Part shown: positions 1-64,000 of the stretch, one piece after another
Layout: every line of letters starts with the position of its first letter
How positions within the stretch are numbered: position 1 is the stretch's first letter
Virus record (IMG/VR): IMGVR_UViG_3300031603_000001
Location: 32,001 to 96,000 of that record
From: a virus
Strand: one strand, 5' to 3'
DNA length: 64,000 nucleotides
Notes under the pieces: model-generated
Told to the model about the DNA's origin: nothing
What the model saw: only the letters and a program-made list of their open reading frames with translations
Database searches by the model: none
Made by a program: the position numbers and the translations under genes

Positions 1-2
1 CT

Positions 3-3000
3 CCATTAGATCTAGTCAGCTTAGTGCATGGCATGGGTAAGAGCGCTCAGCATTGGGGATTACGAGCACTCGGTACAAGGTCAACTAGTAGTAGTGTGGC
101 AGATTTCTGGATCAAGTTCAGTAGAGCAGAGACTCTTTCTGGATTTCCTAATATCACACCAAGACTGCTTGGTACAACTGCAAACATATTATTACAATCA
201 TTCGACTTAGCTACTCGCACCAAAAAAGGCGGAGCAGGTCCAGCAGATTTCAACGTCATGGCGGGCTTCCTGTCAGGGCAAGCAGGTGTAAACCATGTTA
301 ACATGTGGAATGAAAACGCTATTGGCGATACCCTCTTAGATACACAATTACTCAACGAATTCTACCTGAATAAGCGTGGAGTAATACCGGATACACTGGA
401 CATAAAAGGGCTACCTAATCCTAAGAAGATAGGAATTACCTCAGCATCCGTACTAGACGTCACCGAGGAACTTGAGATCCTAGGCAGCCTACAAAAACAT
501 GTAGACTTCGACGATCCTAATTTCCACAGCATGGGCCGTAATGAACGTTCACATTACCTACAAGGAAAGTTTGGAAAGAAGCCATCTGACGATTTCTTAC
601 ACAACTTACAACTCGCTAAAGACCAACGAGAAACTGTATGGTACGCTGACCGGGAATGGTTACATAGAGCTAAGCTTTTAAAACCAAGAGGACCTGGTGG
701 TAATCGATTCATACGTTATGATGCCCCCACACTTACTCAGCTATCTAAAGGCTTCGATATACATGGTGGCGGAAGTTGGCAGACACAGATAGCGCGGGCA
801 TTAGATTCTAATGGTGCTGACTCAATTAAAGCAGTAGGATACAACGGCAAGACTGTTATACTAGACAGTCTAAAGAAACGACTGATTGATGCTAAACTTA
901 TTGACGGAAATGGTAGACTACAGTTTGAATTTGATGTTAAGGATTTATTAGAGTCACAGATTGAGAAATTAGGCAGTAATACCGGTGGCGATGCCGCTAA
1001 GCACAAAGAACTTCTACAAGCTCTGCTGCGTCAAGTAGATGAAGCTTCTGTAACCAAAGACCATTTTGTACTTCCTAGCATAGGAGGCGTACAAGCTCCT
1101 TACGCTTCAGGAGATCGTGTACTATTCTCAGGATTAATGAAAGACACTCAGGGCACACTGCAGGCTTTCGGCAAGCTTGATAGCATGCGTATTGATTTAA
1201 CAATGGACACCGCTACCTCCAAATACCGTAAGTACCGAAAAGGAAAAGGCGGAATACACGAAGCTGCTATTATAGACATGGGAATAGATTCGGTAGTAGC
1301 TGATATTAAACGTAACGCTATGGAAGTCTCCGGTAGAGTTATGAATACCTGGACCAAGATAGGTACGGCGGGGTTCCAGCAAGCTAACTTCAGAGCAGCA
1401 GCTGGTACCACGACAATGGCATGGGGCAAGCTCCAAAATTCAATGACACTTGTACCGGCTCTTGAACAAGTGTACTCCAAGATAGGTACTTCTGATTTCG
1501 TTAACACATCCTACGCACTTCCCGACTTCTTGAACGTATCAGACAAGTCCCCCTTCAAACTAGACACCTGGTTAAGTAACCTCAGCAAGGGTAACAAAGT
1601 ATTTGCACCCCAAGGAGGAACAGGGAGGGATCTAGTACTACAGACAAAAGGGTTTGGTCTAGGAGAAAGTCCAATATCCTATCAGTCAGCCGTCGACTTA
1701 CTTCAGGAGCTAAAACAAACAGGGCAATTAGGTGTATCAGACGAGGCAGCTGCAGGATGGCTGCGTGGAGAAACTGGCCGAAGAATGGGCCGCAATAGAT
1801 CTCCTGATGCAGTACAAGGTCAAGTACTAATCGGCCAACTATACGTACAGCCGGATGAATTATGGAAAGCTGCGGACTCCTTAGGTGCTCCTTACGTATC
1901 TAACTCAGCGGTATACGTAGATCGCGTTGCCATGAAGTTCATGCGTGGTGATCAGGACGGTGACCTTGCAGCACTGCTAAACATGGGCGGGTTTATTGAT
2001 TCAGAAACGGGACAGATAGGGCCTAAAGGCAGCGCTTCCCGTAATCTTACAGGTGGAATCTCAGTATCAGAAGCAACTGAAAAGATGGCCTTGGCACATT
2101 CATCGTACTTAGCTAAGTGGGAAGAACTAGAACGGCGAAGAAAAGGAATTGGACGAGCAGCCCCGGGTGATGTGTACTTTGCAGGCACAGTGAACCAGGA
2201 TGGTAGAGAGTTATTCCTACATAAAGATCCTACTAAACATCTCACCATGACTGCTAGCCTACGGGAAACACTCCCGGAAGGCCTACTTTCTGATGTTATC
2301 CAGATAGACGATCCTGTACAAACAAGTGTACAGCACCTTACCCAGAAATCCTTTACACCTATAATTGGTGGGTACGTTAAAGGTGCTATCGCCATGGCGT
2401 ATGGAGGAAGGTTAGGACTACTAAACAGATTAGAAGATGAAATAGCAGGATCTCCAGGCGCATTCGACACACTACTCGAGAAGAATAACCTCGGAGGAAT
2501 CTACGGACGTACCTTGACTAGTGGCGCATATCTGAAATCTATGGGCACACTCAATACAGTGCATCCAAACCTATTAAATCAAACTGGACACGAGCTTGTA
2601 GGAAATGCCATGTCAGCTATGATGCAAGAGGGTGGTATAACAAAGATCAACACTAACCCAGTAGCAGGCCTCGTCACGTTGATGTCTCATATGCGTAACA
2701 TCAAAACAGCTATGGGTACTCCTCAATTTGATGAAGCTACTAAATTCCTTGCATATATGGATGATCACCCCGACTTTGAGGGTATGAGTATACTCCATCA
2801 GTTACGAGACCGCCCAGCCTCACAGTACAGCCAAGTAGAGAATGTACAACTTCGGCAGACAGCTTACGAATTAGCCAATGCGTATGGTATAGCAACCAAT
2901 ACACTAGAAGCTACTGCTAAAATAAACCAAGCCCAATTCCTAGAAACAATAGGAGAAAAGAAGAACAAAGGCAAGATTGCTGAAATGCTTGATACTATAC

Positions 3001-3659
3001 ACACTAGTAGGTTTATTGGAGACATGGATAGGCAAGCTGCTAGCGGGCCTACTTCAGAAATACAATCACTAGTTGCAGGTAATGACGGCTTTACCACAGC
3101 CTTTAGATCAACCCTCACTCACTCTATGCGTTCCTTAGGTATGCACAATAATACTACAGAAAACTTAGTAGCAGGCATGATGGGAGGCATAGGTAGCACA
3201 ACAACTATGCGTATGCGCTCGGCTGGTAGAATAATGACAGAGACCCTTAAAGAGAACGTCGGGCGTTTGTTTAATTTCATAGACTCATCAACTGTACGTA
3301 AACTATCCGGACGTATAGGTACTGTTGCTGCAGCACTTACGTTCTTTGATCCAAACACAGGTTCCATGATGATAGGAGAGGGTGAAGGACGTGGCGGAGA
3401 ATACAGTGACATACCATCTGGTAAGGAAGTGATGAGAGCTTTCAAGAACCGCAAGACTGTTAGAACTAAAGAAGCCAACCCCTTCTTGCAAGATAAGCTA
3501 GCACGTCTCTCATTTGCTAACCCTAGAAATGAACGTAGAACTGTCAGAGGGCAACTGGTACCAGAGGCGCCAAAGTATGAATACAACAACCATACACGCA
3601 AATTCAATAAATTTAATATTAGTGACCATCTCCGCAGAGCTGGTGCGATAATGCAATGA
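3..3659 (+). CDS. Giant virion protein (5'-truncated) with putative single-chain two-barrel RNA polymerase domain and a helical tape-measure-like C-terminus
   Basis: The frame is open back to position 3. Motifs in order: GDRVLFSGLMK (1110-1142), RSP (1797-1805), SAVYVDRVAMKFMRGDQDGD (DxDGD at 1950-1964). It lies directly upstream of the baseplate genes. Confidence 0.6.
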   Translation, partial: PLDLVSLVHGMGKSAQHWGLRALGTRSTSSSVADFWIKFSRAETLSGFPNITPRLLGTTANILLQSFDLATRTKKGGAGPADFNVMAGFLSGQAGVNHVNMWNENAIGDTLLDTQLLNEFYLNKRGVIPDTLDIKGLPNPKKIGITSASVLDVTEELEILGSLQKHVDFDDPNFHSMGRNERSHYLQGKFGKKPSDDFLHNLQLAKDQRETVWYADREWLHRAKLLKPRGPGGNRFIRYDAPTLTQLSKGFDIHGGGSWQTQIARALDSNGADSIKAVGYNGKTVILDSLKKRLIDAKLIDGNGRLQFEFDVKDLLESQIEKLGSNTGGDAAKHKELLQALLRQVDEASVTKDHFVLPSIGGVQAPYASGDRVLFSGLMKDTQGTLQAFGKLDSMRIDLTMDTATSKYRKYRKGKGGIHEAAIIDMGIDSVVADIKRNAMEVSGRVMNTWTKIGTAGFQQANFRAAAGTTTMAWGKLQNSMTLVPALEQVYSKIGTSDFVNTSYALPDFLNVSDKSPFKLDTWLSNLSKGNKVFAPQGGTGRDLVLQTKGFGLGESPISYQSAVDLLQELKQTGQLGVSDEAAAGWLRGETGRRMGRNRSPDAVQGQVLIGQLYVQPDELWKAADSLGAPYVSNSAVYVDRVAMKFMRGDQDGDLAALLNMGGFIDSETGQIGPKGSASRNLTGGISVSEATEKMALAHSSYLAKWEELERRRKGIGRAAPGDVYFAGTVNQDGRELFLHKDPTKHLTMTASLRETLPEGLLSDVIQIDDPVQTSVQHLTQKSFTPIIGGYVKGAIAMAYGGRLGLLNRLEDEIAGSPGAFDTLLEKNNLGGIYGRTLTSGAYLKSMGTLNTVHPNLLNQTGHELVGNAMSAMMQEGGITKINTNPVAGLVTLMSHMRNIKTAMGTPQFDEATKFLAYMDDHPDFEGMSILHQLRDRPASQYSQVENVQLRQTAYELANAYGIATNTLEATAKINQAQFLETIGEKKNKGKIAEMLDTIHTSRFIGDMDRQAASGPTSEIQSLVAGNDGFTTAFRSTLTHSMRSLGMHNNTTENLVAGMMGGIGSTTTMRMRSAGRIMTETLKENVGRLFNFIDSSTVRKLSGRIGTVAAALTFFDPNTGSMMIGEGEGRGGEYSDIPSGKEVMRAFKNRKTVRTKEANPFLQDKLARLSFANPRNERRTVRGQLVPEAPKYEYNNHTRKFNKFNISDHLRRAGAIMQ

Positions 3660-3829
3660 TAGTAATTAACCTAGCACTGAAGAATATCCCTTACGAACTC
3701 GATATCCAACAGATACTCGATCACATCAGACTTATACTAATAGAACAATATGGCGTAGACCCAGAGTTCGTCGTCAACGATCATGATCTAGTTAACATAC
3801 TAAGACTTTCCGGATTACAAAATGGCTAA
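3656..3829 (+). CDS. Small hypothetical protein, 57 aa (MIVINLALKNIPYELDIQQILDH...SGLQNG), missing from the ORF track
   Basis: The ATG overlaps the upstream TGA (ATGA). The stop overlaps the next start, and the ORF fills the gap exactly. Confidence 0.7.
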   Translation: MIVINLALKNIPYELDIQQILDHIRLILIEQYGVDPEFVVNDHDLVNILRLSGLQNG

Positions 3830-6800
3830 TCTAAAATACACAGATATACTAGACGGTATCGCTACATTCGAATCTTCTACTACAGCCAGCGGGGCTACTA
3901 AAGTAAGTACACTCACAGGCAAGTACTATGGAATCTATCAAATAGACCGTGCTAACCAGACAAGAGTACTAGGTCTGGACGCTGAGGGCAAATACCTACC
4001 AAGGTACAAAGGATTCGGACTGAACTCTACAGTAGCGGCTGATTTAGCTAATCGAATACAAGTCGGCACAACCAATGCCACAGCATTAACTACAAATGAA
4101 CAAAGACTTGTATGGCTAATATGGCATACAATAGAAGCAGTATATCAACTGTATAAATTTGATGCACGTAAGTGGTCAACAGATGTCGACATAGATGGAC
4201 GCAGAATAGCTTTATCTAACATAAGTCCAGCAACAGCAGCACGTGCTAACGACGCTTTGTGGGATATACTCTGCAGTATTACAGCACGTTGTCCCGCGGG
4301 TGGGCACAAAACAGGCCCTACACATCTGCAGACTATCAAACAGCTACTAGGAGACCCATTAGATCCAAACAAAGCAGGTCCTGGCGCAGTTGGTAAATAT
4401 GGGCCGTCTGTGTTTAGATACATGGTCACAGCAAGGTACCCAATAGCACCTAATAATAACGGCTATGGCCAGTTATTAGGGTACACGAAGAGGCACAGTA
4501 AAGGTGCATTAAAAGTGTCTGATCCGGCTACAGAATCTAAAGCTGACTGGAGTGTATCAAGTCTGGACATTTACCAAACATTAGCAAAAGAACTAACAGA
4601 GTTAAACGACACTGTAGGTCTATTCTCAGCTTTTGAATTCGGGTACAAATTCATTAACAAACTATTCAGAGTTGATCTAGCGACTCTTAACAACGTGCAC
4701 GGTGAGCAAGCCAGTGAAGTGGCATATGACACACGCACGCTAGAAGGTATATACTCGTACATACCTACTATAGAAATGACTAAGAGTACACCAGGGCTTC
4801 CACTGTATATAGGCGACTTGGGTTTCATAACTCCTCCAACAGCTATACGGTACAACGCGGCCGGGCAGTCCTACGCTTTTGAAGCACTACGCACCAGTAG
4901 CAACCCTATTGTACCTGTTAGCACGCAAAGACCAAGTATATCAATCACCCTGTACCTACATGGACAGGATGAAGTAAACAATAAACTACGCCCATTACTC
5001 GCTATGGCTAAACGTACCCCTTTTACACAAGTACGAAGTGGGATACTGTACAACATGTTAGTAGACCGCATACTTGCACAAGAACTCGAAGATATAGAGG
5101 ATAAAGCACAAGTACCTATCCCTGTTATAATCGATAACGTTTCTTTCCATACAGTCCCAGGGTACCCTGACGCTGTGCAGGTGTTCTTAACACTACGCTT
5201 CTTCAATGTATTCCCATACGGAATGATGTATTCTTATAATCCACAGACTCCCGATGAGATATCGGAAACCGTTAATTACAAAATCAATGAAGTCCTACGC
5301 CACTCTAGGGCCTTCAACCCCATCAGCTCTGCTGGGGAAACATTCGTTTCAGCCGACGGCTCACGAGTTAAGCTGCCCAAAGAGCAGCTCCCTCAATCCT
5401 TGACTGCTAATCTACACGATTCCCCTGAGTTTATACATTTCTACAGAGAACAACTAGCTGATTACACAACTCCTATGAGTTACGTACAATTGCCCGCTAA
5501 ATGGCCTGCCTATATACCAGACGGCGCGGCACAGACTACCCTCACATACAACACTATTACTAAACTAAATAGTCCATTCGTTGACGCACTCGAGTGGGTG
5601 CAAGGGCAGAAGGATGAAATATCTAGAGTCACTAGGATATTTGACTGGCTATACACTGACCCCAGAGGGCTGAAAACCTATAAGAATAGTAGTGACCCTG
5701 CTGCAATTAAAATACTGTTCTGGGAAAAGCTAGCAAGTCTTATTGATGCTACCCATAACCTAAAGGAGGGCGTCAGATTAATAAGATCAGAAGCCAATAG
5801 ACTAGTACTAGACGTACTAGACTCTACGGATTCACAAGACTTTACCTCAGCCGATTACCAACTATTTGCAGAAGAACTTGTCAACAACCCCTTCGTAGGC
5901 ATACCGACTGATGAAGTACAACACACTAGCACTTTACACGATGTGTTCGAAGCAGCCGTAGGCGACAAGGTAGAGAATATAACTACTGCCACCTACAAAC
6001 GCTGGCTAGAGAACCTTATAAACAGGGACAGTCCTATTCTCGCTACAGTAGAGGATCTACTTACTGTCAAAGTCAAAGCCTTATTTGGCAGCACTGAGAC
6101 AGCACCACGTACTGTGGCATTAACTTCCCAAAAGACGCCTGGCCCTACAAACACAGAGCTCGCGTCTGTACTGACGTCTATTAGCATATCGTACGGAAAC
6201 AAACTAGTCCCGATAGACATATTACAATACAAAACACCAACGTTTCAACATACTGGTATGGGACAGTTCGGTATGAGTATGATTATACAAACAAATGACC
6301 CAGGTATGATATCCACCATTAATGATATTAGACTAACACAAGCCGCCTTATCTAATCCTAATGAGATGGGAGGAGGCCGAGATCGTATAACTATATCGGA
6401 CCCACTACTTAACTCGTTTGGTTTACAGTATTTCAGTATTCGTAATACTCAAATCAAAACTATGACAGGCGCTGTGGGTTGGTACGAAATAGCAATTGAT
6501 ACATTACATAATCCAAAGACATTACACATGGCTGAGGACATTAAATCACTTACCACTAGCGCTAAAGCAGTGGTGCGTAGGTTGACCCCTTTGTTCTTTC
6601 CAGCAGAAATTGATATTGATCATCTTAGAGGACCAGACGGAGGAGTAACTCAGCAACTAGATGCCGGAAGGCTCTCTGTAGTTGGGACAGAAGGCTGGGT
6701 GTATGCTGACCATGAGTATCTAACTACTGATTACCAATTCACGATAGCCGACAGCCTGGTAGCAGTTTCCCCAGGTCAAAGTGATAATGACATTCAAATT

Positions 6801-7139
6801 ACTAAATCATTAAATGCGATACTGGAGCCTATACGTTCCGTACTTTTAGACTGGTCTACTGTGCTAGTGGCTGGAGGGGCAACTCACTTCAAAGATATGA
6901 TTAAGATAATGGCCAAACGTTACATGACATTCTCCGCCCAATCTGCAGTATTATGGATGGCGCAGCATACCAGCGCTACTCTCCCGGACGCTAAGTACAT
7001 AGACTTAACAGACCCAGAAGTCTCCGGGGTATCCACTGCCACGGCAGTTGCACTACATGTGCATCGCAAAACATTTATGCACACACTCTTTACGAACGCG
7101 CAGTTCAATAAGCAAATGAAGATTGCTAAACAACCTTAA
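3822..7139 (+). CDS. Virion structural protein with N-terminal lysozyme/lytic transglycosylase-like domain
   Basis: N-terminal IATFES...GKYYGIYQI fits the lysozyme-superfamily ES...GxYQ pattern. It sits between the giant protein and the hub. Confidence 0.55.
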   Translation: MANLKYTDILDGIATFESSTTASGATKVSTLTGKYYGIYQIDRANQTRVLGLDAEGKYLPRYKGFGLNSTVAADLANRIQVGTTNATALTTNEQRLVWLIWHTIEAVYQLYKFDARKWSTDVDIDGRRIALSNISPATAARANDALWDILCSITARCPAGGHKTGPTHLQTIKQLLGDPLDPNKAGPGAVGKYGPSVFRYMVTARYPIAPNNNGYGQLLGYTKRHSKGALKVSDPATESKADWSVSSLDIYQTLAKELTELNDTVGLFSAFEFGYKFINKLFRVDLATLNNVHGEQASEVAYDTRTLEGIYSYIPTIEMTKSTPGLPLYIGDLGFITPPTAIRYNAAGQSYAFEALRTSSNPIVPVSTQRPSISITLYLHGQDEVNNKLRPLLAMAKRTPFTQVRSGILYNMLVDRILAQELEDIEDKAQVPIPVIIDNVSFHTVPGYPDAVQVFLTLRFFNVFPYGMMYSYNPQTPDEISETVNYKINEVLRHSRAFNPISSAGETFVSADGSRVKLPKEQLPQSLTANLHDSPEFIHFYREQLADYTTPMSYVQLPAKWPAYIPDGAAQTTLTYNTITKLNSPFVDALEWVQGQKDEISRVTRIFDWLYTDPRGLKTYKNSSDPAAIKILFWEKLASLIDATHNLKEGVRLIRSEANRLVLDVLDSTDSQDFTSADYQLFAEELVNNPFVGIPTDEVQHTSTLHDVFEAAVGDKVENITTATYKRWLENLINRDSPILATVEDLLTVKVKALFGSTETAPRTVALTSQKTPGPTNTELASVLTSISISYGNKLVPIDILQYKTPTFQHTGMGQFGMSMIIQTNDPGMISTINDIRLTQAALSNPNEMGGGRDRITISDPLLNSFGLQYFSIRNTQIKTMTGAVGWYEIAIDTLHNPKTLHMAEDIKSLTTSAKAVVRRLTPLFFPAEIDIDHLRGPDGGVTQQLDAGRLSVVGTEGWVYADHEYLTTDYQFTIADSLVAVSPGQSDNDIQITKSLNAILEPIRSVLLDWSTVLVAGGATHFKDMIKIMAKRYMTFSAQSAVLWMAQHTSATLPDAKYIDLTDPEVSGVSTATAVALHVHRKTFMHTLFTNAQFNKQMKIAKQP

Positions 7140-7149
7140 GTAGGTAAAT

Positions 7150-10100
7150 ATGGTAGACATACAACCACGATATCAAAATCCAGCTACAGAAGGAGACGGC
7201 GCTAACCCTGCCACAGCTCCGCCGCAAAGAACTTGGTTAAACAACTTTAATACAGAAGACTATACGTCATGGCTTAAAGAAGTTGCAGATAGTGTACGTA
7301 ATAACTACCCTGATTTTGATTTCAGAGAAGATGTTGTAGCAACATACAAAAGTGGAGGCACTCCTATTGACTCCCATAAACTACTGCACCCGGCGTGGTA
7401 TCTAGCCTCACGATCTTACACAGGGCCATTGGATCAAGTTAAAACATACCTTAATAAACTACGACTTTACTACCAAGGAACAATTGGCGCGTTATTCAGT
7501 ACATCCGCCGCAGCTGCACTTCACGACCGAAAGGATGTCCTTAGGAAATGGCTAGCGGACGAAGCTGGCAAAGGACTTCAAGATGAATTCCACGCATTAC
7601 TTGCTACAGGACTTAAGGCAGGCAAAAGTATCGTAACAGAGAGCCCGTTCGCTAGAGGCACTACTCCTGTAGATTACTTCAACCCTAATGTATTTGACTC
7701 AATCGATACAATTCTTGATGACGAACACCCGTTCAATAAATCAGGGGATGGCATAGCCGGTGAGATAGATGTCACACTTACTACCAGCCAGTTGTTCAAC
7801 ATAACACTCGCCTATAAGCTAGAAACATACTACGCTGTACAGGCTGTACTAGCAAGTAGCTTAAACGTAGGCAGCGTGTCCATCACTGTCGCAGGGACGA
7901 ATGCAACACTGCATACATCAGACAATCTTTACAAAGCAATACCTGATTACAAAGCACTTTTCACACTTATCAATAATCTATCCAGTAATCCTGCTAATCA
8001 GGCCACTACGATAGCTTCACTAGAAAGCATAACTGCTACTACAGACAGTAAGAATGCGTTAAATACACCATTAGGCTCTGTCTTAAGAGATCTACATCTA
8101 GAGATCACAGATTTATGCACAAACGGCACCATGGAGGCTGCCATACAGCCATTAGGGTTCCTGGACATAGACGCAGCTACCCTGAATGTGGAGCTAGATA
8201 AGCAACTAGCTCTAATGAAGAACAATGACTGGGAAGACAACTTTATTAAAGCATTTCCAACGTACAGATTGTTTATTATAGAAGAGGACACTAATCAATT
8301 ACGACTCTTTGATGATTTCTATTCATACGACGCTGTTCAATCTATTACAGTTGTTGAATCGAAGCATGCGGCTAGTTCAACAGCTATACTTAAGCTCTCT
8401 AACGTTACAGGCAGACTCAGCACAGCAGGTATAGAAGAGTTTCTATACGACCATGATAATCCGGCCCCTCTGTCCTCAATACAACTACGTTCCGGTACAA
8501 AGATTATGATCAGAATGGGATACGGGCCCGACTACCGTAACCTGCCAGTATCCTTCCTTGGGACAATAACAGAAGTAGTACCAGGTCCTGTACTTGAAAT
8601 ACAAGCACAAAGCTTTGGGGCAGAACTTTTACATGAATTCACTACAGAATTAGAAGGTACAGCAGATGCCCATGACTCTATGGGACAGGTCGTCATGACT
8701 GTACTAGACCAAACTCCCGGGTTAAAACACTTCGGTAGATGGCAGTTACAGCAGAACCAACTAGACGAAAAAACTACATCAGGCAAGACACTCAGTGATG
8801 CGTATAAAGTGGCCAACTTTGCCTACCTGACGGGTATGCTGATACAGGACTTCAATTTAGGGGCCCTGGACATGATAGGGATAAACCCATCACAATCCGG
8901 AGGGTTGGTAGCGGCTGCAGATTTTATCAATGCATGGCAGCAGAACACAAACGCCCATGCTATGCTACTCAACTTCGGTAATGATCTATATCAAAACATA
9001 TATGTAAACAATAAGAACCCTAGATTATACGGGTTCCTGCGTTTTGTTTCCCAACTAGAGGTAGATGGAGGCGGTAAATTAAACTGGTATATAGACAACC
9101 AAAGTACATGGTCTGCCTTGTGGGAACTAGCTACACACCACGGTGATTACATTGTAAGACCTCTTATATATAATGAGGGTATGTCTTTATTCTCAGGTAA
9201 CCAGGTACGTAACACTTTATACTTTGGACCACGTGAAGGAACATACAAAGCATTCGATACGCCCTACCACCTAAAAAGTGATGATGAAATAAGCGAAGGC
9301 TTCGCTACATTATATAGAGGATACACAGATGCAGAGCGTGCGGACTTGCCAGCACAGGCTGCTATTAATGCGTACAAGCCGGGCACCACGGCCAACGCCT
9401 TGTTCACAGATAAATCGTACCCACACACATACATTCAAATACCAGGTAAAGGCAAGCACCATGACCCTGAGTGCACCTGTTTGTTACCGGGACCTAGTAA
9501 CCCTCTTCCAAGTGAAGTAGAGGCTATGACTCTTATTGCAAAACTCACAAAAGGTAATCTAGCAGACGCAGAGATACACAGGATACGAGATCTTAATCGT
9601 GTACAGAACGATGTGTTCTCTTTACCAAGAGCAATAGGATCCGGAGTAGCAGAATCTATTGATCTATTGCTTGGAAGACCAAGTGAACTAGAATACGAAG
9701 GTAACATGATCTTCGAAATCATGAAAGGCTATGCCCCTAAACTGGCAGAGTTTGGCAAAGCACACCTAGAGTCTATGATGGACGTAGAGCAAGGGAGGGC
9801 AACCGCTACCACCATTGATACTCCTCTTGACTTATTTGTAGCAGCTACACCTATCGGTAACCTTAATATGTTCATGCATATAATCGCCGGGGGCAACCCC
9901 GGACGCTTTACACAAGGCTCCCACCCAACAGTTGGTTATATTCTAGAGAACCAAGTTGAGGTAGCGTTTGAGACTAAAGAGGCTTATCTAGAACAGTGGT
10001 ACACAGCGTTACGTCAAGACATTCCTCTCATTATAGCCAACAGTACTGCCCTTGGGATCACTCCTAGTTTATCAGAGCACCCAGGTCTGAGTCATCTAAA

Positions 10101-11247
10101 GAACTTGGCTGACGAAACAGGGGATTCTAATTATCAAGCGTACAGACCGGTAGTTGAACATCACATGGCCACCAGTCACACCAACATTATGCAGAATGAA
10201 ATCATTGCAACAGCAGAGCCTATTAGCAATAAAGTTACAGTGTATTACCCAGAATCAAATGCATTGTCTGATATTAAATTAAGCCCAAGTGAGTGGCCTA
10301 AAGACGCAGACCATAGACGCTCGTCAGTACTATCTTATGAGATAGATAACAATTACATTAGAGAGTACGTTAGCTTCCAGCGTAACGCTTCCGAAGATAT
10401 AAACGTATCCTTTACAGCATTAACAGAGAACCAAACCGGAGATGCGAGAAACGCTTTACCTATAGCTCAGCGTTTGGCGGACACCATCTTGTTAAATCAA
10501 GTAAAGCCTATGTATCAAGGCAATCTCGTACTCACAGGAGACCCCACCATTAAACCATGGCACGTGGTACACATTGTTGACATGGTTAATCAAATGGATG
10601 GGGTGATAGAGGTAGAGCAAGTTGTACACAATTATGACGCACACACAGGCTTCACTACCACCATAACTCCTAATTTGTACTGTACGCTTCGTAGCAACAA
10701 AGCTATGATTGATACCCAACTTATGAACTACCATGCACAAGCCTCATCCTTTATTAGATGGACACAATCAATAGTGAAAGGTGCGTGGACAGGCCTAAAC
10801 GTAGCGGGTGCCGGCTTCAGTGCTGCAGGAGTTTACGGAGCAGTGACCTCTGCGGGGTCAACCGCAGCCACAGCCGCAGCTACAGGAACAGCTGCAGCCA
10901 CAGGAGCAGTAGGTATCCAAGCCGGAGCCGCTGCTGCAGGGGGCGCAGTGTTCTGGCCAGTAGTTGTAGCAGCACTTGCTATAGGTTCAGCAACTTTCTG
11001 GGATAAATATCAAACAATGAAAATTACCCAATACGTTAACTCTACATTATTACACCATGGTAATGCTCCAATAGTAATGGCGTACCTCCACTACAGGAAC
11101 CGCCCGTACATAGCAGGGTTAGAAGGGGTAACCTCATTGAATAAAGATTTAGCAACAATCGTCTATGACAAACTAGACAAAGACCCAACCAATGCCGACG
11201 TACGAATGGGAGCACTGGGGCAGGTCGATAACCTAACCGGGAACTAA
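7150..11247 (+). CDS. Baseplate hub protein (T4 gp27/Mu gp44-like) with large insertions
   Basis: IRMGYG...FLGTITEV...LEIQAQSFG and C-terminal LVLTGDPTIKPWHVVHIVD...GVIEVEQVVHNYDAHTGFTTTITP are typical hub motifs. It precedes spike, gp25 and J. Confidence 0.65.
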   Translation: MVDIQPRYQNPATEGDGANPATAPPQRTWLNNFNTEDYTSWLKEVADSVRNNYPDFDFREDVVATYKSGGTPIDSHKLLHPAWYLASRSYTGPLDQVKTYLNKLRLYYQGTIGALFSTSAAAALHDRKDVLRKWLADEAGKGLQDEFHALLATGLKAGKSIVTESPFARGTTPVDYFNPNVFDSIDTILDDEHPFNKSGDGIAGEIDVTLTTSQLFNITLAYKLETYYAVQAVLASSLNVGSVSITVAGTNATLHTSDNLYKAIPDYKALFTLINNLSSNPANQATTIASLESITATTDSKNALNTPLGSVLRDLHLEITDLCTNGTMEAAIQPLGFLDIDAATLNVELDKQLALMKNNDWEDNFIKAFPTYRLFIIEEDTNQLRLFDDFYSYDAVQSITVVESKHAASSTAILKLSNVTGRLSTAGIEEFLYDHDNPAPLSSIQLRSGTKIMIRMGYGPDYRNLPVSFLGTITEVVPGPVLEIQAQSFGAELLHEFTTELEGTADAHDSMGQVVMTVLDQTPGLKHFGRWQLQQNQLDEKTTSGKTLSDAYKVANFAYLTGMLIQDFNLGALDMIGINPSQSGGLVAAADFINAWQQNTNAHAMLLNFGNDLYQNIYVNNKNPRLYGFLRFVSQLEVDGGGKLNWYIDNQSTWSALWELATHHGDYIVRPLIYNEGMSLFSGNQVRNTLYFGPREGTYKAFDTPYHLKSDDEISEGFATLYRGYTDAERADLPAQAAINAYKPGTTANALFTDKSYPHTYIQIPGKGKHHDPECTCLLPGPSNPLPSEVEAMTLIAKLTKGNLADAEIHRIRDLNRVQNDVFSLPRAIGSGVAESIDLLLGRPSELEYEGNMIFEIMKGYAPKLAEFGKAHLESMMDVEQGRATATTIDTPLDLFVAATPIGNLNMFMHIIAGGNPGRFTQGSHPTVGYILENQVEVAFETKEAYLEQWYTALRQDIPLIIANSTALGITPSLSEHPGLSHLKNLADETGDSNYQAYRPVVEHHMATSHTNIMQNEIIATAEPISNKVTVYYPESNALSDIKLSPSEWPKDADHRRSSVLSYEIDNNYIREYVSFQRNASEDINVSFTALTENQTGDARNALPIAQRLADTILLNQVKPMYQGNLVLTGDPTIKPWHVVHIVDMVNQMDGVIEVEQVVHNYDAHTGFTTTITPNLYCTLRSNKAMIDTQLMNYHAQASSFIRWTQSIVKGAWTGLNVAGAGFSAAGVYGAVTSAGSTAATAAATGTAAATGAVGIQAGAAAAGGAVFWPVVVAALAIGSATFWDKYQTMKITQYVNSTLLHHGNAPIVMAYLHYRNRPYIAGLEGVTSLNKDLATIVYDKLDKDPTNADVRMGALGQVDNLTGN

Positions 11248-11248
11248 G

Positions 11249-12547
11249 ATGGCAGATACTCAATTCCAAGAAGTGCTAGCACGTGTAAAGGTAGTAAGAC
11301 CTGATGGTATAATGGTCGACACACAACGTACTCATTGCTGGGGCATTGTAAAAATGAGAGGCAAAGACGATATTAACCCACGTGGTTCATATTATATAGT
11401 ACCGTTCTTTCCAAGGAAGATTAATGACCTGACTAAAAGGATTCAGTCAGGGCAGGATATACTACTTGATATTACCGTAGCACTGCCTCACATAGTATTA
11501 CACAGTGGTCTCAAAAAGAACGAAGTCTACGCAACTGAACGTTCAGAACTAGACTCACGTATAGCAAAGCTAGAGACTAACGCAGACGCATCACGTAAAG
11601 CTATTGAAAAGCTTTATGAGGAGAACTCACGGTTCTCAGGACATAGCTGGGACGTAGTAGCAGAGCGTGTAGAGGACTTCCAGAAGTCTATAGAAAAGGA
11701 TGAAGCAGAGCTTGAAGCCTTGACTAAAGAATCAGGATTCTTAGATACACCAGAGCGCGTATTAAGTCACGCTAAGTACATTGTAACACAAGTAGTATGG
11801 GAGTTGAAAGAAGCGGAAGCCCGCTTAGCGGCCGTACCCTTAGGTTCCCCTGACTACGTGTTCAAAGATCACCAAAATAGGATACTTATACTCCAAAGTA
11901 AATTACTGGAAGTACAACAGGATGTATTCCTAGCAGATAACACACTGGTTGATCAGCCAGTGGAGCCTACACTATTGTACACAGATCCCTTCGCAAAATT
12001 AACTACAGCAGAAGTAATAGCTCTGATTACCAAAGCAGTACTAGCAGACACTGTGACCAAGCACACTGTCAACCATAAGCCCCAAGGGTTTGTAGTCACG
12101 TTAGAAGACAGAGTGTTTAACGTTAACCAAACTGGTAATGTATTTAAGCACGATACGTCAACGACAGACATAACAGTACTTGATAGCCTCGGAGACGGTA
12201 AAATCATCACAGGCGATGAAGCCCTATCCATGGCGCCTAAAGGAATTCGCACCGCAGCCGGTGCATGGGACCATAAAGGCGTAGCCTACACCATTCGAGA
12301 TGACGGGTTTATTGTCATGGATGGTATACAAGAGATAAAGACTACTGCCTCACAAACCAAGGGTATTGTAGACGAGAACAGTCTTAGCCCTTTCTTCCCA
12401 GAGACAATAGTTACCTGGCCAGCAGCAATGAAATGGCTTCCGGCATTGGATTTTATCATCATGATTGGATGGAAACTAGCACAGTTTACTATGATAATCA
12501 CAAACCTATTAGATCAATTAGATCAAGCTAACAAAGAACGAGGATAA
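11249..12547 (+). CDS. Putative baseplate central spike (gpV/gp5-like)
   Basis: Syntenic position between hub and gp25-like gene. Beta-rich N-terminus, coiled-coil middle, short repetitive beta-strands in the C-terminal half. Confidence 0.4.
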   Translation: MADTQFQEVLARVKVVRPDGIMVDTQRTHCWGIVKMRGKDDINPRGSYYIVPFFPRKINDLTKRIQSGQDILLDITVALPHIVLHSGLKKNEVYATERSELDSRIAKLETNADASRKAIEKLYEENSRFSGHSWDVVAERVEDFQKSIEKDEAELEALTKESGFLDTPERVLSHAKYIVTQVVWELKEAEARLAAVPLGSPDYVFKDHQNRILILQSKLLEVQQDVFLADNTLVDQPVEPTLLYTDPFAKLTTAEVIALITKAVLADTVTKHTVNHKPQGFVVTLEDRVFNVNQTGNVFKHDTSTTDITVLDSLGDGKIITGDEALSMAPKGIRTAAGAWDHKGVAYTIRDDGFIVMDGIQEIKTTASQTKGIVDENSLSPFFPETIVTWPAAMKWLPALDFIIMIGWKLAQFTMIITNLLDQLDQANKERG

Positions 12548-12549
12548 AC

Positions 12550-12993
12550 ATGCAGACAATGCTTTGGACAGCAGACGGAGACCTAGCACGTGGCTCAGCT
12601 GATGAGATCATCTCAGGCTCTGGACCAACAGCATTAACAAATCACATCTACTTTCTCTTAAGGCAGGCAGCAGCTGGGTTATCTTCTGGATTTAATATCC
12701 TTAAGTATGTAGGCAAGACTCCTACTCCGGTACGCTTAGGTGAACTACGCACAGAGCTAAGCACCTTCCTAAATGCAAACTTAAATATGCCTGAACCTGT
12801 ATCAATAGTAGTGAATAAGCTTGATAAAGCTATAATAACCATTGCTATATACTCAACTCGTACAGGATCAACCTCTACATCCTCAAGCTTCTCGTATAAA
12901 AACGGAAGCTGGAATATAGACACCCCTATACTATTAAATACGAATCCGGCCGAAGAGCCAGACAACATTCCTAATACACTATTGGATAGATAA
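12550..12993 (+). CDS. Baseplate wedge/sheath initiator, gp25/gpW-like
   Basis: 147 aa with N-terminal TADGDL motif, immediately upstream of baseplate J. AGGA RBS. Confidence 0.55.
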   Translation: MQTMLWTADGDLARGSADEIISGSGPTALTNHIYFLLRQAAAGLSSGFNILKYVGKTPTPVRLGELRTELSTFLNANLNMPEPVSIVVNKLDKAIITIAIYSTRTGSTSTSSSFSYKNGSWNIDTPILLNTNPAEEPDNIPNTLLDR

Positions 12994-12995
12994 CC

Positions 12996-14138
12996 ATGAT
13001 ACCATCAATACAAACCCTAAAAGACCGCATAATTATACAGTTTCAAAATGGAGGGTTCCCCAAAGCAGGAGAACCTAACACTCCTGAAACTATGCTAGTT
13101 GATATGCTAGCACAGCAACAATATGAAGGGTATGTACAGCTGGACAGGCAGCTTATGAAAGCTGACCCAAGCAACGCGGTAGGCATCCAGTTAGATGAAG
13201 CAGGCGAATTTCGTGGCATACCTCGTCGTACGGCACAAGTGGCCATCGACATAACCCGCAGTAACGTATACTTCTTCCTAACTGATGGAGCTACAGTGCC
13301 TTTGACAGTTGGTAGAAACACCAATATTGCCACAGAGAAGGGCATCACATACTTAACCACTGAGCCTATTACCATTACAGCATCTGGCTACGAAAGCAGA
13401 CAATACGTAAGTGTACGTGCCGCAGGAGAAGGCCCTAACTACAACATCCAGGGCGGAGAACTCACCACACACGGTGTAGCCAATGCTCAGCTAAGAGTTA
13501 ACAACTTCCTACCTATCGAGACCGGCGCATCTACTGAGACAGACGAAGAGTATAGACCACGTGTACTGCAGAGTGACGCAATCGTCCGCGGAGGAAACTA
13601 CCCCGCACTAGAAGCACAGCTTCGTAGTATTCCAAATGTAGCTGATCTACGTATAATACCATTAAAATATGGTATAGGAACAGTGGGTATTTTCGTTGAA
13701 AGTACCAACCCTATAACAGGTCCGGCTCTACTAGCACAAGTGCAAGCAGAAGCGGAAGTAGCAGTGGACGCAGGTACACGCATCTTCGTTGAGTGGCCAG
13801 AACATTTATTCTTTCAAGCAGAGCCTGAGCTCGTACTGCAAGCCGGAACAACACTGGCTGGTGTACAGGCCCAAGTCAAAACTACCATGGTATCTTATAT
13901 CAATGGCTTAAAGCGTGGGGAAACTTTAGTATACAAAGCTCTTGAATCTCAAATCATTCAAGTTTCCGGAGTACTAGATGTGAGCTTCCGCTCAATACAA
14001 CGTGGAGTATACGACTTAGGTAAGCAGGACGTAACATACCTACAAGATATAAGCCCATCAAACCTACCAGCATCTTCTTTACAGAAGTGGGTAACAAGCG
14101 CAGAGCGTCTCACGGTCTGTGTAGCAGGGACTAACTAA
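12996..14138 (+). CDS. Baseplate J-like protein
   Basis: AVGIQLDEAGEFRGIPRR, YLTTEPITI, VRAAGEGPNYNI, GASTETDEEYRPR and VGIFV are hallmark Baseplate_J segments. Confidence 0.85.
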   Translation: MIPSIQTLKDRIIIQFQNGGFPKAGEPNTPETMLVDMLAQQQYEGYVQLDRQLMKADPSNAVGIQLDEAGEFRGIPRRTAQVAIDITRSNVYFFLTDGATVPLTVGRNTNIATEKGITYLTTEPITITASGYESRQYVSVRAAGEGPNYNIQGGELTTHGVANAQLRVNNFLPIETGASTETDEEYRPRVLQSDAIVRGGNYPALEAQLRSIPNVADLRIIPLKYGIGTVGIFVESTNPITGPALLAQVQAEAEVAVDAGTRIFVEWPEHLFFQAEPELVLQAGTTLAGVQAQVKTTMVSYINGLKRGETLVYKALESQIIQVSGVLDVSFRSIQRGVYDLGKQDVTYLQDISPSNLPASSLQKWVTSAERLTVCVAGTN

Positions 14139-14140
14139 TC

Positions 14141-17100
14141 ATGCCAGGACGTGGAGTATACGCAGCAGCTAACGCCGCCAAACGAACGAATACATGGGGC
14201 CTTCTTACAGAAGATTCTATTCTTGTACAACCGTCGCGTATACTAGGGCAAGAGGCTGAAGCATTTGGCCACGTAGCAGACGCACAAATAAGTGCAGCCT
14301 ACAGTCACTTAACACGTCCCTATACAGCACGTGCGTGGTACAAATACCCGGCAGATGGGGTAAATGGGGCGTCTTACAATAGTGGAGTACAGTTAACTGG
14401 AGACGGCAAGACTCTACGAGAGACCACCACCTTACTTGACTTTAAAGAAGCGCCTCCAACATCGTACGAACATACAGCTGATTGGGTTGAAGCATTAGAT
14501 CTGTCGGCACTGACAGGGTTATCTATACTTGACTTCCACTACGTACGTAATTTACAAACTGCATTAACGGATGAAGGACAGGACGCAATAGTACTGCTAG
14601 CGGCAGGAACAGGCACCCTTGACCCTGCCTATCATATTTATTATGAAGATGGAACAACACATAATATACGCATACCATCAAGACGTAATAATTTTGAATC
14701 ATTAGGGTCTGACGAGAGGGTAAACGAAGTGGACTTTTCCTATACCCCTATACGTACACTCGACCCACGAATTGATAACGCTAAACTACTTGACCTATTT
14801 AGAAGTGATTCACACGAGTCCTACGACCAAAGTATTGCCCAATTCACGTCAGCAGAACTGCCTGTACCCGGGGCTATAACAGGCGAAGTTGTTAAACTAT
14901 CAGAAGTAGTGCACATAGATGACGGATTTCCTACAGGCACTTCAAACCCACTTGGAGGCATAGCAGATTGGTCATGGTCAGACGAAGGCTCTAATCCACC
15001 TGGCTACTTCTTTGTGGCAGGAGGCAGAGCTGTCTATAGAGAAACTATAAACCAGCCCACAATTGTTTACATGTATCACGACGATCCAATCGCCGCAGTG
15101 ACAGGCGTTCCTATAACAATAGACTTCGATTTACAAGGCGAACAATTAGCAGACCAGAATCCTAGTACATCAAACGAACCACGTATTGAGATGTACTTTG
15201 CCACAGAACTTCCTACGCCCACAGTCCCTACAGCCTTACTGGCAACAGTAGAGGAGACTACTAGCGAAGGTTATGATAGTTGGGTAGCAAACAAGTTTAC
15301 TATCGTTAACAATGCAGACACCCACTACACGGTTACGTTTACACCAACAGAGACGTCTGAATGCTACTTGATATTTAGAATGACAAAGACGATATCCAAT
15401 ATCAGCGCTAACGTTACTATGTTCTTAGATGACATATTAGTTAATGCTATCATACCACCAGTACCGTCCATAGTGACAGTACCTTCTACTGCATTCACTT
15501 TTAATACAATTACAATACCTGGAGCAGGTCGTTTAGAAAACGAACATTGCTGGGTAGATTCCACCGCATTACTTCATGTTAAATTTGATACAACAGAATT
15601 AACAGCTCAGTTGACTTCCACTTCTATATCATATAACGTAACAGCAACGTACGATGGCATTACCTTATCTTTATATGTAAACGGAGTACTACGCAACGCA
15701 ACGGCCTATGTATCATCCGGTGACCTTGATCTAACTAGCATTGCACAATGGGGCTCTACATCAGGAATCGTTGGCCCAACTTCTTATTGGAATAAAGCAT
15801 GGACACCCGCAGAAGTATTATTCACTAATGCATACCCGGGAATACTACCAATACATAGCCTAGGGTCGCAGCTTACTGAATCAGATATATTAGCTAACTT
15901 CACGTTCCAAGAACGAAGTGGCCAAACACTACATGACGTGGCTACAGGGACAAACAACATTGATTTAAGCAACTGGACATTTACATGGACTGAGTCAGAC
16001 TTGCTGCCTAGTTTTGCCAACTACAGTTACATTAAACATGGACTTGGTGTGTACGCCGCACAAGTAATACCGCTACCTGATATATTACAAGACACAATGA
16101 CAGTAGAAGTTAACTTCAGCGGAGTAGCAGCTAACGGTACTATACTTCACCTATACGGTGACGCCGATAATGAGCTCAAATTAATATCTAGTACAGCCGG
16201 GGCCAATATGCACTTGTCACATAAAGCGGACGGTACTACAGTAGTCACACCCGTACTTGGAGTTACCGCAGGTACTGCATACACTGCTCGGATACGTAAA
16301 GCCGCAGGCACGTTATATCTTACCATAGGTGTCGCTACTAGATCTAATGCAGTAGGAAACTTCAGAGCATCAGCCGCAGAAATCCACTATGGTGCCGATA
16401 AGACCGGCGCCGACAGTGTAAGCGGGGAGCACAGCATCAACCTAGTGGCCATAGCACCAGGGATTAACTGGACTAAGCCCATTAAGGACGATGCTAGCAA
16501 GCGGCCGGCTGCTTTCACACAGCAATGGGCTAATGATGTGTACAAGGGAGAGTTACGTAACCTTGTTAACAACTCATACCACCTAACGGTTGCCTCCCAA
16601 GATGCTTTCTCCTACATACCTGCAGTGAATACAGGCTACTGGACATACGCAGTTCCTATCACAAATAGTCCAGCGGCCTTCTACCACACTCCATATTTAA
16701 TAGACGGAGACCTGTTCCCTGTATACCCAGGTAACGTATGGGCAATGCAGTATGATTACCTTCCAGTAAAATCACCTGCAGCATTCTCTCCTAAAAGAAG
16801 TGGCCACGGTTACCGGCAGAAGACCGGCGACGTCTTTGAAAACGTCACTACAATTCTTAACACAGCCGACGGTAACACAGCTAAGTTGTATTACCGACAA
16901 CTGTCCCGCTTACGTATTGAAATAGAAGATCCCCGTATTCAAACAGGAACACAGTGTGTTATAGAAATAGAAGGTACCAAAGTAAGCACAGTAGAATGGA
17001 CAGACTCTTCTGCAGACTTCACTGATAAAATAGTAGATGCTAATCTATCTAAGCTAACAGCAGATATGGTTAAAGTATACAAAGCCTCTGCCCCTGTAGA

Positions 17101-17878
17101 AGCTACTGTTACAGTTGATGATAAATCGATACATATCACTGCTATTGATGATGGAGTACTTTCAGTAGTGATAAGCTACAGATCCACATCAGCGGCCACT
17201 AAGACAGCAGTCCGAGCTGATGGAAGCTTCGCAGTTATACAATTAGCAGCGGCCGACTACAGCGCATACCCATCTTCCCGTGGAGTAACAGTTACCGGCG
17301 TAACCTTAGAAACAGCATTCACGTACTCCATGCCAACATCTAGTCCGCAGGAGCATTACATAGATGAAGCCTTTAGTAATGTATACGGACAGGTTGGCAC
17401 AAATGGTACTGACACACATCTGGTATTCATGCATGCGCCAGATGGCGAAGTAGCCTACACACGTATTCACATTGAAGACACCCCAATTAGTACACGATAT
17501 TTTTACCACCATTGGGCTATACTTAGTAGCAACAACAGCATAGCCTGTTACTCAGCAAGTAACCCTGGTAAAAGGAAATGGAGCTACGCGCTTCCGGTAA
17601 GACCTACTGCCAGTTATGTTCCTCATTCATTTGAGTTTACTCCACAAAATGATATGTATGTACTTTACAGTGATGGTACCGATTTTGAACTTAAAAGCTT
17701 TACCCCTAGATACGACTATGCAATAGTCTTTCAAGAACCAGATACCGACGACACGGATAAGATTAAGCTGACTATATTCACACGTTACGAATACGCTCAG
17801 TTACAAATCGACTTAGATGGTACACCTGAGACAACTAAAGGGTACCTACTATACGCAGAAGGCCCTGAACTAATATGA
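14141..17878 (+). CDS. Large tail/baseplate protein with concanavalin A/LamG-like and carbohydrate-binding-like domains
   Basis: ATYDGITLSLYVNGVLRN...IAQWG...YWNKAWTPAEV is a LamG signature. Thr-rich beta composition; follows baseplate J. Confidence 0.55.
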   Translation: MPGRGVYAAANAAKRTNTWGLLTEDSILVQPSRILGQEAEAFGHVADAQISAAYSHLTRPYTARAWYKYPADGVNGASYNSGVQLTGDGKTLRETTTLLDFKEAPPTSYEHTADWVEALDLSALTGLSILDFHYVRNLQTALTDEGQDAIVLLAAGTGTLDPAYHIYYEDGTTHNIRIPSRRNNFESLGSDERVNEVDFSYTPIRTLDPRIDNAKLLDLFRSDSHESYDQSIAQFTSAELPVPGAITGEVVKLSEVVHIDDGFPTGTSNPLGGIADWSWSDEGSNPPGYFFVAGGRAVYRETINQPTIVYMYHDDPIAAVTGVPITIDFDLQGEQLADQNPSTSNEPRIEMYFATELPTPTVPTALLATVEETTSEGYDSWVANKFTIVNNADTHYTVTFTPTETSECYLIFRMTKTISNISANVTMFLDDILVNAIIPPVPSIVTVPSTAFTFNTITIPGAGRLENEHCWVDSTALLHVKFDTTELTAQLTSTSISYNVTATYDGITLSLYVNGVLRNATAYVSSGDLDLTSIAQWGSTSGIVGPTSYWNKAWTPAEVLFTNAYPGILPIHSLGSQLTESDILANFTFQERSGQTLHDVATGTNNIDLSNWTFTWTESDLLPSFANYSYIKHGLGVYAAQVIPLPDILQDTMTVEVNFSGVAANGTILHLYGDADNELKLISSTAGANMHLSHKADGTTVVTPVLGVTAGTAYTARIRKAAGTLYLTIGVATRSNAVGNFRASAAEIHYGADKTGADSVSGEHSINLVAIAPGINWTKPIKDDASKRPAAFTQQWANDVYKGELRNLVNNSYHLTVASQDAFSYIPAVNTGYWTYAVPITNSPAAFYHTPYLIDGDLFPVYPGNVWAMQYDYLPVKSPAAFSPKRSGHGYRQKTGDVFENVTTILNTADGNTAKLYYRQLSRLRIEIEDPRIQTGTQCVIEIEGTKVSTVEWTDSSADFTDKIVDANLSKLTADMVKVYKASAPVEATVTVDDKSIHITAIDDGVLSVVISYRSTSAATKTAVRADGSFAVIQLAAADYSAYPSSRGVTVTGVTLETAFTYSMPTSSPQEHYIDEAFSNVYGQVGTNGTDTHLVFMHAPDGEVAYTRIHIEDTPISTRYFYHHWAILSSNNSIACYSASNPGKRKWSYALPVRPTASYVPHSFEFTPQNDMYVLYSDGTDFELKSFTPRYDYAIVFQEPDTDDTDKIKLTIFTRYEYAQLQIDLDGTPETTKGYLLYAEGPELI

Positions 17879-20016
17879 CAATTATAACCATACCAAAAGC
17901 GAATGCGGAAACATATACCAATGCAAAACTAGGACTGAACATTGAACAGTTCACTAAAGGCATACCTGAGCCAGTAACTTCTGTCTACTCCGTAATGGAG
18001 CTGAGTGATATACTCACACGTATGACTTCCGGCAGAACAGATGCTACCATACAGGGACTGGTCAATTCCTTTGCAGCCTTATTTAACACAACGTTATATC
18101 GTGCCAATGAAACCCGTGGAGTTGTCATACAATACCCCGCTGATCGTTTCTTTAGATTAAAGAAGTTTAACCCAGCAGTTCCTGGCACCCACTTGGTTGG
18201 TACCCACCTATACAACTTTGATTCAAACGGTAATTTTGTAGTACCAGCCGTTCCTCTTATCCCCTCTGGAGCATATGGTGATACAACATTTATCTATGGC
18301 CAACCGGATAAGCGAATAACAAATGAGACTGTAAAGTTCTCAATGTACATGGACGGCGATACCACTAAATCTATAGATTACACCCTTAACACAGTACCAG
18401 GTAAAGAAGATCCAACCCTGGACCAAATAGCAATCTACTCACTCAACGACCCGGAGACAGTACGTGACATATTCCTCAGACTACCAGAGTCGGCACAGAT
18501 ATATGATCATATAATGTCCGCAGGAGGGTACGGTTTTACTTGGGGAAGATTCAAGTGGGATACACATCGCTGGGATAATCCTAAGCCAGGTGGGTTATAC
18601 CCGTCTAAGTTTGACAGTGTGTCCGCAGAGATAGAAGCTACCGCAGGTCTTCCTACCAAACACCACAATGGTGTACTTAATGTGTACAAAGATCTTGTAA
18701 TACAAGATACGCTATCTGCAGAAGACTCAATACAAGTAACAGCGGGTTACTTATTATGGGGTGGTATTAAAATATACTTAGCAGGTTACTGTAACTTCTT
18801 ACCGGACACATCAGTGGATCCAGTTAACTTAGCTGACGCAGTTACAGCTGCAGCGGACGACGATTATACAGAGACTCTGGTCATAGATCCTGGCACTCGC
18901 AACCTTATGGCCCCTACAACTGTCATCACAGATACACCTTTATCGCTGTACACAGATGACTCCGCGGCCTTACCTGTAGAAACAGTATTAGCAGCGGCCA
19001 CAGCAGGAACGTCACCGTGGACATTTGTAGCAGTTGAACAACTCTACCCGTCATTAACTTATGGAGTTGAGAAATACTCAGCCCTTGATTCAATAATAGA
19101 TAACGGACTAGGCGCTACTGTGACAATAACTATAGCAACCAATACCGTAAATGTTACAACAGGAATGACTAAGCCAGTGGCCGGAGAGTACATAAAAGTG
19201 TACGCAGAGTCACATGCAGTGAACTCTGGCCTGTCCCTTGATGCAGCTTTGGCTGGAGGATACTACCCTATTTTCCAACACCCTTGGAAACTTCAGGGAC
19301 TAAACTCTGTTATAGATTTTGATCCTAATGCACTTGATTTTATAGCACCAGATGGAACTAGCCTCTCACGAGTAGTTCTTCCTAAACAAATAGAAGAAGT
19401 AGAAGACCCAGGCAGTCTACTAGACTCGTATCTAGATGATCTTAATACAGAGATGGCTTCATGGCCACTAGGTTCATACGATCCAGACACAGGGGCAACC
19501 GCAGGTAAGCTGTGCTACACAGAGACTGAAGATGAAGACGGCATCGTCACCCTTAAGCTACGACACTCGGAGCTAGAGTCATACAGCGCTGACGAAGTTA
19601 CTTGGGTATATGATCAGAAGGAAGACGGGTTATTAAGTACAGGCATTCCAAAAGACAGTCAGAAGTACGACCTTGGCCATACTATACTATCCTTTGAAGA
19701 TGTAGGTACTCTAGCTACAGCGGTAGTAGAAGCATCTTCCCCCGTCTCTGCCGCTACACAAGTTATCACATTAGTAATTAAACCAATTGATTCACGTGGA
19801 AACCGTATGTCTGGAGTAGACTTTAAGGTCTCGGGCATTACTGGTGTAGATACCACAGCAGTACATCATTCCCGCCTCGACGGACTTTTATTTATACCCC
19901 TCACTGTACAAGCCTTTACCAGTGGAAAGCAGACTATAGCACCCGTCTTAACACATTATGTAGGCGATGATATACAGACTGCCATAACATTGAGTATAGC
20001 GCTCTACGAAGCCTAA
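17875..20016 (+). CDS. Tail/baseplate structural protein
   Basis: 713-aa ORF translationally coupled within the structural operon; beta-rich, acidic. Confidence 0.5.
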   Translation: MTIITIPKANAETYTNAKLGLNIEQFTKGIPEPVTSVYSVMELSDILTRMTSGRTDATIQGLVNSFAALFNTTLYRANETRGVVIQYPADRFFRLKKFNPAVPGTHLVGTHLYNFDSNGNFVVPAVPLIPSGAYGDTTFIYGQPDKRITNETVKFSMYMDGDTTKSIDYTLNTVPGKEDPTLDQIAIYSLNDPETVRDIFLRLPESAQIYDHIMSAGGYGFTWGRFKWDTHRWDNPKPGGLYPSKFDSVSAEIEATAGLPTKHHNGVLNVYKDLVIQDTLSAEDSIQVTAGYLLWGGIKIYLAGYCNFLPDTSVDPVNLADAVTAAADDDYTETLVIDPGTRNLMAPTTVITDTPLSLYTDDSAALPVETVLAAATAGTSPWTFVAVEQLYPSLTYGVEKYSALDSIIDNGLGATVTITIATNTVNVTTGMTKPVAGEYIKVYAESHAVNSGLSLDAALAGGYYPIFQHPWKLQGLNSVIDFDPNALDFIAPDGTSLSRVVLPKQIEEVEDPGSLLDSYLDDLNTEMASWPLGSYDPDTGATAGKLCYTETEDEDGIVTLKLRHSELESYSADEVTWVYDQKEDGLLSTGIPKDSQKYDLGHTILSFEDVGTLATAVVEASSPVSAATQVITLVIKPIDSRGNRMSGVDFKVSGITGVDTTAVHHSRLDGLLFIPLTVQAFTSGKQTIAPVLTHYVGDDIQTAITLSIALYEA

Positions 20017-20033
20017 CACACAAGGATTTAACA

Positions 20034-23000
20034 ATGACTGACATCATACCTAGTTCGCAATATCTTCCAACGGACGTACGAACACCACTAACAGCTGAAT
20101 ACCTGAACGGGATCTACGATCTTATCAATACAGGTAACAACGAATTTGACGTAGTACGTCTCCTGAAATCAAATACAGAAGTTATCTGGTATGACTCAGT
20201 AGCCGAAACATTTTCACCAAGTACCATTACCTTGATTAATGCTACAATCTGGGACAAGTCCGCACTAGGCCCCGGCGAAGTACACCACTGGGCATGTAGC
20301 CAGGCAGGCGCATTCGGAGGATTAGACTCCGACGATATAGTGACCTTCGTACCTAGTGGTACACCTACTATACCTGCATCCGGAATCTTACCGTATAAAT
20401 TCACACTAGATGTTGGCGCAGATGTTGGCGCAGGCCTTGTAGACGGAGAAGCAAGTCTGTACATCCCTGTATTAGACAAGCAAGCACTACTTGAGATCAT
20501 CGATGAGCCTATCACACGATTCTGGATGCCTACAGTAGACCAACGCCTGCCTAATACCAACTCACAGATTTCACGCTTCACTGCACTAAACCTAAGTACT
20601 ATTCCTATTGCTAAACAAGAAGCAGAGACCAGTCGTTGGAAGGTACTTGATGATGTTGGAGCAGAGCTGTTACCCGGAGCAGATTACAGTCTTGTCACTG
20701 GGAGTCATCTTGGAATACCTGACACAACCTTTGAAGACAGAGACTTTACCTTAGGACTATTCGATTTCTGGGACGGTACCCGTACAGAAGTGGCGGGAGG
20801 CTGCTCAATTGCGGCGGGGGACAACGCGACAAACCTAAGGTACTCTCCTACTTCATCTAAAGTACCAGTACAGAGCTACGATGTAGTACCAGGGGAAGTG
20901 ACAACGCTTACCTATAGGTACTTTCTAGTCGGGAACACCACAAATTTAACCATCGAAGTTAACGCGGATGACGTAGTTCTGGACGGAGAAAATGTGCTAG
21001 CAGGTTGGAACACTGTTAACGTACACTCACGGTTCTGGGCCGGAGGTGTGTCTATAAAGTTTACCAATGATGATGCAACAGACCCTATTGTCATTAGTGA
21101 TTCAGAATATATATGGGCCTATGAAGATATAACTACTAAACTTGAATTAGATTTCGCAGCAGAAGGTAACTACTCAGTTAAACTAGAAGCTACCGTACCG
21201 GCCTGGACTACTCCGGACCTTGAAATGACTCAGCCTATCAGCCTTAAACCTGCATACGATGAGATCAAACTAGCAAACGGCGGAATAGTAAGCAGACCGG
21301 CATTCGTTACATTATCTAATGGTACTGAAAGCGAAGCTAACACCGACATGCCTATACCATTTGATACAGGAGAAACCTATTTAGAGGTAGCCTGGGGCAT
21401 TGAAGGCCCTGATGGGGCAGTCACATTAACAGGCCCTGTACAAGAAGTAGCAGCTAACACTAAGACTGTCAAGCGTAATCCAAAAAGCGAAGGTAAATAC
21501 GGTAAAACTGTAGAAACTTCAGAAGTAATCAAGACTAAACAAATAGGGATCAAACCTGGTAAAACTACACAGCTGTACAAATTCACAAGTGCATTGATCA
21601 CAGCAGACTACACCGGACAGTACGTGTACTTCAACAACCTAGACACCCCGTGTAAGATTGTTGGATATGAGAACTCAATCAACATCATTGAAGTTCCTAC
21701 AACATACTTCGGAACAAGCGCATCCTGGCCATTACAATCCTTAACGTTTACACTTAGTCCTGCGTGTGAACGAGTGAACGTAGACGTCGAATGGACATAC
21801 CAAGGCAATATATATACTCGTAGCAAAACAGTAAGACGCGAACGAGCAGCCGTAGCTAGTACCTTCACACGTTTCTATGACATCCCAGCAACAGCAGATG
21901 TTACTGCCCATATAACTACGGCTACTGGCTTAAGTTATGCAGCACGTCTCACATCCACATTGTTTGACCAATCATACGCGGTACCCGCTGCCCCCGCTTT
22001 AGCAAATATTAGCATAAACGGAACAACCTATGGCGTTATGGTTAAATTCCCCAAGATTGCAGAAGCACTTGGTTACCTATGCCGTTCCTACGAAGTATGG
22101 GAAGCAACGGAATCAGCTGAACACACAGTATTTGTTGAGCAACCAGAAGCAGTAAGTAGCTTATGGGTAATGATACCTATCCCCGTAGACAATGGGCGCG
22201 CAGTAAGTGTAGACCTTTACACAGTTGGCGCAGGCAATGTGCTCTCTGTGGCCACTACAATAGCAGGCACTGGCGGGTCTCTGACCATTGATGATACAGG
22301 GTTTACTTTTCCATGTGGCACTATTGACATTAATAATGCGTACCTAGCTTCCTACCTACGTACACAGATATCGGACAGTACTGTTCATAATAAAGAAACA
22401 GTAGCAAAGACTATGAATATCACAGTGCACAACCATGCTAGTAACATCCACATCACACGTGTCAAGGCACATATCATAGATATACCATCAGACGCGGAAG
22501 CTACCACTGCCAGCGCAGTCATAGATACTATCTCTGACTACTCCGCCACAGTAGCAGGTACTGTTAAGATTGAATCAGCAGGACACCCTTTCTCTACAAA
22601 CGACACAATAGCCGTTGGTGGAACACTATTCACTAATGGTACATATCTTATTACTAAGATTGATGCTAATAACTTCTACTTCGTAGCAACCTACACAGTA
22701 GGTGAATACCAAGGCGGAGCTATCGCACAAGCAGAGGTAAAGAAAGGTTACCCACTGGTTCTAGCAATAGATGGTATCGATGTATTCAAATACATCTGGC
22801 CTGAGATTTACCAAACAGGTTACTTTGAATACCCAGTTGACATATACGTACCTGCCTATGAAGACATTCGATTAACAATGTACTTTCAGGACTGGTATAA
22901 ATACCCTACAGGAGTTAGTTATGCATCTCCTAATAGTGCTACACTGAAGGCAACCTTCATGTATGATTACGACCGTAACGTTACGATCGAAGCTAAGGAA

Positions 23001-23114
23001 GAGACACCAATCTTCAAGGTACCTGCATATCAAACTGTTAAGCTTGCCGCTCCTGAGGCACCTAGCACTCCAAGTAGTCCTAAGGCTCCTGAAGCATCAA
23101 ATGACGCCTCCTAA
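20034..23114 (+). CDS. Tail fibre/receptor-binding-like protein
   Basis: 1026 aa, multi-domain beta-sandwich composition, AGGA RBS, structural context. Confidence 0.5.
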   Translation: MTDIIPSSQYLPTDVRTPLTAEYLNGIYDLINTGNNEFDVVRLLKSNTEVIWYDSVAETFSPSTITLINATIWDKSALGPGEVHHWACSQAGAFGGLDSDDIVTFVPSGTPTIPASGILPYKFTLDVGADVGAGLVDGEASLYIPVLDKQALLEIIDEPITRFWMPTVDQRLPNTNSQISRFTALNLSTIPIAKQEAETSRWKVLDDVGAELLPGADYSLVTGSHLGIPDTTFEDRDFTLGLFDFWDGTRTEVAGGCSIAAGDNATNLRYSPTSSKVPVQSYDVVPGEVTTLTYRYFLVGNTTNLTIEVNADDVVLDGENVLAGWNTVNVHSRFWAGGVSIKFTNDDATDPIVISDSEYIWAYEDITTKLELDFAAEGNYSVKLEATVPAWTTPDLEMTQPISLKPAYDEIKLANGGIVSRPAFVTLSNGTESEANTDMPIPFDTGETYLEVAWGIEGPDGAVTLTGPVQEVAANTKTVKRNPKSEGKYGKTVETSEVIKTKQIGIKPGKTTQLYKFTSALITADYTGQYVYFNNLDTPCKIVGYENSINIIEVPTTYFGTSASWPLQSLTFTLSPACERVNVDVEWTYQGNIYTRSKTVRRERAAVASTFTRFYDIPATADVTAHITTATGLSYAARLTSTLFDQSYAVPAAPALANISINGTTYGVMVKFPKIAEALGYLCRSYEVWEATESAEHTVFVEQPEAVSSLWVMIPIPVDNGRAVSVDLYTVGAGNVLSVATTIAGTGGSLTIDDTGFTFPCGTIDINNAYLASYLRTQISDSTVHNKETVAKTMNITVHNHASNIHITRVKAHIIDIPSDAEATTASAVIDTISDYSATVAGTVKIESAGHPFSTNDTIAVGGTLFTNGTYLITKIDANNFYFVATYTVGEYQGGAIAQAEVKKGYPLVLAIDGIDVFKYIWPEIYQTGYFEYPVDIYVPAYEDIRLTMYFQDWYKYPTGVSYASPNSATLKATFMYDYDRNVTIEAKEETPIFKVPAYQTVKLAAPEAPSTPSSPKAPEASNDAS

Positions 23115-24594
23115 AATACCCAGCTCACTATCAATTCGGATAGTAGATAATTATAACCAAGGCAACGGTGTTCCCATCGCTGCCCTGGTTGATTACAATA
23201 AGAAGGATCCACAAATACTGGACTTCCCTGAACCTACTATCATGGAACGCACTATACAAGAGGACGCTACAGGAAAGTTTGTTACACTACCTTATACCGC
23301 AGCTCAGGATATTACGTATGCAATTGGTACTGAATCCATCCGAATGAAATACACACTTCCAGAAGGTAGTATACAGTTCGCTAAGGCGTACATCCCAGAG
23401 ACTTATAAAGAAGTATTCTTCCAAACGAAAGGCCGCTACCTATACGTACCTGTAAGTGTTCACACAGGTGCACTGTTAATCCGATACCAAATACTTAACG
23501 GAACTACATCAGTAAGTGGTGAGGCCCTAATAGACCCCGTGCCTGAAGAAACAGTAGAAGTTGACCTAGGAACCACTCGGCTAAGTATAAGTACCGCTAC
23601 AGTACTAAGTACTACCACTGCTTATCCATTACGTATTACAATTTCCCCAGCAAAGCGTGTCCTTATTAAAGTACACACACCATCAGCCTACCAAAAACAT
23701 TCCCTGACTATCAAGAATCAAACACATGTAATTGTAGACGACAAGCCTTACTTCATTTTAGGACTCAAGAGCATAGCAGGCGGCACTCGTCCGAAGTATG
23801 TTATAGATGAAGTTCCTATCATCTTAACTAACGGCCTCATTAAACTAGATAGTTCCGACTGCATACTAGACGCTGGTCTACAGACATCAATGACTAACTT
23901 CATAGCCAACGGTGGAGTACTAGTCAAAGTGAATGGACTGGTTGTGTCGGATATAGAACTAAGCTCGTACAGTAACATTGACGGTATCGTACAAATCAAA
24001 AAGCTACGTATCACAAACGAAGATACTATGACAATTAGTTATAAAGTTAGTACAGCCTGGAGTACTCTTACTGAGAACTTAAACCCTTTGTACATAGAAG
24101 CAACTGGAGTAGACACACCTGAGAAAACTAGAAACCTAGTTGATGGGGACTTAGAATTAGTTATACAAGGTGACATCTTATTCCACAGATACACACAAAA
24201 TAACTACGAACTCCACGAAGCAGGCATCTACGAAACAGTAACATCTCCTACCATACACGACCTTAAGCTAGCGACCATTCATCTTGACCGTACTGAGCCC
24301 GAAGTGATAGACCTAAGGGTTGAATCAACAGGAGTACTAGACAAGACTATAGTTGATTGGAGAAGTCACGTAGGATCAGGCTTCTGGGGTGGCGAAGCTA
24401 TACCGCCTAATGTGATAATGGTACGACTAACATCTACAATATCACGGCTGGTACGTAGCAACCCCGATGGATACGAAACATATTTCAATACCTTCCTAAC
24501 TCCCCTCGTTGGCGTAGGCAGCTACGTCATCATCCTTGACAGCCTAGAGCATGTACTTTACTACCACGAGGATATCTTCCCTAATGAAGCATAA
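23101..24594 (+). CDS. Structural protein (start re-assigned to ATG 23101, MTPPKIP)
   Basis: ATG at 23101 overlaps the end of the previous gene. The longer track start at 22963 would overlap it by about 150 nt. Confidence 0.55.
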   Translation: MTPPKIPSSLSIRIVDNYNQGNGVPIAALVDYNKKDPQILDFPEPTIMERTIQEDATGKFVTLPYTAAQDITYAIGTESIRMKYTLPEGSIQFAKAYIPETYKEVFFQTKGRYLYVPVSVHTGALLIRYQILNGTTSVSGEALIDPVPEETVEVDLGTTRLSISTATVLSTTTAYPLRITISPAKRVLIKVHTPSAYQKHSLTIKNQTHVIVDDKPYFILGLKSIAGGTRPKYVIDEVPIILTNGLIKLDSSDCILDAGLQTSMTNFIANGGVLVKVNGLVVSDIELSSYSNIDGIVQIKKLRITNEDTMTISYKVSTAWSTLTENLNPLYIEATGVDTPEKTRNLVDGDLELVIQGDILFHRYTQNNYELHEAGIYETVTSPTIHDLKLATIHLDRTEPEVIDLRVESTGVLDKTIVDWRSHVGSGFWGGEAIPPNVIMVRLTSTISRLVRSNPDGYETYFNTFLTPLVGVGSYVIILDSLEHVLYYHEDIFPNEA

Positions 24595-26221
24595 TGAAAT
24601 TAGAGCAAGAGAACTACGGGCACTGGCTAAAACTATGGCCAGCCAATTTGGTATCCGAAATCCTTTAGATGTAAAGGCACTAGAGCGGGAGCTCCTGGCT
24701 AAGTACAGTAATGGCGCACGCCTTACTAGCCAGTACGCTGCCTCTAACAAAGCAAGCTCAGCTAAGTTTCGCAGCGATGTACGTAACGTTCTGATTGACC
24801 TTATAGCGACCTATGGACATATAGAAGCTATTGATAAGAACTACGCAAGTTTAGAAGACAGTGTCCGCAGCCTAATCGATAGGTTTGACTTCCAACTAGA
24901 AGCTATCCTATCAGGCTTAGTAAATAGTGACACCGATAACACCCGGCACATACGTGGTAACGATCTCTTCGCTAGCCTAGACGCAGCGTCTAACCTGGAA
25001 CAGGTACACGGCAAACTGCGCCCAGCATATGAGCGTATACCTGTAGGCCTATTCAACACCGTTGATATCTCTACGGTAGTTTACCCAGAGCCTGGCTTAA
25101 ATAACGAAGTACTTAGCGTGACAACCGGTAACATTAAGTCTATAATTAGAAGCGGCCTAGCGTCTAAGACGTGGTCCGTTGATGTTTATACTAAATCACC
25201 GCCAAAATTTGACCTACTTGTTAGCGGACTTGAAAGTATTACAAACACTGCTCTCGACGCAACAAATTTAACAGGTATCATACAAAAGCTTACGTTCGAT
25301 TTTTCTGATACCTCTGCGATCCTACCAACTGAGATGGAGTTACGCTTCCAGCAGAAGGTTAACATCATCGGTGTTCTGGTAGACGGAGTAGTACATACAG
25401 ACTCAACAGGGTATCCGGTCACTACTATAAATGTAAGACGTGACCATCTTATTCCCCTTCCGGGAAGTTCTGTTAATTTAGTCTCGGTATACGTACACGT
25501 ACCCAACTTTACAGATCAGATCCCATACGCTGATATCTTAGCGGATCAGTTCATCTCAGACGAGGTGTACACAGGTGCAATACTAAACCCTGATGGGTTT
25601 GTAGCAGACATCGATCGACCTGACTACTATCATTACGAGCTAGGCATCTACAACATGAAGCTCAGAATAGCTGCTACTGAACCAGGTACAGGTACTACTA
25701 AAGTATTCGAGAGCTACTCCGGTGCTTTATCAGACGCATCCTTTATCCACTTTGGCAAAGGCCTTATGGATAACAATATTAATGTAACACCCTATTGGCA
25801 TGTGCCGGGAGACGTTCCGACTACGACTAAGCCAGTGGATCCTACTCCAGTACGGGAGAGCTACACTAACGTTACTCTCCCCGAAGAGTTTACCTCAGTA
25901 CTCCTAGACATAGTCCCTTACGTAACTACAGGAGACGCTGTAGCAGTGCAGCTTACCACTGGTGACACAGGGACCCCAATAGACATTGAATTCATTACAG
26001 CACCGAACGACGAGATCCCTCAGTTCTCTCTAGACGATTCTTTGCAGTGCTTCCTCATAGGCGGCACATTGATCTTCAAGTCAGGCATAACCCTGGCTGA
26101 AGAAGAAACACTATCGATTACATATGACGTTCTCCTAACAGGCGTCCATTATGAGATTGAGCATGCCCCAGAGGCTTGGACAGGATCATACACGGTTACC
26201 ATTCATGACAATATCCAGTAA
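24584..26221 (+). CDS. Structural protein with N-terminal helical/coiled-coil module (start MKHNEIR)
   Basis: ATG 24584 with GAGGA upstream; overlaps the previous stop. Confidence 0.55.
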   Translation: MKHNEIRARELRALAKTMASQFGIRNPLDVKALERELLAKYSNGARLTSQYAASNKASSAKFRSDVRNVLIDLIATYGHIEAIDKNYASLEDSVRSLIDRFDFQLEAILSGLVNSDTDNTRHIRGNDLFASLDAASNLEQVHGKLRPAYERIPVGLFNTVDISTVVYPEPGLNNEVLSVTTGNIKSIIRSGLASKTWSVDVYTKSPPKFDLLVSGLESITNTALDATNLTGIIQKLTFDFSDTSAILPTEMELRFQQKVNIIGVLVDGVVHTDSTGYPVTTINVRRDHLIPLPGSSVNLVSVYVHVPNFTDQIPYADILADQFISDEVYTGAILNPDGFVADIDRPDYYHYELGIYNMKLRIAATEPGTGTTKVFESYSGALSDASFIHFGKGLMDNNINVTPYWHVPGDVPTTTKPVDPTPVRESYTNVTLPEEFTSVLLDIVPYVTTGDAVAVQLTTGDTGTPIDIEFITAPNDEIPQFSLDDSLQCFLIGGTLIFKSGITLAEEETLSITYDVLLTGVHYEIEHAPEAWTGSYTVTIHDNIQ

Positions 26222-27281
26222 AGATATCACATCAGCATATCAATCTGCTTTAAAAGAGTTCCAAACAGAGAAGCTCAACTCAGCTGACCAAAAGCTGTAC
26301 GCTATCCTGTCAAAACTTCACCAACTATTTGAATCGGAAGCCTACTATCACATGCCGGTTGACGGAGAGATAGGTGATACTAATACACTTGACGTAATAT
26401 TTCGTGCATTATATACCAGCCTAGGCAAGGCCACTAGTACTCTATCAGTTATCGATCAGAAGATTGCTAAGCTGGAAGGTAACTTAGATCCTTCCGAACT
26501 AGAAGAAGTAATTGCAGGCATCAAAGCGCAGATAGCTAATCGATTACTCCGTACCGGAGGCAAGGGAGTGCACCGCACTACTCGCATCTTCGATATCCCA
26601 GTCACCCTAGACTCGGAGTCAGAAGTGTCCCCTCCTATGGGTCTATTAAAAATTGTCAATGCCGATGGTCTTACCCATCCGGTTAAGGGCTCTATCCAGA
26701 CACACCAGTCCACTCCTATGGATGTAATACCCCCTGACGTCACGTCCAGTGTTGTACCAAACATCACTGACTCTAAAATTCAATTGATCAGTCGTACAGG
26801 TGAGCTTACCTTAGAAGGTCTGAATGAATACATCACCAGCCAGAACCTAACGGTTAACCACTTGACCCTTACACCGGGTGTCGTGTCTCCATTATATGCT
26901 GACGCTAACACAGACGCTATCAAGCTGAGCTCTACATTAGAGGAGCCATCGATTATATCTTTAATAACTACACCGCTCCCTGAGGTGCTCTTCACATCAG
27001 TGCAGCTGTTCTCATTGGATGGAGACGTCTTCACATACACAGACGTGCCACCCTTGTTATTCGTAGATAATCCTACAGATCTTATCACAAAAATCGTGTG
27101 GAACGTGAACATCTCATCGATACCAGAAGAGACACTAGGCGGCCACTACATTGGGCAGCTCCTTACACTTGGTGACAGTAACAACAACATCATTACATAT
27201 GCACAACTTAAGGATGCAGCAGCAGAGGCCTTAGCTTCCGCAGCATCTAGCAGCGACCGCTCTGGTAAGGACGAGAAATAA
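26205..27281 (+). CDS. Structural protein with N-terminal coiled coil (start MTISSKD)
   Basis: ATG 26205 overlaps the previous gene end; heptad-like IDQKIAKLEGNL. Confidence 0.5.
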   Translation: MTISSKDITSAYQSALKEFQTEKLNSADQKLYAILSKLHQLFESEAYYHMPVDGEIGDTNTLDVIFRALYTSLGKATSTLSVIDQKIAKLEGNLDPSELEEVIAGIKAQIANRLLRTGGKGVHRTTRIFDIPVTLDSESEVSPPMGLLKIVNADGLTHPVKGSIQTHQSTPMDVIPPDVTSSVVPNITDSKIQLISRTGELTLEGLNEYITSQNLTVNHLTLTPGVVSPLYADANTDAIKLSSTLEEPSIISLITTPLPEVLFTSVQLFSLDGDVFTYTDVPPLLFVDNPTDLITKIVWNVNISSIPEETLGGHYIGQLLTLGDSNNNIITYAQLKDAAAEALASAASSSDRSGKDEK

Positions 27282-29056
27282 TGAATGAATTCAACTTTCA
27301 AGAAACAAACCTACAAGCAGACGGCTTCTCAGTAGAGTGGACCCTTCCAAGTGGTTATGAGTACGAGCACCATCTTAAACAATGGACCGTTACTGTATAC
27401 ACAGGAGAGACAGGTGCAGATACTGTCATAGCAGCTGCTGTACTTAGCGCTACTCACACAACTTTAAGTATAACAGTGGCACCATACACTGAGTATAATA
27501 TAGGACTTACCGCAGATTTCGAAGAAGAGATACGTGATGAGGATCCGTATGACGGCAGTAGCTCTTCCGAAACATACGCCTGGTCTTCTGACGAGGTACT
27601 CATTACATTCTCTACCTTGGATAGTATTGTAGCACCTCTCGTTGCAGTAGACGGGGACTGGCCTAACTACTCAGATTATATGGCTGGTAATCTCAACCTT
27701 AAGGTTACGCTACCAGACGACTATGTATCAAGTTCAATAACTAACTATGTTATACAGTACAGATCTGTATCAAATGGAAACGTATGGACTACTCTATCAT
27801 TCTTCTACCGTGATGACTTACTGGCATCCTTCCCGGATCCAATCCAGCTAGCACTAACAGACATGGACCCGGCTATGTCTCATGAATTTCGTGCAAGGAT
27901 GACTACAGCCCAGGGGGTATCCCAAGGAGCAGTGCTCACTATATACCAACCATCTCGAAAGACCTCAGCTATGAAGTCCTTTCCATATGTGTTAGCAATA
28001 CCAACATCCTTAGCCACACCAAGCTCTGTCTTTATAGGTAACCTACCTGCAGGGACTGTGTACAACCCGTACGAATCCTCGACACTACCTGGTGATCTGC
28101 AAGAATGGATCTACAAAGGTGATGCTCTATACGATTCAGTAGCAGTAAAGCTGTACCATAGATCGGTTGCAGCACAACCTTCACGCTACTACCCAAATGT
28201 AGTAGCCAACCCTACAATAGTGAATAGCCCATTACTGCATGCCGGTGGATCTTTCAGTACAGCAGATTTCGAAGGGCGATGGTGGGACCTAAGTACTGCA
28301 GAAGTAGTACGTTGTTACGCACCGGTAGTTAACTTCGCATTCAACGGAGCCAACCATCCATTCATACCAGTCAACTCTGTGATGCCTACAGAGGGTAGCT
28401 GGGATTGGCCAACGGCCCTACTTGATTATGAGTGGGCAGAGGAGATCGGCGACATCGCTTCTCCAGAAGACCACGCAGTGATAGGTATTTGGCAGTACGG
28501 GTATAAGGATACCCCTATGACAGGTGTACATTACGTAGACAATGTTGCTACCGAACTAGTAGGAAGTGTTCATGAACAGTATGTAAGATACCTAAGCGGT
28601 ATGTCTACCGCGGCTATCGATTACAAAGTGTATGTCTTCATCAAACATGACAACCTTTTAACAGATGTGTTCAAATTAATAGAGGAAGATGCCACCATCC
28701 ACACCCTATCAGAAGAGGCTGCTGACATAACATTAAATGGAGAACAGGGCAAGCTGTTCAGTGCTACACTTAACGCATCACCTAGGGTAAACAATGGAAC
28801 ATTCAGCATCGAAATGGACATCCAATCTCAACAATTCAGCGTGGAAGATGCGAGCTCGCATTCCTTCGGAAACTTCTCCTGGCCGCAGGATATCCTACAC
28901 GTACCGTTCAACAATCATAATGGACCATTCTATATGGACTCCGGGGCAACGATTACAGTTGTCGCTCCGGCTAGTCCCTACTCGGACGCATCGTCTCAAG
29001 CAATGATAATTGAATTTGAACTCACTAACCCTTACCCACAGCCAGTATTAGCATGA
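27281..29056 (+). CDS. Tail protein with fibronectin type III-like domains
   Basis: FSVEWTLP...WTVTVY...VAPYTEYNIGLTA and YVIQYRSV...WT...MDPAMSHEFRARM match FN3 patterns. Confidence 0.55.
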   Translation: MNEFNFQETNLQADGFSVEWTLPSGYEYEHHLKQWTVTVYTGETGADTVIAAAVLSATHTTLSITVAPYTEYNIGLTADFEEEIRDEDPYDGSSSSETYAWSSDEVLITFSTLDSIVAPLVAVDGDWPNYSDYMAGNLNLKVTLPDDYVSSSITNYVIQYRSVSNGNVWTTLSFFYRDDLLASFPDPIQLALTDMDPAMSHEFRARMTTAQGVSQGAVLTIYQPSRKTSAMKSFPYVLAIPTSLATPSSVFIGNLPAGTVYNPYESSTLPGDLQEWIYKGDALYDSVAVKLYHRSVAAQPSRYYPNVVANPTIVNSPLLHAGGSFSTADFEGRWWDLSTAEVVRCYAPVVNFAFNGANHPFIPVNSVMPTEGSWDWPTALLDYEWAEEIGDIASPEDHAVIGIWQYGYKDTPMTGVHYVDNVATELVGSVHEQYVRYLSGMSTAAIDYKVYVFIKHDNLLTDVFKLIEEDATIHTLSEEAADITLNGEQGKLFSATLNASPRVNNGTFSIEMDIQSQQFSVEDASSHSFGNFSWPQDILHVPFNNHNGPFYMDSGATITVVAPASPYSDASSQAMIIEFELTNPYPQPVLA

Positions 29057-31122
29057 CAATAGTAACTACTACATCACCAGCAACAGGCCTTCGCCTACTC
29101 TCAACTATACAGCGTGAAAGTATTAGCACTGCATCCGCGCAGAGCGATTCTAATACCGTTGCAGCTGAGCACGTAATTGCAACGCTAACCTTATCAGGTA
29201 TAGACACCACTGGAGGTTTTGGAGGATCATATCCCCCTATCGCAGCAGGAACACAACGTACTGTTAGTCTCATGCATAACGGAACTGAAGTATCAGTAGA
29301 AGTATACACAGGTAACATATACCTAGCCGCAGTACCTGCAGCAGAGGTCTTAAATGTACCACCTGCAGACTGGCCCTCTCCTATTGTACGAGCAGGTAAT
29401 AACGCAGCGGCTCCTGTAACATATCCCACTAGATTACCTGTAAGTAATAAAGGAATAGTAGGATGGCTAGAACAGGTACACAATTACCCGACCACTTCCA
29501 TCACAGTCACAACCGGGGTGGCCACCCTTACTAATGTACCAGTATCCTTCGAAGGATCCAACGTAGTAGACGATTACGTTATACTTATCCAGCAAATAGA
29601 TACTGACGGTACAGTAGATGACATTAAATTACTCACTGACCTAGTCACTGATGTACAATATGATTTACATACATACTCAGGAAGTTATCCTTCCGGTATC
29701 ACACCTTTTAGTCTGGCAAGCACGTACGCACCATTGACGGCGCTTGACGCGGACGCCTTAGCTGCACTAGAGACAGCTTACCTAGACTCACGTATCAGAG
29801 CCATTCCACGGAATCTAGATGACCTTGACTATACAACCCTGGCCGACTACGGTCCAGAGTTTAGATTATTTCCAGTAGATGAAGATGACCAGCGCGCGAC
29901 ACTAGAACTACGCGGTTGGTACTTTAATGCTGTGGATCGGAACGGCGCACCAATCGGGACGGTCCCACACAGGTTTAAAGCTACTGCACAGTTACAGAAA
30001 TGGAACGGCGTTGACGCCTTTGCTGATGTAGCAGGACAGACAGTTGTCATTAATGCCACGACCCCGTCCCAGGTACGCCAAGTTTCTTTCGGAGATCTAG
30101 ATCCAGCAGAAGTATACCGAATACACATTATAACTGCAGCCAAAGGTAACACTACAGACGGTGATGGTGATGACGATTACGCATACCATATACCAAGCAA
30201 CACAGGTACAGCTTACACACAAGCTAATGCTGAGCTGGCGATTACTAACCTGTTCTCAGATGTATCAGCAGTTATATCACAAGCAGGCGCTAAATCTTTA
30301 GACTCACCTGCTTTTAGATTACTAGAACGTGTTGGAGCAAACAACACCAGCTACACTATTGCACCTAATGCTACAGACCCTGCTAAGTTTGACCTTAGCT
30401 TTACAGTAAGCGGGCTATCATCAGTCAGTACTTTGACTATTACGTCCGGTACAAACACAGATACATCAGATGTTTCAGCAGTGTCAGAGAAGACTGTTGT
30501 CTTTACAGCACTCACAGAGGCTGAGATTGAAAGCAATTGGAATTTCACTGCAGCATATGGAACATACAATATACAATTCGCCTACACTATAGGCGCAGAT
30601 TCTATAGGGTCCCTTGAGGCTACAGCTGACGGAGTGTTCTCCTTGAGTAACACTGCAGGGGTGACCTCTATATCCATGCTCAATAGTCTGCCGGCAGTAT
30701 ACAGTACCAAGACTATCACTTTAGCAGGTAAGCTCACGGCCAGTAAGGTTCAGTACAGCCAAACATCCACTAGGGATTTGTCATACAATCTACCTACAGG
30801 GCAGATAATCCAAGCCTTATCAATAGAAACAGAAGAGTACAGCCCCTTCGGACCGAACTATATTCAATACAGTATCGTAGCAAACGATATTGAGTATCCT
30901 ATTACTCCGCTAAACCAGGACGGAACCTGGCCTAAGGTATACCATTTTAATAGCACAGTACCTGAAGAGGATAGAGCTGTTATGGTAGGCCAAGGTTTTA
31001 TCGACACAGACGTAGTAGGGTCGTACACAATCAGAATAGGGCTAAGCAGGCCCGCAGGATCCTTATTCACCAGTCCCTTAGTAACAGGGATAGGTACTAT
31101 GGAAATTAGGACGGACAGCTAA
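29053..31122 (+). CDS. Tail/structural protein
   Basis: 689-aa coupled ORF, Thr/Ala-rich beta composition, FN3-like GDLDPAEVYRIHI segment. Confidence 0.5.
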   Translation: MTIVTTTSPATGLRLLSTIQRESISTASAQSDSNTVAAEHVIATLTLSGIDTTGGFGGSYPPIAAGTQRTVSLMHNGTEVSVEVYTGNIYLAAVPAAEVLNVPPADWPSPIVRAGNNAAAPVTYPTRLPVSNKGIVGWLEQVHNYPTTSITVTTGVATLTNVPVSFEGSNVVDDYVILIQQIDTDGTVDDIKLLTDLVTDVQYDLHTYSGSYPSGITPFSLASTYAPLTALDADALAALETAYLDSRIRAIPRNLDDLDYTTLADYGPEFRLFPVDEDDQRATLELRGWYFNAVDRNGAPIGTVPHRFKATAQLQKWNGVDAFADVAGQTVVINATTPSQVRQVSFGDLDPAEVYRIHIITAAKGNTTDGDGDDDYAYHIPSNTGTAYTQANAELAITNLFSDVSAVISQAGAKSLDSPAFRLLERVGANNTSYTIAPNATDPAKFDLSFTVSGLSSVSTLTITSGTNTDTSDVSAVSEKTVVFTALTEAEIESNWNFTAAYGTYNIQFAYTIGADSIGSLEATADGVFSLSNTAGVTSISMLNSLPAVYSTKTITLAGKLTASKVQYSQTSTRDLSYNLPTGQIIQALSIETEEYSPFGPNYIQYSIVANDIEYPITPLNQDGTWPKVYHFNSTVPEEDRAVMVGQGFIDTDVVGSYTIRIGLSRPAGSLFTSPLVTGIGTMEIRTDS

Positions 31123-32936
31123 TGCCTCGTATAGAACAAAAACTACGTACATTCGTTAAGAATTATATAGCAGACAACCAACGCTTGCCTACTCAACGTG
31201 AGATCAAGCAGGCATTAGAAAAGCCATTCCAATTCACAACACGTCCACTGCTTCCAAAAGTGAATGCCACTTCGGATGCAGCAGCTGTAAAACAAACCCT
31301 TACCGGGTTACTGCAGGACACAAACGATATCATTGAACTACTAAGAGAGTACGATGATGACATGGATCAACTGACACGGAGTTTAACTAAGGAAAAAGAA
31401 GAGTTAGGTACTAAGTCAAGTGAGATCATGGATGTCCTTCAGTCTTTATCAGACGCAGAAGAAGCAGTGAGTCTAGTGTATGCCGGGCTACCTTCACCTG
31501 CTGGATGCTCTACTAACATTAATGTGTCTGCAACTGATGTCAGCCTAGACCACAACCTTACAGAACTCACAGGATGGACAGCGGATGCCACCCCTATCAG
31601 TTCCAATAAGATTTTAAGTGAACAAGTAATTACAGATCCTATGAAGCTGGCTGAACAGGGTGTATTTAAAGCCTCTGTACGCAGTAATGAAGCAGTGTGG
31701 ACTGGGGTAGAGCTGTTTATTAACTTCCCAATTTACTCCGACCCTGACATCCCGAACGCGGACCCATTTCAAGACATCAGAGCCGTTGAAATTAAGGGTA
31801 CCCCTGCTATGCTATCATTCGGAACAGCAGATCCTGAGACTGAAGTATGGGAATGGTCAGATCCTATAGAATTTGATGGAGCAATAACTTACTACGTAAA
31901 TGAACATACAAGCAACATGCGCGTACGCGTATGGGTACAAGGTACTGAGTCACATATTACTATCAACTCAATGAAATGGTTAGTAGGAGAGTATGCCCCA
32001 CGTGGTACCTACGTCAGTATGCCTTTACTTCTACAATCCCATGGTGATTTATCAGCAGACCTGCCCTATAGAGGCAACTATCTACTAGATGTACGCAGCT
32101 TCCTTCCAGAAGAAACCAACATGACTGTAGAGTACTGCCCCCTATCAGCAGGGGATCTGTTTACATATTACCGAGCAGACATCGGAGGCGCGCTGTTGAA
32201 TAACTCCGCTCTGAACTACTTACCAGTAGAAGACGCCCGTATGCCTCTGCCGATAGGATACTCTGATGTATTGCATGAGAATACACTACGGTACAATGGA
32301 GACCCAACACCAACCTTCGTAGGTGTAGGAAATGATATAGACATCTCATTAATAAGTGAGACACCGGCATGGGTACAGACTTCTGCAGAACGTTCCAACG
32401 GCGGACGTGACATGTGGGAGACACACTTGGTTGTACAAGATGCCGACGCGTCCACTATCACCTTAGGGGAACTCGCAGACTATTATGTCATTAAGCGAAT
32501 GACAGGATCAGGGCAAGCCCTTTATAAAGGTGAAGGAACTCACACCTTAACACCTGGGATTTACAAAATTGTATTTAGTATTTCAGCAGACTCTTCAGAG
32601 TTAGGACCTACTGCTACTCCTTCTAGTCCCGAAGTCGCAGGCATGACCATCGACACAGTAGATAGTATTAGTATGCAAGCATTCCCGATACCGTTCACTC
32701 CTATAGATAACCCTATCACAGTGACCACTCCGCTTACTGCATATAGATTAGCGTCAGGTGCACTGACATACCAACATATTGAAGGCCTTGAGTACAAACT
32801 TGCCTCACGGTCTCCCCTCACAACAGCTGTACCGGTAGCCGTTATCTTACGTGTGACGATGTCCACAGATAACCCAGGGGTAACCCCATTGGTACGTAGA
32901 GTACGTCTTATGGCAACTACAGATATAAAGGTTTAA
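31122..32936 (+). CDS. Structural protein with N-terminal helical/coiled-coil module
   Basis: 604 aa, TAATG coupling, coiled coil DMDQLTRSLTKEKEEL followed by beta domains. Confidence 0.5.
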   Translation: MPRIEQKLRTFVKNYIADNQRLPTQREIKQALEKPFQFTTRPLLPKVNATSDAAAVKQTLTGLLQDTNDIIELLREYDDDMDQLTRSLTKEKEELGTKSSEIMDVLQSLSDAEEAVSLVYAGLPSPAGCSTNINVSATDVSLDHNLTELTGWTADATPISSNKILSEQVITDPMKLAEQGVFKASVRSNEAVWTGVELFINFPIYSDPDIPNADPFQDIRAVEIKGTPAMLSFGTADPETEVWEWSDPIEFDGAITYYVNEHTSNMRVRVWVQGTESHITINSMKWLVGEYAPRGTYVSMPLLLQSHGDLSADLPYRGNYLLDVRSFLPEETNMTVEYCPLSAGDLFTYYRADIGGALLNNSALNYLPVEDARMPLPIGYSDVLHENTLRYNGDPTPTFVGVGNDIDISLISETPAWVQTSAERSNGGRDMWETHLVVQDADASTITLGELADYYVIKRMTGSGQALYKGEGTHTLTPGIYKIVFSISADSSELGPTATPSSPEVAGMTIDTVDSISMQAFPIPFTPIDNPITVTTPLTAYRLASGALTYQHIEGLEYKLASRSPLTTAVPVAVILRVTMSTDNPGVTPLVRRVRLMATTDIKV

Positions 32937-32937
32937 C

Positions 32938-33192
32938 ATGCCAAACACTAAGACACATGAAGTAGCACCCGGCATGCCACTGTCGGCATATGATTTCAAT
33001 ATCATGTTTGCCGAAGTTGTAGCTGATTGCTTAGAGATATTTACCACAGTGATACCTACCCAGGCTAACCCGGGAGTAGGGCCTCTTGCTTACATAGAAG
33101 ATCTAGCAGAGCTCACGAATACAACAGCATTCCTCACAGAATCTACTACAGATACAGAGGGTGATCATACTACCAATTGGAGATTGATTTAA
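32938..33192 (+). CDS. Small hypothetical structural-operon protein
   Basis: 84 aa, coupled on both sides. Confidence 0.55.
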   Translation: MPNTKTHEVAPGMPLSAYDFNIMFAEVVADCLEIFTTVIPTQANPGVGPLAYIEDLAELTNTTAFLTESTTDTEGDHTTNWRLI

Positions 33193-34235
33193 TGAAGTAC
33201 TTCAAACAGAATGATAACATCGATCCAACGATCGTAAATCAAAACTTCAGTGAAATAGAGATACTTACAGCACGTGCCGCGCAATTCGTTAAAGAATTAT
33301 CACAACGCCATACAATGACAAACATGCTACTGAATAACCATAGTCTGATAAAGACATACGATGGCGCCTTGGCTACTGCTGTGATTGAATCTATGACAGG
33401 CGGTACAGATTATATATACATGCCTGGTATTACATTCATGACAGGACCAACCTCAATGGAACATATCCAATTAGAGAATGGGTACCTTTCGTTAGCATTC
33501 CAGTCAGAGACATCACGTATAGCCAGTCGTACCAATAAGTTCCAAGAACGTATTCCATCTGAGAATACTGTCTACGCCGCTGACAATAGCCAGACCATGG
33601 TATCGCCGGAGCTTATATTTTCTCAAGATGCAGCATGGGCTGAATCGTTAGAAGCATCTGATGTAAACATCACTGCCACCTTCCCTCCTAGTCTTGAGAC
33701 TAAATATAATTACGTTAAGATGCTTCCAGTACTACCGGATACATCTCTTGAACTAATTACACCAAACCTTTCTCCTATTGTACGTAACACCATAGGGCAC
33801 TTCCCTGAAGGACATTTTGGTTCACAACTTGTAGTTAAGTCTACTGGACGTGGAACCGGCGCCGGTGCTTTCTTACACAATGCAGGCCTAGTTGATGTAG
33901 GTTGGAGAGACTTCTACGAAGCAGGATCCGTTACTAAAAGGATCACGGTAAATGCAACAGAGTACGCGTCAATCACTTCAGCAGAGCTGTCTATTGCCTT
34001 TGGCCTTAATTACTCCCGCTTAGGACAGATAGCGCAACTCAAGATTAAACAATTCGATGCAGGTAATAGTCTGGTAGGTACAGTGTATGACTCAGACGTC
34101 GACACGTACCCTCTAGCATCCTCTGTCGCAATAGATGCCAATACTACGAGCATCAGTGTCACTGTGTCCCTGAAGCGGTACGCAAACTCTAGCGCCATTA
34201 TTAAAGGCGTAGTACTAAACCTATTAAGAAGCTAA
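33192..34235 (+). CDS. Structural protein (start MKYFKQ)
   Basis: TAATG coupling at 33190-33194; helical N-terminus followed by beta domains. Confidence 0.5.
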   Translation: MKYFKQNDNIDPTIVNQNFSEIEILTARAAQFVKELSQRHTMTNMLLNNHSLIKTYDGALATAVIESMTGGTDYIYMPGITFMTGPTSMEHIQLENGYLSLAFQSETSRIASRTNKFQERIPSENTVYAADNSQTMVSPELIFSQDAAWAESLEASDVNITATFPPSLETKYNYVKMLPVLPDTSLELITPNLSPIVRNTIGHFPEGHFGSQLVVKSTGRGTGAGAFLHNAGLVDVGWRDFYEAGSVTKRITVNATEYASITSAELSIAFGLNYSRLGQIAQLKIKQFDAGNSLVGTVYDSDVDTYPLASSVAIDANTTSISVTVSLKRYANSSAIIKGVVLNLLRS

Positions 34236-34246
34236 GGTAATTACTT

Positions 34247-34600
34247 ATGACAGCTCCAACATTAGATTCCCTTGATGGGAGAATCACCTTACTTACTGGT
34301 AAGGTAAACGCAATGCAAATCCAGTTTGATGGATTAGAAGAAGCACTTCGTGCTGTATTCGCATCCAAGACTGAGCTTGCCTCTGTTAACAACGCATTGT
34401 TATCGCAGATTACTAGTATAGGCACGCAAGTGTCGGAACTAACCGAACGTTACGCAACGATCGTAAGCCCAACGGCTACTAAGTTCTATCTCTCCGAAGC
34501 TGACATGAATGAATTACAAGAGGTAATACGCACCTGGCGGGCGCTGCTAACAGAAGTACAAAACGTCGTAGCAAACGCTGTGACTTCCCAAGCGAGATAA
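34247..34600 (+). CDS. Coiled-coil hypothetical protein
   Basis: 117 aa with clear heptad periodicity. Confidence 0.6.
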   Translation: MTAPTLDSLDGRITLLTGKVNAMQIQFDGLEEALRAVFASKTELASVNNALLSQITSIGTQVSELTERYATIVSPTATKFYLSEADMNELQEVIRTWRALLTEVQNVVANAVTSQAR

Positions 34601-34603
34601 ACA

Positions 34604-35284
34604 ATGAAACTTAAGACTGCCTTTAGCCTGAGTGGCTGGCTACTCGTTATACTGCTTATGGCATATAACATTTTCTTTAATACAGCGGGCCCTCCACCTG
34701 TGTCAGACACAACAGCAATTGTGGATGTTATACCGGACATAGATGATGACGATAGTTTCACATGGTTCCCTGACACTATAAAAGTCGCTGTGCCATTTGC
34801 AGTCCCGGGTCCGATTAGGTATCTACCTACCGACCCGGATACTGTCTATGTTGATTCCTCCAAGGAACAAGTGATCGCATTGAAAGATTACATCGCTAGA
34901 CAGTACATATTTAAGTTACGTTACGTACAACCTAAGCTACAGGTGTCGTATATTTCAGCCGACACTACCAGTGCTGACTCGTTAAATCCATATTATATAC
35001 TTGCCGAGTACGAACTGCCACCAGCATTCCAGCTTGTCCCATTAAGGGACGGAACATACGATGTCCAAAGAATGGAACTCGTAAATAAACCACCAATCTA
35101 TACGCCACCGGCGTACACTATAAAGCATTATGCTGGTATTAGATTATTAGCTAAAGACACTCCCATTGCGGCCTATTACCAGAGCCGCCTTCTCTGGAAA
35201 AAGACAGAGACTAATCTAGGCCTATACCTAGGAACCAATGCTGCAGTGACAGCTAACCTCAGCGTTTCAGTACGCATACGATAG
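34604..35284 (+). CDS. Membrane-anchored protein (possible spanin/lysis accessory)
   Basis: N-terminal hydrophobic helix LSGWLLVILLMAYNIFF; position at the end of the late operon. The function is inferred only. Confidence 0.3.
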   Translation: MKLKTAFSLSGWLLVILLMAYNIFFNTAGPPPVSDTTAIVDVIPDIDDDDSFTWFPDTIKVAVPFAVPGPIRYLPTDPDTVYVDSSKEQVIALKDYIARQYIFKLRYVQPKLQVSYISADTTSADSLNPYYILAEYELPPAFQLVPLRDGTYDVQRMELVNKPPIYTPPAYTIKHYAGIRLLAKDTPIAAYYQSRLLWKKTETNLGLYLGTNAAVTANLSVSVRIR

Positions 35285-35293
35285 GATATTAGA

Positions 35294-35800
35294 ATGACAT
35301 TAACTAAATTAGCCAAACTAGATGGAGTAGATACCTCGTTAGAGTTTGAAGACCCAGAAGGACGCGACGTACAAGCCATAGCAGTAATAGACGAAAACGG
35401 GGAACACGCAGGGGTTACTGGCACACCCATTAAAGTACAAATAGAAGGCCAAGGAGACGTAGTACTTGGCACAGCTGAAAACCCCCTTGAAGTAAAGGGA
35501 GGCCCCCCTCGCGCCTCCGTAGTCGAAAACCTCGACATGACTACAACTACAGCAGCGGCGGTACAGAGTGCTTTCGCAACCTTAACCCTCGCAGCAGTAC
35601 GGGACGTTCTAATTCAGAACCTCTCTACTTTTGATTGTTACGTAACCTTTGGGGGGACCGCAGTGACTGCAGTAGTAGCCACACATACACTCCTTCGTGC
35701 TAGTGGATCGATCAACCTGGAGAACGTAAAGTTCAACAACTTCTCGGTAATACGAATCGCCGACAACGTAAACGTACGCATCACCGGAATAGGTGGATAA
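35294..35800 (+). CDS. Hypothetical virion-associated beta-sandwich protein
   Basis: 168 aa, AGGA RBS, beta-rich C-terminal domain. Confidence 0.5.
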   Translation: MTLTKLAKLDGVDTSLEFEDPEGRDVQAIAVIDENGEHAGVTGTPIKVQIEGQGDVVLGTAENPLEVKGGPPRASVVENLDMTTTTAAAVQSAFATLTLAAVRDVLIQNLSTFDCYVTFGGTAVTAVVATHTLLRASGSINLENVKFNNFSVIRIADNVNVRITGIGG

Positions 35801-35802
35801 AC

Positions 35803-35991
35803 GTGCCTATTAATGAATCAGCTATTATACCTACAGTATATGAATACTCAAGCTCTCATAACGAGCAGGCCTTTGCTCTTGCTGCCGTTGCCGATATTTC
35901 GGCTGGAAATGATATAGCCGTACAACTAACTTCCACGCTCGGTACGGCAACGATGCTAAATAGGGGTATATTTGCCATAAAGGTGAGTTAA
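35803..35991 (+). CDS. Short protein or remnant resembling the C-terminal half of a BclA/C1q-like jelly roll
   Basis: GTG start. AVADISAGNDIAVQL...GIFAIKV resembles the terminal strands of BclA-type domains. Confidence 0.3.
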   Translation: MPINESAIIPTVYEYSSSHNEQAFALAAVADISAGNDIAVQLTSTLGTATMLNRGIFAIKVS

Positions 35992-36510
35992 ATGCTGATT
36001 GATGACGGCGGACCCACAGATCACCCAGCCAAACTGATTGCCCCACGGAGACGCCGCCGCCGAACACCTAAACGAACCTGTATCTCTAAATTCCAGAGAC
36101 ATGTTGCAGGTTTATTCAGGCAAGTGCTTGGTGATAGTTACATGCGCTACGAACTTAATTGGTCCTGGTTAAAGAACGAGGATGGTAATGATCTTTACCT
36201 TGATATTTACTTCCCGAGCTACTCGCTTGCAATTGAAGCGCACGGTGCCCAGCACTACACCTACCCCAACTTCTACCATAAAACCTATCCTGATTACGAA
36301 CGGCAGCGTTCTAACGACAGAACAAAACGACGACTCCTCAAAGAACACGGAATAAAGTACATAGCTGTACGTGAAACCCCGAAACCTAAGTTAGAGGACG
36401 TGGTTAAACTACTTAAGTCAATAGGAATAGTACCTGGAGTACCTCCTCTTGTACAAGTAAACAATACTATGTTCACTGATGGACCACAACGTCGCAACAA
36501 ACGGAAATAA
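35992..36510 (+). CDS. PD-(D/E)XK endonuclease, DUF559/Vsr-like
   Basis: LYLDIYFPSYSLAIEAHGAQHY...DRTKRRLLKEHGIKYIAV is the characteristic motif set. Confidence 0.75.
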   Translation: MLIDDGGPTDHPAKLIAPRRRRRRTPKRTCISKFQRHVAGLFRQVLGDSYMRYELNWSWLKNEDGNDLYLDIYFPSYSLAIEAHGAQHYTYPNFYHKTYPDYERQRSNDRTKRRLLKEHGIKYIAVRETPKPKLEDVVKLLKSIGIVPGVPPLVQVNNTMFTDGPQRRNKRK

Positions 36511-36511
36511 C

Positions 36512-36766
36512 ATGTCCCCATATATTAGTAAACAATCTTCTGAGTACGTCTCAGGAAGCTGGAATCGCTCTACTATCGCTAAAGGAATAAAGAGTGCAAC
36601 CTTCGTCTGTCCGACATGCAAAGGCACTATGTCTTTGTCTCATCACCTCATAACCAAGATAGGTGCAGTTACACCCAGTGTCATGTGTCCTTACGACTGT
36701 ACATTTCACAAATGGGTAGTACTAGCAGGCTGGTACGAACCTATAATTCCTACAGGCTCTGTGTGA
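36512..36766 (+). CDS. Small Cys/His metal-binding protein (DUF6527-like pattern)
   Basis: CPTC...VTPSVMCPYDCTFHKW...W. ATG 36512 directly follows the previous stop. Confidence 0.5.
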   Translation: MSPYISKQSSEYVSGSWNRSTIAKGIKSATFVCPTCKGTMSLSHHLITKIGAVTPSVMCPYDCTFHKWVVLAGWYEPIIPTGSV

Positions 36767-36783
36767 ATACCTATAATTCCTAC
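36739..36783. repeat. 15-bp direct repeat x2 (ACCTATAATTCCTAC), 30-bp period
   Basis: Copies at 36739-36753 and 36769-36783, read directly. Confidence 0.9.
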
Positions 36784-36799
36784 GTAATATCTGTTATTC

Positions 36800-36880
36800 A
36801 CACTCCCGCCCACTTATCCCGATTATAAATAAATAAAGAACCGCTTTGGTTCTCTAACACTCCCGCCCACTTATCCCGAT
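36800..36880. repeat. 24-bp perfect direct repeat x2 (ACACTCCCGCCCACTTATCCCGAT) with 33-bp spacer
   Basis: Copies at 36800-36823 and 36857-36880, read directly. Confidence 0.95.
36826..36855 (-). terminator. Intrinsic terminator-like hairpin lying between the 24-bp repeats
   Basis: Minus strand AGAGAACC-AAAGC-GGTTCTTT (8 bp, one G-U) followed by ATTTATTTA. Confidence 0.6.
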
Positions 36881-36887
36881 GGTTAAT

Positions 36888-36920
36888 AAAAAAGAGGACC
36901 CTGTAGATTAGGGCCCTCTT
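36888..36920 (-). terminator. Intrinsic terminator ending the minus-strand arm
   Basis: Minus strand AAGAGGGCCCT-AATCTAC-AGGGTCCTCTT (11 bp, one G-U) followed by TTTTATT, 24 nt after the last stop. Confidence 0.8.
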
Positions 36921-36944
36921 AGTAAAGCTATGACTCAAGTGTCT

Positions 36945-37214
36945 CTAGTCAGGAGACTCGTCATTCCAATACCTCTGTGGAGGATTGGCGTGTACATTTG
37001 TAGGTCTACTCGGTTGGTTAGGACCTCTCTTGTGAAAAGGCTGCTGACCGTTTGTTGGCAGCTTCTTACCATAGCGTCGTTCACTGTAAGCTTCTCTCTC
37101 ACGATCTGCTTTATAACCTTTAACAGTATAATGAACTGACTGTGCCTCTCGGGCAACCGAACCTATAGCTTGTATAATCCGAGCTACAAACAGGACTTTC
37201 TTCCATCCACTCAT
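36945..37214 (-). CDS. Small basic hypothetical protein
   Basis: GGAG RBS 6 nt before ATG; last gene before the terminator. Confidence 0.6.
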   Translation of the reverse strand: MSGWKKVLFVARIIQAIGSVAREAQSVHYTVKGYKADREREAYSERRYGKKLPTNGQQPFHKRGPNQPSRPTNVHANPPQRYWNDESPD

Positions 37215-37233
37215 TGTATCTCCTTACAGCTTC

Positions 37234-37698
37234 CTACTCCTCGTGTATGATTTCCCAGGTTAGGGTACTCATAACGCGGTGTGTTTGTTGGTTACAGTTT
37301 TCACACTCAAAGACTACATGAATCTCGTCTTCACTGCGTGTCCACGGTGACCCTTCAACGTGTTCTTCAACTGCCACAACCTTCATTGGAAGTAAACAAT
37401 CGTTACACTCTGCATCTCCGTAATCCTCTACATCAAGTCGTACTAGGACATCCTTCTTACATGCATTCTCGGTAAACATCAGTGCGATGCCATTGATGAG
37501 CATGGTGCCAGGTTTGGCCATAATGATTCCAGCAGTGTTCGAGTACACTGTCCAGATCTTGTTAAGAGATATTGCGGTTTGAACTGTATTGTAAGCGCCT
37601 TCTATCTCAGCATAGTCCTGCCATAGGGTAACTTCCTCATCCCCACGGCCTATTGGTCTATACTTGCGATTGAATTCATCGAACGCTAATACTATCAC
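37234..37698 (-). CDS. Hypothetical protein with C-terminal zinc finger
   Basis: CNDC...CENC pair; GTGA overlap with upstream stop. Confidence 0.6.
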   Translation of the reverse strand: MIVLAFDEFNRKYRPIGRGDEEVTLWQDYAEIEGAYNTVQTAISLNKIWTVYSNTAGIIMAKPGTMLINGIALMFTENACKKDVLVRLDVEDYGDAECNDCLLPMKVVAVEEHVEGSPWTRSEDEIHVVFECENCNQQTHRVMSTLTWEIIHEE

Positions 37699-37955
37699 GG
37701 CTTCGCAGGCGAGTTACCGCCATATCGATTCATGAAAGATGACACAACACTGTTGTACTGACTTCCATTGAGGAAGTAGAATACCCATACTATTCCAGTC
37801 AGGGCATTTGTGCCGACAGGTACTGGTGCTCCACTAATAGAAGCACTAATGTACAAGCCACAGACAACCATAGTCCACACCAACGTAATGAAACGTCGGA
37901 AGGAAACTTCGTTATCCTTATGAAGTAAATGATTCTTAGTCAAATCGCTCTCCAT
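37695..37955 (-). CDS. Small two-TM membrane protein (holin-like)
   Basis: Two hydrophobic segments (FITLVWTMVVCGLYISA; ALTGIVWVFYF) in 86 aa. Confidence 0.4.
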   Translation of the reverse strand: MESDLTKNHLLHKDNEVSFRRFITLVWTMVVCGLYISASISGAPVPVGTNALTGIVWVFYFLNGSQYNSVVSSFMNRYGGNSPAKP

Positions 37956-38498
37956 TTACACCGGGTTAAACCCCGGATTTGTTATGAGGAAGTCTCTTAC
38001 TTTAGCTTTAAGCAAAGTACGAGCTTCTCTCTCTGTGTGTATAAATCTATCAGCAAAGAACTCTACCCTAGTACAATCATTACGTGCATAAGCCTTGGCA
38101 GAAGCCGAGCCCATTACAAAGATAGGTGTAATCTGATCATAAATATTACGCACAATGCATTTCTTAAACTCAAGAATTACCGCAGGCACCTCTACCGTAT
38201 CACCGGTAGCAATATGAACACCAGTTGTAGCTGCTACAGCTACATCTATATTCAACTGTCCATCTAGGTCTTTCATTGCTTTAAGTACATTAGGAGCGAT
38301 ATGCTCCATACCAGCTCTACCAAGCATGCTGATCTTTATTTCAAGGTAAGGCTTATGATCATCAATACAGATAGAATCTATCTTAACGTCACCTTCCCTC
38401 GGTGCCCAGGAGTGTACCTTGGAGTCTTCAGTTGTAACGGTTACGAAATCAACCGTACAATCCTCCTCCCATATGTTACGACCTGCAACACTAATCAT
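37956..38498 (-). CDS. Hypothetical protein with C-terminal KVRDFLI motif
   Basis: 180-aa coupled ORF. Confidence 0.65.
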   Translation of the reverse strand: MISVAGRNIWEEDCTVDFVTVTTEDSKVHSWAPREGDVKIDSICIDDHKPYLEIKISMLGRAGMEHIAPNVLKAMKDLDGQLNIDVAVAATTGVHIATGDTVEVPAVILEFKKCIVRNIYDQITPIFVMGSASAKAYARNDCTRVEFFADRFIHTEREARTLLKAKVRDFLITNPGFNPV

Positions 38499-39003
38499 AA
38501 AAGATCATCACTTCCTCAGTTTCTACGACAAGGAAGTCACTGAGCTTAGGCTTGATTGTAATATCCATAACTATGTGCTCTAGGGGAGTAGGCTCAGCAG
38601 GTACTGCATAGAAAGCTTTGCCATGTATTAGCATGTCTATCTCCATTACATTAGAAGAAGCGCTCATACCGGTGCTATGGCTATGAGTATACCCTTCGCA
38701 TATAAATGCAGAAGATGTCATAGAACCAGACGCCACCTCACGTCGCGTCTCTAAGGTGACCTTTATGTCACCAACATTGAACATACATTCGTACAAGATA
38801 GGGTAGTCCTCTTGTATGAGACTGTACATAGCAGGACACACCTTTAGTTTTAACTCAAAGCTTGTCTGTCCAGACGCGTCCGCTGTGCCACTGAATCCAT
38901 CAACAGTCACTTGGTTACCAGGCCTTATAGTCTGCTGTACGCCCTCTTGCACACAACTAATTTCAACTACACTAGTGTAGTCCCGATGTGCGAAAAGTGC
39001 CAT
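38491..39003 (-). CDS. Hypothetical protein with C-terminal KLSDFLV motif
   Basis: 170-aa coupled ORF (TAATG). Confidence 0.65.
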   Translation of the reverse strand: MALFAHRDYTSVVEISCVQEGVQQTIRPGNQVTVDGFSGTADASGQTSFELKLKVCPAMYSLIQEDYPILYECMFNVGDIKVTLETRREVASGSMTSSAFICEGYTHSHSTGMSASSNVMEIDMLIHGKAFYAVPAEPTPLEHIVMDITIKPKLSDFLVVETEEVMIFYD

Positions 39004-39362
39004 TATAGATCCAAGGTTGGTTCATGTACCAAGAAATCTGTGATCTTAAGGTCGTTAGCAAATCCTTTTCTACGTACCTGACGATTAAGTTCTATTTGAT
39101 TGTCAACAATCCAACTCTTAACCTTCTTGAATATAGAATGAGTATCTGGTACAAACTTATAACCTTTAGCCCTCTTCTTACCGATCATGGTATTCGCATT
39201 ACCCTTGTCGTAAACATGGGTCTGTGGTCCAATGTTATCGGTGTTCTTTCCGTACAATGCAAGGCCGGCCCCGTTGATGGGAAAAGGAAGTATAGCATAA
39301 AACTTATCACTAGTATCTTCTTTATAATGCATCACGGTCAGACCTTTAATATCTGCAGGCAT
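39003..39362 (-). CDS. WGR-domain-like protein with C-terminal KITDFLV motif
   Basis: SDKFYAI...ALYGK...GPQT...KKRAKGY matches the WGR pattern (YGK variant). TAAGGAGG RBS. Confidence 0.6.
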   Translation of the reverse strand: MPADIKGLTVMHYKEDTSDKFYAILPFPINGAGLALYGKNTDNIGPQTHVYDKGNANTMIGKKRAKGYKFVPDTHSIFKKVKSWIVDNQIELNRQVRRKGFANDLKITDFLVHEPTLDL

Positions 39363-39377
39363 GCTGCCTCCTTACTT

Positions 39378-39408
39378 AGAAAAGATGTCTGCTATTAGAA
39401 CGCAGACA
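39378..39408 (-). terminator. Terminator-like hairpin upstream of the WGR gene
   Basis: Minus strand TGTCTGC-GTTCTAATA-GCAGACA followed by TCTTTTCT. Confidence 0.55.
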
Positions 39409-39414
39409 ATAATA

Positions 39415-39496
39415 AGAATTGCAATCCAGGTGAGCACCCGATTAATCTTACGATTAGTCTTATCCTCTGGGGAAGTACATCCCAGATCGCAATTCT
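39415..39496 (-). ncRNA. Putative structured RNA (multi-helix junction), family not recognised
   Basis: 12-bp closing stem AGAAUUGCGAUC/GAUUGCAAUUCU encloses three hairpins, one with a GUAA (GNRA) loop. G-U pairs fix the orientation to the minus strand. Confidence 0.55.
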
Positions 39497-39506
39497 CACA
39501 ACTCAT

Positions 39507-40364
39507 TTAGAGCTTTGGAGTACTAATGAAGCGTTCCATCATTTCCGAATCACGAAGGGCCGGCATATCTGAGCAAATGCCCAGGATCATAGCCTTAGGG
39601 CCTTTGTGATCCAACTCACTGTCAAACATAAGACGATAGTCTGACATATCATCCACTAGCATCTCACGAACCTGGCTAAGCCAGTCATCAATACGGGATT
39701 CGAACAAGTTTTCAGCTTCTAATGCCTCTTCAGCAGCAATCTCTTCGTCAACCTCCTTCTGTGCTAATGCTATTTGAGCTTCGATTTCTTTCTCAATCTT
39801 AGCGATCAAGATCCATTCCATAATAGTTTCGCCTAGTACTTCGGCAATACATACACTGAAAGGTTCGACACCCAGTTGGTGCACTTCACACAGAGAGAAT
39901 TCATCTGAATCAAGAATCTCACCATCGGTGGTGTCTTTAACGACATAATAGAACTTGTCATTACATCTGTTAACTAGTAACAGAATATTACCCGGAAGGA
40001 TAACACTTGTACGGTCTTCAAAGATCTTGTAACGACCGAAGTCTACTTTGTATCCCATGCTTATACCTCTTTCACTTCGTGCATAGGCCGCTAATCCCAA
40101 CGAATGTCGGTCGGAGAGGTCTAATGCAGGATAAATAGCTGAAAGTAAATCATCATCCGAGAGCCGGTATTCTCCGAAGACATTCTTAGCTTCGAGTACT
40201 CCCGGTAGGACGATTAATTCAGCGGCAGACCATCCGCGTGCGGAGTCTGCGTTATAGATAGGACGAAACCTATCTGTTCGGGGGGCAGCTCTATGCAATT
40301 CTGCATTATAAAAGCTAGCGTATTGAGCGCCGTCAGTCGCCAACACGAATATTGGATTGTACAT
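39507..40364 (-). CDS. Hypothetical protein
   Basis: 285-aa ORF, acidic coiled-coil C-terminal third. Confidence 0.7.
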   Translation of the reverse strand: MYNPIFVLATDGAQYASFYNAELHRAAPRTDRFRPIYNADSARGWSAAELIVLPGVLEAKNVFGEYRLSDDDLLSAIYPALDLSDRHSLGLAAYARSERGISMGYKVDFGRYKIFEDRTSVILPGNILLLVNRCNDKFYYVVKDTTDGEILDSDEFSLCEVHQLGVEPFSVCIAEVLGETIMEWILIAKIEKEIEAQIALAQKEVDEEIAAEEALEAENLFESRIDDWLSQVREMLVDDMSDYRLMFDSELDHKGPKAMILGICSDMPALRDSEMMERFISTPKL

Positions 40365-40641
40365 CTATCCATTTTCCTTCAGGTAATTCCAACGCCCTGC
40401 CTCGTAATATATCATTGAGGACATCGTTGTCAACACCATATTTAATCAGGGTATCCCACTTTACTCTGTGGAATGTCTCTGGTTTACCACAGTACTTACA
40501 CCCACAGTGTACTCTAAACTCCTCAGAGAAGTTAGACGACACCGGGTGTATTGAATGCATCTGTTGTCTGTGATCTTCCTGGACTATCCATTTGAATATC
40601 CAGAAGTTCTTTGTGATCCTAGGACCTTTGGGGCATTTCAT
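40333..40641 (-). CDS. Hypothetical protein with CxCxxC motif
   Basis: HCGCKYCG; ATGA coupling. Confidence 0.55.
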   Translation of the reverse strand: MKCPKGPRITKNFWIFKWIVQEDHRQQMHSIHPVSSNFSEEFRVHCGCKYCGKPETFHRVKWDTLIKYGVDNDVLNDILRGRALELPEGKWIDVQSNIRVGD

Positions 40642-40880
40642 ACTCGCTGTACCCCCGGATCGCCATCTTCAACTAAGAAGTCTGACGGCTTAAGCGCAGC
40701 CAGGCGTTTACGCTCTTCCTGCTTAACGAGAAGATCTGCGGCTTGTCTGCTCCATAGATCATCCTGCAACACACGTACAGAAGCTTCCGCCCTTTGTAAA
40801 TCAATACTGTTCTTACAATGTGGGCATGTAATGTCCCCACCAGAACTATTCTCCGTATAGAAATCAGTATCATGTGCCAT
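40638..40880 (-). CDS. Small protein with CPHC knuckle and C-terminal KPSDFLV motif
   Basis: 80 aa; coupled start and stop. Confidence 0.6.
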   Translation of the reverse strand: MAHDTDFYTENSSGGDITCPHCKNSIDLQRAEASVRVLQDDLWSRQAADLLVKQEERKRLAALKPSDFLVEDGDPGVQRV

Positions 40881-40960
40881 TAGTTACCACAATTGGGATT
40901 TACACAATCATCAGTTGGCCAACCAAATGGACCGCACTCTTGAAACTTCAGATCATTCAT
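40880..40960 (-). CDS. Micro-ORF, 26 aa (MNDLKFQECGPFGWPTDDCVNPNCGN)
   Basis: Fills the gap exactly; the start overlaps the upstream gene end and the stop forms TAATG with the next start. Confidence 0.45.
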   Translation of the reverse strand: MNDLKFQECGPFGWPTDDCVNPNCGN

Positions 40961-41309
40961 CGTACGGAGTCTTTCCCCGAATCATACCACGAGAATGACG
41001 GTACTCCTGTGCCATTAGCATCATACACATCTTATGTAGTAAATCAAATGATTGAATATACTGTCTACTCTTCAGTCCATATGTTGCGTAAGCCGATCTT
41101 ACGATATGCCGCTGACTATTAATGTCATCATGCGTAATCAATAGATCTTGTTTTACTATGTACTTGTTGTGCTCTACTCGGGCATTAGTAGATAAAGCAT
41201 CAGGTGTACTGAGCTCAAGGTATTCTTTGATATGATTATTACGACCATGGTTATATGCCACGAGGTAAAGTATAATATCAATCAGAATAGCTATAAATAT
41301 GTAAGGCAT
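40953..41309 (-). CDS. Hypothetical protein with N-terminal TM helix
   Basis: YIFIAILIDIILYLVAY hydrophobic N-terminus. Confidence 0.6.
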   Translation of the reverse strand: MPYIFIAILIDIILYLVAYNHGRNNHIKEYLELSTPDALSTNARVEHNKYIVKQDLLITHDDINSQRHIVRSAYATYGLKSRQYIQSFDLLHKMCMMLMAQEYRHSRGMIRGKTPYDE

Positions 41310-41313
41310 TAGG

Positions 41314-41625
41314 CTACCTTCTCCAAAAAGCTCGACCAGAGCTTTGCGAACCCACGTTTAGGGGTTCAGGCTTCACAGGATCCACAAGGTGGGTCATACC
41401 CATTATGTCCCAGGTGCTGACACGTTTTGCATAGTACGTGCCCTTCTCGGTCCATACCTGGTGCATACCTGTGCGCATTCCATCAGCAACAGCACATTGA
41501 TACCCAACGAAACAATAAATGTTTCTAGGTACTAACTCGGCTTCGATGTACACGATGTGTCCATTTCTGCAAATGCAGTACTTTCCAACCGCAGGGCTGA
41601 TGGTATCACTATGTAATGCTGTCAT
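41314..41625 (-). CDS. Hypothetical protein
   Basis: 103-aa ORF in the coupled minus-strand array. Confidence 0.6.
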   Translation of the reverse strand: MTALHSDTISPAVGKYCICRNGHIVYIEAELVPRNIYCFVGYQCAVADGMRTGMHQVWTEKGTYYAKRVSTWDIMGMTHLVDPVKPEPLNVGSQSSGRAFWRR

Positions 41626-41920
41626 GATGCAAGGGCTCCTTTATGAATTCAGGGAATGGTGTTAGGCCGCGAGTCTTTAACTCGGCGACGATGCTGATGA
41701 CGTCTGCACGTCTCAGCATTTCTTCTTCAGCATCTTTACACAGCGCAATGATATTCTTTTGCTCCCTGGCTATAATAATTAGGGCGCTCGAGGTCTCTAA
41801 GGCGTAATCACGTGTAAAGACTTGCTCAGAGCATACCCACCCTCCATATAAAGTTACTTTTACTGGAGATTTAAGGGTGCATATCTGCTCCATCATATAC
41901 TGAATATTCTCCTTGCTCAT
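41609..41920 (-). CDS. Hypothetical protein (start MSKENI)
   Basis: GGAGG RBS 6 nt before ATG 41920. Confidence 0.6.
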   Translation of the reverse strand: MSKENIQYMMEQICTLKSPVKVTLYGGWVCSEQVFTRDYALETSSALIIIAREQKNIIALCKDAEEEMLRRADVISIVAELKTRGLTPFPEFIKEPLHHDSIT

Positions 41921-42018
41921 GATTTGCCTCCAAGACAACAATCTGCATGATTCGTCTGCGTAGTTAAATATCCAACTGTGAATAAATATAAATATGATTT
42001 ATCGGTTAGTGTTTTCAT
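41917..42018 (-). CDS. Micro-ORF, 33 aa (MKTLTDKSYLYLFTVGYLTTQTNHADCCLGGKS)
   Basis: GGAGG RBS; ATGA overlap with the next gene. Confidence 0.45.
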   Translation of the reverse strand: MKTLTDKSYLYLFTVGYLTTQTNHADCCLGGKS

Positions 42019-42021
42019 GAT

Positions 42022-42195
42022 TTACCCTCCAATATCCATTTGTGCATCATTGTCCTCCTCATCTTCATCCTGTGTTGCATTACAGCATTTATCACAAAAC
42101 ACCTCGCTCCCCATGTGCCATAATTTCTCACCATCTTCAGGAGTTTGCCCACATATATCACATGTATAAATCTTTTGAATTATTATATTACCCAT
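42022..42195 (-). CDS. Small zinc-finger protein with acidic tail
   Basis: CDIC...CDKCC; GGAGG RBS before the MMM start. Confidence 0.6.
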   Translation of the reverse strand: MGNIIIQKIYTCDICGQTPEDGEKLWHMGSEVFCDKCCNATQDEDEEDNDAQMDIGG

Positions 42196-42544
42196 CATCA
42201 TCCTCCATCTCATTCAACCCAAGCAGTATAAATTCACCATATAAAGCATTGGGCAAATTAGTTATTATGTTTGTACTCCCTGTATATGCAATGTCAACTG
42301 GAATACCATTAGCCATTTTGACTTTAAGGGCCGTGAGTTCATTATCCATGTCAATAAGATTATCAATTGTACGCTCAATCCACTCATTGAAAAGTATATT
42401 CATGCTGTGACACTGATCGTGTACCAACTCTTCAATTATAGACTTAAATGCTGGATGATTTTTCCACTTATTATACATCAAAACCATTGACCTACTGCTC
42501 GTTGCTTTCAATCGTTTATTCTCATCCTTCATCCGTTTAAACAC
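42188..42544 (-). CDS. Hypothetical helical protein
   Basis: ORF in the coupled array; the true start may be ATG 42532. Confidence 0.55.
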   Translation of the reverse strand: MFKRMKDENKRLKATSSRSMVLMYNKWKNHPAFKSIIEELVHDQCHSMNILFNEWIERTIDNLIDMDNELTALKVKMANGIPVDIAYTGSTNIITNLPNALYGEFILLGLNEMEDDDG

Positions 42545-42607
42545 TCCAATGTTGGTTTACGACTTCTTCTTTCGATAATGGTATAGAGCGAATGAATAAG
42601 CTTTCCA

Positions 42608-42868
42608 TCAAGTAAACCCGTATTTCTTTCTCCTGCGCATCAAGTACAGACTGAACAGAATCATGTACGTCAAGGATGTAAGCAGGGTAGCCATACCTTT
42701 CACGGGAAGGAGTAGGAGGGCTACTCCCGTGAAGAACAAATCACTGAGTAAGTAATGCTTGAAGACAAGTCGCCTCAAAGTCATAGGAACCTTCTCAATA
42801 ATTATGGCTGTACCGATAACTGCCAGTACACCTGCAAACAATCCTGTTTGTATCATGCTGTTAATCAT
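42608..42868 (-). CDS. Small multi-pass membrane protein
   Basis: Three hydrophobic segments and a basic C-terminus RRRKK. Confidence 0.65.
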   Translation of the reverse strand: MINSMIQTGLFAGVLAVIGTAIIIEKVPMTLRRLVFKHYLLSDLFFTGVALLLLPVKGMATLLTSLTYMILFSLYLMRRRKKYGFT

Positions 42869-43245
42869 TTAATACTCGCTGCACCCTTTTTAATAGGGGA
42901 CTTGCGCTTGCGTTTAGGCTTAACCGAAAGGTCAGTAGCCTTAGTCGTCGCAGTACGATGCCCTTTGATACTCTCAACAAGCTTAGTGTTGAAAGCATTA
43001 GATGTACGCGTAGGCATTTCGACGATGGCAAACACTATACCTGGAGCAGTCTTCAAATCTGCCTCAACAGACGGGAAGAATTCAATCATCCCCTCTACTG
43101 CATCAATCATCTGCTCTTGGGTAGTGATAGCATTCTCACCATCCGGGCTTTGGGTAAAAACATGACCCTTCAGTCCCGTTTTATACAGATAACCAACCGC
43201 CTTAGCCGAAGCCGAAGGGGCTGGGAACTTAGTTTTAGCCATCAA
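42865..43245 (-). CDS. Hypothetical protein with Lys/Arg-rich tail
   Basis: 126 aa; GGAG RBS; KPKRKRKSPIKK tail. Confidence 0.6.
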   Translation of the reverse strand: MMAKTKFPAPSASAKAVGYLYKTGLKGHVFTQSPDGENAITTQEQMIDAVEGMIEFFPSVEADLKTAPGIVFAIVEMPTRTSNAFNTKLVESIKGHRTATTKATDLSVKPKRKRKSPIKKGAASIK

Positions 43246-43487
43246 TTAATCTCCAATTCACCAGCTTCATCAGATATACCAGACAACTCTCCTAGGAAAG
43301 TATCTAAGGCCTTCTGTATTTCTGGTGCGATTTCTACACTAGGATTAAACTTAGTTGCAGGATAGATTTGCTTTGAAACAGCAAGAGCCAGCCCACACAG
43401 GGCCGGCCTATTCATCCAATCTTGCAACAACGGTATAATCTTACTAAGCGCTTCCTGATCCTGCTGTGCCAGTTTCTCCAGGTTCAT
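43242..43487 (-). CDS. Hypothetical protein
   Basis: 81 aa, GGAG upstream. Confidence 0.55.
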   Translation of the reverse strand: MNLEKLAQQDQEALSKIIPLLQDWMNRPALCGLALAVSKQIYPATKFNPSVEIAPEIQKALDTFLGELSGISDEAGELEIN

Positions 43488-43800
43488 TTACTGTCTCCTT
43501 CTTAACTGTAGCGGGCGTGCGGTTGGATGCGCGAGGTGTAGATCTTTTACGTTTCTTAGGAGCAGCTTTAACAGGCTCATCCTTTACCATTGGCGTAACA
43601 ACTTCGTTGTCAATCTCAAATGGTGCTGTGATAGGAGCTGTGATCTCCTCTATTACTGTGGCCTCCGAGACTACTGCCTCTTCTGTCACAGTCGGTTCGA
43701 TTACTGCTTGTGGTATGGGCACGCCGGCACTAGGTGGCATGACGGCCCGGGGTATAGGTACAGGCGTTGCCACGTGACGTGGCGGAACTTTTGTTACCAT
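43444..43800 (-). CDS. Low-complexity Pro/Glu/Thr-rich protein with basic patch
   Basis: AAGGAG RBS; composition suggests disorder. Confidence 0.55.
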   Translation of the reverse strand: MVTKVPPRHVATPVPIPRAVMPPSAGVPIPQAVIEPTVTEEAVVSEATVIEEITAPITAPFEIDNEVVTPMVKDEPVKAAPKKRKRSTPRASNRTPATVKKETVNEPGETGTAGSGSA

Positions 43801-43809
43801 ATTTACTCC

Positions 43810-44106
43810 TTAGTATTCACTCTCGCTCTGAGAACCAAAGCTCTCAAAGACATCCTCAGACTGATCCCAGTCAACGGTCACACCGTCGGGACTAATATGA
43901 CCACCCTCACCCTTGTACGACTGACGTATGTCAGAACGGATCTGAGTGATCCAATCATTCACTACCTCAACTTTAACTTTGAGTTTAGATGAAATCACCT
44001 GCGGAGAGTGACCATAATAAAGTACACCCAAGAAGGCAAACACTGCCCCTGGACTATACTTTTGCAGAACCTTCAGAATCTGGGCCCTAATATCTATGGG
44101 CATCAT
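43810..44106 (-). CDS. Sigma-70 region 4-like HTH protein
   Basis: LYYGHSPQVISSKLKVKVEVVNDWITQIRSDI fits the region-4 HTH pattern. Confidence 0.5.
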   Translation of the reverse strand: MMPIDIRAQILKVLQKYSPGAVFAFLGVLYYGHSPQVISSKLKVKVEVVNDWITQIRSDIRQSYKGEGGHISPDGVTVDWDQSEDVFESFGSQSESEY

Positions 44107-44794
44107 ATTCTCCTTTTACTGTTGGTAAAATTGTGTACTGCATCGGACATGCTGAGCATGTATCACAACCCGGCCCAGGAACACCTGGTGTCGCGTTGAT
44201 GCGGATTAGCTCCGCAACGGCTTCTAGCTTAGCTTCGGGGTTATACGTAAACGTAAGGAACTCCCCAAGCATTGGCATAAAGTATGTTAATTGGAAGGGG
44301 CGCTTACCGCGGCTAAGCTCGTAGAGCCTACCATTCCATTGGGCAGCCATGTAGAGTTTAACTCTCTCTTCGGCTGAAGGGTACTCAGTTCTGTAATCAA
44401 ACCATACCATCTGCAACAGCTTAGCCTGTTTTAGACGAACGAGATCAACCTCTCCGAGTAATCCATCGTGATCAATCACGAGATCCTCATCGACTATCTC
44501 TGAACTGTACAACTGAGCTATCATTAGAGTACTCTGCGTTAGCATAATGGTGGAAGCTTTCACGAGGGTCGCTGTCATATTCTGAGGCAACGACGCATCT
44601 TTGAGCTTCTTCAACACATAATCATATGCATTTTCCACGGGACTACCTTTGAACATCGATAGTAACACGGGACCGAGTATCTCTCTATAAAGTAAATACA
44701 GAGGGGGCTTCTCTATAACAAGATCAGCCCTCCTCTTAAGGGGACAGTCATACAAAAACCAATAGACTTGGTCGAATACAACTTGCTTACTCAT
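44087..44794 (-). CDS. Cas4/RecB-like PD-(D/E)XK nuclease with probable Fe-S staple
   Basis: N-terminal DCP, LLGEVDLV...WFDYR, and C-terminal CDTCSAC. Confidence 0.55.
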   Translation of the reverse strand: MSKQVVFDQVYWFLYDCPLKRRADLVIEKPPLYLLYREILGPVLLSMFKGSPVENAYDYVLKKLKDASLPQNMTATLVKASTIMLTQSTLMIAQLYSSEIVDEDLVIDHDGLLGEVDLVRLKQAKLLQMVWFDYRTEYPSAEERVKLYMAAQWNGRLYELSRGKRPFQLTYFMPMLGEFLTFTYNPEAKLEAVAELIRINATPGVPGPGCDTCSACPMQYTILPTVKGEYDAHRY

Positions 44795-46671
44795 GAACGG
44801 AGAATGTCTTTCAACATTGATTGAAAGTACTTAGACAGATTAGAAGGATCTGACACAAATGTATAACCATCTGCGTAGTCAACCTTCTTATGCTTAGGTG
44901 CTTTATCAATACCAAACACAAGGACATGAATGCCCTTACGCTTAGCCCATTGATAGACATCTTGTAAATTAACTGAACCCCACTCGTCGCCGTCCATTAG
45001 AAGTACAACATACTTCTTCTTTGCACGTGAGTGAAGCAACATGTCAACACCGTACTTCATAGCAGCAGGAAGGTCATTCCCTCCTGCGGGTGTCAACACT
45101 CTGTGGATCTCAGCAAGAGTTACTTCTTTAGACTGCTTCTTAGGAACTAAATCAATGAAACCAGCACCTTCACTAGCACAGCCGTAGCCGCCCATGGTCA
45201 GGTTAATTTCTTTGATGTCCTTAGTGGCTAGATACATCTGAGCCATCACATTACGTGCGACATCAGAACTCTCACCCCAAGCATTAGTAGTACTCATAGA
45301 ACCTGATCTATCAAACAGCAGTACAAAGTCAGCCGATGCATCACCATTACGGATCTCCATCACATCTGTCTTAATCTGTGCACGTTTGATATCAGTCTTG
45401 ATCTGATAGAAGTTTGGTGGGTACAGAGTGTCCCCCGTACGACTGGCACTGCGCCCAGCAAGCTTACGCTCACTTATAAGCACCTTGACATAACGTCGTA
45501 GGTTCATTACACCAGCCATACTGATGTTCTCAACAGTCTGTTTACTCACATGCTTTGGAGGAGCAACATATCCACCACCAGAGCCTTTTGCACCGGCCTT
45601 AGGTGTTTTCTTGTACTCCGATCCCTCCATCTCCTGGTCCTTCTTAGCGAATTCTCCACGAGCTGCGGTATCTTCCTCTGCGGCTTTGTCTTCTTTCATC
45701 TCTTCAAGTTCGCCGGCTCCGTCTTCGTCACCAAGTGCATCCATCGCTTCTTTCAAAGCTTCCTTGTCTGCATCTGACATCTCGTCGAAGTCAAACATTC
45801 CGAGACCACCACCACCCATGCCACCAGGCATTCCGCTACCGGAACCCTTAGCAGGAGGTGGATCTGGCGGATCAAAAGTATCCTCATCTTGACCCATTTC
45901 CTCTACCCACCACTCAAGTATTCTGTCGTACAGAGCCTGAGAGATATCAATGCGTTCCTCACGGAACTCATCTGGGTCTTCTACCCAATAACGTCTTGCG
46001 TAGGTAATAGTTGGTACGGTATCTTCGAACACTTTCTCAAGTGGATGTCCGGCCGGGAAGGTTGTAACCATCTCGTCTTCCCACTTGAACTCTAATACAC
46101 CGCGGTAAATACGATACGTATTGTGAAGCATCTCTCTGTAGTAAGCAGCCTCTTCAAAAGAGCCAGCTACCAGAGTAGTCTCATCAAATAAGTTACCCTC
46201 TTCGTCGACTACTACTTCGTTCTGATTAGTAGTTAGCGCTTTGGCTAACTTATACAGCTCAGTAAAGTATGAACCTGATCCCATCCAATGTCTGGGACAG
46301 ACTGTAGTTTCGTTACAGTCATAGATAATGTTTTCATAGAACATAAACAACTGTGTCTCTGTTCCGTTGCCGAATGTTTCAGGACTTACAATATGACCAA
46401 GCTCATGATAGATGAGAGCGCCTAGAATAGTCCAGTACGCCTCATCCGACATCTTCATAGCAATATCTTCGCTCCACATCTTAGCAAGAGTCTTCCGTGT
46501 TACGGGTAGTTGCATATGCATCATACCCTTTTTATCACGGTACGGCTCTTTTGTCTTTGGGTCAATCTTGACCGACGCACCAGGGTAATCGTTAACAGTT
46601 ATGTCACCAAACCCCAATACCTTATTAAGATAGTTGTACACATAGTACGTCATATCCGTGATAGTGTTCAC
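44791..46671 (-). CDS. HExxH metallopeptidase-like domain plus VWA (CobT-like) protein
   Basis: IYHELGH (46393-46407), acidic Gly-rich linker, FVLLFDRSGSM MIDAS, and VVLLMDG. Confidence 0.8.
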   Translation of the reverse strand: MNTITDMTYYVYNYLNKVLGFGDITVNDYPGASVKIDPKTKEPYRDKKGMMHMQLPVTRKTLAKMWSEDIAMKMSDEAYWTILGALIYHELGHIVSPETFGNGTETQLFMFYENIIYDCNETTVCPRHWMGSGSYFTELYKLAKALTTNQNEVVVDEEGNLFDETTLVAGSFEEAAYYREMLHNTYRIYRGVLEFKWEDEMVTTFPAGHPLEKVFEDTVPTITYARRYWVEDPDEFREERIDISQALYDRILEWWVEEMGQDEDTFDPPDPPPAKGSGSGMPGGMGGGGLGMFDFDEMSDADKEALKEAMDALGDEDGAGELEEMKEDKAAEEDTAARGEFAKKDQEMEGSEYKKTPKAGAKGSGGGYVAPPKHVSKQTVENISMAGVMNLRRYVKVLISERKLAGRSASRTGDTLYPPNFYQIKTDIKRAQIKTDVMEIRNGDASADFVLLFDRSGSMSTTNAWGESSDVARNVMAQMYLATKDIKEINLTMGGYGCASEGAGFIDLVPKKQSKEVTLAEIHRVLTPAGGNDLPAAMKYGVDMLLHSRAKKKYVVLLMDGDEWGSVNLQDVYQWAKRKGIHVLVFGIDKAPKHKKVDYADGYTFVSDPSNLSKYFQSMLKDILRS

Positions 46672-48147
46672 TTAGACCCCCTGTTTAACCATATGAGGTG
46701 GTATTTTAATACCAAGCTGATCATCTATACGTGCGGCAATAACCTCACGAATGCTGATGTCAGTGATCTTGGTAATAATGAAATCATGAATGGCAGTCTT
46801 CCATGCCTCAGGTGTATTCCCATTAGCGGCAGCCCAGAAAGCGGCAGACGCTACAGGAGTGTAACCTGCATCAAAGCCAAGAGATACACCATGGCCATCC
46901 GTTGAATGAATCAACTGGAATAACTTAACAGCATACTTATAACTAGGTTTGTTCGTGCCAAGTCTACCGAAATTAGGACGAGCCTCAACGATACACTTCA
47001 TGATCTTGCCTAATTGCGCAGGACTCTTAGGATAATCAAGATACATACTTGTGATTCTACGTTGTTCAGCAGCAGACAGTGGTTGTAAATCATCAGTAAT
47101 GTACTGATCTGTCATAGGATTGGCAGTCAGCAAGAACTGTACGTGTGAGAAATCTACTGTATCAACAAAGGAACTATCCTTCGTAGACATAATGTCGTAT
47201 ACACGGTCACGATCATTTAATAGTCGATAGAACTCTCTACGAGTCTTATCATTAAAAGCATTCCACTCTTCAGTAATAACTAAGAGTTTGATACCAAGCT
47301 TTTTAGTATCACGAGCGGCTTTTAGCAGTACACCTTCTAGAATAAAGGTACCTTCTTCGTTGAAATCATCACGTTCAAACAACCGGTCACCCTGTAGACG
47401 TCCATTTGCATCAATGATAATAGCACCGTAACCGTACTTCTCTAAGGTACCGGCCAGATACCGAGCAAGGTGGGACTTACCAGAGCCAGTAGGCCCGATG
47501 AATCCGACAGCTGCGGCACCATCTAAGATGTATGACTCAGCACGTTTGTTAAACACTTTATCGACAATGATATCGTTAGGTACCTTGACCCGGAAGTGAT
47601 TAGGAATAGTCACCTTACCTGCAGGTAGGAAGCTCTTGTGAAAGGTTTCGTCTTTAATACGTTTACCTTTATCATCATAGAACTCTTGCTTAGTATACGG
47701 TTGCATCTTAGGCAACGTGGTAGGATCTTCTTGCCACATTTTATAAGTTGCTTCGATGTCAGCCTTAGGTATGTCCTCAATTATTAAGTCCAATACCTCA
47801 CGGCACATTTCTGGTATACCAGAGACACTTGAATCAGAAAGTAATTGATCCAAGGTGACAGCACCTGTTTCATACTTCTTAATATCAGAACTCTCGATGT
47901 CCAAGTTAGTTGTAGCGACGGTGACACTAGTGTCTTCCTCCTCCACACTGGCCTGTAGGACATACTTATCCTTCTTACCAGTAACACTAACAACCAGTGC
48001 CTTAAATACAACTAAATAATCAGTTGCTACCTTAGCACCTGCAGTAGGTTTAATTTGTAGACTTACTGAAGGCCATACAGATTTCATGAATGCATCATGA
48101 TTATCAGGTGAAAGTAAAGCAGTAGCTTTCTTTTTTGCAGCAGGCAT
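46672..48147 (-). CDS. MoxR-family AAA+ ATPase (CobS/CbbQ-like)
   Basis: Walker A GFIGPTGSGKS, Walker B LLVITEEWN, sensor FLLTANP; adjacent to the VWA gene. Confidence 0.8.
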   Translation of the reverse strand: MPAAKKKATALLSPDNHDAFMKSVWPSVSLQIKPTAGAKVATDYLVVFKALVVSVTGKKDKYVLQASVEEEDTSVTVATTNLDIESSDIKKYETGAVTLDQLLSDSSVSGIPEMCREVLDLIIEDIPKADIEATYKMWQEDPTTLPKMQPYTKQEFYDDKGKRIKDETFHKSFLPAGKVTIPNHFRVKVPNDIIVDKVFNKRAESYILDGAAAVGFIGPTGSGKSHLARYLAGTLEKYGYGAIIIDANGRLQGDRLFERDDFNEEGTFILEGVLLKAARDTKKLGIKLLVITEEWNAFNDKTRREFYRLLNDRDRVYDIMSTKDSSFVDTVDFSHVQFLLTANPMTDQYITDDLQPLSAAEQRRITSMYLDYPKSPAQLGKIMKCIVEARPNFGRLGTNKPSYKYAVKLFQLIHSTDGHGVSLGFDAGYTPVASAAFWAAANGNTPEAWKTAIHDFIITKITDISIREVIAARIDDQLGIKIPPHMVKQGV

Positions 48148-49424
48148 TATTTGCCTCCAATAATAGTGGGAACACTCTCACTTTCTATGAGAGCCTCCAG
48201 TACGGCCAGCACCAACGCATCATCAGAATGGTTGAATACTAACTGGTCTTTCAATGTCTTTTCAAACACTGAGATAGATTTAATCAATGGCATAAGCTGT
48301 TGTACAGAAAGGTTACCCTTCCTAACAGCCGCCTTAAAGTTTGCACGCATACGTTTAGCTAATCCAAAAGCAAAGTTTCTGGTTGCAGTAGTGCGATCAT
48401 TCTTTTCTAAGCCCTTTTCCAGGGCAGGTATTACAGTTTCAAACAAGGTATGTAAAGCGCCGTCGCTTTGGCCCTTCATAATTTGTGCAGCAAACTTATT
48501 AGTAATAGCATACGAGACTGTACCAGGAGCTACAGATTTAATCATCTCAGCAGCATCAATTACTGCAGTTTTATGATCACCGTCTATCTCTTGGTACACA
48601 CGAGTCATCAAAAGGTTCACGGCGAGGCGAACATTTAGATCACAATTCTCAGAGATAAGCTTAAGGACTTCCTCAGGAATATGAGGTTGAGTCTCGCGGA
48701 TCTCTTCGTTAGCTGCTATGTCCTTCAAGACATCAAGTATTTCTTTTGACTTCCATGAGCGAATATGATATCGATCAAGGCGTGACATCAGCGCAGTGTT
48801 ACGCTCAAGAGTCTTAGGATCCGAGGACACCAAGAACATATACTGTGTAGGAGTTAACTTCTCAGTCCAAGTCAGCAGCAACTGCTGAGTCTTAGCATGA
48901 AAGTTCTGGGCCTCTTCGAAGATCAGTACAGTATTCTTATGACTCATCATGCCTACACCACCGAAGTATTCCTGCAGTACAGCACTAACGTCCCCAGTCT
49001 TTTCCTGTGCACTATCGATGTAACGCGTGCCCATGTCCCTGCCGGCCATGACATTCCTGTCCGCAGCGCGGCACCATTGGCATTCATTACAAGCGACTAA
49101 CAGTCCATCCTCTTCCTCAGGAGAAGCACAGTTAAGCAGTTTGCCTAACGCAACAGCGACAGATGTCTTTCCACTTCCCGGGTCTCCAGTCAGTAGATAG
49201 GAATGTAACAGCCCATCAGAGCCATCCCCACCTGCCTCACGTTTCTTTTGATTGTCCATCAAAGTCTTTGAGAACTTACGAAGGAATACAGCAGAAGGTC
49301 CATAGAATTCAGAGGTACTTAGCGGACGATACCATCCCCAGAGTGATTGATTGTGAGGATATTCATCCCCACCACGGTACTTAAGCTTAAGCTTTGTAAG
49401 TCCGTATGGTAGTGTGGTAGCCAT
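48147..49424 (-). CDS. dnaX: DNA polymerase III gamma/tau-like clamp loader subunit
   Basis: YRP, HSYLLTGDPGSGKTS, C...CNECQWC zinc module, VLIFEEAQ, and ALMSRL. Confidence 0.8.
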   Translation of the reverse strand: MATTLPYGLTKLKLKYRGGDEYPHNQSLWGWYRPLSTSEFYGPSAVFLRKFSKTLMDNQKKREAGGDGSDGLLHSYLLTGDPGSGKTSVAVALGKLLNCASPEEEDGLLVACNECQWCRAADRNVMAGRDMGTRYIDSAQEKTGDVSAVLQEYFGGVGMMSHKNTVLIFEEAQNFHAKTQQLLLTWTEKLTPTQYMFLVSSDPKTLERNTALMSRLDRYHIRSWKSKEILDVLKDIAANEEIRETQPHIPEEVLKLISENCDLNVRLAVNLLMTRVYQEIDGDHKTAVIDAAEMIKSVAPGTVSYAITNKFAAQIMKGQSDGALHTLFETVIPALEKGLEKNDRTTATRNFAFGLAKRMRANFKAAVRKGNLSVQQLMPLIKSISVFEKTLKDQLVFNHSDDALVLAVLEALIESESVPTIIGGK

Positions 49425-49433
49425 AGCTACTCC

Positions 49434-49931
49434 TTAATTAAATATTTCATAGAAACGTGAGTTGTCTCCGCCCTCTATAATATCAACATCCTTACGTTCT
49501 TTAAAGAACGAGAATGCCTTAGGGACGTCTAGCAACATTGGTTCGTATTGATTCTGCATAAGCAGAGCACGAACTGTATTCAATTGTCGGTCGGGTAATT
49601 CAATACGTACAGCTGACCGTTTATCTTTGTATATACGATAGGCAACTAGGATAGAAGCAGCACCGCGTTTCAAATCCATTAGGATTACTCTACGCTTGGT
49701 GTTCAATTGCTCCAAAGCAACAACACGAAGTACAGTACTCTTGTCCGCCCGTGACATCTTTACACCCATGTCGCCTAAACTAAAACAATCAATAGGCTTT
49801 TTATCGTCTACAATGTCTTCCATAGCTCTTTTACTTCCACCTTTATATGTGTAATGCAACGTTGTCGGGCAGGACAGAGCCTTAGCCAGATCACTCTTGT
49901 GTAACACAATTCTCCGTACTTTACTTGGCAC
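49434..49931 (-). CDS. Hypothetical basic protein
   Basis: 165-aa ORF between recD2-like and dnaX-like genes. Confidence 0.65.
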   Translation of the reverse strand: MPSKVRRIVLHKSDLAKALSCPTTLHYTYKGGSKRAMEDIVDDKKPIDCFSLGDMGVKMSRADKSTVLRVVALEQLNTKRRVILMDLKRGAASILVAYRIYKDKRSAVRIELPDRQLNTVRALLMQNQYEPMLLDVPKAFSFFKERKDVDIIEGGDNSRFYEIFN

Positions 49932-52125
49932 GAAGAGCCTCGGCTCGTTGTCTCATTTTCAGCTCATTGAGCTTAGTACCCAGACCGGTAAATCGTTCCA
50001 CAGATTCCTTTGTGTTGATAGCCTTATTCACTTCACGCGATCTGGCTATTACAACACAGTGCTTTGAAGCGCGCGTCACTGCAGTGTACAGTAAATTACG
50101 TCTTAACATAATATCACCGCGTCTATCAGGTGGTAGTATAATAACTACATACGGATATTCTCCACCCTGTGATTTATGGGCAGTAACTGCGTACGCTAAA
50201 TCTAATTGTCTCCACTCTCTGAAGTGATAATCCACCTCACGTCCGTCTATTTCTACTACGAAGTAGCCTTCCATACCGACGTACCCGGGCTCAATTCTCT
50301 TGAGCATTCCGATGTCGCCGTTAAATACAGCCTTCTCGTAATCATTTTTACTTTGTATCAGCTTGTCGCCTACTCTGAACATACAATCCTCAATAGGGAT
50401 CTTAAATCCCCGGGGATTCATCATGTCTTGCATGACTTCGTTCAACGTAGTGATATTGAAATCAGTTATCCGCTTACGAAACGGAGTAACTATCTGGATA
50501 TCTTTCATGTCCGTGACTTTATACTTCGTAATGAATCTCTCGATTACACCCCGAAGGACCGACGTCGTAGGGTTTTGTATCCAATGAAAGTCTTCGTTGT
50601 CTTTACCGTTTACCAAGGGAAGCCCAGTATTAATATTCTGTGCATTCGTAATAATCTTAGAAGCAGCAGCTTGCCGAAAGATCTTCCGTAAGTGTGTGAT
50701 ATGAAACATGTTAGAGGCTATGATATCGTGTAATACATTACCTGCACCAACACTCTCCAACTGATCGGGATCCCCTGCTAACACCAGGTGACACCCAGGC
50801 TTAAGTGCATCTGCTAAGGCTGCCATAATTTGTGTATCAACCATAGACATCTCATCAACGATAAGCATCTCAAGATCTAATTTGTTATCTGCATTACGCA
50901 TAAACATACCACGACCGGTCTCACCTGCAGCTAAAGGTCTGAATTCTAACAACCGGTGCAGAGTGAAAGCAGGCTTCCCTGTACTCTCTGTAATTCTCTT
51001 AGCAGCTCGACCAGTAGGCGCAGCTAAGGAGTACTTCATCTCCGCTTTCTCAGCGAGAGCAATGATACCTTGTATGGTTTTTGTTTTACCTGTGCCGGGT
51101 CCGCCAGTAAGAATGCTGACTCCACAATGGTAGGCTAATCCAATACCCTTACGTTGTCCATCAGAGAATTCAGTATCATTACGCTTCTCGTATTGAGTAA
51201 CCCAAGCATCCATCTTTTTTACGTCAGCCTTAGGTATTTTATAACTATCTAACTCTACAAGTTTCTTAGCAATAGTTTTCTCAGCAAAGAAGTGATCCTT
51301 ATGGTACACCCCTTCTGAGGTAACAACAATCTGCTTAGCTTCTTCTAGGAATGTTAAGGATTCCAGTAACAGCTCTTCATTATCATCAAATGATATCTGA
51401 GCTGTGCCTTCGGTATTACCACGGAGTAGCTCCAATGGTAAGTAAGTGTGGCCATGACTAGCATGGAGTAGGCTGTACATAACAGCGGCCCGTATTCGGC
51501 GAGGATCATCATGTGCGATCTTCAAGTCTTTAGCGAACTTGTCCGCTCGAGCCCAGCCAATTCCAGGTGCCCAGGCAATCCTATATGGATCATTCCTTAA
51601 GGCTAACTCAGGGTTAGGTTGAAATTTATCTATAAGCATCTTTGACTGACGCAGATTGAACCCAGCGTTCAAAAAGAACGTGAGTACATGAGCTTGATCG
51701 CGGTATTCTTTCCAGCCGGCTATGATACGCTTCGCTTTCGCACGTCCAATACCAGAGATAGCTTTAAGTTCCTTCTCAGAGCCACTCTCTAGAACATCAA
51801 TGATCCTGCCACCATACATGTTAACCATGCGTTCGGCAGTGACCTTTCCTACACCTGCGACCATCCCAGACCCAAGTAGGGCTGTGATATTATCCGCCTG
51901 CTTAGGTAATGTTTTTGAGAACTGTGATACAATAAATCTTGTACCATAGTGCTCGTGGTCCTGGTAATAACCAGAAACTTTGAGAACCTCTCCGGGGAAG
52001 CTTGGAAACTTCCCCAGGTAGGTAATCAATGGTAAATCTCCGGCTGGTTGCAGAGTGCCAATCGAAAAGCTTTCACGGTTTACGTAAACGCTTTGGATGA
52101 CACCTTCAATCAACAGGTTGGACAT
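49921..52125 (-). CDS. recD2: RecD2/TraA-family SF1B helicase
   Basis: N-terminal OB/HhH (GVGKVTAERM, GIGRAKA), LTGGPGTGKT, APTGRAAKR, IVDEMSM, GDPDQL, and AYAVTAHKSQGGE. Confidence 0.92.
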   Translation of the reverse strand: MSNLLIEGVIQSVYVNRESFSIGTLQPAGDLPLITYLGKFPSFPGEVLKVSGYYQDHEHYGTRFIVSQFSKTLPKQADNITALLGSGMVAGVGKVTAERMVNMYGGRIIDVLESGSEKELKAISGIGRAKAKRIIAGWKEYRDQAHVLTFFLNAGFNLRQSKMLIDKFQPNPELALRNDPYRIAWAPGIGWARADKFAKDLKIAHDDPRRIRAAVMYSLLHASHGHTYLPLELLRGNTEGTAQISFDDNEELLLESLTFLEEAKQIVVTSEGVYHKDHFFAEKTIAKKLVELDSYKIPKADVKKMDAWVTQYEKRNDTEFSDGQRKGIGLAYHCGVSILTGGPGTGKTKTIQGIIALAEKAEMKYSLAAPTGRAAKRITESTGKPAFTLHRLLEFRPLAAGETGRGMFMRNADNKLDLEMLIVDEMSMVDTQIMAALADALKPGCHLVLAGDPDQLESVGAGNVLHDIIASNMFHITHLRKIFRQAAASKIITNAQNINTGLPLVNGKDNEDFHWIQNPTTSVLRGVIERFITKYKVTDMKDIQIVTPFRKRITDFNITTLNEVMQDMMNPRGFKIPIEDCMFRVGDKLIQSKNDYEKAVFNGDIGMLKRIEPGYVGMEGYFVVEIDGREVDYHFREWRQLDLAYAVTAHKSQGGEYPYVVIILPPDRRGDIMLRRNLLYTAVTRASKHCVVIARSREVNKAINTKESVERFTGLGTKLNELKMRQRAEALRAK

Positions 52126-53177
52126 CAGAAGTTCATATCGTCTAGTCCGCCGCCAGTACTGTCAGCTGCCATAGGAGTAATTACATCTTCCACAGGTAGT
52201 TCAGGTTCTGAAGATAGACTTTCTATAACAGTAACTTCTGGTTCTACAACGAGATCAGTTTCGGCGGAACCTTCTAAGACGGATGTGTTCATCTTATTAT
52301 CTTCATCAAATGTGTCAAAAGAGACAACAGTAGACTTAGCTTCACATGATGGACAAATGTAATCAGTATCACCATCTTCACAGAGGTTACAGTCTACGTA
52401 CTCATCTTGAACTACTTCAGGATCTGGATCAGGAGAGTCGTCCTTGTCATCCCCTTCGGGGATAACATCAGATTCGTCAGTAATTTGACTAGCATCATCA
52501 TCGGTAGTTTCTTGAGTCTCTGTAACAACTTCATCAATATCCTGACTACCCTCTTGCTTAGGTTCATCAACAGCACCTTCGGTGTTAACCTCAGTATTAA
52601 CTTCGGTGTCTACTTCGGTGTTAACCTCAATATCAGCTTTCATGGTAGCAGTAGCAACTGCCACAGCTGCAGTGGCAGTTGCCTCCTCGTCACCAAACCA
52701 TGCATTCAAACGAGCGTTAGTCAGTGAACCTTCTGGGAAGATATAACTGATGTCTACACTGGTAGCAAGTACCATAGGAAGCAATGTTTGGATTGTATGA
52801 GTCTTCTGACCTAACAGACGAAGCATACGTACACGTACGCTGTCCTCTTTGATACCTAAGGCCTTGCCTATTTCAACATTAGTCTTGGTGAAATGCATGA
52901 AAGCCCACAGACGATAGATGGGATTCAAGCTCTTAGGTAGAGCTTCTAAGACATCAGCTTTCGCTAGTGCCTTTGCGGGGGTAGTATTAGACTCGATCGT
53001 ATGTCCACTGTCCTTGAGGGCAGAGGAGATAGTCTTATCCATATCCTTAAATTCAGCCGTGGTCTTTGACTTCGTACCATCCGGCTTTACAAGGAACAAT
53101 TCCTGTATATTCTCACGGGTTAAACCCCTGCGAGTAAAATAGGTCAGTGCCTCATCAACTGTCGTTAAGCGTACCAT
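52125..53177 (-). CDS. HTH protein with long acidic low-complexity tail and zinc knuckle
   Basis: TNVEIGKALGIKEDSVRVRMLRL HTH; EVNT tandem repeats; CNLC...CPSC; ends GLDDMNF. Confidence 0.6.
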   Translation of the reverse strand: MVRLTTVDEALTYFTRRGLTRENIQELFLVKPDGTKSKTTAEFKDMDKTISSALKDSGHTIESNTTPAKALAKADVLEALPKSLNPIYRLWAFMHFTKTNVEIGKALGIKEDSVRVRMLRLLGQKTHTIQTLLPMVLATSVDISYIFPEGSLTNARLNAWFGDEEATATAAVAVATATMKADIEVNTEVDTEVNTEVNTEGAVDEPKQEGSQDIDEVVTETQETTDDDASQITDESDVIPEGDDKDDSPDPDPEVVQDEYVDCNLCEDGDTDYICPSCEAKSTVVSFDTFDEDNKMNTSVLEGSAETDLVVEPEVTVIESLSSEPELPVEDVITPMAADSTGGGLDDMNF

Positions 53178-53191
53178 TCAGGTATCCTTTC

Positions 53192-55468
53192 TTAACATCG
53201 CTGCCATGGGCAAGCGATACATCTTTCGCATCCATTCTCATGGATAACGCTCAAGTCATGACAATCAGGACATTGAGTATATTCTGTAGTAGAGGAAGCC
53301 TCTACTACCTTTGGGACTTCAACGATAGCGCCTATTATAGGCACTGCGGTTCTGTCCGCCAAATAACGTTCAAGAGTTTTAGCAACTCCATCTGGTGTGG
53401 ACAAAATACGTGTAGACTTTGTGTCCCCGGGGAAGGTATGGAAGACTGGTATAGAAGAGATACCCTTCAGCTGTTTAATTAACACAGCAGGGTCCACTCC
53501 TGATCTAGCAGCAACACTTATCAGACGACCTAAGGCCTCTGATAATGCAGCTTCATTACCTCCAGCTTTACCTACCCTGGCTATTACTTCTACAAGTCTG
53601 CCTAGCTCATCTTCATTAATAGTAACGAGCATATCACCTGCGCCGGTAAATACTTTCTCCGTAATACCAGCCACACGTTGTGGTCTTGGTGTAGGATGCA
53701 GTAAGTTACCTGAATCATACGGGTGTACAAACTTGGCAGCAACAGTAGCAGGTTTTTCATCCATACTTTTAAGAATCCCATCACGGGAGCCTTCTCGATA
53801 AACAGTGATACCTTTTAGACCTTTGTCGTACGCAAACTCATAGATATTACGTACATCTGCAATTGTTGCAGAGGAAGGAAGATTAACTGTTGACGAGATA
53901 GAAGTATCTATATACTTCTGTACAACACCTTGCATCCTCACCCGAAAGTGTGGATCTATTTGATGTGATACTCGTACATAGTCAGGAATTGGTAACCCAT
54001 TAAGGATAAACCATTGGTGCACTAGTGGATGGTATGCAACAAAATGCTTCTTACCGCCTTCGACTTTCTCGTCGATGACTGTGCGTTTATATTGTGTTTG
54101 GAAGAGGGGTTCGATACCACTTGAGGTACCGGCCACTATACTTCCTGTTCCAACTGGTGCTACAGTTAACAATGTCCCATTACGAAGTCCGTGTTCCTTG
54201 ATAGCCGTTCTAATAGGCTGAGGCAGAGTCTTAAAGAAAGCACTCTTACGGAGTCCTGCTAGATCAAAGGCAGGGAAGGATCCCTTTTCTTTGGCCAAGT
54301 GTATGGACGCACGGTAGGTATTGTCACGGATAAATTCCATAACCTTTTCTACTATATCCAGGGCTTCCTCGGAATCATACTTGACATGTAACTTGATTAG
54401 CATATCTGCCAGTCCAGTGATACCGAACCCAACTCTACGTTGCTCAAGTGCACTTATCTTTTGTTGTTCCAAGGGATGGCGATCAGCATTATAGTCAATA
54501 ACATTGTCCATGTACCTTACGCCTATAAAGATAGTCTTCTTTAACACATCCCAATCAATGCCATGCTTACCCGGGGTGCCGTTCTGTTTAGTCATCTTGG
54601 ATAGATTAATCGCACCAAGATTACAGTTGCCACCATCAGGAAGTGGTTGTTCGCCACAGGGATTTGTACTTACTAATGGAGCACAATACTCCAGGTTATG
54701 AAACTGTTTCATCCTGTCCCAGAAAATGATTCCTGGTTCAGCACTGGCGTGTGCCATGTTGATGATCTTGTCCCATAATTCACGTGCATTGATCTGACGA
54801 TAGACTTTGCCGCCCCACCGTAGTGGGAAGTCTGAGTTTTTCTCCAATGCTTTCATGAACTCATCAGTAATAAGAACACTAATATTTGAATACTGTACCA
54901 TACTACGACTGGCGTCGTTCTTAACATGAATGAATTCTTCAATGTCAGGGTGGTCTACACGCAGTGTCTGCATGTTAGCTCCACGTCGACCGTGCTGGCT
55001 GATGGTATTTGTATTCACAGAGAATAGATCCATGAACCCTACGGGCCCGCAGGATTCTCCACCGGTTCCGCCTATTTTTTCACCACGTGGACGTAGGACT
55101 GACAAGTCATGCCCAACACCTCCCCCCGCTTTATAGGTCCTTGCTTCATCACGTATGGTATCATAAATAGCATTAATACTATCAGACTTGATTTCAATTA
55201 CATAACAATTAGTTAAGGTTGACTTAAAGTCCGTGCCCGCACCATGCATGATGCGGCCACCTGGAATGAAGCGCCAATCAGTAAGCGCCCAGAGAAAATC
55301 AGCATTGACCTGCTCACGTACATCAGGTTTTTCAACCTCTGCTATGGCTTGGGCTCCGCGTCTCCAGATATCTGCCGGTTCTGATTCTTCACCGTATATG
55401 TACTTTGCTTTGAGAGTACTTTCTCCTAGGCCTCCGTCACCGAAGTCCTTGTAATATTCTATTGGCAT
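53192..55468 (-). CDS. nrdJ: Class II (adenosylcobalamin-dependent) ribonucleotide reductase with TSCPD domain
   Basis: FIPGGRI, LTNCYV, TNPCGEQPL, CNLGAINL, TVAPVGT, SSTVNLP, ITVYREGSR, and C-terminal CPDC...CERC. Confidence 0.92.
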   Translation of the reverse strand: MPIEYYKDFGDGGLGESTLKAKYIYGEESEPADIWRRGAQAIAEVEKPDVREQVNADFLWALTDWRFIPGGRIMHGAGTDFKSTLTNCYVIEIKSDSINAIYDTIRDEARTYKAGGGVGHDLSVLRPRGEKIGGTGGESCGPVGFMDLFSVNTNTISQHGRRGANMQTLRVDHPDIEEFIHVKNDASRSMVQYSNISVLITDEFMKALEKNSDFPLRWGGKVYRQINARELWDKIINMAHASAEPGIIFWDRMKQFHNLEYCAPLVSTNPCGEQPLPDGGNCNLGAINLSKMTKQNGTPGKHGIDWDVLKKTIFIGVRYMDNVIDYNADRHPLEQQKISALEQRRVGFGITGLADMLIKLHVKYDSEEALDIVEKVMEFIRDNTYRASIHLAKEKGSFPAFDLAGLRKSAFFKTLPQPIRTAIKEHGLRNGTLLTVAPVGTGSIVAGTSSGIEPLFQTQYKRTVIDEKVEGGKKHFVAYHPLVHQWFILNGLPIPDYVRVSHQIDPHFRVRMQGVVQKYIDTSISSTVNLPSSATIADVRNIYEFAYDKGLKGITVYREGSRDGILKSMDEKPATVAAKFVHPYDSGNLLHPTPRPQRVAGITEKVFTGAGDMLVTINEDELGRLVEVIARVGKAGGNEAALSEALGRLISVAARSGVDPAVLIKQLKGISSIPVFHTFPGDTKSTRILSTPDGVAKTLERYLADRTAVPIIGAIVEVPKVVEASSTTEYTQCPDCHDLSVIHENGCERCIACPWQRC

Positions 55469-55485
55469 ATTATCCTTTTAATAAA

Positions 55486-56226
55486 TTACACTTCCAGTAG
55501 ATTAAACTCGAATCCTGAGTCTATCCAGAAGTCAATATACATAACTACGGCATTAGCTAACACAGCGTCTTTGACTTGAGTTAGTATCATGTTACGTACT
55601 TTTAGCATGTCCTCTGTAAGTACATGCAGAACAGACCTGCCCTTAGGCAGTAAGTCCAACAACTTAGGTACTTCGGAAATTAAACTATCCAGATTCATTC
55701 CTGTTAAACTGTCTTGTACAACAAGAGGAAGTGCTACTTCAGGCATCAGCCCTGGTACAGCTTCCGGACTTGATGCACCTTCCAGTACAGGCATGCCTTT
55801 TAGTTGTTTGTAAATGTCCATAAATGGACGATCCCAAAACTCCTGTCCCTTTTCATTGAGTGTAGATAGTATAACTTGTTGATCATCATACACTCCCTCG
55901 AATAAGGAAAAAGCTGCCCTATCTACTCCAATAATTGGTATATCTAGAATAGAATTAGGATCAACAGTGATTTCATTAATCTTCTCTAGAACACTATCGA
56001 ACTCAGATTTTAGAGCCCTAGCTTCCGGGCTTTCCAAGTAAGTACTTAAGTAACTATCCTGTATCATTTGTGGCATACTGATTAGGTTCTTCTCGTCAAG
56101 TCCGTCAATATAAATCTCTAAACTACGGAGCTTTATCTTTCTGATAGAAATGAGTACTTCTCGTAATACTAGGAACTCATCCTCCGAACCAGGGCTTGGT
56201 ACCCTGGCCGGTTCAATGATTAACAC
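55486..56226 (-). CDS. Hypothetical acidic protein (start re-assigned to GTG 56226)
   Basis: TAGTG overlap with the Sak stop gives a coupled start. Confidence 0.55.
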   Translation of the reverse strand: MLIIEPARVPSPGSEDEFLVLREVLISIRKIKLRSLEIYIDGLDEKNLISMPQMIQDSYLSTYLESPEARALKSEFDSVLEKINEITVDPNSILDIPIIGVDRAAFSLFEGVYDDQQVILSTLNEKGQEFWDRPFMDIYKQLKGMPVLEGASSPEAVPGLMPEVALPLVVQDSLTGMNLDSLISEVPKLLDLLPKGRSVLHVLTEDMLKVRNMILTQVKDAVLANAVVMYIDFWIDSGFEFNLLEV

Positions 56227-56867
56227 TAAGCCCCAGCCCCAGTTGGAACCCTTCGCCGCAAGTACGCATTGTACTTGTGTGCTTTTTCGATAGTCCAAAG
56301 GCCTTCGTTCTTCATTTGCTCAACTGCAGTTTCGGGTAATGTATCCCCGACCTTTTCAATAAGCTCTTTGAACTCAGCCATCTGGTCGTCACGAATTGCG
56401 TACAGATTGCTAACCTGTGGCGCTGTTTCGTGGTCTTCTCCACGATACAAATATGCACCTAGTCCGAATGATGCAGCACATCTACGCAGCAATGAAGCGC
56501 GCGCGATAGTTGCAGGTGGAATATTACCACCACCATCCATAGAGGTTGGAGCATTAGCGTCATAGTACCCGACGTTGTCACGCCGTACACCATAAATATC
56601 AAGGTGTCCGTACAAAGTAAGCCACTTGCTACCCTTGGTCTCCTCAGTAATGATAAGCTTCCACCCCGGTACGACAGTGTTCAGTACGGCTTCAATATCT
56701 ATCCACTTAATATAACTAAGTGCATGCCCAGTGTGTGGGTCATTGAAAGTACTAATCAATTCGACAGGCAGGGGCATACCTAGCGCATCAAGGATTTGTG
56801 TATCCCATTTGAGAAAACGCTTGGTAGGTACCGGCAGCTTAAGATCAGCTATTGTTATCTTGGCCAT
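56226..56867 (-). CDS. Rad52/22-family single-strand annealing protein (Sak)
   Basis: LSYIKWIDIEAVLNTVVPGW...GVRRDNVG...SLLRRCAASFGLGAYLY; GGAGG RBS before ATG 56867. Confidence 0.8.
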   Translation of the reverse strand: MAKITIADLKLPVPTKRFLKWDTQILDALGMPLPVELISTFNDPHTGHALSYIKWIDIEAVLNTVVPGWKLIITEETKGSKWLTLYGHLDIYGVRRDNVGYYDANAPTSMDGGGNIPPATIARASLLRRCAASFGLGAYLYRGEDHETAPQVSNLYAIRDDQMAEFKELIEKVGDTLPETAVEQMKNEGLWTIEKAHKYNAYLRRRVPTGAGA

Positions 56868-57543
56868 TAGCGGCCCTCCTTGTTTCGACTTCCGGAAGCA
56901 CATCTTCCAGAGTTCGTTTAAACAGCTCCGACTTGTTATACCGAGCCGTAGCTGTTATGTCTTTCTTATGAGGTTCTTTGTACAGCTGAACCCCAAACCC
57001 TGTGTCCACTATCAAAGCATCCCAAGGCATATCTTTATACCCTAAGTCCAGTGATAGTTCAGAGACGTCGTCGTCCACTCCGGGAGTGAAGGTATACCCA
57101 CGTCGGATACGTTCTTGTAGAACTGTTTCTATCCGGATAGAGTACACCAATATATCATCAAGCTTCTTGAAATATTCAATCTCATTTAGGAACCTGCAAT
57201 CCGGTACGATAATAATGTCCGCACCGCCTGCTTCGGCTACATCTTGTAGCTTAATACACCAGTAATCCACATCCTCAGCGCGCCTTTGTTGACCTAAAGA
57301 GATCATAGCAGGACGCCACTTCTTTTTGATAGGGCTACTGTTGTCTTGGATAGATTTAATTGATGGTATCTCATCAGGATAAGTATCCATCAACTCCTGC
57401 CGTATAGCATCTGCTAGATGATGTATAGCAGGGTCCTCCGGTGTCGCAGTACTCCAGCGCATGGCATTAGTAAGTGCCTCGGCTAGAGTATCTTTGCCAT
57501 TCAACCGCTTCCCTGATATCAACACATAGATTTGTTTTGACAT
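56845..57543 (-). CDS. Deoxynucleoside monophosphate kinase (P-loop)
   Basis: ISGKRLNGKDT, LADAIR, LGQQRR...YW, IIIVPDCRFLNE, and SELSLD. Confidence 0.8.
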   Translation of the reverse strand: MSKQIYVLISGKRLNGKDTLAEALTNAMRWSTATPEDPAIHHLADAIRQELMDTYPDEIPSIKSIQDNSSPIKKKWRPAMISLGQQRRAEDVDYWCIKLQDVAEAGGADIIIVPDCRFLNEIEYFKKLDDILVYSIRIETVLQERIRRGYTFTPGVDDDVSELSLDLGYKDMPWDALIVDTGFGVQLYKEPHKKDITATARYNKSELFKRTLEDVLPEVETRRAANGQDNNS

Positions 57544-58148
57544 CAGAAACTACAGCGGAGTTTTAAAGGCTTCTTTACACCACGATAGTGATTCATCAGA
57601 GCCTGTGCACCGAACAGCGCCGCCATCCGGTTACCAAGCTGAAGTAATCCAGCCTGTAAATCTGCTTCAATAGCACAACCGCGTGTGTTATTCTCAGGCT
57701 TAAGCGATTCCTGAGTAATCTCCAGCAGCTGATCGACAGTCATCTTTGAATCCTTATTGATACAAATAGACTCTCTACCTTCTGCCCGTAGATCAATCCA
57801 GTACGGAACCTTGTCCTGTGCTTTGAACACCATACGTCTAAACGCAACGTTATCCACAGCAATCATGACTACATCGAAGTCAGCTAATTGATCCATAGTA
57901 TTAACACGTTCACGTACAACTTCATCAATAGCATACCCTTGCTCGACCAATGCATCAACCTTATACATCATACCATCTGCATGAAACTCGTCAAAGTTTT
58001 GATACAATACATTCCTACGTTCAACAAGATCATCGTCGAACACAGTTAAATGCATGTCAGGCATTTGACTTGACTTGATCTCTTCATCTGCAATTATATC
58101 CACTGCATATGAACCGATTCCGCCAGCACCTACCAGTGCTACCTTCAT
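57543..58148 (-). CDS. Minimal ThiF/MoeB/E1-like adenylyltransferase
   Basis: VALVGAGGIGS, FDDDLVERRNVLYQ, KVDAL, AVDN. No CxxC zinc pairs; lone Cys158 (RGC) at the putative thioester position. Confidence 0.9.
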   Translation of the reverse strand: MKVALVGAGGIGSYAVDIIADEEIKSSQMPDMHLTVFDDDLVERRNVLYQNFDEFHADGMMYKVDALVEQGYAIDEVVRERVNTMDQLADFDVVMIAVDNVAFRRMVFKAQDKVPYWIDLRAEGRESICINKDSKMTVDQLLEITQESLKPENNTRGCAIEADLQAGLLQLGNRMAALFGAQALMNHYRGVKKPLKLRCSF

Positions 58149-58361
58149 CTATCCGCCTACTACTTGGGCGATCAATTCGATAAATGGTTCAGCATCTATC
58201 ATAGGCTGAGTCAACGACTCAGGAAGTACACGTTTGCCGTCCAGGATAATCCAGGCTTCATGCTTAATAGCATCGGCTTTGATGGCTTCAATAGCCTCTA
58301 TAGAAGGAACATTATGCGCCTTTACAGATTGGTTCACGAAATATTCAGTAAGACCTGTCAT
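58149..58361 (-). CDS. Ubiquitin-like (beta-grasp) protein ending in Gly-Gly
   Basis: 70 aa; beta-beta-alpha-beta(WIILDG)-beta pattern; ends IELIAQVVGG-stop; abuts ThiF with a 0-nt gap; GGAG RBS. Confidence 0.75.
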   Translation of the reverse strand: MTGLTEYFVNQSVKAHNVPSIEAIEAIKADAIKHEAWIILDGKRVLPESLTQPMIDAEPFIELIAQVVGG

Positions 58362-58452
58362 ATTTTCTCCAATATAAACATTAATAGTGACAATGCAAAG
58401 TATTATTTACACTAATGTACACAGTGTGAAGTATTCTTTACGTTAATCAATT
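58362..58452 (-). promoter_or_regulatory. AT-rich intergenic region with imperfect palindrome (possible promoter/operator of Ubl-E1)
   Basis: TTTACACT-N9-AGTGTGAA at 58406-58430; TTGCAT-N16-TATATT on the minus strand. Confidence 0.35.
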
Positions 58453-61005
58453 CTACAGGGTATCGATGTCAGTCGACAGCCGCATATCATTTGCCAGAAC
58501 ATACAATCTGGAGACCAGTTTCTGTTCAGGATAAATGTATTCAGCTTTATCAACCATACATATATACTCACCTGTTTTGTACCGAAAGACACTAGCATAG
58601 CTGTTTGATTCAGTACTCAATAGGTAGTCATCCAGACCGCCTTTGATTCTGTATCCGTTAATCGCGGATTGATTTAATGGTGTACACACTGCAGGTACAG
58701 CAGAGGTTAGCTTAACAGCACGAACAATAGAGCTTGCCAGAATAATCTTAGTGGCACGATATCTTTCAGCAGCTTCTTGATACAGCATATTATGCAGTCC
58801 CATCATCCGATCTTGAAATCGAAGGGCACGTGCAGCTAACTTAGCTTTACTAGGCTTACGACGTAGTGCAATAATCTTGCCGTCGGATCCCCTATTAGCT
58901 TTGTGTGTCTTACGTTTCTTAGGACGACACACTCTGTCCATTAGAGTGGAAAGCGCTAGAGGCCCAAGTCCTCTGTCCTGCTTCTTAGTAAACCAGGACG
59001 CACCCCCGCAGTGGAACGTACCGTACTTACTCTCTAGTTGAATAGACTTTCCGTCCTTAGTAGGTTCAAATTCAAATAGAATTCCACCATCCATACCAAC
59101 GTTCTGAAACTGTAACCCACGGGCTACAATGTTACGAAACGCTACAGACATCTTCGATACCTGAGAGAGGTACTCATCGAAATCTGATTGTGTATTACAC
59201 ATGAAAGCATAACGAACAACTTCTTTGAAGTCATCGTTTCTTATCTTCACACCATTAACTATAAGAGGACTGCCAATTTGATAGGTAGTGAAGCGTAACT
59301 TCACATCCCCAAGTTGTACCATCATTGCATGTATCTGATGCAGGCTGCTTTCTTTCCAACCAGCCATGGTTACCGCTTTAGGACCTTCTATTGGATATCT
59401 ATCCAAACGATGCCCACTGTACTCTTTGTATACAGTGGGAAGATGTGCCTCAACTGATGACATTACCAAGTCATAAGTTAACTTAGATATCTCAGCGCCG
59501 GAGGCGGAGTAACCAAGCACGGAACATGCGCCCATAGGTACGTTAACGATAGCAATATCATCAGAATCTTTCGAAGCCGCACCCTGACGGATAGAAATGA
59601 TAGTACCTGAGACTTCCTGTCCTTGGTACATCACACGGTTCTCTTCGTAGATCATATCATTATAGGCTAGTCTATTGTGACCATTGATACGGTCATCATA
59701 AACAGCTTTAAGACTTTTCGTAGATAATCCATGAACTCCAGAGCCACTCGCCATTTGGGCAAGACGTTGACTAGAACGTTGATTTAATACAATCAACTCA
59801 ACAGCAACATCTTTAGGCATGAAACCTGACATAGAAGAGTCAGCACTAATCATGGTTTTACCAGGCACCTCGTAAATATCTTTATCGACACTCCAATTAT
59901 AGATTGCCTTTACATTTCTACGGTTGGTACTTAAGCGGCGCGCAGTATCTCGGAGATCTTTCTGAGCCCAGTTCAATCCAGAACTTAACTCATGACCTGC
60001 CAAGGAACTTAATATCACAGTCCACTTATCGGAACTTGTATCCAAGTATGAATACATCAACTGATCAGGATCCAGAGCATTGTATAGCGCAGCCTGTGAG
60101 GAATGTACAACTAGGTACTGTTCCATACTCCCATTGATATCGTAACATCTAGTTATCCTAAGGTTGTTATCCATCGGATGTACTTTAATCTTACACTTAT
60201 GACGGTAGCTTACTATAGTAGACATCTCTCCGGTATCACCGTAGAATGCTACATTACAATTGTCCAGCTTACCAGTAGTAGTAGCGCCTCGTCTCCAGAA
60301 ATGGAAAGGCTCAACCTTACTGACAAGACGATTAACCATCTTCTCATTAGAGGTTTGTCCATCAGCATGCTGCAGCTGTACACTACCTGTTGCATCCACA
60401 TCAACGTGCACTCCTTTAACAGTGCCCAGGGTTGTTTGCAGGGTTTTAGTAGACGCTAAAGCTTCTTCAGTCTTAGCAATCCCCTTGTCGTAATCAAACT
60501 CCACCGGTACAACCAGGTGGCCATTTGGGAAATACAAACAAGGGCCTACTTTGCCTAACGTGTATGCCAGTTGCTTAAGAGCAGCCTGTTGATAGATATC
60601 ACTCCACTTAAGGATAACACCTCTTTGCATGATAGGTATAGTGAGAGCATCAGCGTTGCTGTAGCTTCTCCCAGGGTTCCTTAGAACAATCAATTCAAAC
60701 TGAAGTTGTTCTAGCTGCTTAGGATCAATGGTACCGTCGATGATTGCATCTAGATCCGCAGCGGACTTAATAAAAGGATTCTCTGAAGCAGAGACATCGA
60801 TGAATCGCAAGCCAGCTACGATCGAAGAGTTGTCTGGATTTAACAGCTTAGATATCAGCAGTATCTCGAGGGCTTTGTAGTACTCCTCGCTCTCTTCGAT
60901 GGATGTTGTGTAGTTCTGTAAGAACATAGCAATGCCAGGCATCTGCGCTAAGTGGGGTCCATCACCAACGCGCAGTGCCTCCCAATAATGTCTATTCAGT
61001 TTCAT
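58453..61005 (-). CDS. Large hypothetical protein upstream of the Ubl-E1 pair
   Basis: 850 aa, coupled to primase; C-terminal GEYICMVD...SRLYVLAND...IDTL. Confidence 0.75.
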   Translation of the reverse strand: MKLNRHYWEALRVGDGPHLAQMPGIAMFLQNYTTSIEESEEYYKALEILLISKLLNPDNSSIVAGLRFIDVSASENPFIKSAADLDAIIDGTIDPKQLEQLQFELIVLRNPGRSYSNADALTIPIMQRGVILKWSDIYQQAALKQLAYTLGKVGPCLYFPNGHLVVPVEFDYDKGIAKTEEALASTKTLQTTLGTVKGVHVDVDATGSVQLQHADGQTSNEKMVNRLVSKVEPFHFWRRGATTTGKLDNCNVAFYGDTGEMSTIVSYRHKCKIKVHPMDNNLRITRCYDINGSMEQYLVVHSSQAALYNALDPDQLMYSYLDTSSDKWTVILSSLAGHELSSGLNWAQKDLRDTARRLSTNRRNVKAIYNWSVDKDIYEVPGKTMISADSSMSGFMPKDVAVELIVLNQRSSQRLAQMASGSGVHGLSTKSLKAVYDDRINGHNRLAYNDMIYEENRVMYQGQEVSGTIISIRQGAASKDSDDIAIVNVPMGACSVLGYSASGAEISKLTYDLVMSSVEAHLPTVYKEYSGHRLDRYPIEGPKAVTMAGWKESSLHQIHAMMVQLGDVKLRFTTYQIGSPLIVNGVKIRNDDFKEVVRYAFMCNTQSDFDEYLSQVSKMSVAFRNIVARGLQFQNVGMDGGILFEFEPTKDGKSIQLESKYGTFHCGGASWFTKKQDRGLGPLALSTLMDRVCRPKKRKTHKANRGSDGKIIALRRKPSKAKLAARALRFQDRMMGLHNMLYQEAAERYRATKIILASSIVRAVKLTSAVPAVCTPLNQSAINGYRIKGGLDDYLLSTESNSYASVFRYKTGEYICMVDKAEYIYPEQKLVSRLYVLANDMRLSTDIDTL

Positions 61006-62275
61006 GAACGTTCACCGTGATACCCAGCTTTAAAGTGTTAGGGTCTGCTTCACTTATGGTTTGGAGTAGCACCTGTAGGCGCCATCTCTGGTATAATTGT
61101 TCTTCTTTCTCTACAGCAGCTTCGACCTCCTCAATAGAGATCTCTGTCATGTAAGAAAGTGCGGCAATATAACGAGGCCTCAGCAGAGGACTAGCCTTAG
61201 CAATTAACCTGCAGGCTTCCACCATCTGTTGTCTATTACGATACGCCCCATTAATTAACTCCCATCCAAATAGATCCCACTCTTCAAGGTTAAGGAATGC
61301 TTCCATACCTTTCTTTTTAATGTAATCATCTGGGTCTGACTCCTTAGGAATCAATATGGCAGTAGCATTAGGGAGCAATGCCAACAGCTTGGTAGCCTTA
61401 GTAACACCACCCTTGTCACCGTCAAATGCGATGACAACTTTAGGAAAAGCTTTTAGTACCTCAACTTGCCCATCAGTTACATTATTTGATAGTACTCCTA
61501 TCGTATTAGGTAACTTGTTTGTGCAAGCGGTGATAACATCTGTTTGACCTTCCATCATGTATAACACTTCGTAATGCTTAGCGCGTGACATGTTATAGAA
61601 CGTACGACCTTTATTAAACACCTCATTGTTAGGACTATTAATGTACTTAGATAAGTCTTCGCCTTTAGATTTCTCTGAGACCCGACCACTGAATGCAATG
61701 GGTACACCATTGTAATCACGCAGTGTGAACATCATTCGTTCATTACCGTACAACTCTTTGTTACGTAAGCCTGCTTTCCACACCGCCTGCTTACCGTACT
61801 GGGTCTCCGCAGCCTTAAGCAAGGCCTCGTACCCTATAATCCAACCAATTCCGTACCGCTTAGCTACTTTAGGTGTGTAACCTCTCTTAGCTAAGAGATC
61901 CTCATATCCTTCTGAACTTAAGTTCTGAGAGATGAGACGGTATACACCTTTGATCTGCTGGGATACTGATAGTTGCCTTCCTTTAGGGGGACTGTATGGA
62001 ATACCATATCGATCCGCTAAGGTCTGCACTGTTGTCTCCATGAAGCCTGGGCCACCTGGCTCAGGTAATCCTTCGAGGAACGCGGCCAGATGGAAGATAT
62101 TACCACCCATGCCGCAGCCGAAGCAGTGCCAAATAGGCCCACTCACGTGGAAGGACGGACCAGTGTCGTCATGTATTGGGCAACGGCCCAATGAAGAACT
62201 GTTAAGAGCGATACCCATTTCCCGTAGGTAATCAGGTAACTTCTCACCAAGTGCTTTAATCACATCAACAGCCAT
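60992..62275 (-). CDS. dnaG: DNA primase DnaG
   Basis: CHC2 finger CPIHDD...WHCFGC, KYINSP, Toprim MEGQTDV and AFDGD. Confidence 0.92.
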   Translation of the reverse strand: MAVDVIKALGEKLPDYLREMGIALNSSSLGRCPIHDDTGPSFHVSGPIWHCFGCGMGGNIFHLAAFLEGLPEPGGPGFMETTVQTLADRYGIPYSPPKGRQLSVSQQIKGVYRLISQNLSSEGYEDLLAKRGYTPKVAKRYGIGWIIGYEALLKAAETQYGKQAVWKAGLRNKELYGNERMMFTLRDYNGVPIAFSGRVSEKSKGEDLSKYINSPNNEVFNKGRTFYNMSRAKHYEVLYMMEGQTDVITACTNKLPNTIGVLSNNVTDGQVEVLKAFPKVVIAFDGDKGGVTKATKLLALLPNATAILIPKESDPDDYIKKKGMEAFLNLEEWDLFGWELINGAYRNRQQMVEACRLIAKASPLLRPRYIAALSYMTEISIEEVEAAVEKEEQLYQRWRLQVLLQTISEADPNTLKLGITVNVHETE

Positions 62276-62286
62276 TCAAATTGTCC

Positions 62287-63057
62287 TTATGTAAGTTTAT
62301 TGATTACACGAGAGGAGAGTTCATTCTCTACTGGACTCTGTAAACAAAGGATCACTTCTTCTAGCTCATATTTTGAGAGTGATGCTTTTAATTGAAGAAT
62401 CTCTAGGGTCATCTGAATGATTTCCCCATCAGGTCCTTCTGCACCTTCGCCAGTGCCATCGGTAGGTGTACCAACAGCTTTGAACTGATCAATATACTCA
62501 GTAGGGTGACACCATACATCCATATACAACCAGGACTTCTTAATGAACTCCTCTGTGTGTGGGATCTTCGCTACTAAGACAGGTAACGACTCTTCGAAAT
62601 CCATAGGCCTACCTGCTTCTGCAGTCAAGTCATTCATGATCTTATGAATCTTGAATACTACCTGCTGCATCAGTGGTGTACCTTGAGGTATGAGTTGATC
62701 ATACTTCTGTAGATAACGAAAGAGCGTCGTCTTGATCTCTCGGGTATAATATGTTGTTAACCTATACCCAGAGTCTAATTTATAATCCTCAAGCTTCTCT
62801 ATGAATCTTAGTACAGCTACCTGTAAGAGATCTAAATGAGAAAGACCGTGATACTTATTGTCATTGGGGTAAACTCCACGGACAAGCTTAGCCAGGTACA
62901 CCATGTGGTATTGAGTCAGCTCCTTAAGAGCTGTTCTCTTCTCCGCATCGGTACCCGTTAGAAATGCAGTCATGCATTCCAGCTCGTGGCCAGCTTCCAT
63001 ACGTTGCTTACCTGCTGAAAGTTTATGTAAAACCTTCGTGAATTCACCAGGGGTCAT
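62287..63057 (-). CDS. Sigma-70-family RNA polymerase sigma factor
   Basis: Region 2 DLLQVAVLRFIEKLEDYKLDSGYRLTTYYTREIK, followed by a region-3-like segment. Confidence 0.75.
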   Translation of the reverse strand: MTPGEFTKVLHKLSAGKQRMEAGHELECMTAFLTGTDAEKRTALKELTQYHMVYLAKLVRGVYPNDNKYHGLSHLDLLQVAVLRFIEKLEDYKLDSGYRLTTYYTREIKTTLFRYLQKYDQLIPQGTPLMQQVVFKIHKIMNDLTAEAGRPMDFEESLPVLVAKIPHTEEFIKKSWLYMDVWCHPTEYIDQFKAVGTPTDGTGEGAEGPDGEIIQMTLEILQLKASLSKYELEEVILCLQSPVENELSSRVINKLT

Positions 63058-63998
63058 GCAGCTTTCTCCAACTTAATAGTGTGAACCTTCTCTCCCTTAG
63101 AAAGGGTCTTCACACGCAGCTCAGGCTCCGCTGTTAGCCTTACTGGCACAACACCAGGGGCAACAACATTCATGTAGTCATACATGGCTTGTGCCATCTC
63201 ACGTTCATCAACGAGTCTGTATTCTAATACAACCTCGTCGTGAATTAGATTAGTAATGTACACATCTCTGCCATCAAAGTGTCTAGACAACTGTCCCATC
63301 ACCTTCTTGGCAACGTTAGCGCCGGGCCCTTGGATCAGGAAGTTCAGAGCTGATAAGGTGTTATCCACAAAAGGAGTGTGTCTTACACGTCCATAAATGT
63401 TAACTAACTTACGTTTAACCTTAAGCTCTCTCTTCTTATCATCAAGGAATGCTTTAACACCAGGAAACAACTCGTACCAAGCAGCGATGTCCCCCTCTGC
63501 ATCTTCAAAGGTCTTGTCAACCAGACCCATGTTACGATACGTCGTGTACAATCCTGCCGGCCCTGAGCCGTACATGATACCGAAGTTAACCGGTTTAGCA
63601 TTCTTACGTTTCTTTTTAGCAGCAATTTTAATCAATGGATCTTTCGAATGCATATCAATAAAGATTTGCTGAGGAGTAGTATCGTTAATTTTAGCTGCGG
63701 TCACTGTATGGAGGTCTCCCTCTGGATCCGGGCCAAACTTAGCGTCTTCCTTCTTACAAGTAGGACAAGCATTGACGCCTGTCTTCCTGTATTTAATAGG
63801 AGCCGTAGCACAGCACGTGCTTACGATACGAGATTGATCATCACGAATCTGTACCAAACGCGTCAAGACAGGACAGCCTGAGGCTGCTGCCATTAGCGAT
63901 ACTTCTTGAGCATCCCAATCCGCTTTGGCAAAGTAGTACCCAGCATGTGGTGTATACATACGACGAGCGTCGTACATATGGATCTTAGTGACCTCAGT
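63054..63998 (-). CDS. polA: Family A DNA polymerase, C-terminal part (5'-truncated by the window)
   Basis: Motif A ADWDAQE, DLHTVTA, motif B RKNAKPVNFGIMYG, motif C IHDEV. The frame is open to the window edge. Confidence 0.92.
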   Translation of the reverse strand, partial: TEVTKIHMYDARRMYTPHAGYYFAKADWDAQEVSLMAAASGCPVLTRLVQIRDDQSRIVSTCCATAPIKYRKTGVNACPTCKKEDAKFGPDPEGDLHTVTAAKINDTTPQQIFIDMHSKDPLIKIAAKKKRKNAKPVNFGIMYGSGPAGLYTTYRNMGLVDKTFEDAEGDIAAWYELFPGVKAFLDDKKRELKVKRKLVNIYGRVRHTPFVDNTLSALNFLIQGPGANVAKKVMGQLSRHFDGRDVYITNLIHDEVVLEYRLVDEREMAQAMYDYMNVVAPGVVPVRLTAEPELRVKTLSKGEKVHTIKLEKAA

Positions 63999-64000
63999 GC

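Follow-up and report, generated by a model that had tools for sequence, protein, structure and literature searches.

An uncultured contractile-tailed phage of ~198 kb encodes, within its block of tail genes, a giant protein (P0002) that is probably a virion-delivered two-barrel RNA polymerase of the same kind as gp96 of Thermus phage P23-45 and gp66 of the crAss-like phages. Residues ~900–2350 of P0002 most likely constitute a very divergent single-chain two-barrel polymerase of the cellular type. The complete P0002 reading frame encodes 2,668 amino acids and occupies positions 27653–35659 of the 197,958-bp phage record, beginning 4,348 bases upstream of the first base of the window (the whole stretch of 64,000 nucleotides that was analysed). 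The first-pass annotation was drawn from the cut, incomplete version of the gene that the window holds; the three strings to which it called attention, GDRVLFSGLMK, RSP and DQDGD, are all present in that order within one ORF, and the full-length frame has now been recovered. Residues are given here in full-length numbering, which is the number in that annotation (counted from a GTG at window position 24) plus 1457.

Features of P0002 and its immediate surroundings in the window (positions count from the first base of the window)
Feature	Window position	Strand	Remarks
P0002, C-terminal 1,218 codons	3..3659	+	ORF open at the window 5' end
GDRVLFSGLMK, P0002 1820–1830, first proposed as a β-type motif	1110..1142	+	Residues 363–373 of the first-pass annotation; not conserved
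Candidate β′-type barrel (DPBB-A), P0002 1965–2125	1545..2027	+	Conservation, hhalign, language-model features
RSP, R2049-S-P2051	1797..1805	+	Residues 592–594 of the first-pass annotation; R invariant, P missing in one member
DQDGD, D2100-Q-D-G-D2104, putative catalytic Mg2+-binding loop	1950..1964	+	Residues 643–647 of the first-pass annotation; three Asp invariant
YLTQKxxTGxIGxYxK segment, P0002 2220–2260	2310..2432	+	Q2231 and G2239 invariant
C-terminal ~150-aa module: hydrophobic stretch, then FDPNxGS...GxGGExYDxPS...RNRK...P..P..Y...RR	3210..3659	+	
57-aa ORF overlapping the P0002 stop codon	3656..3829	+	Position conserved (55–66 aa) in five related loci

Exhaustive searching of 1.84 billion representatives with phmmer places P0002 in a small family of proteins of ~2,600–2,800 aa that are 18–57% identical, and in the most distant relatives the best-matching stretch is exactly the segment from NRxP to DxDGD. 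Additional searches yielded so little – a word-indexed protein search returned P0004 as the sole relative, three IMG/VR scans gave two related loci of which one was new, and a metagenome scan gave no further P0002 homologue – that the family alignment was limited to nine sequences. The possibility that P0005 represents a natural split form was ruled out, as this fragment is ended by a contig boundary.

The candidate β′-type barrel contains, in order, the motifs xxNL, KGxGxxES, NRxP, PDEL, DPxxMKF and [GA]D[QF]DGD. Conservation of the aspartates among homologues had been put forward at the outset as a check on the polymerase proposal, and D2100, D2102 and D2104, together with R2049, are invariant among eight full-length relatives and one fragment. 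The spacing between the Arg and the Asp motif is constant at 47–49 residues in all family members, and the Pro of NRxP is kept in seven of the eight that are full length. The loop reads DQDGD in six sequences, DFDGD in two and DFDRD in one; the β′-type site that was described from the window, with its non-canonical Gln, is conserved in the family as NRxP...DxDGD, and takes the canonical form ADFDGD in the distant members P0008 and P0009. These aspartates would hold the catalytic Mg2+. A 30-residue segment at the motif ranks fifth for conservation across P0002, and residues 944–973, 1276–1305, 1996–2025, 2043–2072, 2084–2113 and 2228–2257 all fall within the top 16 such segments. Taken alone, the three strings are at chance level, because D.D.D is found in 15 ORFs of the phage genome and D.DGD in four, and a published filter for two-barrel RNA polymerases, [RK]xPx{20,100}DxDxD (PMC10770324 supplement), is satisfied by the P0002 family and also by 8 of 271 ORFs in the genome, and is hence unspecific. 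It is the conservation across relatives that lifts the β′-type site above chance. Downstream of it, the YLTQKxxTGxIGxYxK segment lies at a distance from the DxDGD loop that would suit a bridge helix, the corresponding element of phi14:2 gp66 being located ~170 aa after its catalytic motif (bioRxiv 10.1101/2020.03.07.982082).

Profile comparisons point in the same direction at this site. Alignment of residues 1960–2270 with a β′ barrel profile using hhalign gave the best match obtained (P 0.0041, probability 8%), pairing NRxP with NRAP and xxNL with RQNLLGKR, and alignments with P23-45 gp96 (P 0.026) and gp64 (P 0.03) are both in register at the motif; as judged from sequence, the candidate barrel segment appears weakly in register with all three (P 0.004–0.03). 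In control comparisons the β′ score was restricted to tiles holding the motif segment (27, versus 11–19.5 elsewhere), and the score of this segment exceeded those of all 40 column shuffles. The signal comes almost wholly from ~23 columns around the motif that had prompted the search, and when the motif was left out no β′ match was obtained for the region preceding it. Language-model features of residues 1990–2270 have PF05183 RNA-dependent RNA polymerases (RdRPs) as their nearest named clusters, with scores of 0.88 and 0.85 that lie below the threshold of 0.9 for this tool and so constitute a lead only. Searches of Pfam, PHROGs, PDB sequences and INPHARED (tblastn) with the whole of P0002 and its family returned no polymerase match, profiles built from three of the motif regions likewise matched no polymerase among PDB sequences, and HMMER found no match to PF05183, RNA_pol_Rpb1 or RNA_pol_Rpb2. 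AlphaFold2 models have mean pLDDT values of 40.6 (residues 1190–2370) and 52.4 (residues 1915–2345), with the DxDGD part below 50 in both. Foldseek searches of the PDB, VIA-align wide searches and Atlas searches with these low-confidence models returned only helical or noise matches, and thus say nothing about whether P0002 has the double-psi β-barrel fold; the helical C-terminus mentioned in the first-pass annotation likewise appears only in these models.

The partner barrel is a different matter. As a single-chain two-barrel polymerase, the protein was initially described with GDRVLFSGLMK as the β-type motif, an Arg replacing the first Lys; the β′-type half of that description is conserved, whereas in the proposed β motif only G1827 is invariant in the family, and the string is probably a chance resemblance with no catalytic role. 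Better candidates for the partner barrel would be conserved β-like motifs matched by eye 5' of the window, namely P951...R960..Y963-Q964..G968, K1238...K1247(G), which reads KG in P0008–P0010, and GxKFGGSRNE at 1281–1290. An ungapped comparison by eye of residues 949–973 with yeast Rpb2 755–779 has 7 of 25 positions identical, including R766, Y769 and Q770, a level that is not significant if searched blind. Comparison by hhalign of residues 1190–1320, 1780–1880, 900–1330 and 880–1010 with β, gp96, gp64 and gp66 gave nothing. The putative barrels are ~700 residues apart, far beyond the spacing of the known single-chain phage enzymes.

A second enzymatic signature is present toward the N-terminus, where D576-x-E578, D704 and H849-x4-D854 form a DEDDh motif set in which D576, T577, E578, D704, H849 and D854 are invariant in seven sequences. 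The strings FDTEY, FDxPIL and HxAxFD resemble DnaQ motifs, with ExoI, ExoII and ExoIII in the expected order; hhalign aligned the region with E. coli DnaQ at E 0.13, the register holding for ExoI and ExoII but not for ExoIII, and there is no Pfam match here. A further reading, that P0002 is a virion-delivered enzyme in which a DEDDh 3'–5' exonuclease is joined covalently to a two-barrel polymerase core of the cellular type, in a fusion-like β-then-β′ layout with ~700 residues between the barrels, strikes us as distinctly unlikely. Such a chain could be a proofreading or 3'-end-processing enzyme, for example a proofreading RNA polymerase, or it could use its two-barrel core on DNA at genome entry, by analogy with archaeal PolD, whose two-barrel core works on DNA.

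The genomic location of P0002 conforms to the tape-measure or ejection slot to which it was first assigned. The major head protein and the sheath (the latter at genome 12869–15610) are encoded upstream and baseplate J (window 12996–14138) downstream, such that the gene lies between sheath and baseplate J in the tail module, and it is part of a conserved cassette of giant proteins that, together with its position, is shared by five other loci. The accompanying suggestion of a polymerase fused to a tail-lumen protein is sustained by this slot and by a published precedent, but not by any recognisable tape-measure part: P0002 matches no peptidase or tape-measure family, and has just one N-terminal hydrophobic segment. 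The adjoining 2,486-aa protein may be the tail ruler instead. The C-terminal module of P0002 is also found at the C-termini of small metagenomic proteins (130–431 aa), and is possibly a virion-incorporation or tail-binding module. No Pfam RNA polymerase domain was found in the whole phage genome; P0016 is a candidate second, small, non-virion RNA polymerase of the phage. A protein related to P0016 is encoded on a 195-kb contig labelled Acinetobacter sp., which offers a lead to the host. The phage also encodes a DNA polymerase of family A that carries an exonuclease of its own.

A rival view makes P0002 a giant ejection or tape-measure-like protein whose actual enzymatic cargo is the DEDDh exonuclease, with the conserved DxDGD loop acting as a structural cation site or binding metal in an unrelated enzyme. 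We view this as somewhat unlikely, notwithstanding that there is no HMMER polymerase match in Pfam, PHROGs or the PDB, that both AlphaFold2 models are of low confidence, that D.DGD and [RK]xP...DxDxD arise by chance in several ORFs of the genome, and that the profile signal is lost once the motif is removed. Against it count the constant NRxP–DxDGD spacing with flanks in register with three RNA polymerase families, ADFDGD in the distant members, and RdRP clusters being nearest by features, and the loop does not correspond to three other motifs compared with it. A calcium loop (DxDxDG) was ruled out, position 6 being L, T or I, and DQDGD matches neither the HAD pattern DxDx[TV] nor the metallophosphatase pattern GDxxDRG.

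Two further explanations were considered. P0002 might be a degenerate relic, of two-barrel descent and now serving the ejection machinery only as a structural or DNA-binding component, as its extreme sequence divergence, the replacement of DxDGD by DFDRD in one member, and the failure of any second-barrel motif to reach significance could suggest. We consider this very unlikely, since the invariance of three Asp and one Arg at 18–57% identity implies selection on a catalytic site, and the activity of crAss gp66 with DFDID indicates that the glycine is dispensable. Less credible still is a family-B-like proofreading palm polymerase with an N-terminal 3'–5' exonuclease and GDQDGD as motif C, which we regard as highly improbable. 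Family B exonucleases carry FDxPY and their polymerases have a motif C resembling YGDTDS; in P0002 the exonuclease does precede the Asp motif and its ExoII string FDxPIL resembles FDxPY, but ExoIII has the H-x4-D form (DEDDh) in place of Y-x3-D, the distance from ExoIII to the Asp motif is 1,245 residues, and neither motif A or B strings nor a Pfam DNA_pol_B match is found. Moreover, the phage already has its exonuclease-bearing family A polymerase, which also rules out P0002 as the replicative DNA polymerase.

If P0002 is, as we favor, a virion-delivered two-barrel RNA polymerase, it would be packed in the particle, exit through the tail at infection and transcribe the first phage genes, with later gene classes being read by the host RNA polymerase and a phage sigma-like protein, and perhaps also by P0016; such a scheme parallels that of Thermus phage P23-45. 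A possible task for the exonuclease is to trim the 3' ends of RNA or DNA at the incoming genome. Tail injection of a cell-type RNA polymerase would then not be peculiar to one group of Thermus siphoviruses and the crAss-like phages, but would occur also in large contractile-tailed phages, and would offer a testable model for a host-independent onset of transcription in them. A very divergent branch would also be added to the two-barrel polymerase superfamily, differing from the known virion RNA polymerases in its domain order and in having an attached exonuclease, and we know of no two-barrel RNA polymerase with such an attachment.

Comparison with the cellular enzymes reveals a common order of motifs, in which IPF..N..R..YQ.A.GK, KG and FGG.R..E are followed after ~400–700 aa by ..NL..G, NRxP and ADFDGD; this order and the rough spacing of the P0002 resemblances agree with Rpb2/Rpb1 and with β-β′ fusions, although statistical support is restricted to the β′ site and the β-like matches are by eye. 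The QDE-1/PF05183 RdRPs, and YonO-type enzymes by description, are single-chain two-barrel proteins, as P0002 probably is, with R-x-P....G and DxDGD, and PF05183 clusters are nearest to it by language-model features, although without an HMMER match. The virion-packaged gp66 of phi14:2 (bioRxiv 10.1101/2020.03.07.982082; PDB 6VR4 as cited in PMC10770324) is a protein of ~2,200 aa built around a two-barrel core in one chain, and shares with P0002 a non-canonical motif (DFDID in gp66), a chain mostly of unassigned function, and a location next to other giant virion proteins. No profile similarity between the two was found (hhalign E 0.64), and gp66 belongs to a podovirus-like Crassvirales phage and is without an exonuclease domain, whereas P0002 has DEDDh motifs.

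The sole tail-tape-fused RNA polymerase found in the literature searched is that of P23-45. Its gp96 (also present in P74-26, G20c and TSP4) is a virion two-barrel polymerase fused to a tail tape measure, in which the polymerase is N-terminal in a 5,002-aa protein that also has membrane and metallopeptidase domains, in a phage with a long non-contractile tail (PMC10770324). In P0002 the polymerase-like part lies instead in the C-terminal half, with an exonuclease ahead of it, no peptidase, and putative barrels ~700 residues apart, in a phage with a contractile tail; and the second small phage RNA polymerase of P23-45 has only the candidate P0016 as its counterpart. The best extended alignments of the two proteins share a register, at a similarity that is not significant (P 0.026). 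Nonetheless, both are giant proteins that occupy the tape-measure slot and have no detectable overall similarity to RNA polymerases, and both carry the RxP...DxDGD arrangement, which in gp96 reads RxP...DFDGD.

The full gene behind the open reading frame at window 3-3659, which lacks its 5' end there, was recovered as the first-pass annotation had proposed; it occupies positions 27653-35659 of the 197,958-bp source record (rated complete in IMG/VR), of which the window covers positions 32001-96000, and encodes P0002, a putative RNA polymerase of 2,668 aa. The three strings from which a two-barrel enzyme had been proposed, GDRVLFSGLMK, RSP and DQDGD, are all present in the claimed order within this one frame; the earlier numbering began at a GTG at window position 24, and adding 1457 converts it to the full-length numbering used here. 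Small ORFs follow the sheath gene, and then the giant P0003 and P0002; on the 3' side of P0002, an ORF of 57 aa is followed by two proteins (1,105 and 1,365 aa), two others of smaller size and then baseplate J. The sheath upstream and baseplate J downstream therefore indicate a contractile-tailed phage with P0002 at the tape-measure or ejection-protein position, in agreement with the original placement. The cassette of a giant, a P0002 homologue, an ORF of about 57 aa, one or more giants and baseplate J also occurs in five other loci.

Features of P0002 and its genome (genome coordinates refer to the whole record)
Feature	Position	Strand	Remark
GDRVLFSGLMK	P0002 1820-1830		string of first-pass annotation
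RSP	P0002 2049-2051		string of first-pass annotation
DQDGD	P0002 2100-2104		string of first-pass annotation
DEDDh exonuclease motif set	P0002 560-860 (L002:13330-14232), outside window		conserved, on polymerase-like chain
Major head protein	genome 8471-9814		upstream of P0002
Tail sheath, 913 aa	genome 12869-15610		upstream of P0002
P0003, 2,486-aa giant	genome 20203-27663 (L002:4203-11663), outside window		upstream of P0002
Baseplate J	window 12996-14138		downstream of P0002
P0016, 1,046 aa	genome 164409-167549 (L100:1409-4549), outside window	minus	candidate polymerase

P0003 contains an intein with C...HNT boundaries (Pfam Intein_splicing, E 2e-8) and a nuclease segment of the Cas4/PD-(D/E)XK type (PHROG 1706, E 4e-14), and with 41-43% identity to its homologues in the related loci L003 and L004 it is more conserved than P0002. 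The 1,105-aa and 1,365-aa proteins (window 3822-11247), each matching the giant PHROG 20474 (annotation 'endolysin'), jointly correspond to one protein of 2,417-2,443 aa in L003, L004 and L104.

P0002 has no match in Pfam, PHROGs, PDB sequences or cultured phages. Searched exhaustively with phmmer against 1.84 billion representatives, the final 1,188 residues of P0002 returned 12 proteins, among them six full-length relatives of 2,612-2,793 aa (P0004, P0006-P0010) and one fragment, P0005, whose gene is cut by the contig end; L003 adds a further member from IMG/VR. Pairwise identity within the family is 18-57%; since additional scans yielded no new members, the family is a rare one. The two relatives at the greatest distance match best at query 496-645 (P0002 1976-2125), which is the NRxP...DxDGD segment. 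We note that the last ~150 aa (window 3210-3659; FDPNxGS...GExYDxPS...RNRK...) recur as the C-terminus of small metagenomic proteins of 130-431 aa (P0012-P0015), which points to a portable module for targeting or tail binding.

R2049, D2100, D2102 and D2104 are invariant throughout the family; variation of these aspartates among homologues had been named as a refutation of the polymerase. The Asp motif reads DQDGD in six members, canonical ADFDGD in two and DFDRD in one, the Arg-to-Asp distance is constant at 47-49 residues, and the 30-aa stretch around the motif ranks fifth in conservation along P0002. The family also satisfies the RNAP filter of Chaban et al., [RK]xPx{20,100}DxDxD (PMC10770324 supplement), which is loose because 8 of the 271 ORFs of the source genome satisfy it; the weight of the predicted site rests on conservation, not on the filter match. 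A 470-aa ORF adjoining the major head protein gene (genome 6969-8381; L005:6969-8381), with no family match, carries SDFDGDA with RVP 68 residues upstream, probably a chance match illustrating the low specificity of the filter.

Local hhalign comparison of P0002 1960-2270 with a profile of 81 bacterial beta-prime barrels gave P 0.0041 (probability 8%), and the register was kept at the motif against both the family of gp96, the tape-measure-fused virion RNAP of Thermus phage P23-45 (P 0.026), and the comparison RNAP gp64 (P 0.03). The extended alignment pairs NRxP with NRAPTLH, xxNL with RQNLLGKR, and DPxxMKF with HPLVCAA. Tiles with this segment score 27 against beta-prime, versus 11-19.5 for other P0002 tiles, and the segment beats all 40 column shuffles. 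Once the motif and all that lies downstream are cut off, the remaining upstream part fails to find beta-prime, and the profile evidence therefore amounts to ~23 columns around the motif that started the search; against gp64 this part still chooses the NRxP register (P 0.19). The nearest named neighbours of residues 1990-2270 in language-model features are PF05183 RdRP clusters (0.88 and 0.85), a lead only, since both scores fall under the tool's 0.9 line. AlphaFold2 models were of low confidence (mean pLDDT 40.6 for 1190-2370; 52.4 for 1915-2345, with the DxDGD part <50), and Foldseek, VIA-align and Atlas searches returned noise only.

The proposed beta-type motif did not survive: GDRVLFSGLMK is unconserved in the family, G1827 alone being invariant. 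The most conserved stretch of the whole protein is 944-973, outside the window, and 949-973 (VLPLGALNNFGREKYQFAAGRVLNP) aligns ungapped with yeast Rpb2 755-779 at 7/25 identical positions, including R766, Y769 and Q770. In a structure-based alignment the Rpb2-type element is the duplex-binding helix preceding barrel B, whose conserved strand reads xKGxV in gp96, gp64, QDE-1 and beta (PMC10770324). K1238 and K1247 of P0002 are invariant, K1247 reading KG in distant members, and G1281-x-K-F-G-G-S-R-N-E1290 resembles FGGQRFGEME, located after barrel B in beta. These likenesses follow the beta-then-beta-prime order and rough spacing, with ~700 residues between barrels; they were matched by eye, are singly not significant, and gained no support from hhalign or HMMER. 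The motifs at 949-973, 1238-1247 and 1281-1290 are the best candidate for the second barrel.

Further upstream, D576-T-E578, D704 and H849-x4-D854 are invariant and stand in FDTEY, FDxPIL and HxAxFD, strings typical of DnaQ-like DEDDh exonucleases; hhalign against E. coli DnaQ was not significant (E 0.13), with ExoI and ExoII aligned in register. We know of no two-barrel RNAP with a DEDDh exonuclease domain.

No Pfam RNAP domain was found elsewhere in the genome, which also encodes a family A DNA polymerase, DnaG primase, RecD2 helicase, a clamp-loader-like ATPase and ribonucleotide reductase. The DNA polymerase (1,030 aa; genome 95054-98146, minus; L099:1054-4146, outside the window) has a domain of the uracil-DNA-glycosylase superfamily at its N-terminus and a 3'-5' exonuclease on the same chain. 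A 256-aa protein of the replication block (window 62287-63057, minus) matches Sigma70_r2 weakly (E 2.5e-4, under the Pfam cut-off) and may serve host RNAP as a phage-encoded sigma factor. P0016 has no family match; G376-Q-x-R379...K389-G390 and K589-Y-P591-x30-D622-S-D-G-D626 are invariant across its five homologues, which are 30-41% identical, and hhalign against the beta-prime barrel gave P 0.022, at the motif only. It resembles a small two-barrel RNAP on a single chain (QDE-1/YonO/gp64 type) and is a candidate non-virion polymerase, the proof being no better than for P0002. Its homologue P0017 is encoded on a contig of 195,140 bp labelled Acinetobacter sp. by NCBI; this is probably the genome of a related phage and offers a clue to the host.

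The initial observation is real, with the beta-prime-type half exceeding chance and the presumed beta-type half, GDRVLFSGLMK, not above it. The main rival takes P0002 for an ejection protein whose metal site is unrelated to polymerases, and we consider it rather unlikely; a putative polymerase is the best explanation, and a reasonably probable one. Such a polymerase would be incorporated into the particle via the conserved N-terminal hydrophobic segment, the C-terminal module or both, leave via the tail, and then transcribe the first genes on the incoming DNA, where its exonuclease would work on 3' ends. What the sequences show directly is that residues of catalytic type are conserved, that the gene sits in the tail module and that its cassette is kept in related loci. 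P0002 and P0016 together would suit the two-polymerase scheme of P23-45, and precedents for virion-delivered two-barrel RNAPs are provided by P23-45 gp96 (PMC10770324) and phi14:2 gp66 (bioRxiv 10.1101/2020.03.07.982082).

Follow-up and report, generated by a model that had tools for sequence, protein, structure and literature searches.

A module of three core genes, encoding a small ubiquitin-like protein (Ubl), a minimal ThiF/E1-type adenylating enzyme (E1) and a large partner of no known family (Big), was recognized in an uncultured phage with a record length of 198 kb, within the 64,000-nucleotide stretch analysed here (the window). On a modest balance of probability, the module is a virus-encoded system for Ubl activation and transfer that serves protein tagging. 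The Ubl and the E1 are supported as a cognate pair of a Gly-Gly beta-grasp protein and its activating enzyme. As originally predicted, the pair is embedded in the replication and nucleotide-metabolism gene block of the phage, with PolA, DnaG primase, a dNMP-kinase-like gene, a class II-type RNR, RecD2 helicase and a clamp-loader-like ATPase as same-strand neighbours.

All the genes of the module lie on the minus strand. The Ubl gene (58149..58361, 70 aa) has a GGAG ribosome-binding site 6 nt before its ATG, and its TAG stop codon directly abuts the ATG of the E1 gene (57543..58148, 201 aa), indicating that the two are translationally coupled; the open reading frames, the QVVGG-TAG end and the stop-to-start junction were all as described in the original prediction. 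The 850-aa Big (58453..61005) is encoded directly upstream of the Ubl gene, and the 91 bp between them constitute the sole intergenic gap. Just upstream of the Ubl gene this gap holds a promoter-like site (TTCACA-17-AATAAT, 58402..58430, minus strand) matching the consensus at 10 of 12 positions, which tied for the top hexamer score in a consensus scan of positions 53000-64000; the total of such sites in that scan was not above that of shuffled sequence, so that the site is weak evidence for a promoter. Downstream, the ATG of the 232-aa dNMP-kinase-like gene (56845..57543; Pfam P-mevalo_kinase and DNMK, PHROG 139 dNMP kinase) shares one base with the E1 stop codon. The same overlap was found in the related loci L002-L004, L005, L008 and L009 and was absent from the more distant loci compared; since this coupling is confined to close relatives, the kinase-like gene probably does not belong to the core of the module and is simply a neighbour. 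A chance open reading frame was ruled out for the Ubl gene by its ribosome-binding site, its conserved homologues and its confident fold, and the presence of these on the minus strand also led to the rejection of an antisense 83-aa open reading frame (58164-58415, plus strand) as a real gene.

The Ubl contains four lysines and no cysteines, and its AlphaFold model (pLDDT 85) displayed a beta-grasp fold with the order beta-beta-alpha-beta-beta-(alpha)-beta; the chain ends in an exposed Gly-Gly. The terminal GG was kept in 4/4 relatives at 34-42% identity, and was terminal in the window Ubl and all five other sequences of its subclade; among 11 more distant homologues it was terminal in eight and followed by a single residue in three. 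A profile comparison between the window Ubl and the Ubls of distant loci gave 97.8% probability (E = 1.3e-12), with the alignment extending up to the GG. The conserved GG, this profile match and the AlphaFold fold indicate that the protein is more than a chance product. The original prediction had staked itself on a beta-grasp fold and on GG conservation in homologues, and both were found, the GG being either terminal or followed by one extra residue; its statement that the Ubl needs no maturation also agrees with the GG being C-terminal as encoded. No Pfam match was obtained for the Ubl, including the ThiS/MoaD profile PF02597, which also gave nothing at E <= 10 in a six-frame search of the phage genome. 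A pattern scan of viral contigs based on the Ubl alignment yielded no further Ubls, and the additional ones were located by their position beside relatives of the E1.

The E1 scored 34.8 bits with the Pfam ThiF profile PF00899 (E = 1.3e-8), above the cut-off of 28.1, and has the Rossmann-type adenylation-domain fold of the ThiF/E1 superfamily. Its motifs GAGGIG (7-12), DDDLVERRN (38-46), K63 and VDN (98-100) include the GxGxxG that binds the nucleotide, the acidic DxD for the ribose and the DN motif with its Mg-binding Asp, and G7-x-G9-G10-I-G12, D38/D40 and D99-N100 were invariant in 17-27 family members. The ATP site had been called intact, which holds for these motifs but not for the phosphate-contacting arginines: in the UBA6 and AclA alignments the canonical NLxRQ Arg was matched by Tyr49, invariant in the clade, and in structural alignment the E1 model matches MoeB only from residue 32 onwards and ThiF from residue 29, indicating that the N-terminal segment carrying the MoeB arginine finger is missing. 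AclA was also the top PDB sequence match of the E1, and a literature search on it gave nothing. The missing arginines make the enzyme atypical, although still within the ThiF/E1 superfamily; given that two canonical ATP-contacting arginines are lacking, its adenylating activity is an assumption, and a conserved Lys/Arg45, located one helical turn before Tyr49, might compensate for the missing Arg. The predicted lack of zinc-binding CxxC pairs was confirmed in the sequence, and no rhodanese domain was found. Cys158 had been described as the lone cysteine, whereas the E1 has three (Cys129, Cys158 and Cys199); in 27 family members at 26-100% identity, Cys158 alone never varies. The Cys158 loop is the sole region of the AlphaFold model with pLDDT below 50, and the alignment ranges place this residue roughly at the position of ThiF Cys184 and MoeB Cys187.

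The position of Cys158 is compatible with a sulfur carrier, an alternative that we consider improbable, in which the E1 would adenylate the Ubl, a host persulfide donor would convert it into a thiocarboxylate with Cys158 acting like ThiF Cys184, and the sulfur would be delivered to a nucleotide, a tRNA, a DNA base or a cofactor, with Big as the sulfur-inserting enzyme; if true, this would represent a new thio-modification made in phage replication. Sulfur carriers typically have minimal single-domain E1s, a point counted against tagging, and the coupling of the E1 to a nucleotide kinase-like gene, with an RNR nearby here and in L013 and L014, fits the same alternative. On the other hand, cysteine desulfurase (Aminotran_5), Rhodanese and PP-loop ATPase (ATP_bind_3) were absent from the 198-kb record at E <= 1, and their absence, together with that of a ThiS match, counts against a sulfur role, as does the lack of a rhodanese domain in the E1; host enzymes could substitute for these functions. 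The original prediction had also noted the absence of thiamine and molybdopterin synthesis, E2 and JAB genes. This stood across the 198 kb for JAB, Prok-E2_B/UQ_con, ThiS and the sulfur-mobilising genes, the search having covered JAB, ThiS, desulfurase, rhodanese, PP-loop, Prok-E2_B and UQ_con.

The gene-neighbourhood survey suggested along with the original prediction revealed that the Big-Ubl-E1 set recurs, with 19 loci from bacterial and archaeal elements compared. Big adjoined the E1 in 19/19 loci (~17 distinct contigs), that is, in 18 loci (~16 distinct contigs) besides the present one, despite a shuffled gene order, and no other gene accompanies this E1 clade as constantly; of the 19 loci, 17 also contained a small GG-ended protein. 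Three gene orders were distinguished: Big-Ubl-(JAB)-E1, Big-E1-GG protein and E1-x-Big-x-Ubl. The loci, found on phage contigs and MAG contigs, represent viruses or elements of bacteria and archaea, the bacterial MAG contigs with the module being assigned to Bacteroidales, Planctomycetota and Omnitrophota, and the archaeal ones to Methanomassiliicoccaceae, Methanoperedens, Bathyarchaeia, Aenigmatarchaeota and Micrarchaeota. No close relative was detected among GenBank phages, for which the window E1 gave nothing by blastn and tblastn; the E1 of a Bacteroidales contig produced one partial weak match, to the uncultured phage cr106_1, and the Big homologue of that contig produced none. Neither a cultured phage carrying the cassette nor a publication on the Ubl-E1-Big cassette was found.

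An active-looking JAB protease was present in six of the relative loci. The metal-binding motif HxHx7Sx2D was intact in the five JABs aligned (L012-L015 and L035), and the JAB of L034 was split by a stop codon. In the relatives the JAMM protease lies between Ubl and E1, and all three Ubls ending in GG plus one residue adjoin a JAB. The best NCBIfam match of these JABs was the archaeal (Haloferax) desampylase model (E = 4e-17, below its cut-off). A JAB/JAMM peptidase, which serves for deconjugation or maturation in operons of the Bil, CBASS Cap2-Cap3 and Bub type, was not detected anywhere in the 198-kb record of the window phage (PF14464, PF01398; best E = 2 with a clade-specific HMM). Since the relatives carry a canonical JAMM, the JAB-less state is a secondary loss and not the ground plan; the window phage lineage lost its JAB, and presence of the protease is patchy across the family. 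The stripped-down, E2-independent two-gene system originally proposed is therefore not well supported, given the JAMM of the relatives and the constant presence beside the E1 of a Big with an invariant Cys. An AAA ATPase was located near the module in some relative loci, and together with the desampylase-like JAB it fits conjugation better than sulfur transfer. JAB proteases also belong to true sulfur-carrier systems (CysO/Mec, QbsE/QbsD), so that a JAB in the relatives is no proof of conjugation.

The Big-type orphans ranged from 556 to 871 aa across the family, and the C-terminal ~300 residues of Big were conserved. In a 19-sequence alignment R283, Y794, C816 and D840 were invariant; as far as tabulated, the invariant residues comprised one Cys, one Arg, one Tyr and one Asp, with no Lys. 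There was no invariant His in this alignment, which makes a cysteine protease unlikely. The terminal module consists of the motif Y-I-C-[IM]-V-D-K, containing Cys816, and a helix ending in ..ND..L....I.TL at the end of the chain. Neither the whole protein nor its last 120 residues had a useful match in Pfam, PHROG, NCBIfam or PADLOC; nothing was found among PDB sequence profiles, word-based homologue searches returned near-identical proteins only, and the single profile match for the family was a sub-threshold one of one homologue to DUF7737 (E = 3e-4). The ESM Atlas model was poor (pLDDT 0.30) and offered no usable neighbours. The E2 proteins of Bil, CBASS Cap2-Cap3 and Bub are UBC-like with a catalytic Cys (Ser in Bub). 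The Big motif Y-P-x-G-x-Y-I-C-I-V-D loosely recalls H-P-N..G-x-I-C-L-D, and this short motif together with the invariant Cys led us to the hypothesis that the C-terminal module may be E2-like; in hhalign comparisons with Cap2-type E2 domains it reached 0.3% probability, the same as negative controls, and the profiles Prok-E2_B and UQ_con matched nothing in this genome or in the records of four related viruses. Big showed no PP-loop or radical-SAM cysteine pattern and a single invariant Cys, which argues against its being a sulfur-inserting enzyme.

The strict adjacency of Big and the E1 is also in keeping with another explanation, to which we assign a low probability: the E1 could attach the Ubl, without any E2-like step, to Big itself in a regulatory or scaffold role, or to the amine of a lipid, nucleotide or nucleic acid (Atg8-PE, MccB-type chemistry). 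E2-independent conjugation is established for SAMP/UbaA and Urm1/Uba4 (PMC9574740), other bond types are formed by ThiF-like enzymes (PMC12596934), and a recognisable E2 was not found with Prok-E2_B, UQ_con or hhalign to Cap2-type E2. However, an invariant Cys without an invariant Lys in Big points to catalysis or a carrier function and not to an acceptor site, and no tie of the module to lipid or nucleic-acid chemistry was seen.

If the module serves in protein tagging, the E1, which like ThiF and MoeB probably forms a homodimer, would bind ATP and adenylate the C-terminal glycine of the Ubl, as suggested by its fold, its motifs and the co-conserved GG, and Cys158 in its flexible loop would accept the Ubl as a thioester. 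The Ubl might then move to or onto Big, where Cys816 would be the likeliest second residue to carry it as a thioester, in the manner of an E2/E3 hybrid, and would end on lysines of phage or host proteins acting in the replication phase. In the relatives the JAMM protease would trim the single residue that follows GG in the Ubl precursors, and it may also take conjugates apart; the window phage lineage, which has lost the protease, encodes a Ubl that is already mature. Among tagging, jamming of host defence and sulfur carriage, the evidence leans towards tagging. A more ambitious version, which we put forward only tentatively as it is rather doubtful, is that of a complete Ubl conjugation pathway owned by viruses and extrachromosomal elements of bacteria and archaea, composed of the Ubl, the minimal Cys-bearing E1 and a giant E2/E3-hybrid-like Big, in which the invariant C-terminal Cys of Big would accept the Ubl and Big would pick the targets, tagging host or viral proteins during replication; if true, this pathway would be the mirror image of the host Bil, CBASS and Bub defences and would contain a new E2-like enzyme lineage.

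The module was compared with known systems, and membership in PRTRC, Bil, SAMP and ThiS/MoaD was rejected, since defining features of each, the JAB in the case of Bil, were not found. PRTRC is a ParB-related and ThiF-related cassette of plasmids and ICEs (NCBIfam TIGR03734-03742). PRTRC_ThiF was the best-scoring named family for the E1 (41.4 bits here, and 64 bits nearly full length for the L012 relative), genuine PRTRC ThiF has a Cys loop S-C-x-L-A..E-L at the same aligned position, the top structural match of the E1 among viral proteins was annotated as PRTRC_ThiF of an uncultured Caudovirales phage (BFVD), and both systems occur on mobile elements, neither being functionally characterised. 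In contrast, the 41.4 bits compare with a TIGR03736 cut-off of 144.75; PRTRC ThiF keeps the NLGRQ arginine and the N-terminal extension, and has W-x-D-F-G-N-S where the phage E1 clade has W-I-D-L-R-A-E-G-R; this genome gave no ParB_N match at E <= 1; and Big and the Ubl had no NCBIfam PRTRC match, the hhalign probability of Big against PRTRC_B (0.2-0.3%) being level with negative controls.

Bil, a bacterial anti-phage Ubl conjugation system, comprises BilA (Ubl), BilB (E2), BilC (JAB) and BilD (E1) (PMC10557695). The phage module resembles it in having a Gly-ended Ubl, an E1, a JAB (in the relatives of this phage) and a cysteine-bearing fourth protein, and conjugation-type logic is expected in both. 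Unlike the host-encoded Bil, however, it is virus-encoded, its E1 is a bare 200-residue adenylation domain, it has no recognisable E2, its fourth protein is the large orphan described above, the JAB is absent in this lineage, and there is no family-level sequence match (NCBIfam, PADLOC, E2 profiles). Host Ubl systems are known to defend against phages (PMC10557695, PMC10097602, PMC11601596), which raises the idea of a counter-defence decoy, with the phage Ubl/E1 for instance soaking up host E2/JAB or capping phage proteins against Bil, CBASS Cap2/Cap3 or Bub, a biological role that could coexist with any of the mechanisms. The E1 gave weak PADLOC matches to Cap2-type E1-E2 models, and the patchy JAB distribution would fit; yet the module sits in a replication block and not in an anti-defence island, it spans bacterial and archaeal elements of very different hosts, and its proteins are distant from the Bil and Cap2 families, every score falling well under the cut-off, all of which makes a decoy very unlikely in our view.

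SAMP/UbaA/HvJAMM1, Thermus TtuB/TtuC and Urm1/Uba4 are E2-independent Ubl systems that double as sulfur carriers (PMC9574740, PMC4443979). They share with the module a small GG-ended beta-grasp protein, a ThiF-size E1 and the lack of a recognisable canonical E2, and the desampylase-model match of the relatives' JAB is a further likeness to SAMP. The E1 nevertheless scored 18.4 bits against the 450-bit cut-off of SAMPActivE1UbaA, and the Ubl matched no model; the phage E1 lacks the rhodanese domain and the zinc site, the Ubl lacks a ThiS match, and nothing in those systems corresponds to the large Cys-bearing partner that is obligatory here. The pairs ThiF/ThiS and MoeB/MoaD have the same kind of GG-ended beta-grasp substrate, in addition to the cysteine at about the ThiF Cys184 position, but the phage E1 differs in the CxxC zinc site, the arginine-finger segment and the Tyr in place of the NLxRQ Arg, and thiamine, molybdopterin and sulfur-mobilising genes were not found in the phage with the profiles used (ThiS/MoaD, Aminotran_5, Rhodanese and ATP_bind_3). 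ThiF-family enzymes borne by viruses or elements have been described before, with ThiF-like genes on Methanoperedens jumbo ECEs (PMC13444090) and in the Asgard virus Nidhogg (bioRxiv 10.1101/2021.07.29.454249), and BFVD includes a 'ThiF' of crAss001 and of Acinetobacter phage ME3. The earlier virus and ECE reports concern the enzyme alone, paired with host ThiS/SAMP or ubiquitin systems (PMC13444090; bioRxiv 10.1101/2021.07.29.454249), whereas both here and on two Methanoperedens contigs carrying members of this clade (L040 and L044, which may not be the published ECEs) the E1 is accompanied by a Gly-Gly-ended protein of its own and by Big.

Ubl conjugation in prokaryotes has so far been studied as a host anti-phage weapon (Bil, CBASS Cap2/Cap3, Bub) or as archaeal housekeeping (SAMPs), and a conserved Ubl-E1-partner kit owned by viruses would mean that protein tagging is a tool of phages as well. 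The module provides a very small E1 for mechanistic work, with about 200 residues, no zinc site and non-canonical ATP contacts, as well as a new cysteine-bearing partner family in Big; the version of the window phage, with its mature Ubl and no protease, should be the easiest to reconstitute, from three synthetic genes. Elsewhere in the genome a second GG-ended open reading frame was noted, of 168 aa and ending in GIGG, which is close to the chance expectation of ~0.7 among 290 open reading frames.

Both genes of the originally predicted pair proved to be real in the 197,958 bp virus record (44% GC), of which the window covers bases 32001-96000. The Ubl gene (70 aa; 58149-58361, minus strand) has a GGAG 6 nt before its ATG and a product ending in QVVGG, followed by TAG. 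The ATG of the E1 gene (201 aa; 57543-58148, minus strand) begins at the base right after this stop codon, and the E1 TGA shares one base with the ATG of a dNMP-kinase-like gene (232 aa; 56845-57543, minus strand). In the window and the closest relatives, an overlap of one to four bases couples the kinase-like gene translationally to E1. For the kinase-like product, the Pfam phosphomevalonate kinase model (animal-type PMVK, E = 1.8e-15) outranked the DNMK model. The sole other predicted protein ending in Gly-Gly in the 198-kb genome was encoded by an ORF of 168 aa among the structural genes of the other arm (35294-35800, plus strand; C-terminus TGIGG). This is probably a coincidence, since chance alone would yield about 0.7 ORFs of this kind in a set of 290.

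The cassette is embedded in a same-strand block for replication and nucleotide metabolism, comprising a UDG-PolA fusion, a 256-aa protein that weakly matches sigma-70 region 2, a DnaG-type primase, an 850-aa orphan (58453-61005, minus strand; hereafter Big), Ubl, E1, the dNMP-kinase-like gene, a weak single-strand-annealing-protein match, a 270-aa orphan, a ribonucleotide reductase, a RecD2-type helicase, a clamp-loader-like ATPase and a MoxR-like/VWA pair. In this pair, which closes the block on its downstream side (44791-48147, minus strand), the MoxR-like AAA+ ATPase (AAA_5) adjoins a 626-aa VWA-domain protein. The ribonucleotide reductase (53192-55468) has 758 aa, as against 1140 aa with intein and LAGLIDADG matches in the relative L002/L003 (55% identical; 11167-14589). 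UDG-PolA is also split in L002/L003 (394-3473; two ORFs of 642 and 384 aa), whereas it is unsplit, with ~1020-1030 aa, in the window (63054 onward) and in the related loci L005 and L008.

The E1 scored 34.8 bits against Pfam ThiF (cut-off 28.1), and searches of Pfam, PHROGs, NCBIfam and PADLOC gave no family match for the Ubl. No CxxC zinc site was present in the E1. Its ATP site had been described as intact, a description that needed correction in its details: Tyr49, invariant throughout the clade, occupies the canonical Arg position of N-L-x-R-Q (alignments to UBA6 and AclA), and the chain begins opposite MoeB residue 32 and ThiF residue 29. The arginine finger of MoeB comes from the N-terminal segment, so this segment is missing from the phage enzyme; the conserved Lys/Arg at position 45 might stand in for the missing N-L-x-R-Q arginine. 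Nor is Cys158 a lone cysteine, as had been thought, Cys129 and Cys199 being present as well, with conservation limited to Cys158. This invariant residue sits in a flexible loop, bordering the only stretch with pLDDT below 50 (residues 153-157). Judging from alignment ranges rather than residue-level correspondence, its position would differ by no more than a few residues from those of ThiF Cys184 and MoeB Cys187.

The family is rare: four relatives of the E1 were found among 5.8 billion proteins and three of the Ubl among 1.8 billion representatives, all of them on uncultured contigs. The closest relatives share the order PolA - 256 aa - primase - ~840 aa - Ubl - E1 - kinase, and their Ubls all have a V/I-G-G C-terminus. 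A pattern scan based on the E1 alignment added 22 IMG/VR loci, and a scan of species-representative genomes added 31 MAG contigs; the ORFs of both sets were surveyed by script and BLASTP. The cassette was present in one subset of these loci, in three gene orders: a large protein, a 65-85-aa protein ending in GG (or GGN/GGC), usually a Prok-JAB protein of 155-171 aa, and E1 (L012-L017, L034, L035); a large protein, E1 and a GG-ended protein (L036, L040, L044); and E1 - x - large protein - x - GG-ended protein (L042, L043). Comparison of the window Ubl family with the Ubls of these loci by hhalign (97.8% probability, E = 1.3e-12, alignment reaching the final GG; reversed control 0.2%) places them all in a single family. 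The cassette contigs were assigned to viruses and, with uncertain binning, to MAGs of Bacteroidales, Planctomycetota, Omnitrophota, Methanomassiliicoccaceae, Methanoperedens, Bathyarchaeia, Aenigmatarchaeota and Micrarchaeota. A ribonucleotide reductase lies near the cassette in L013, L014 and the window.

The large proteins of the cassette loci (556-871 aa) were homologous to the last ~300 residues of Big (BLASTP E down to 5e-16), and no Big homologue was detected among GenBank phages. Always next to the E1-Ubl pair and with an invariant Cys of its own, Big is likely to be the pair's functional partner, and the supposed two-gene minimal system is better described as one part of a three-gene virus-borne module. 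An alignment of 19 sequences revealed R283, Y794, C816 and D840 as invariant, and a terminal module in which the motif Y-[IVL]-C-[IM]-[VI]-D precedes a helix ending ..N-D...A..I-x-T-L. The lack of any invariant His speaks against a cysteine protease. Together with the invariant Cys and the stretch Y-P-x-G-x-Y-I-C-I-V-D, which loosely resembles the E2 motif H-P-N...G-x-I-C-L-D, it allows Big to be put forward tentatively as an E2-like carrier; none of the tests run gave this statistical support.

The JABs of the relatives carry the metal site HxHx7Sx2D, and they matched the archaeal desampylase model best, with scores under its cut-off. Each of the three Ubls in which a single residue follows GG adjoins a JAB. 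In L034 (assigned to Methanomassiliicoccaceae; 3515-3940) the JAB between Ubl and E1 is split by one in-frame TAA into 48-aa and 83-aa ORFs and may be decaying, unless the sequence contains an error; in L016 and L017 this position is occupied only by ORFs of 46-78 aa that are unrelated, so JAB loss seems to have happened more than once. An AAA ATPase lies three genes after E1 in L012 and L013; it is a classical one, as opposed to the MoxR-like/VWA pair of the window.

Six-frame searches of the whole virus record bore out the predicted absence of a JAB (PF14464 and PF01398, no match at E <= 1; clade-specific HMM, best E = 2), so this lineage, in which the fourth cassette gene is lost, has Big, a mature Ubl and E1 without the protease. 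The same searches yielded no ParB and no ThiS-profile match. As the first reading had it, no E2 was visible: neither the phage genome nor any of four related virus records matched Prok-E2_B or UQ_con. A sulfur-carrier role, the main rival, would fit the ThiF-like size and ThiF-like Cys of the E1 and its nucleotide-metabolism neighbours, but it appears unlikely in a phage without any sulfur-handling gene (no cysteine desulfurase, rhodanese or PP-loop ATPase in the six-frame search of the whole record) and with no recognisable thiolase.

The E1-fold enzyme and the GG-ended beta-grasp protein, co-conserved and translationally coupled, are very probably a cognate pair, and the relatives add conjugation-type accessories (a JAB that appears to be active, and an AAA ATPase). 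On the reading that we favour by a little, the E1 would adenylate Gly70 of the Ubl in an ATP-dependent manner and form a thioester on Cys158, from which the Ubl would pass to Cys816 of Big, or straight to lysines, so that proteins would be tagged during the replication phase. It is rather improbable that the Ubl serves for self-modification or is attached to a non-protein acceptor.

The nearest named family to the E1 was PRTRC_ThiF (41 bits for the window and 64 bits, over nearly full length, for L012, against a cut-off of 145). The S-C-x-L-A..E-L Cys loop also occurs in genuine Bacteroidota PRTRC ThiF proteins, but these, unlike the phage E1, retain the NLGRQ arginine and an N-terminal extension; moreover, they are preceded by a PRTRC_B gene not detectably related to Big. 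Given also the lack of ParB in the genome, identity with a PRTRC cassette was rejected. In logic, the closest systems were Bil, CBASS Cap2/Cap3 and Bub (PMC10557695, PMC10097602, PMC11601596), which combine a Ubl and an E1 with a peptidase and a carrier that uses Cys or Ser. These serve host defence, and their E2s are recognisable and their E1s larger. A decoy against such Ubl-based defence, a biological role that may overlap any mechanism, seems remote here. The closest E2-less systems were SAMP/UbaA and Urm1/Uba4 (PMC9574740, PMC4443979), whose family models fell far below their cut-offs.

In the literature searched, the only phage Ubl was the TAPI tail-assembly protein, with JAB/NlpC partners and no E1 (PMC1779556); neither E1 nor Ubl genes are mentioned in a survey that covered 224 jumbo phages (PMC7824862). 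Previous reports of ThiF-like genes concern Asgard viruses and Methanoperedens jumbo ECEs; for the latter, a 2026 study paired the ThiF-like protein in silico with host ThiS/SAMP proteins (PMC13444090). BFVD includes a "PRTRC_ThiF" of an uncultured Caudovirales phage, along with larger proteins named "ThiF" in crAss001 and Acinetobacter phage ME3. None of these sources describes the Ubl-E1-Big triad. The module would be virus-owned machinery for Ubl activation and conjugation, with an atypical minimal E1 and a new partner family. In the Methanoperedens-assigned L040 and L044, a 166-aa protein with a GKGG C-terminus (L040:6675-7175, L044:6589-7089) lies downstream of E1 and a Big homologue upstream. 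If these loci are the published ECEs, the substrate of the ThiF-like enzyme may be this GG-ended neighbour instead of a host protein.

Another subclade of the E1, more distantly related (L018-L033, L041 and P0005, the E1 relative in L010), had a different conserved neighbourhood, with no GG-ended protein adjoining; the E1 there may therefore act on the C-terminal end of some larger protein. Both the YQN motif and the Cys loop are kept in these E1s, located at about 6001-6600 in most loci. Upstream of E1 lie, in this order, a ~380-470-aa orphan and a ~265-305-aa protein whose N-terminus weakly matches a zinc ribbon and whose conserved C-terminus reads F-[IV]-x-G-[IV]-R-Y-[EDG]. A few genes after E1 there are 157-195-aa proteins with a weak JAB-like match and EEE at the C-terminus.
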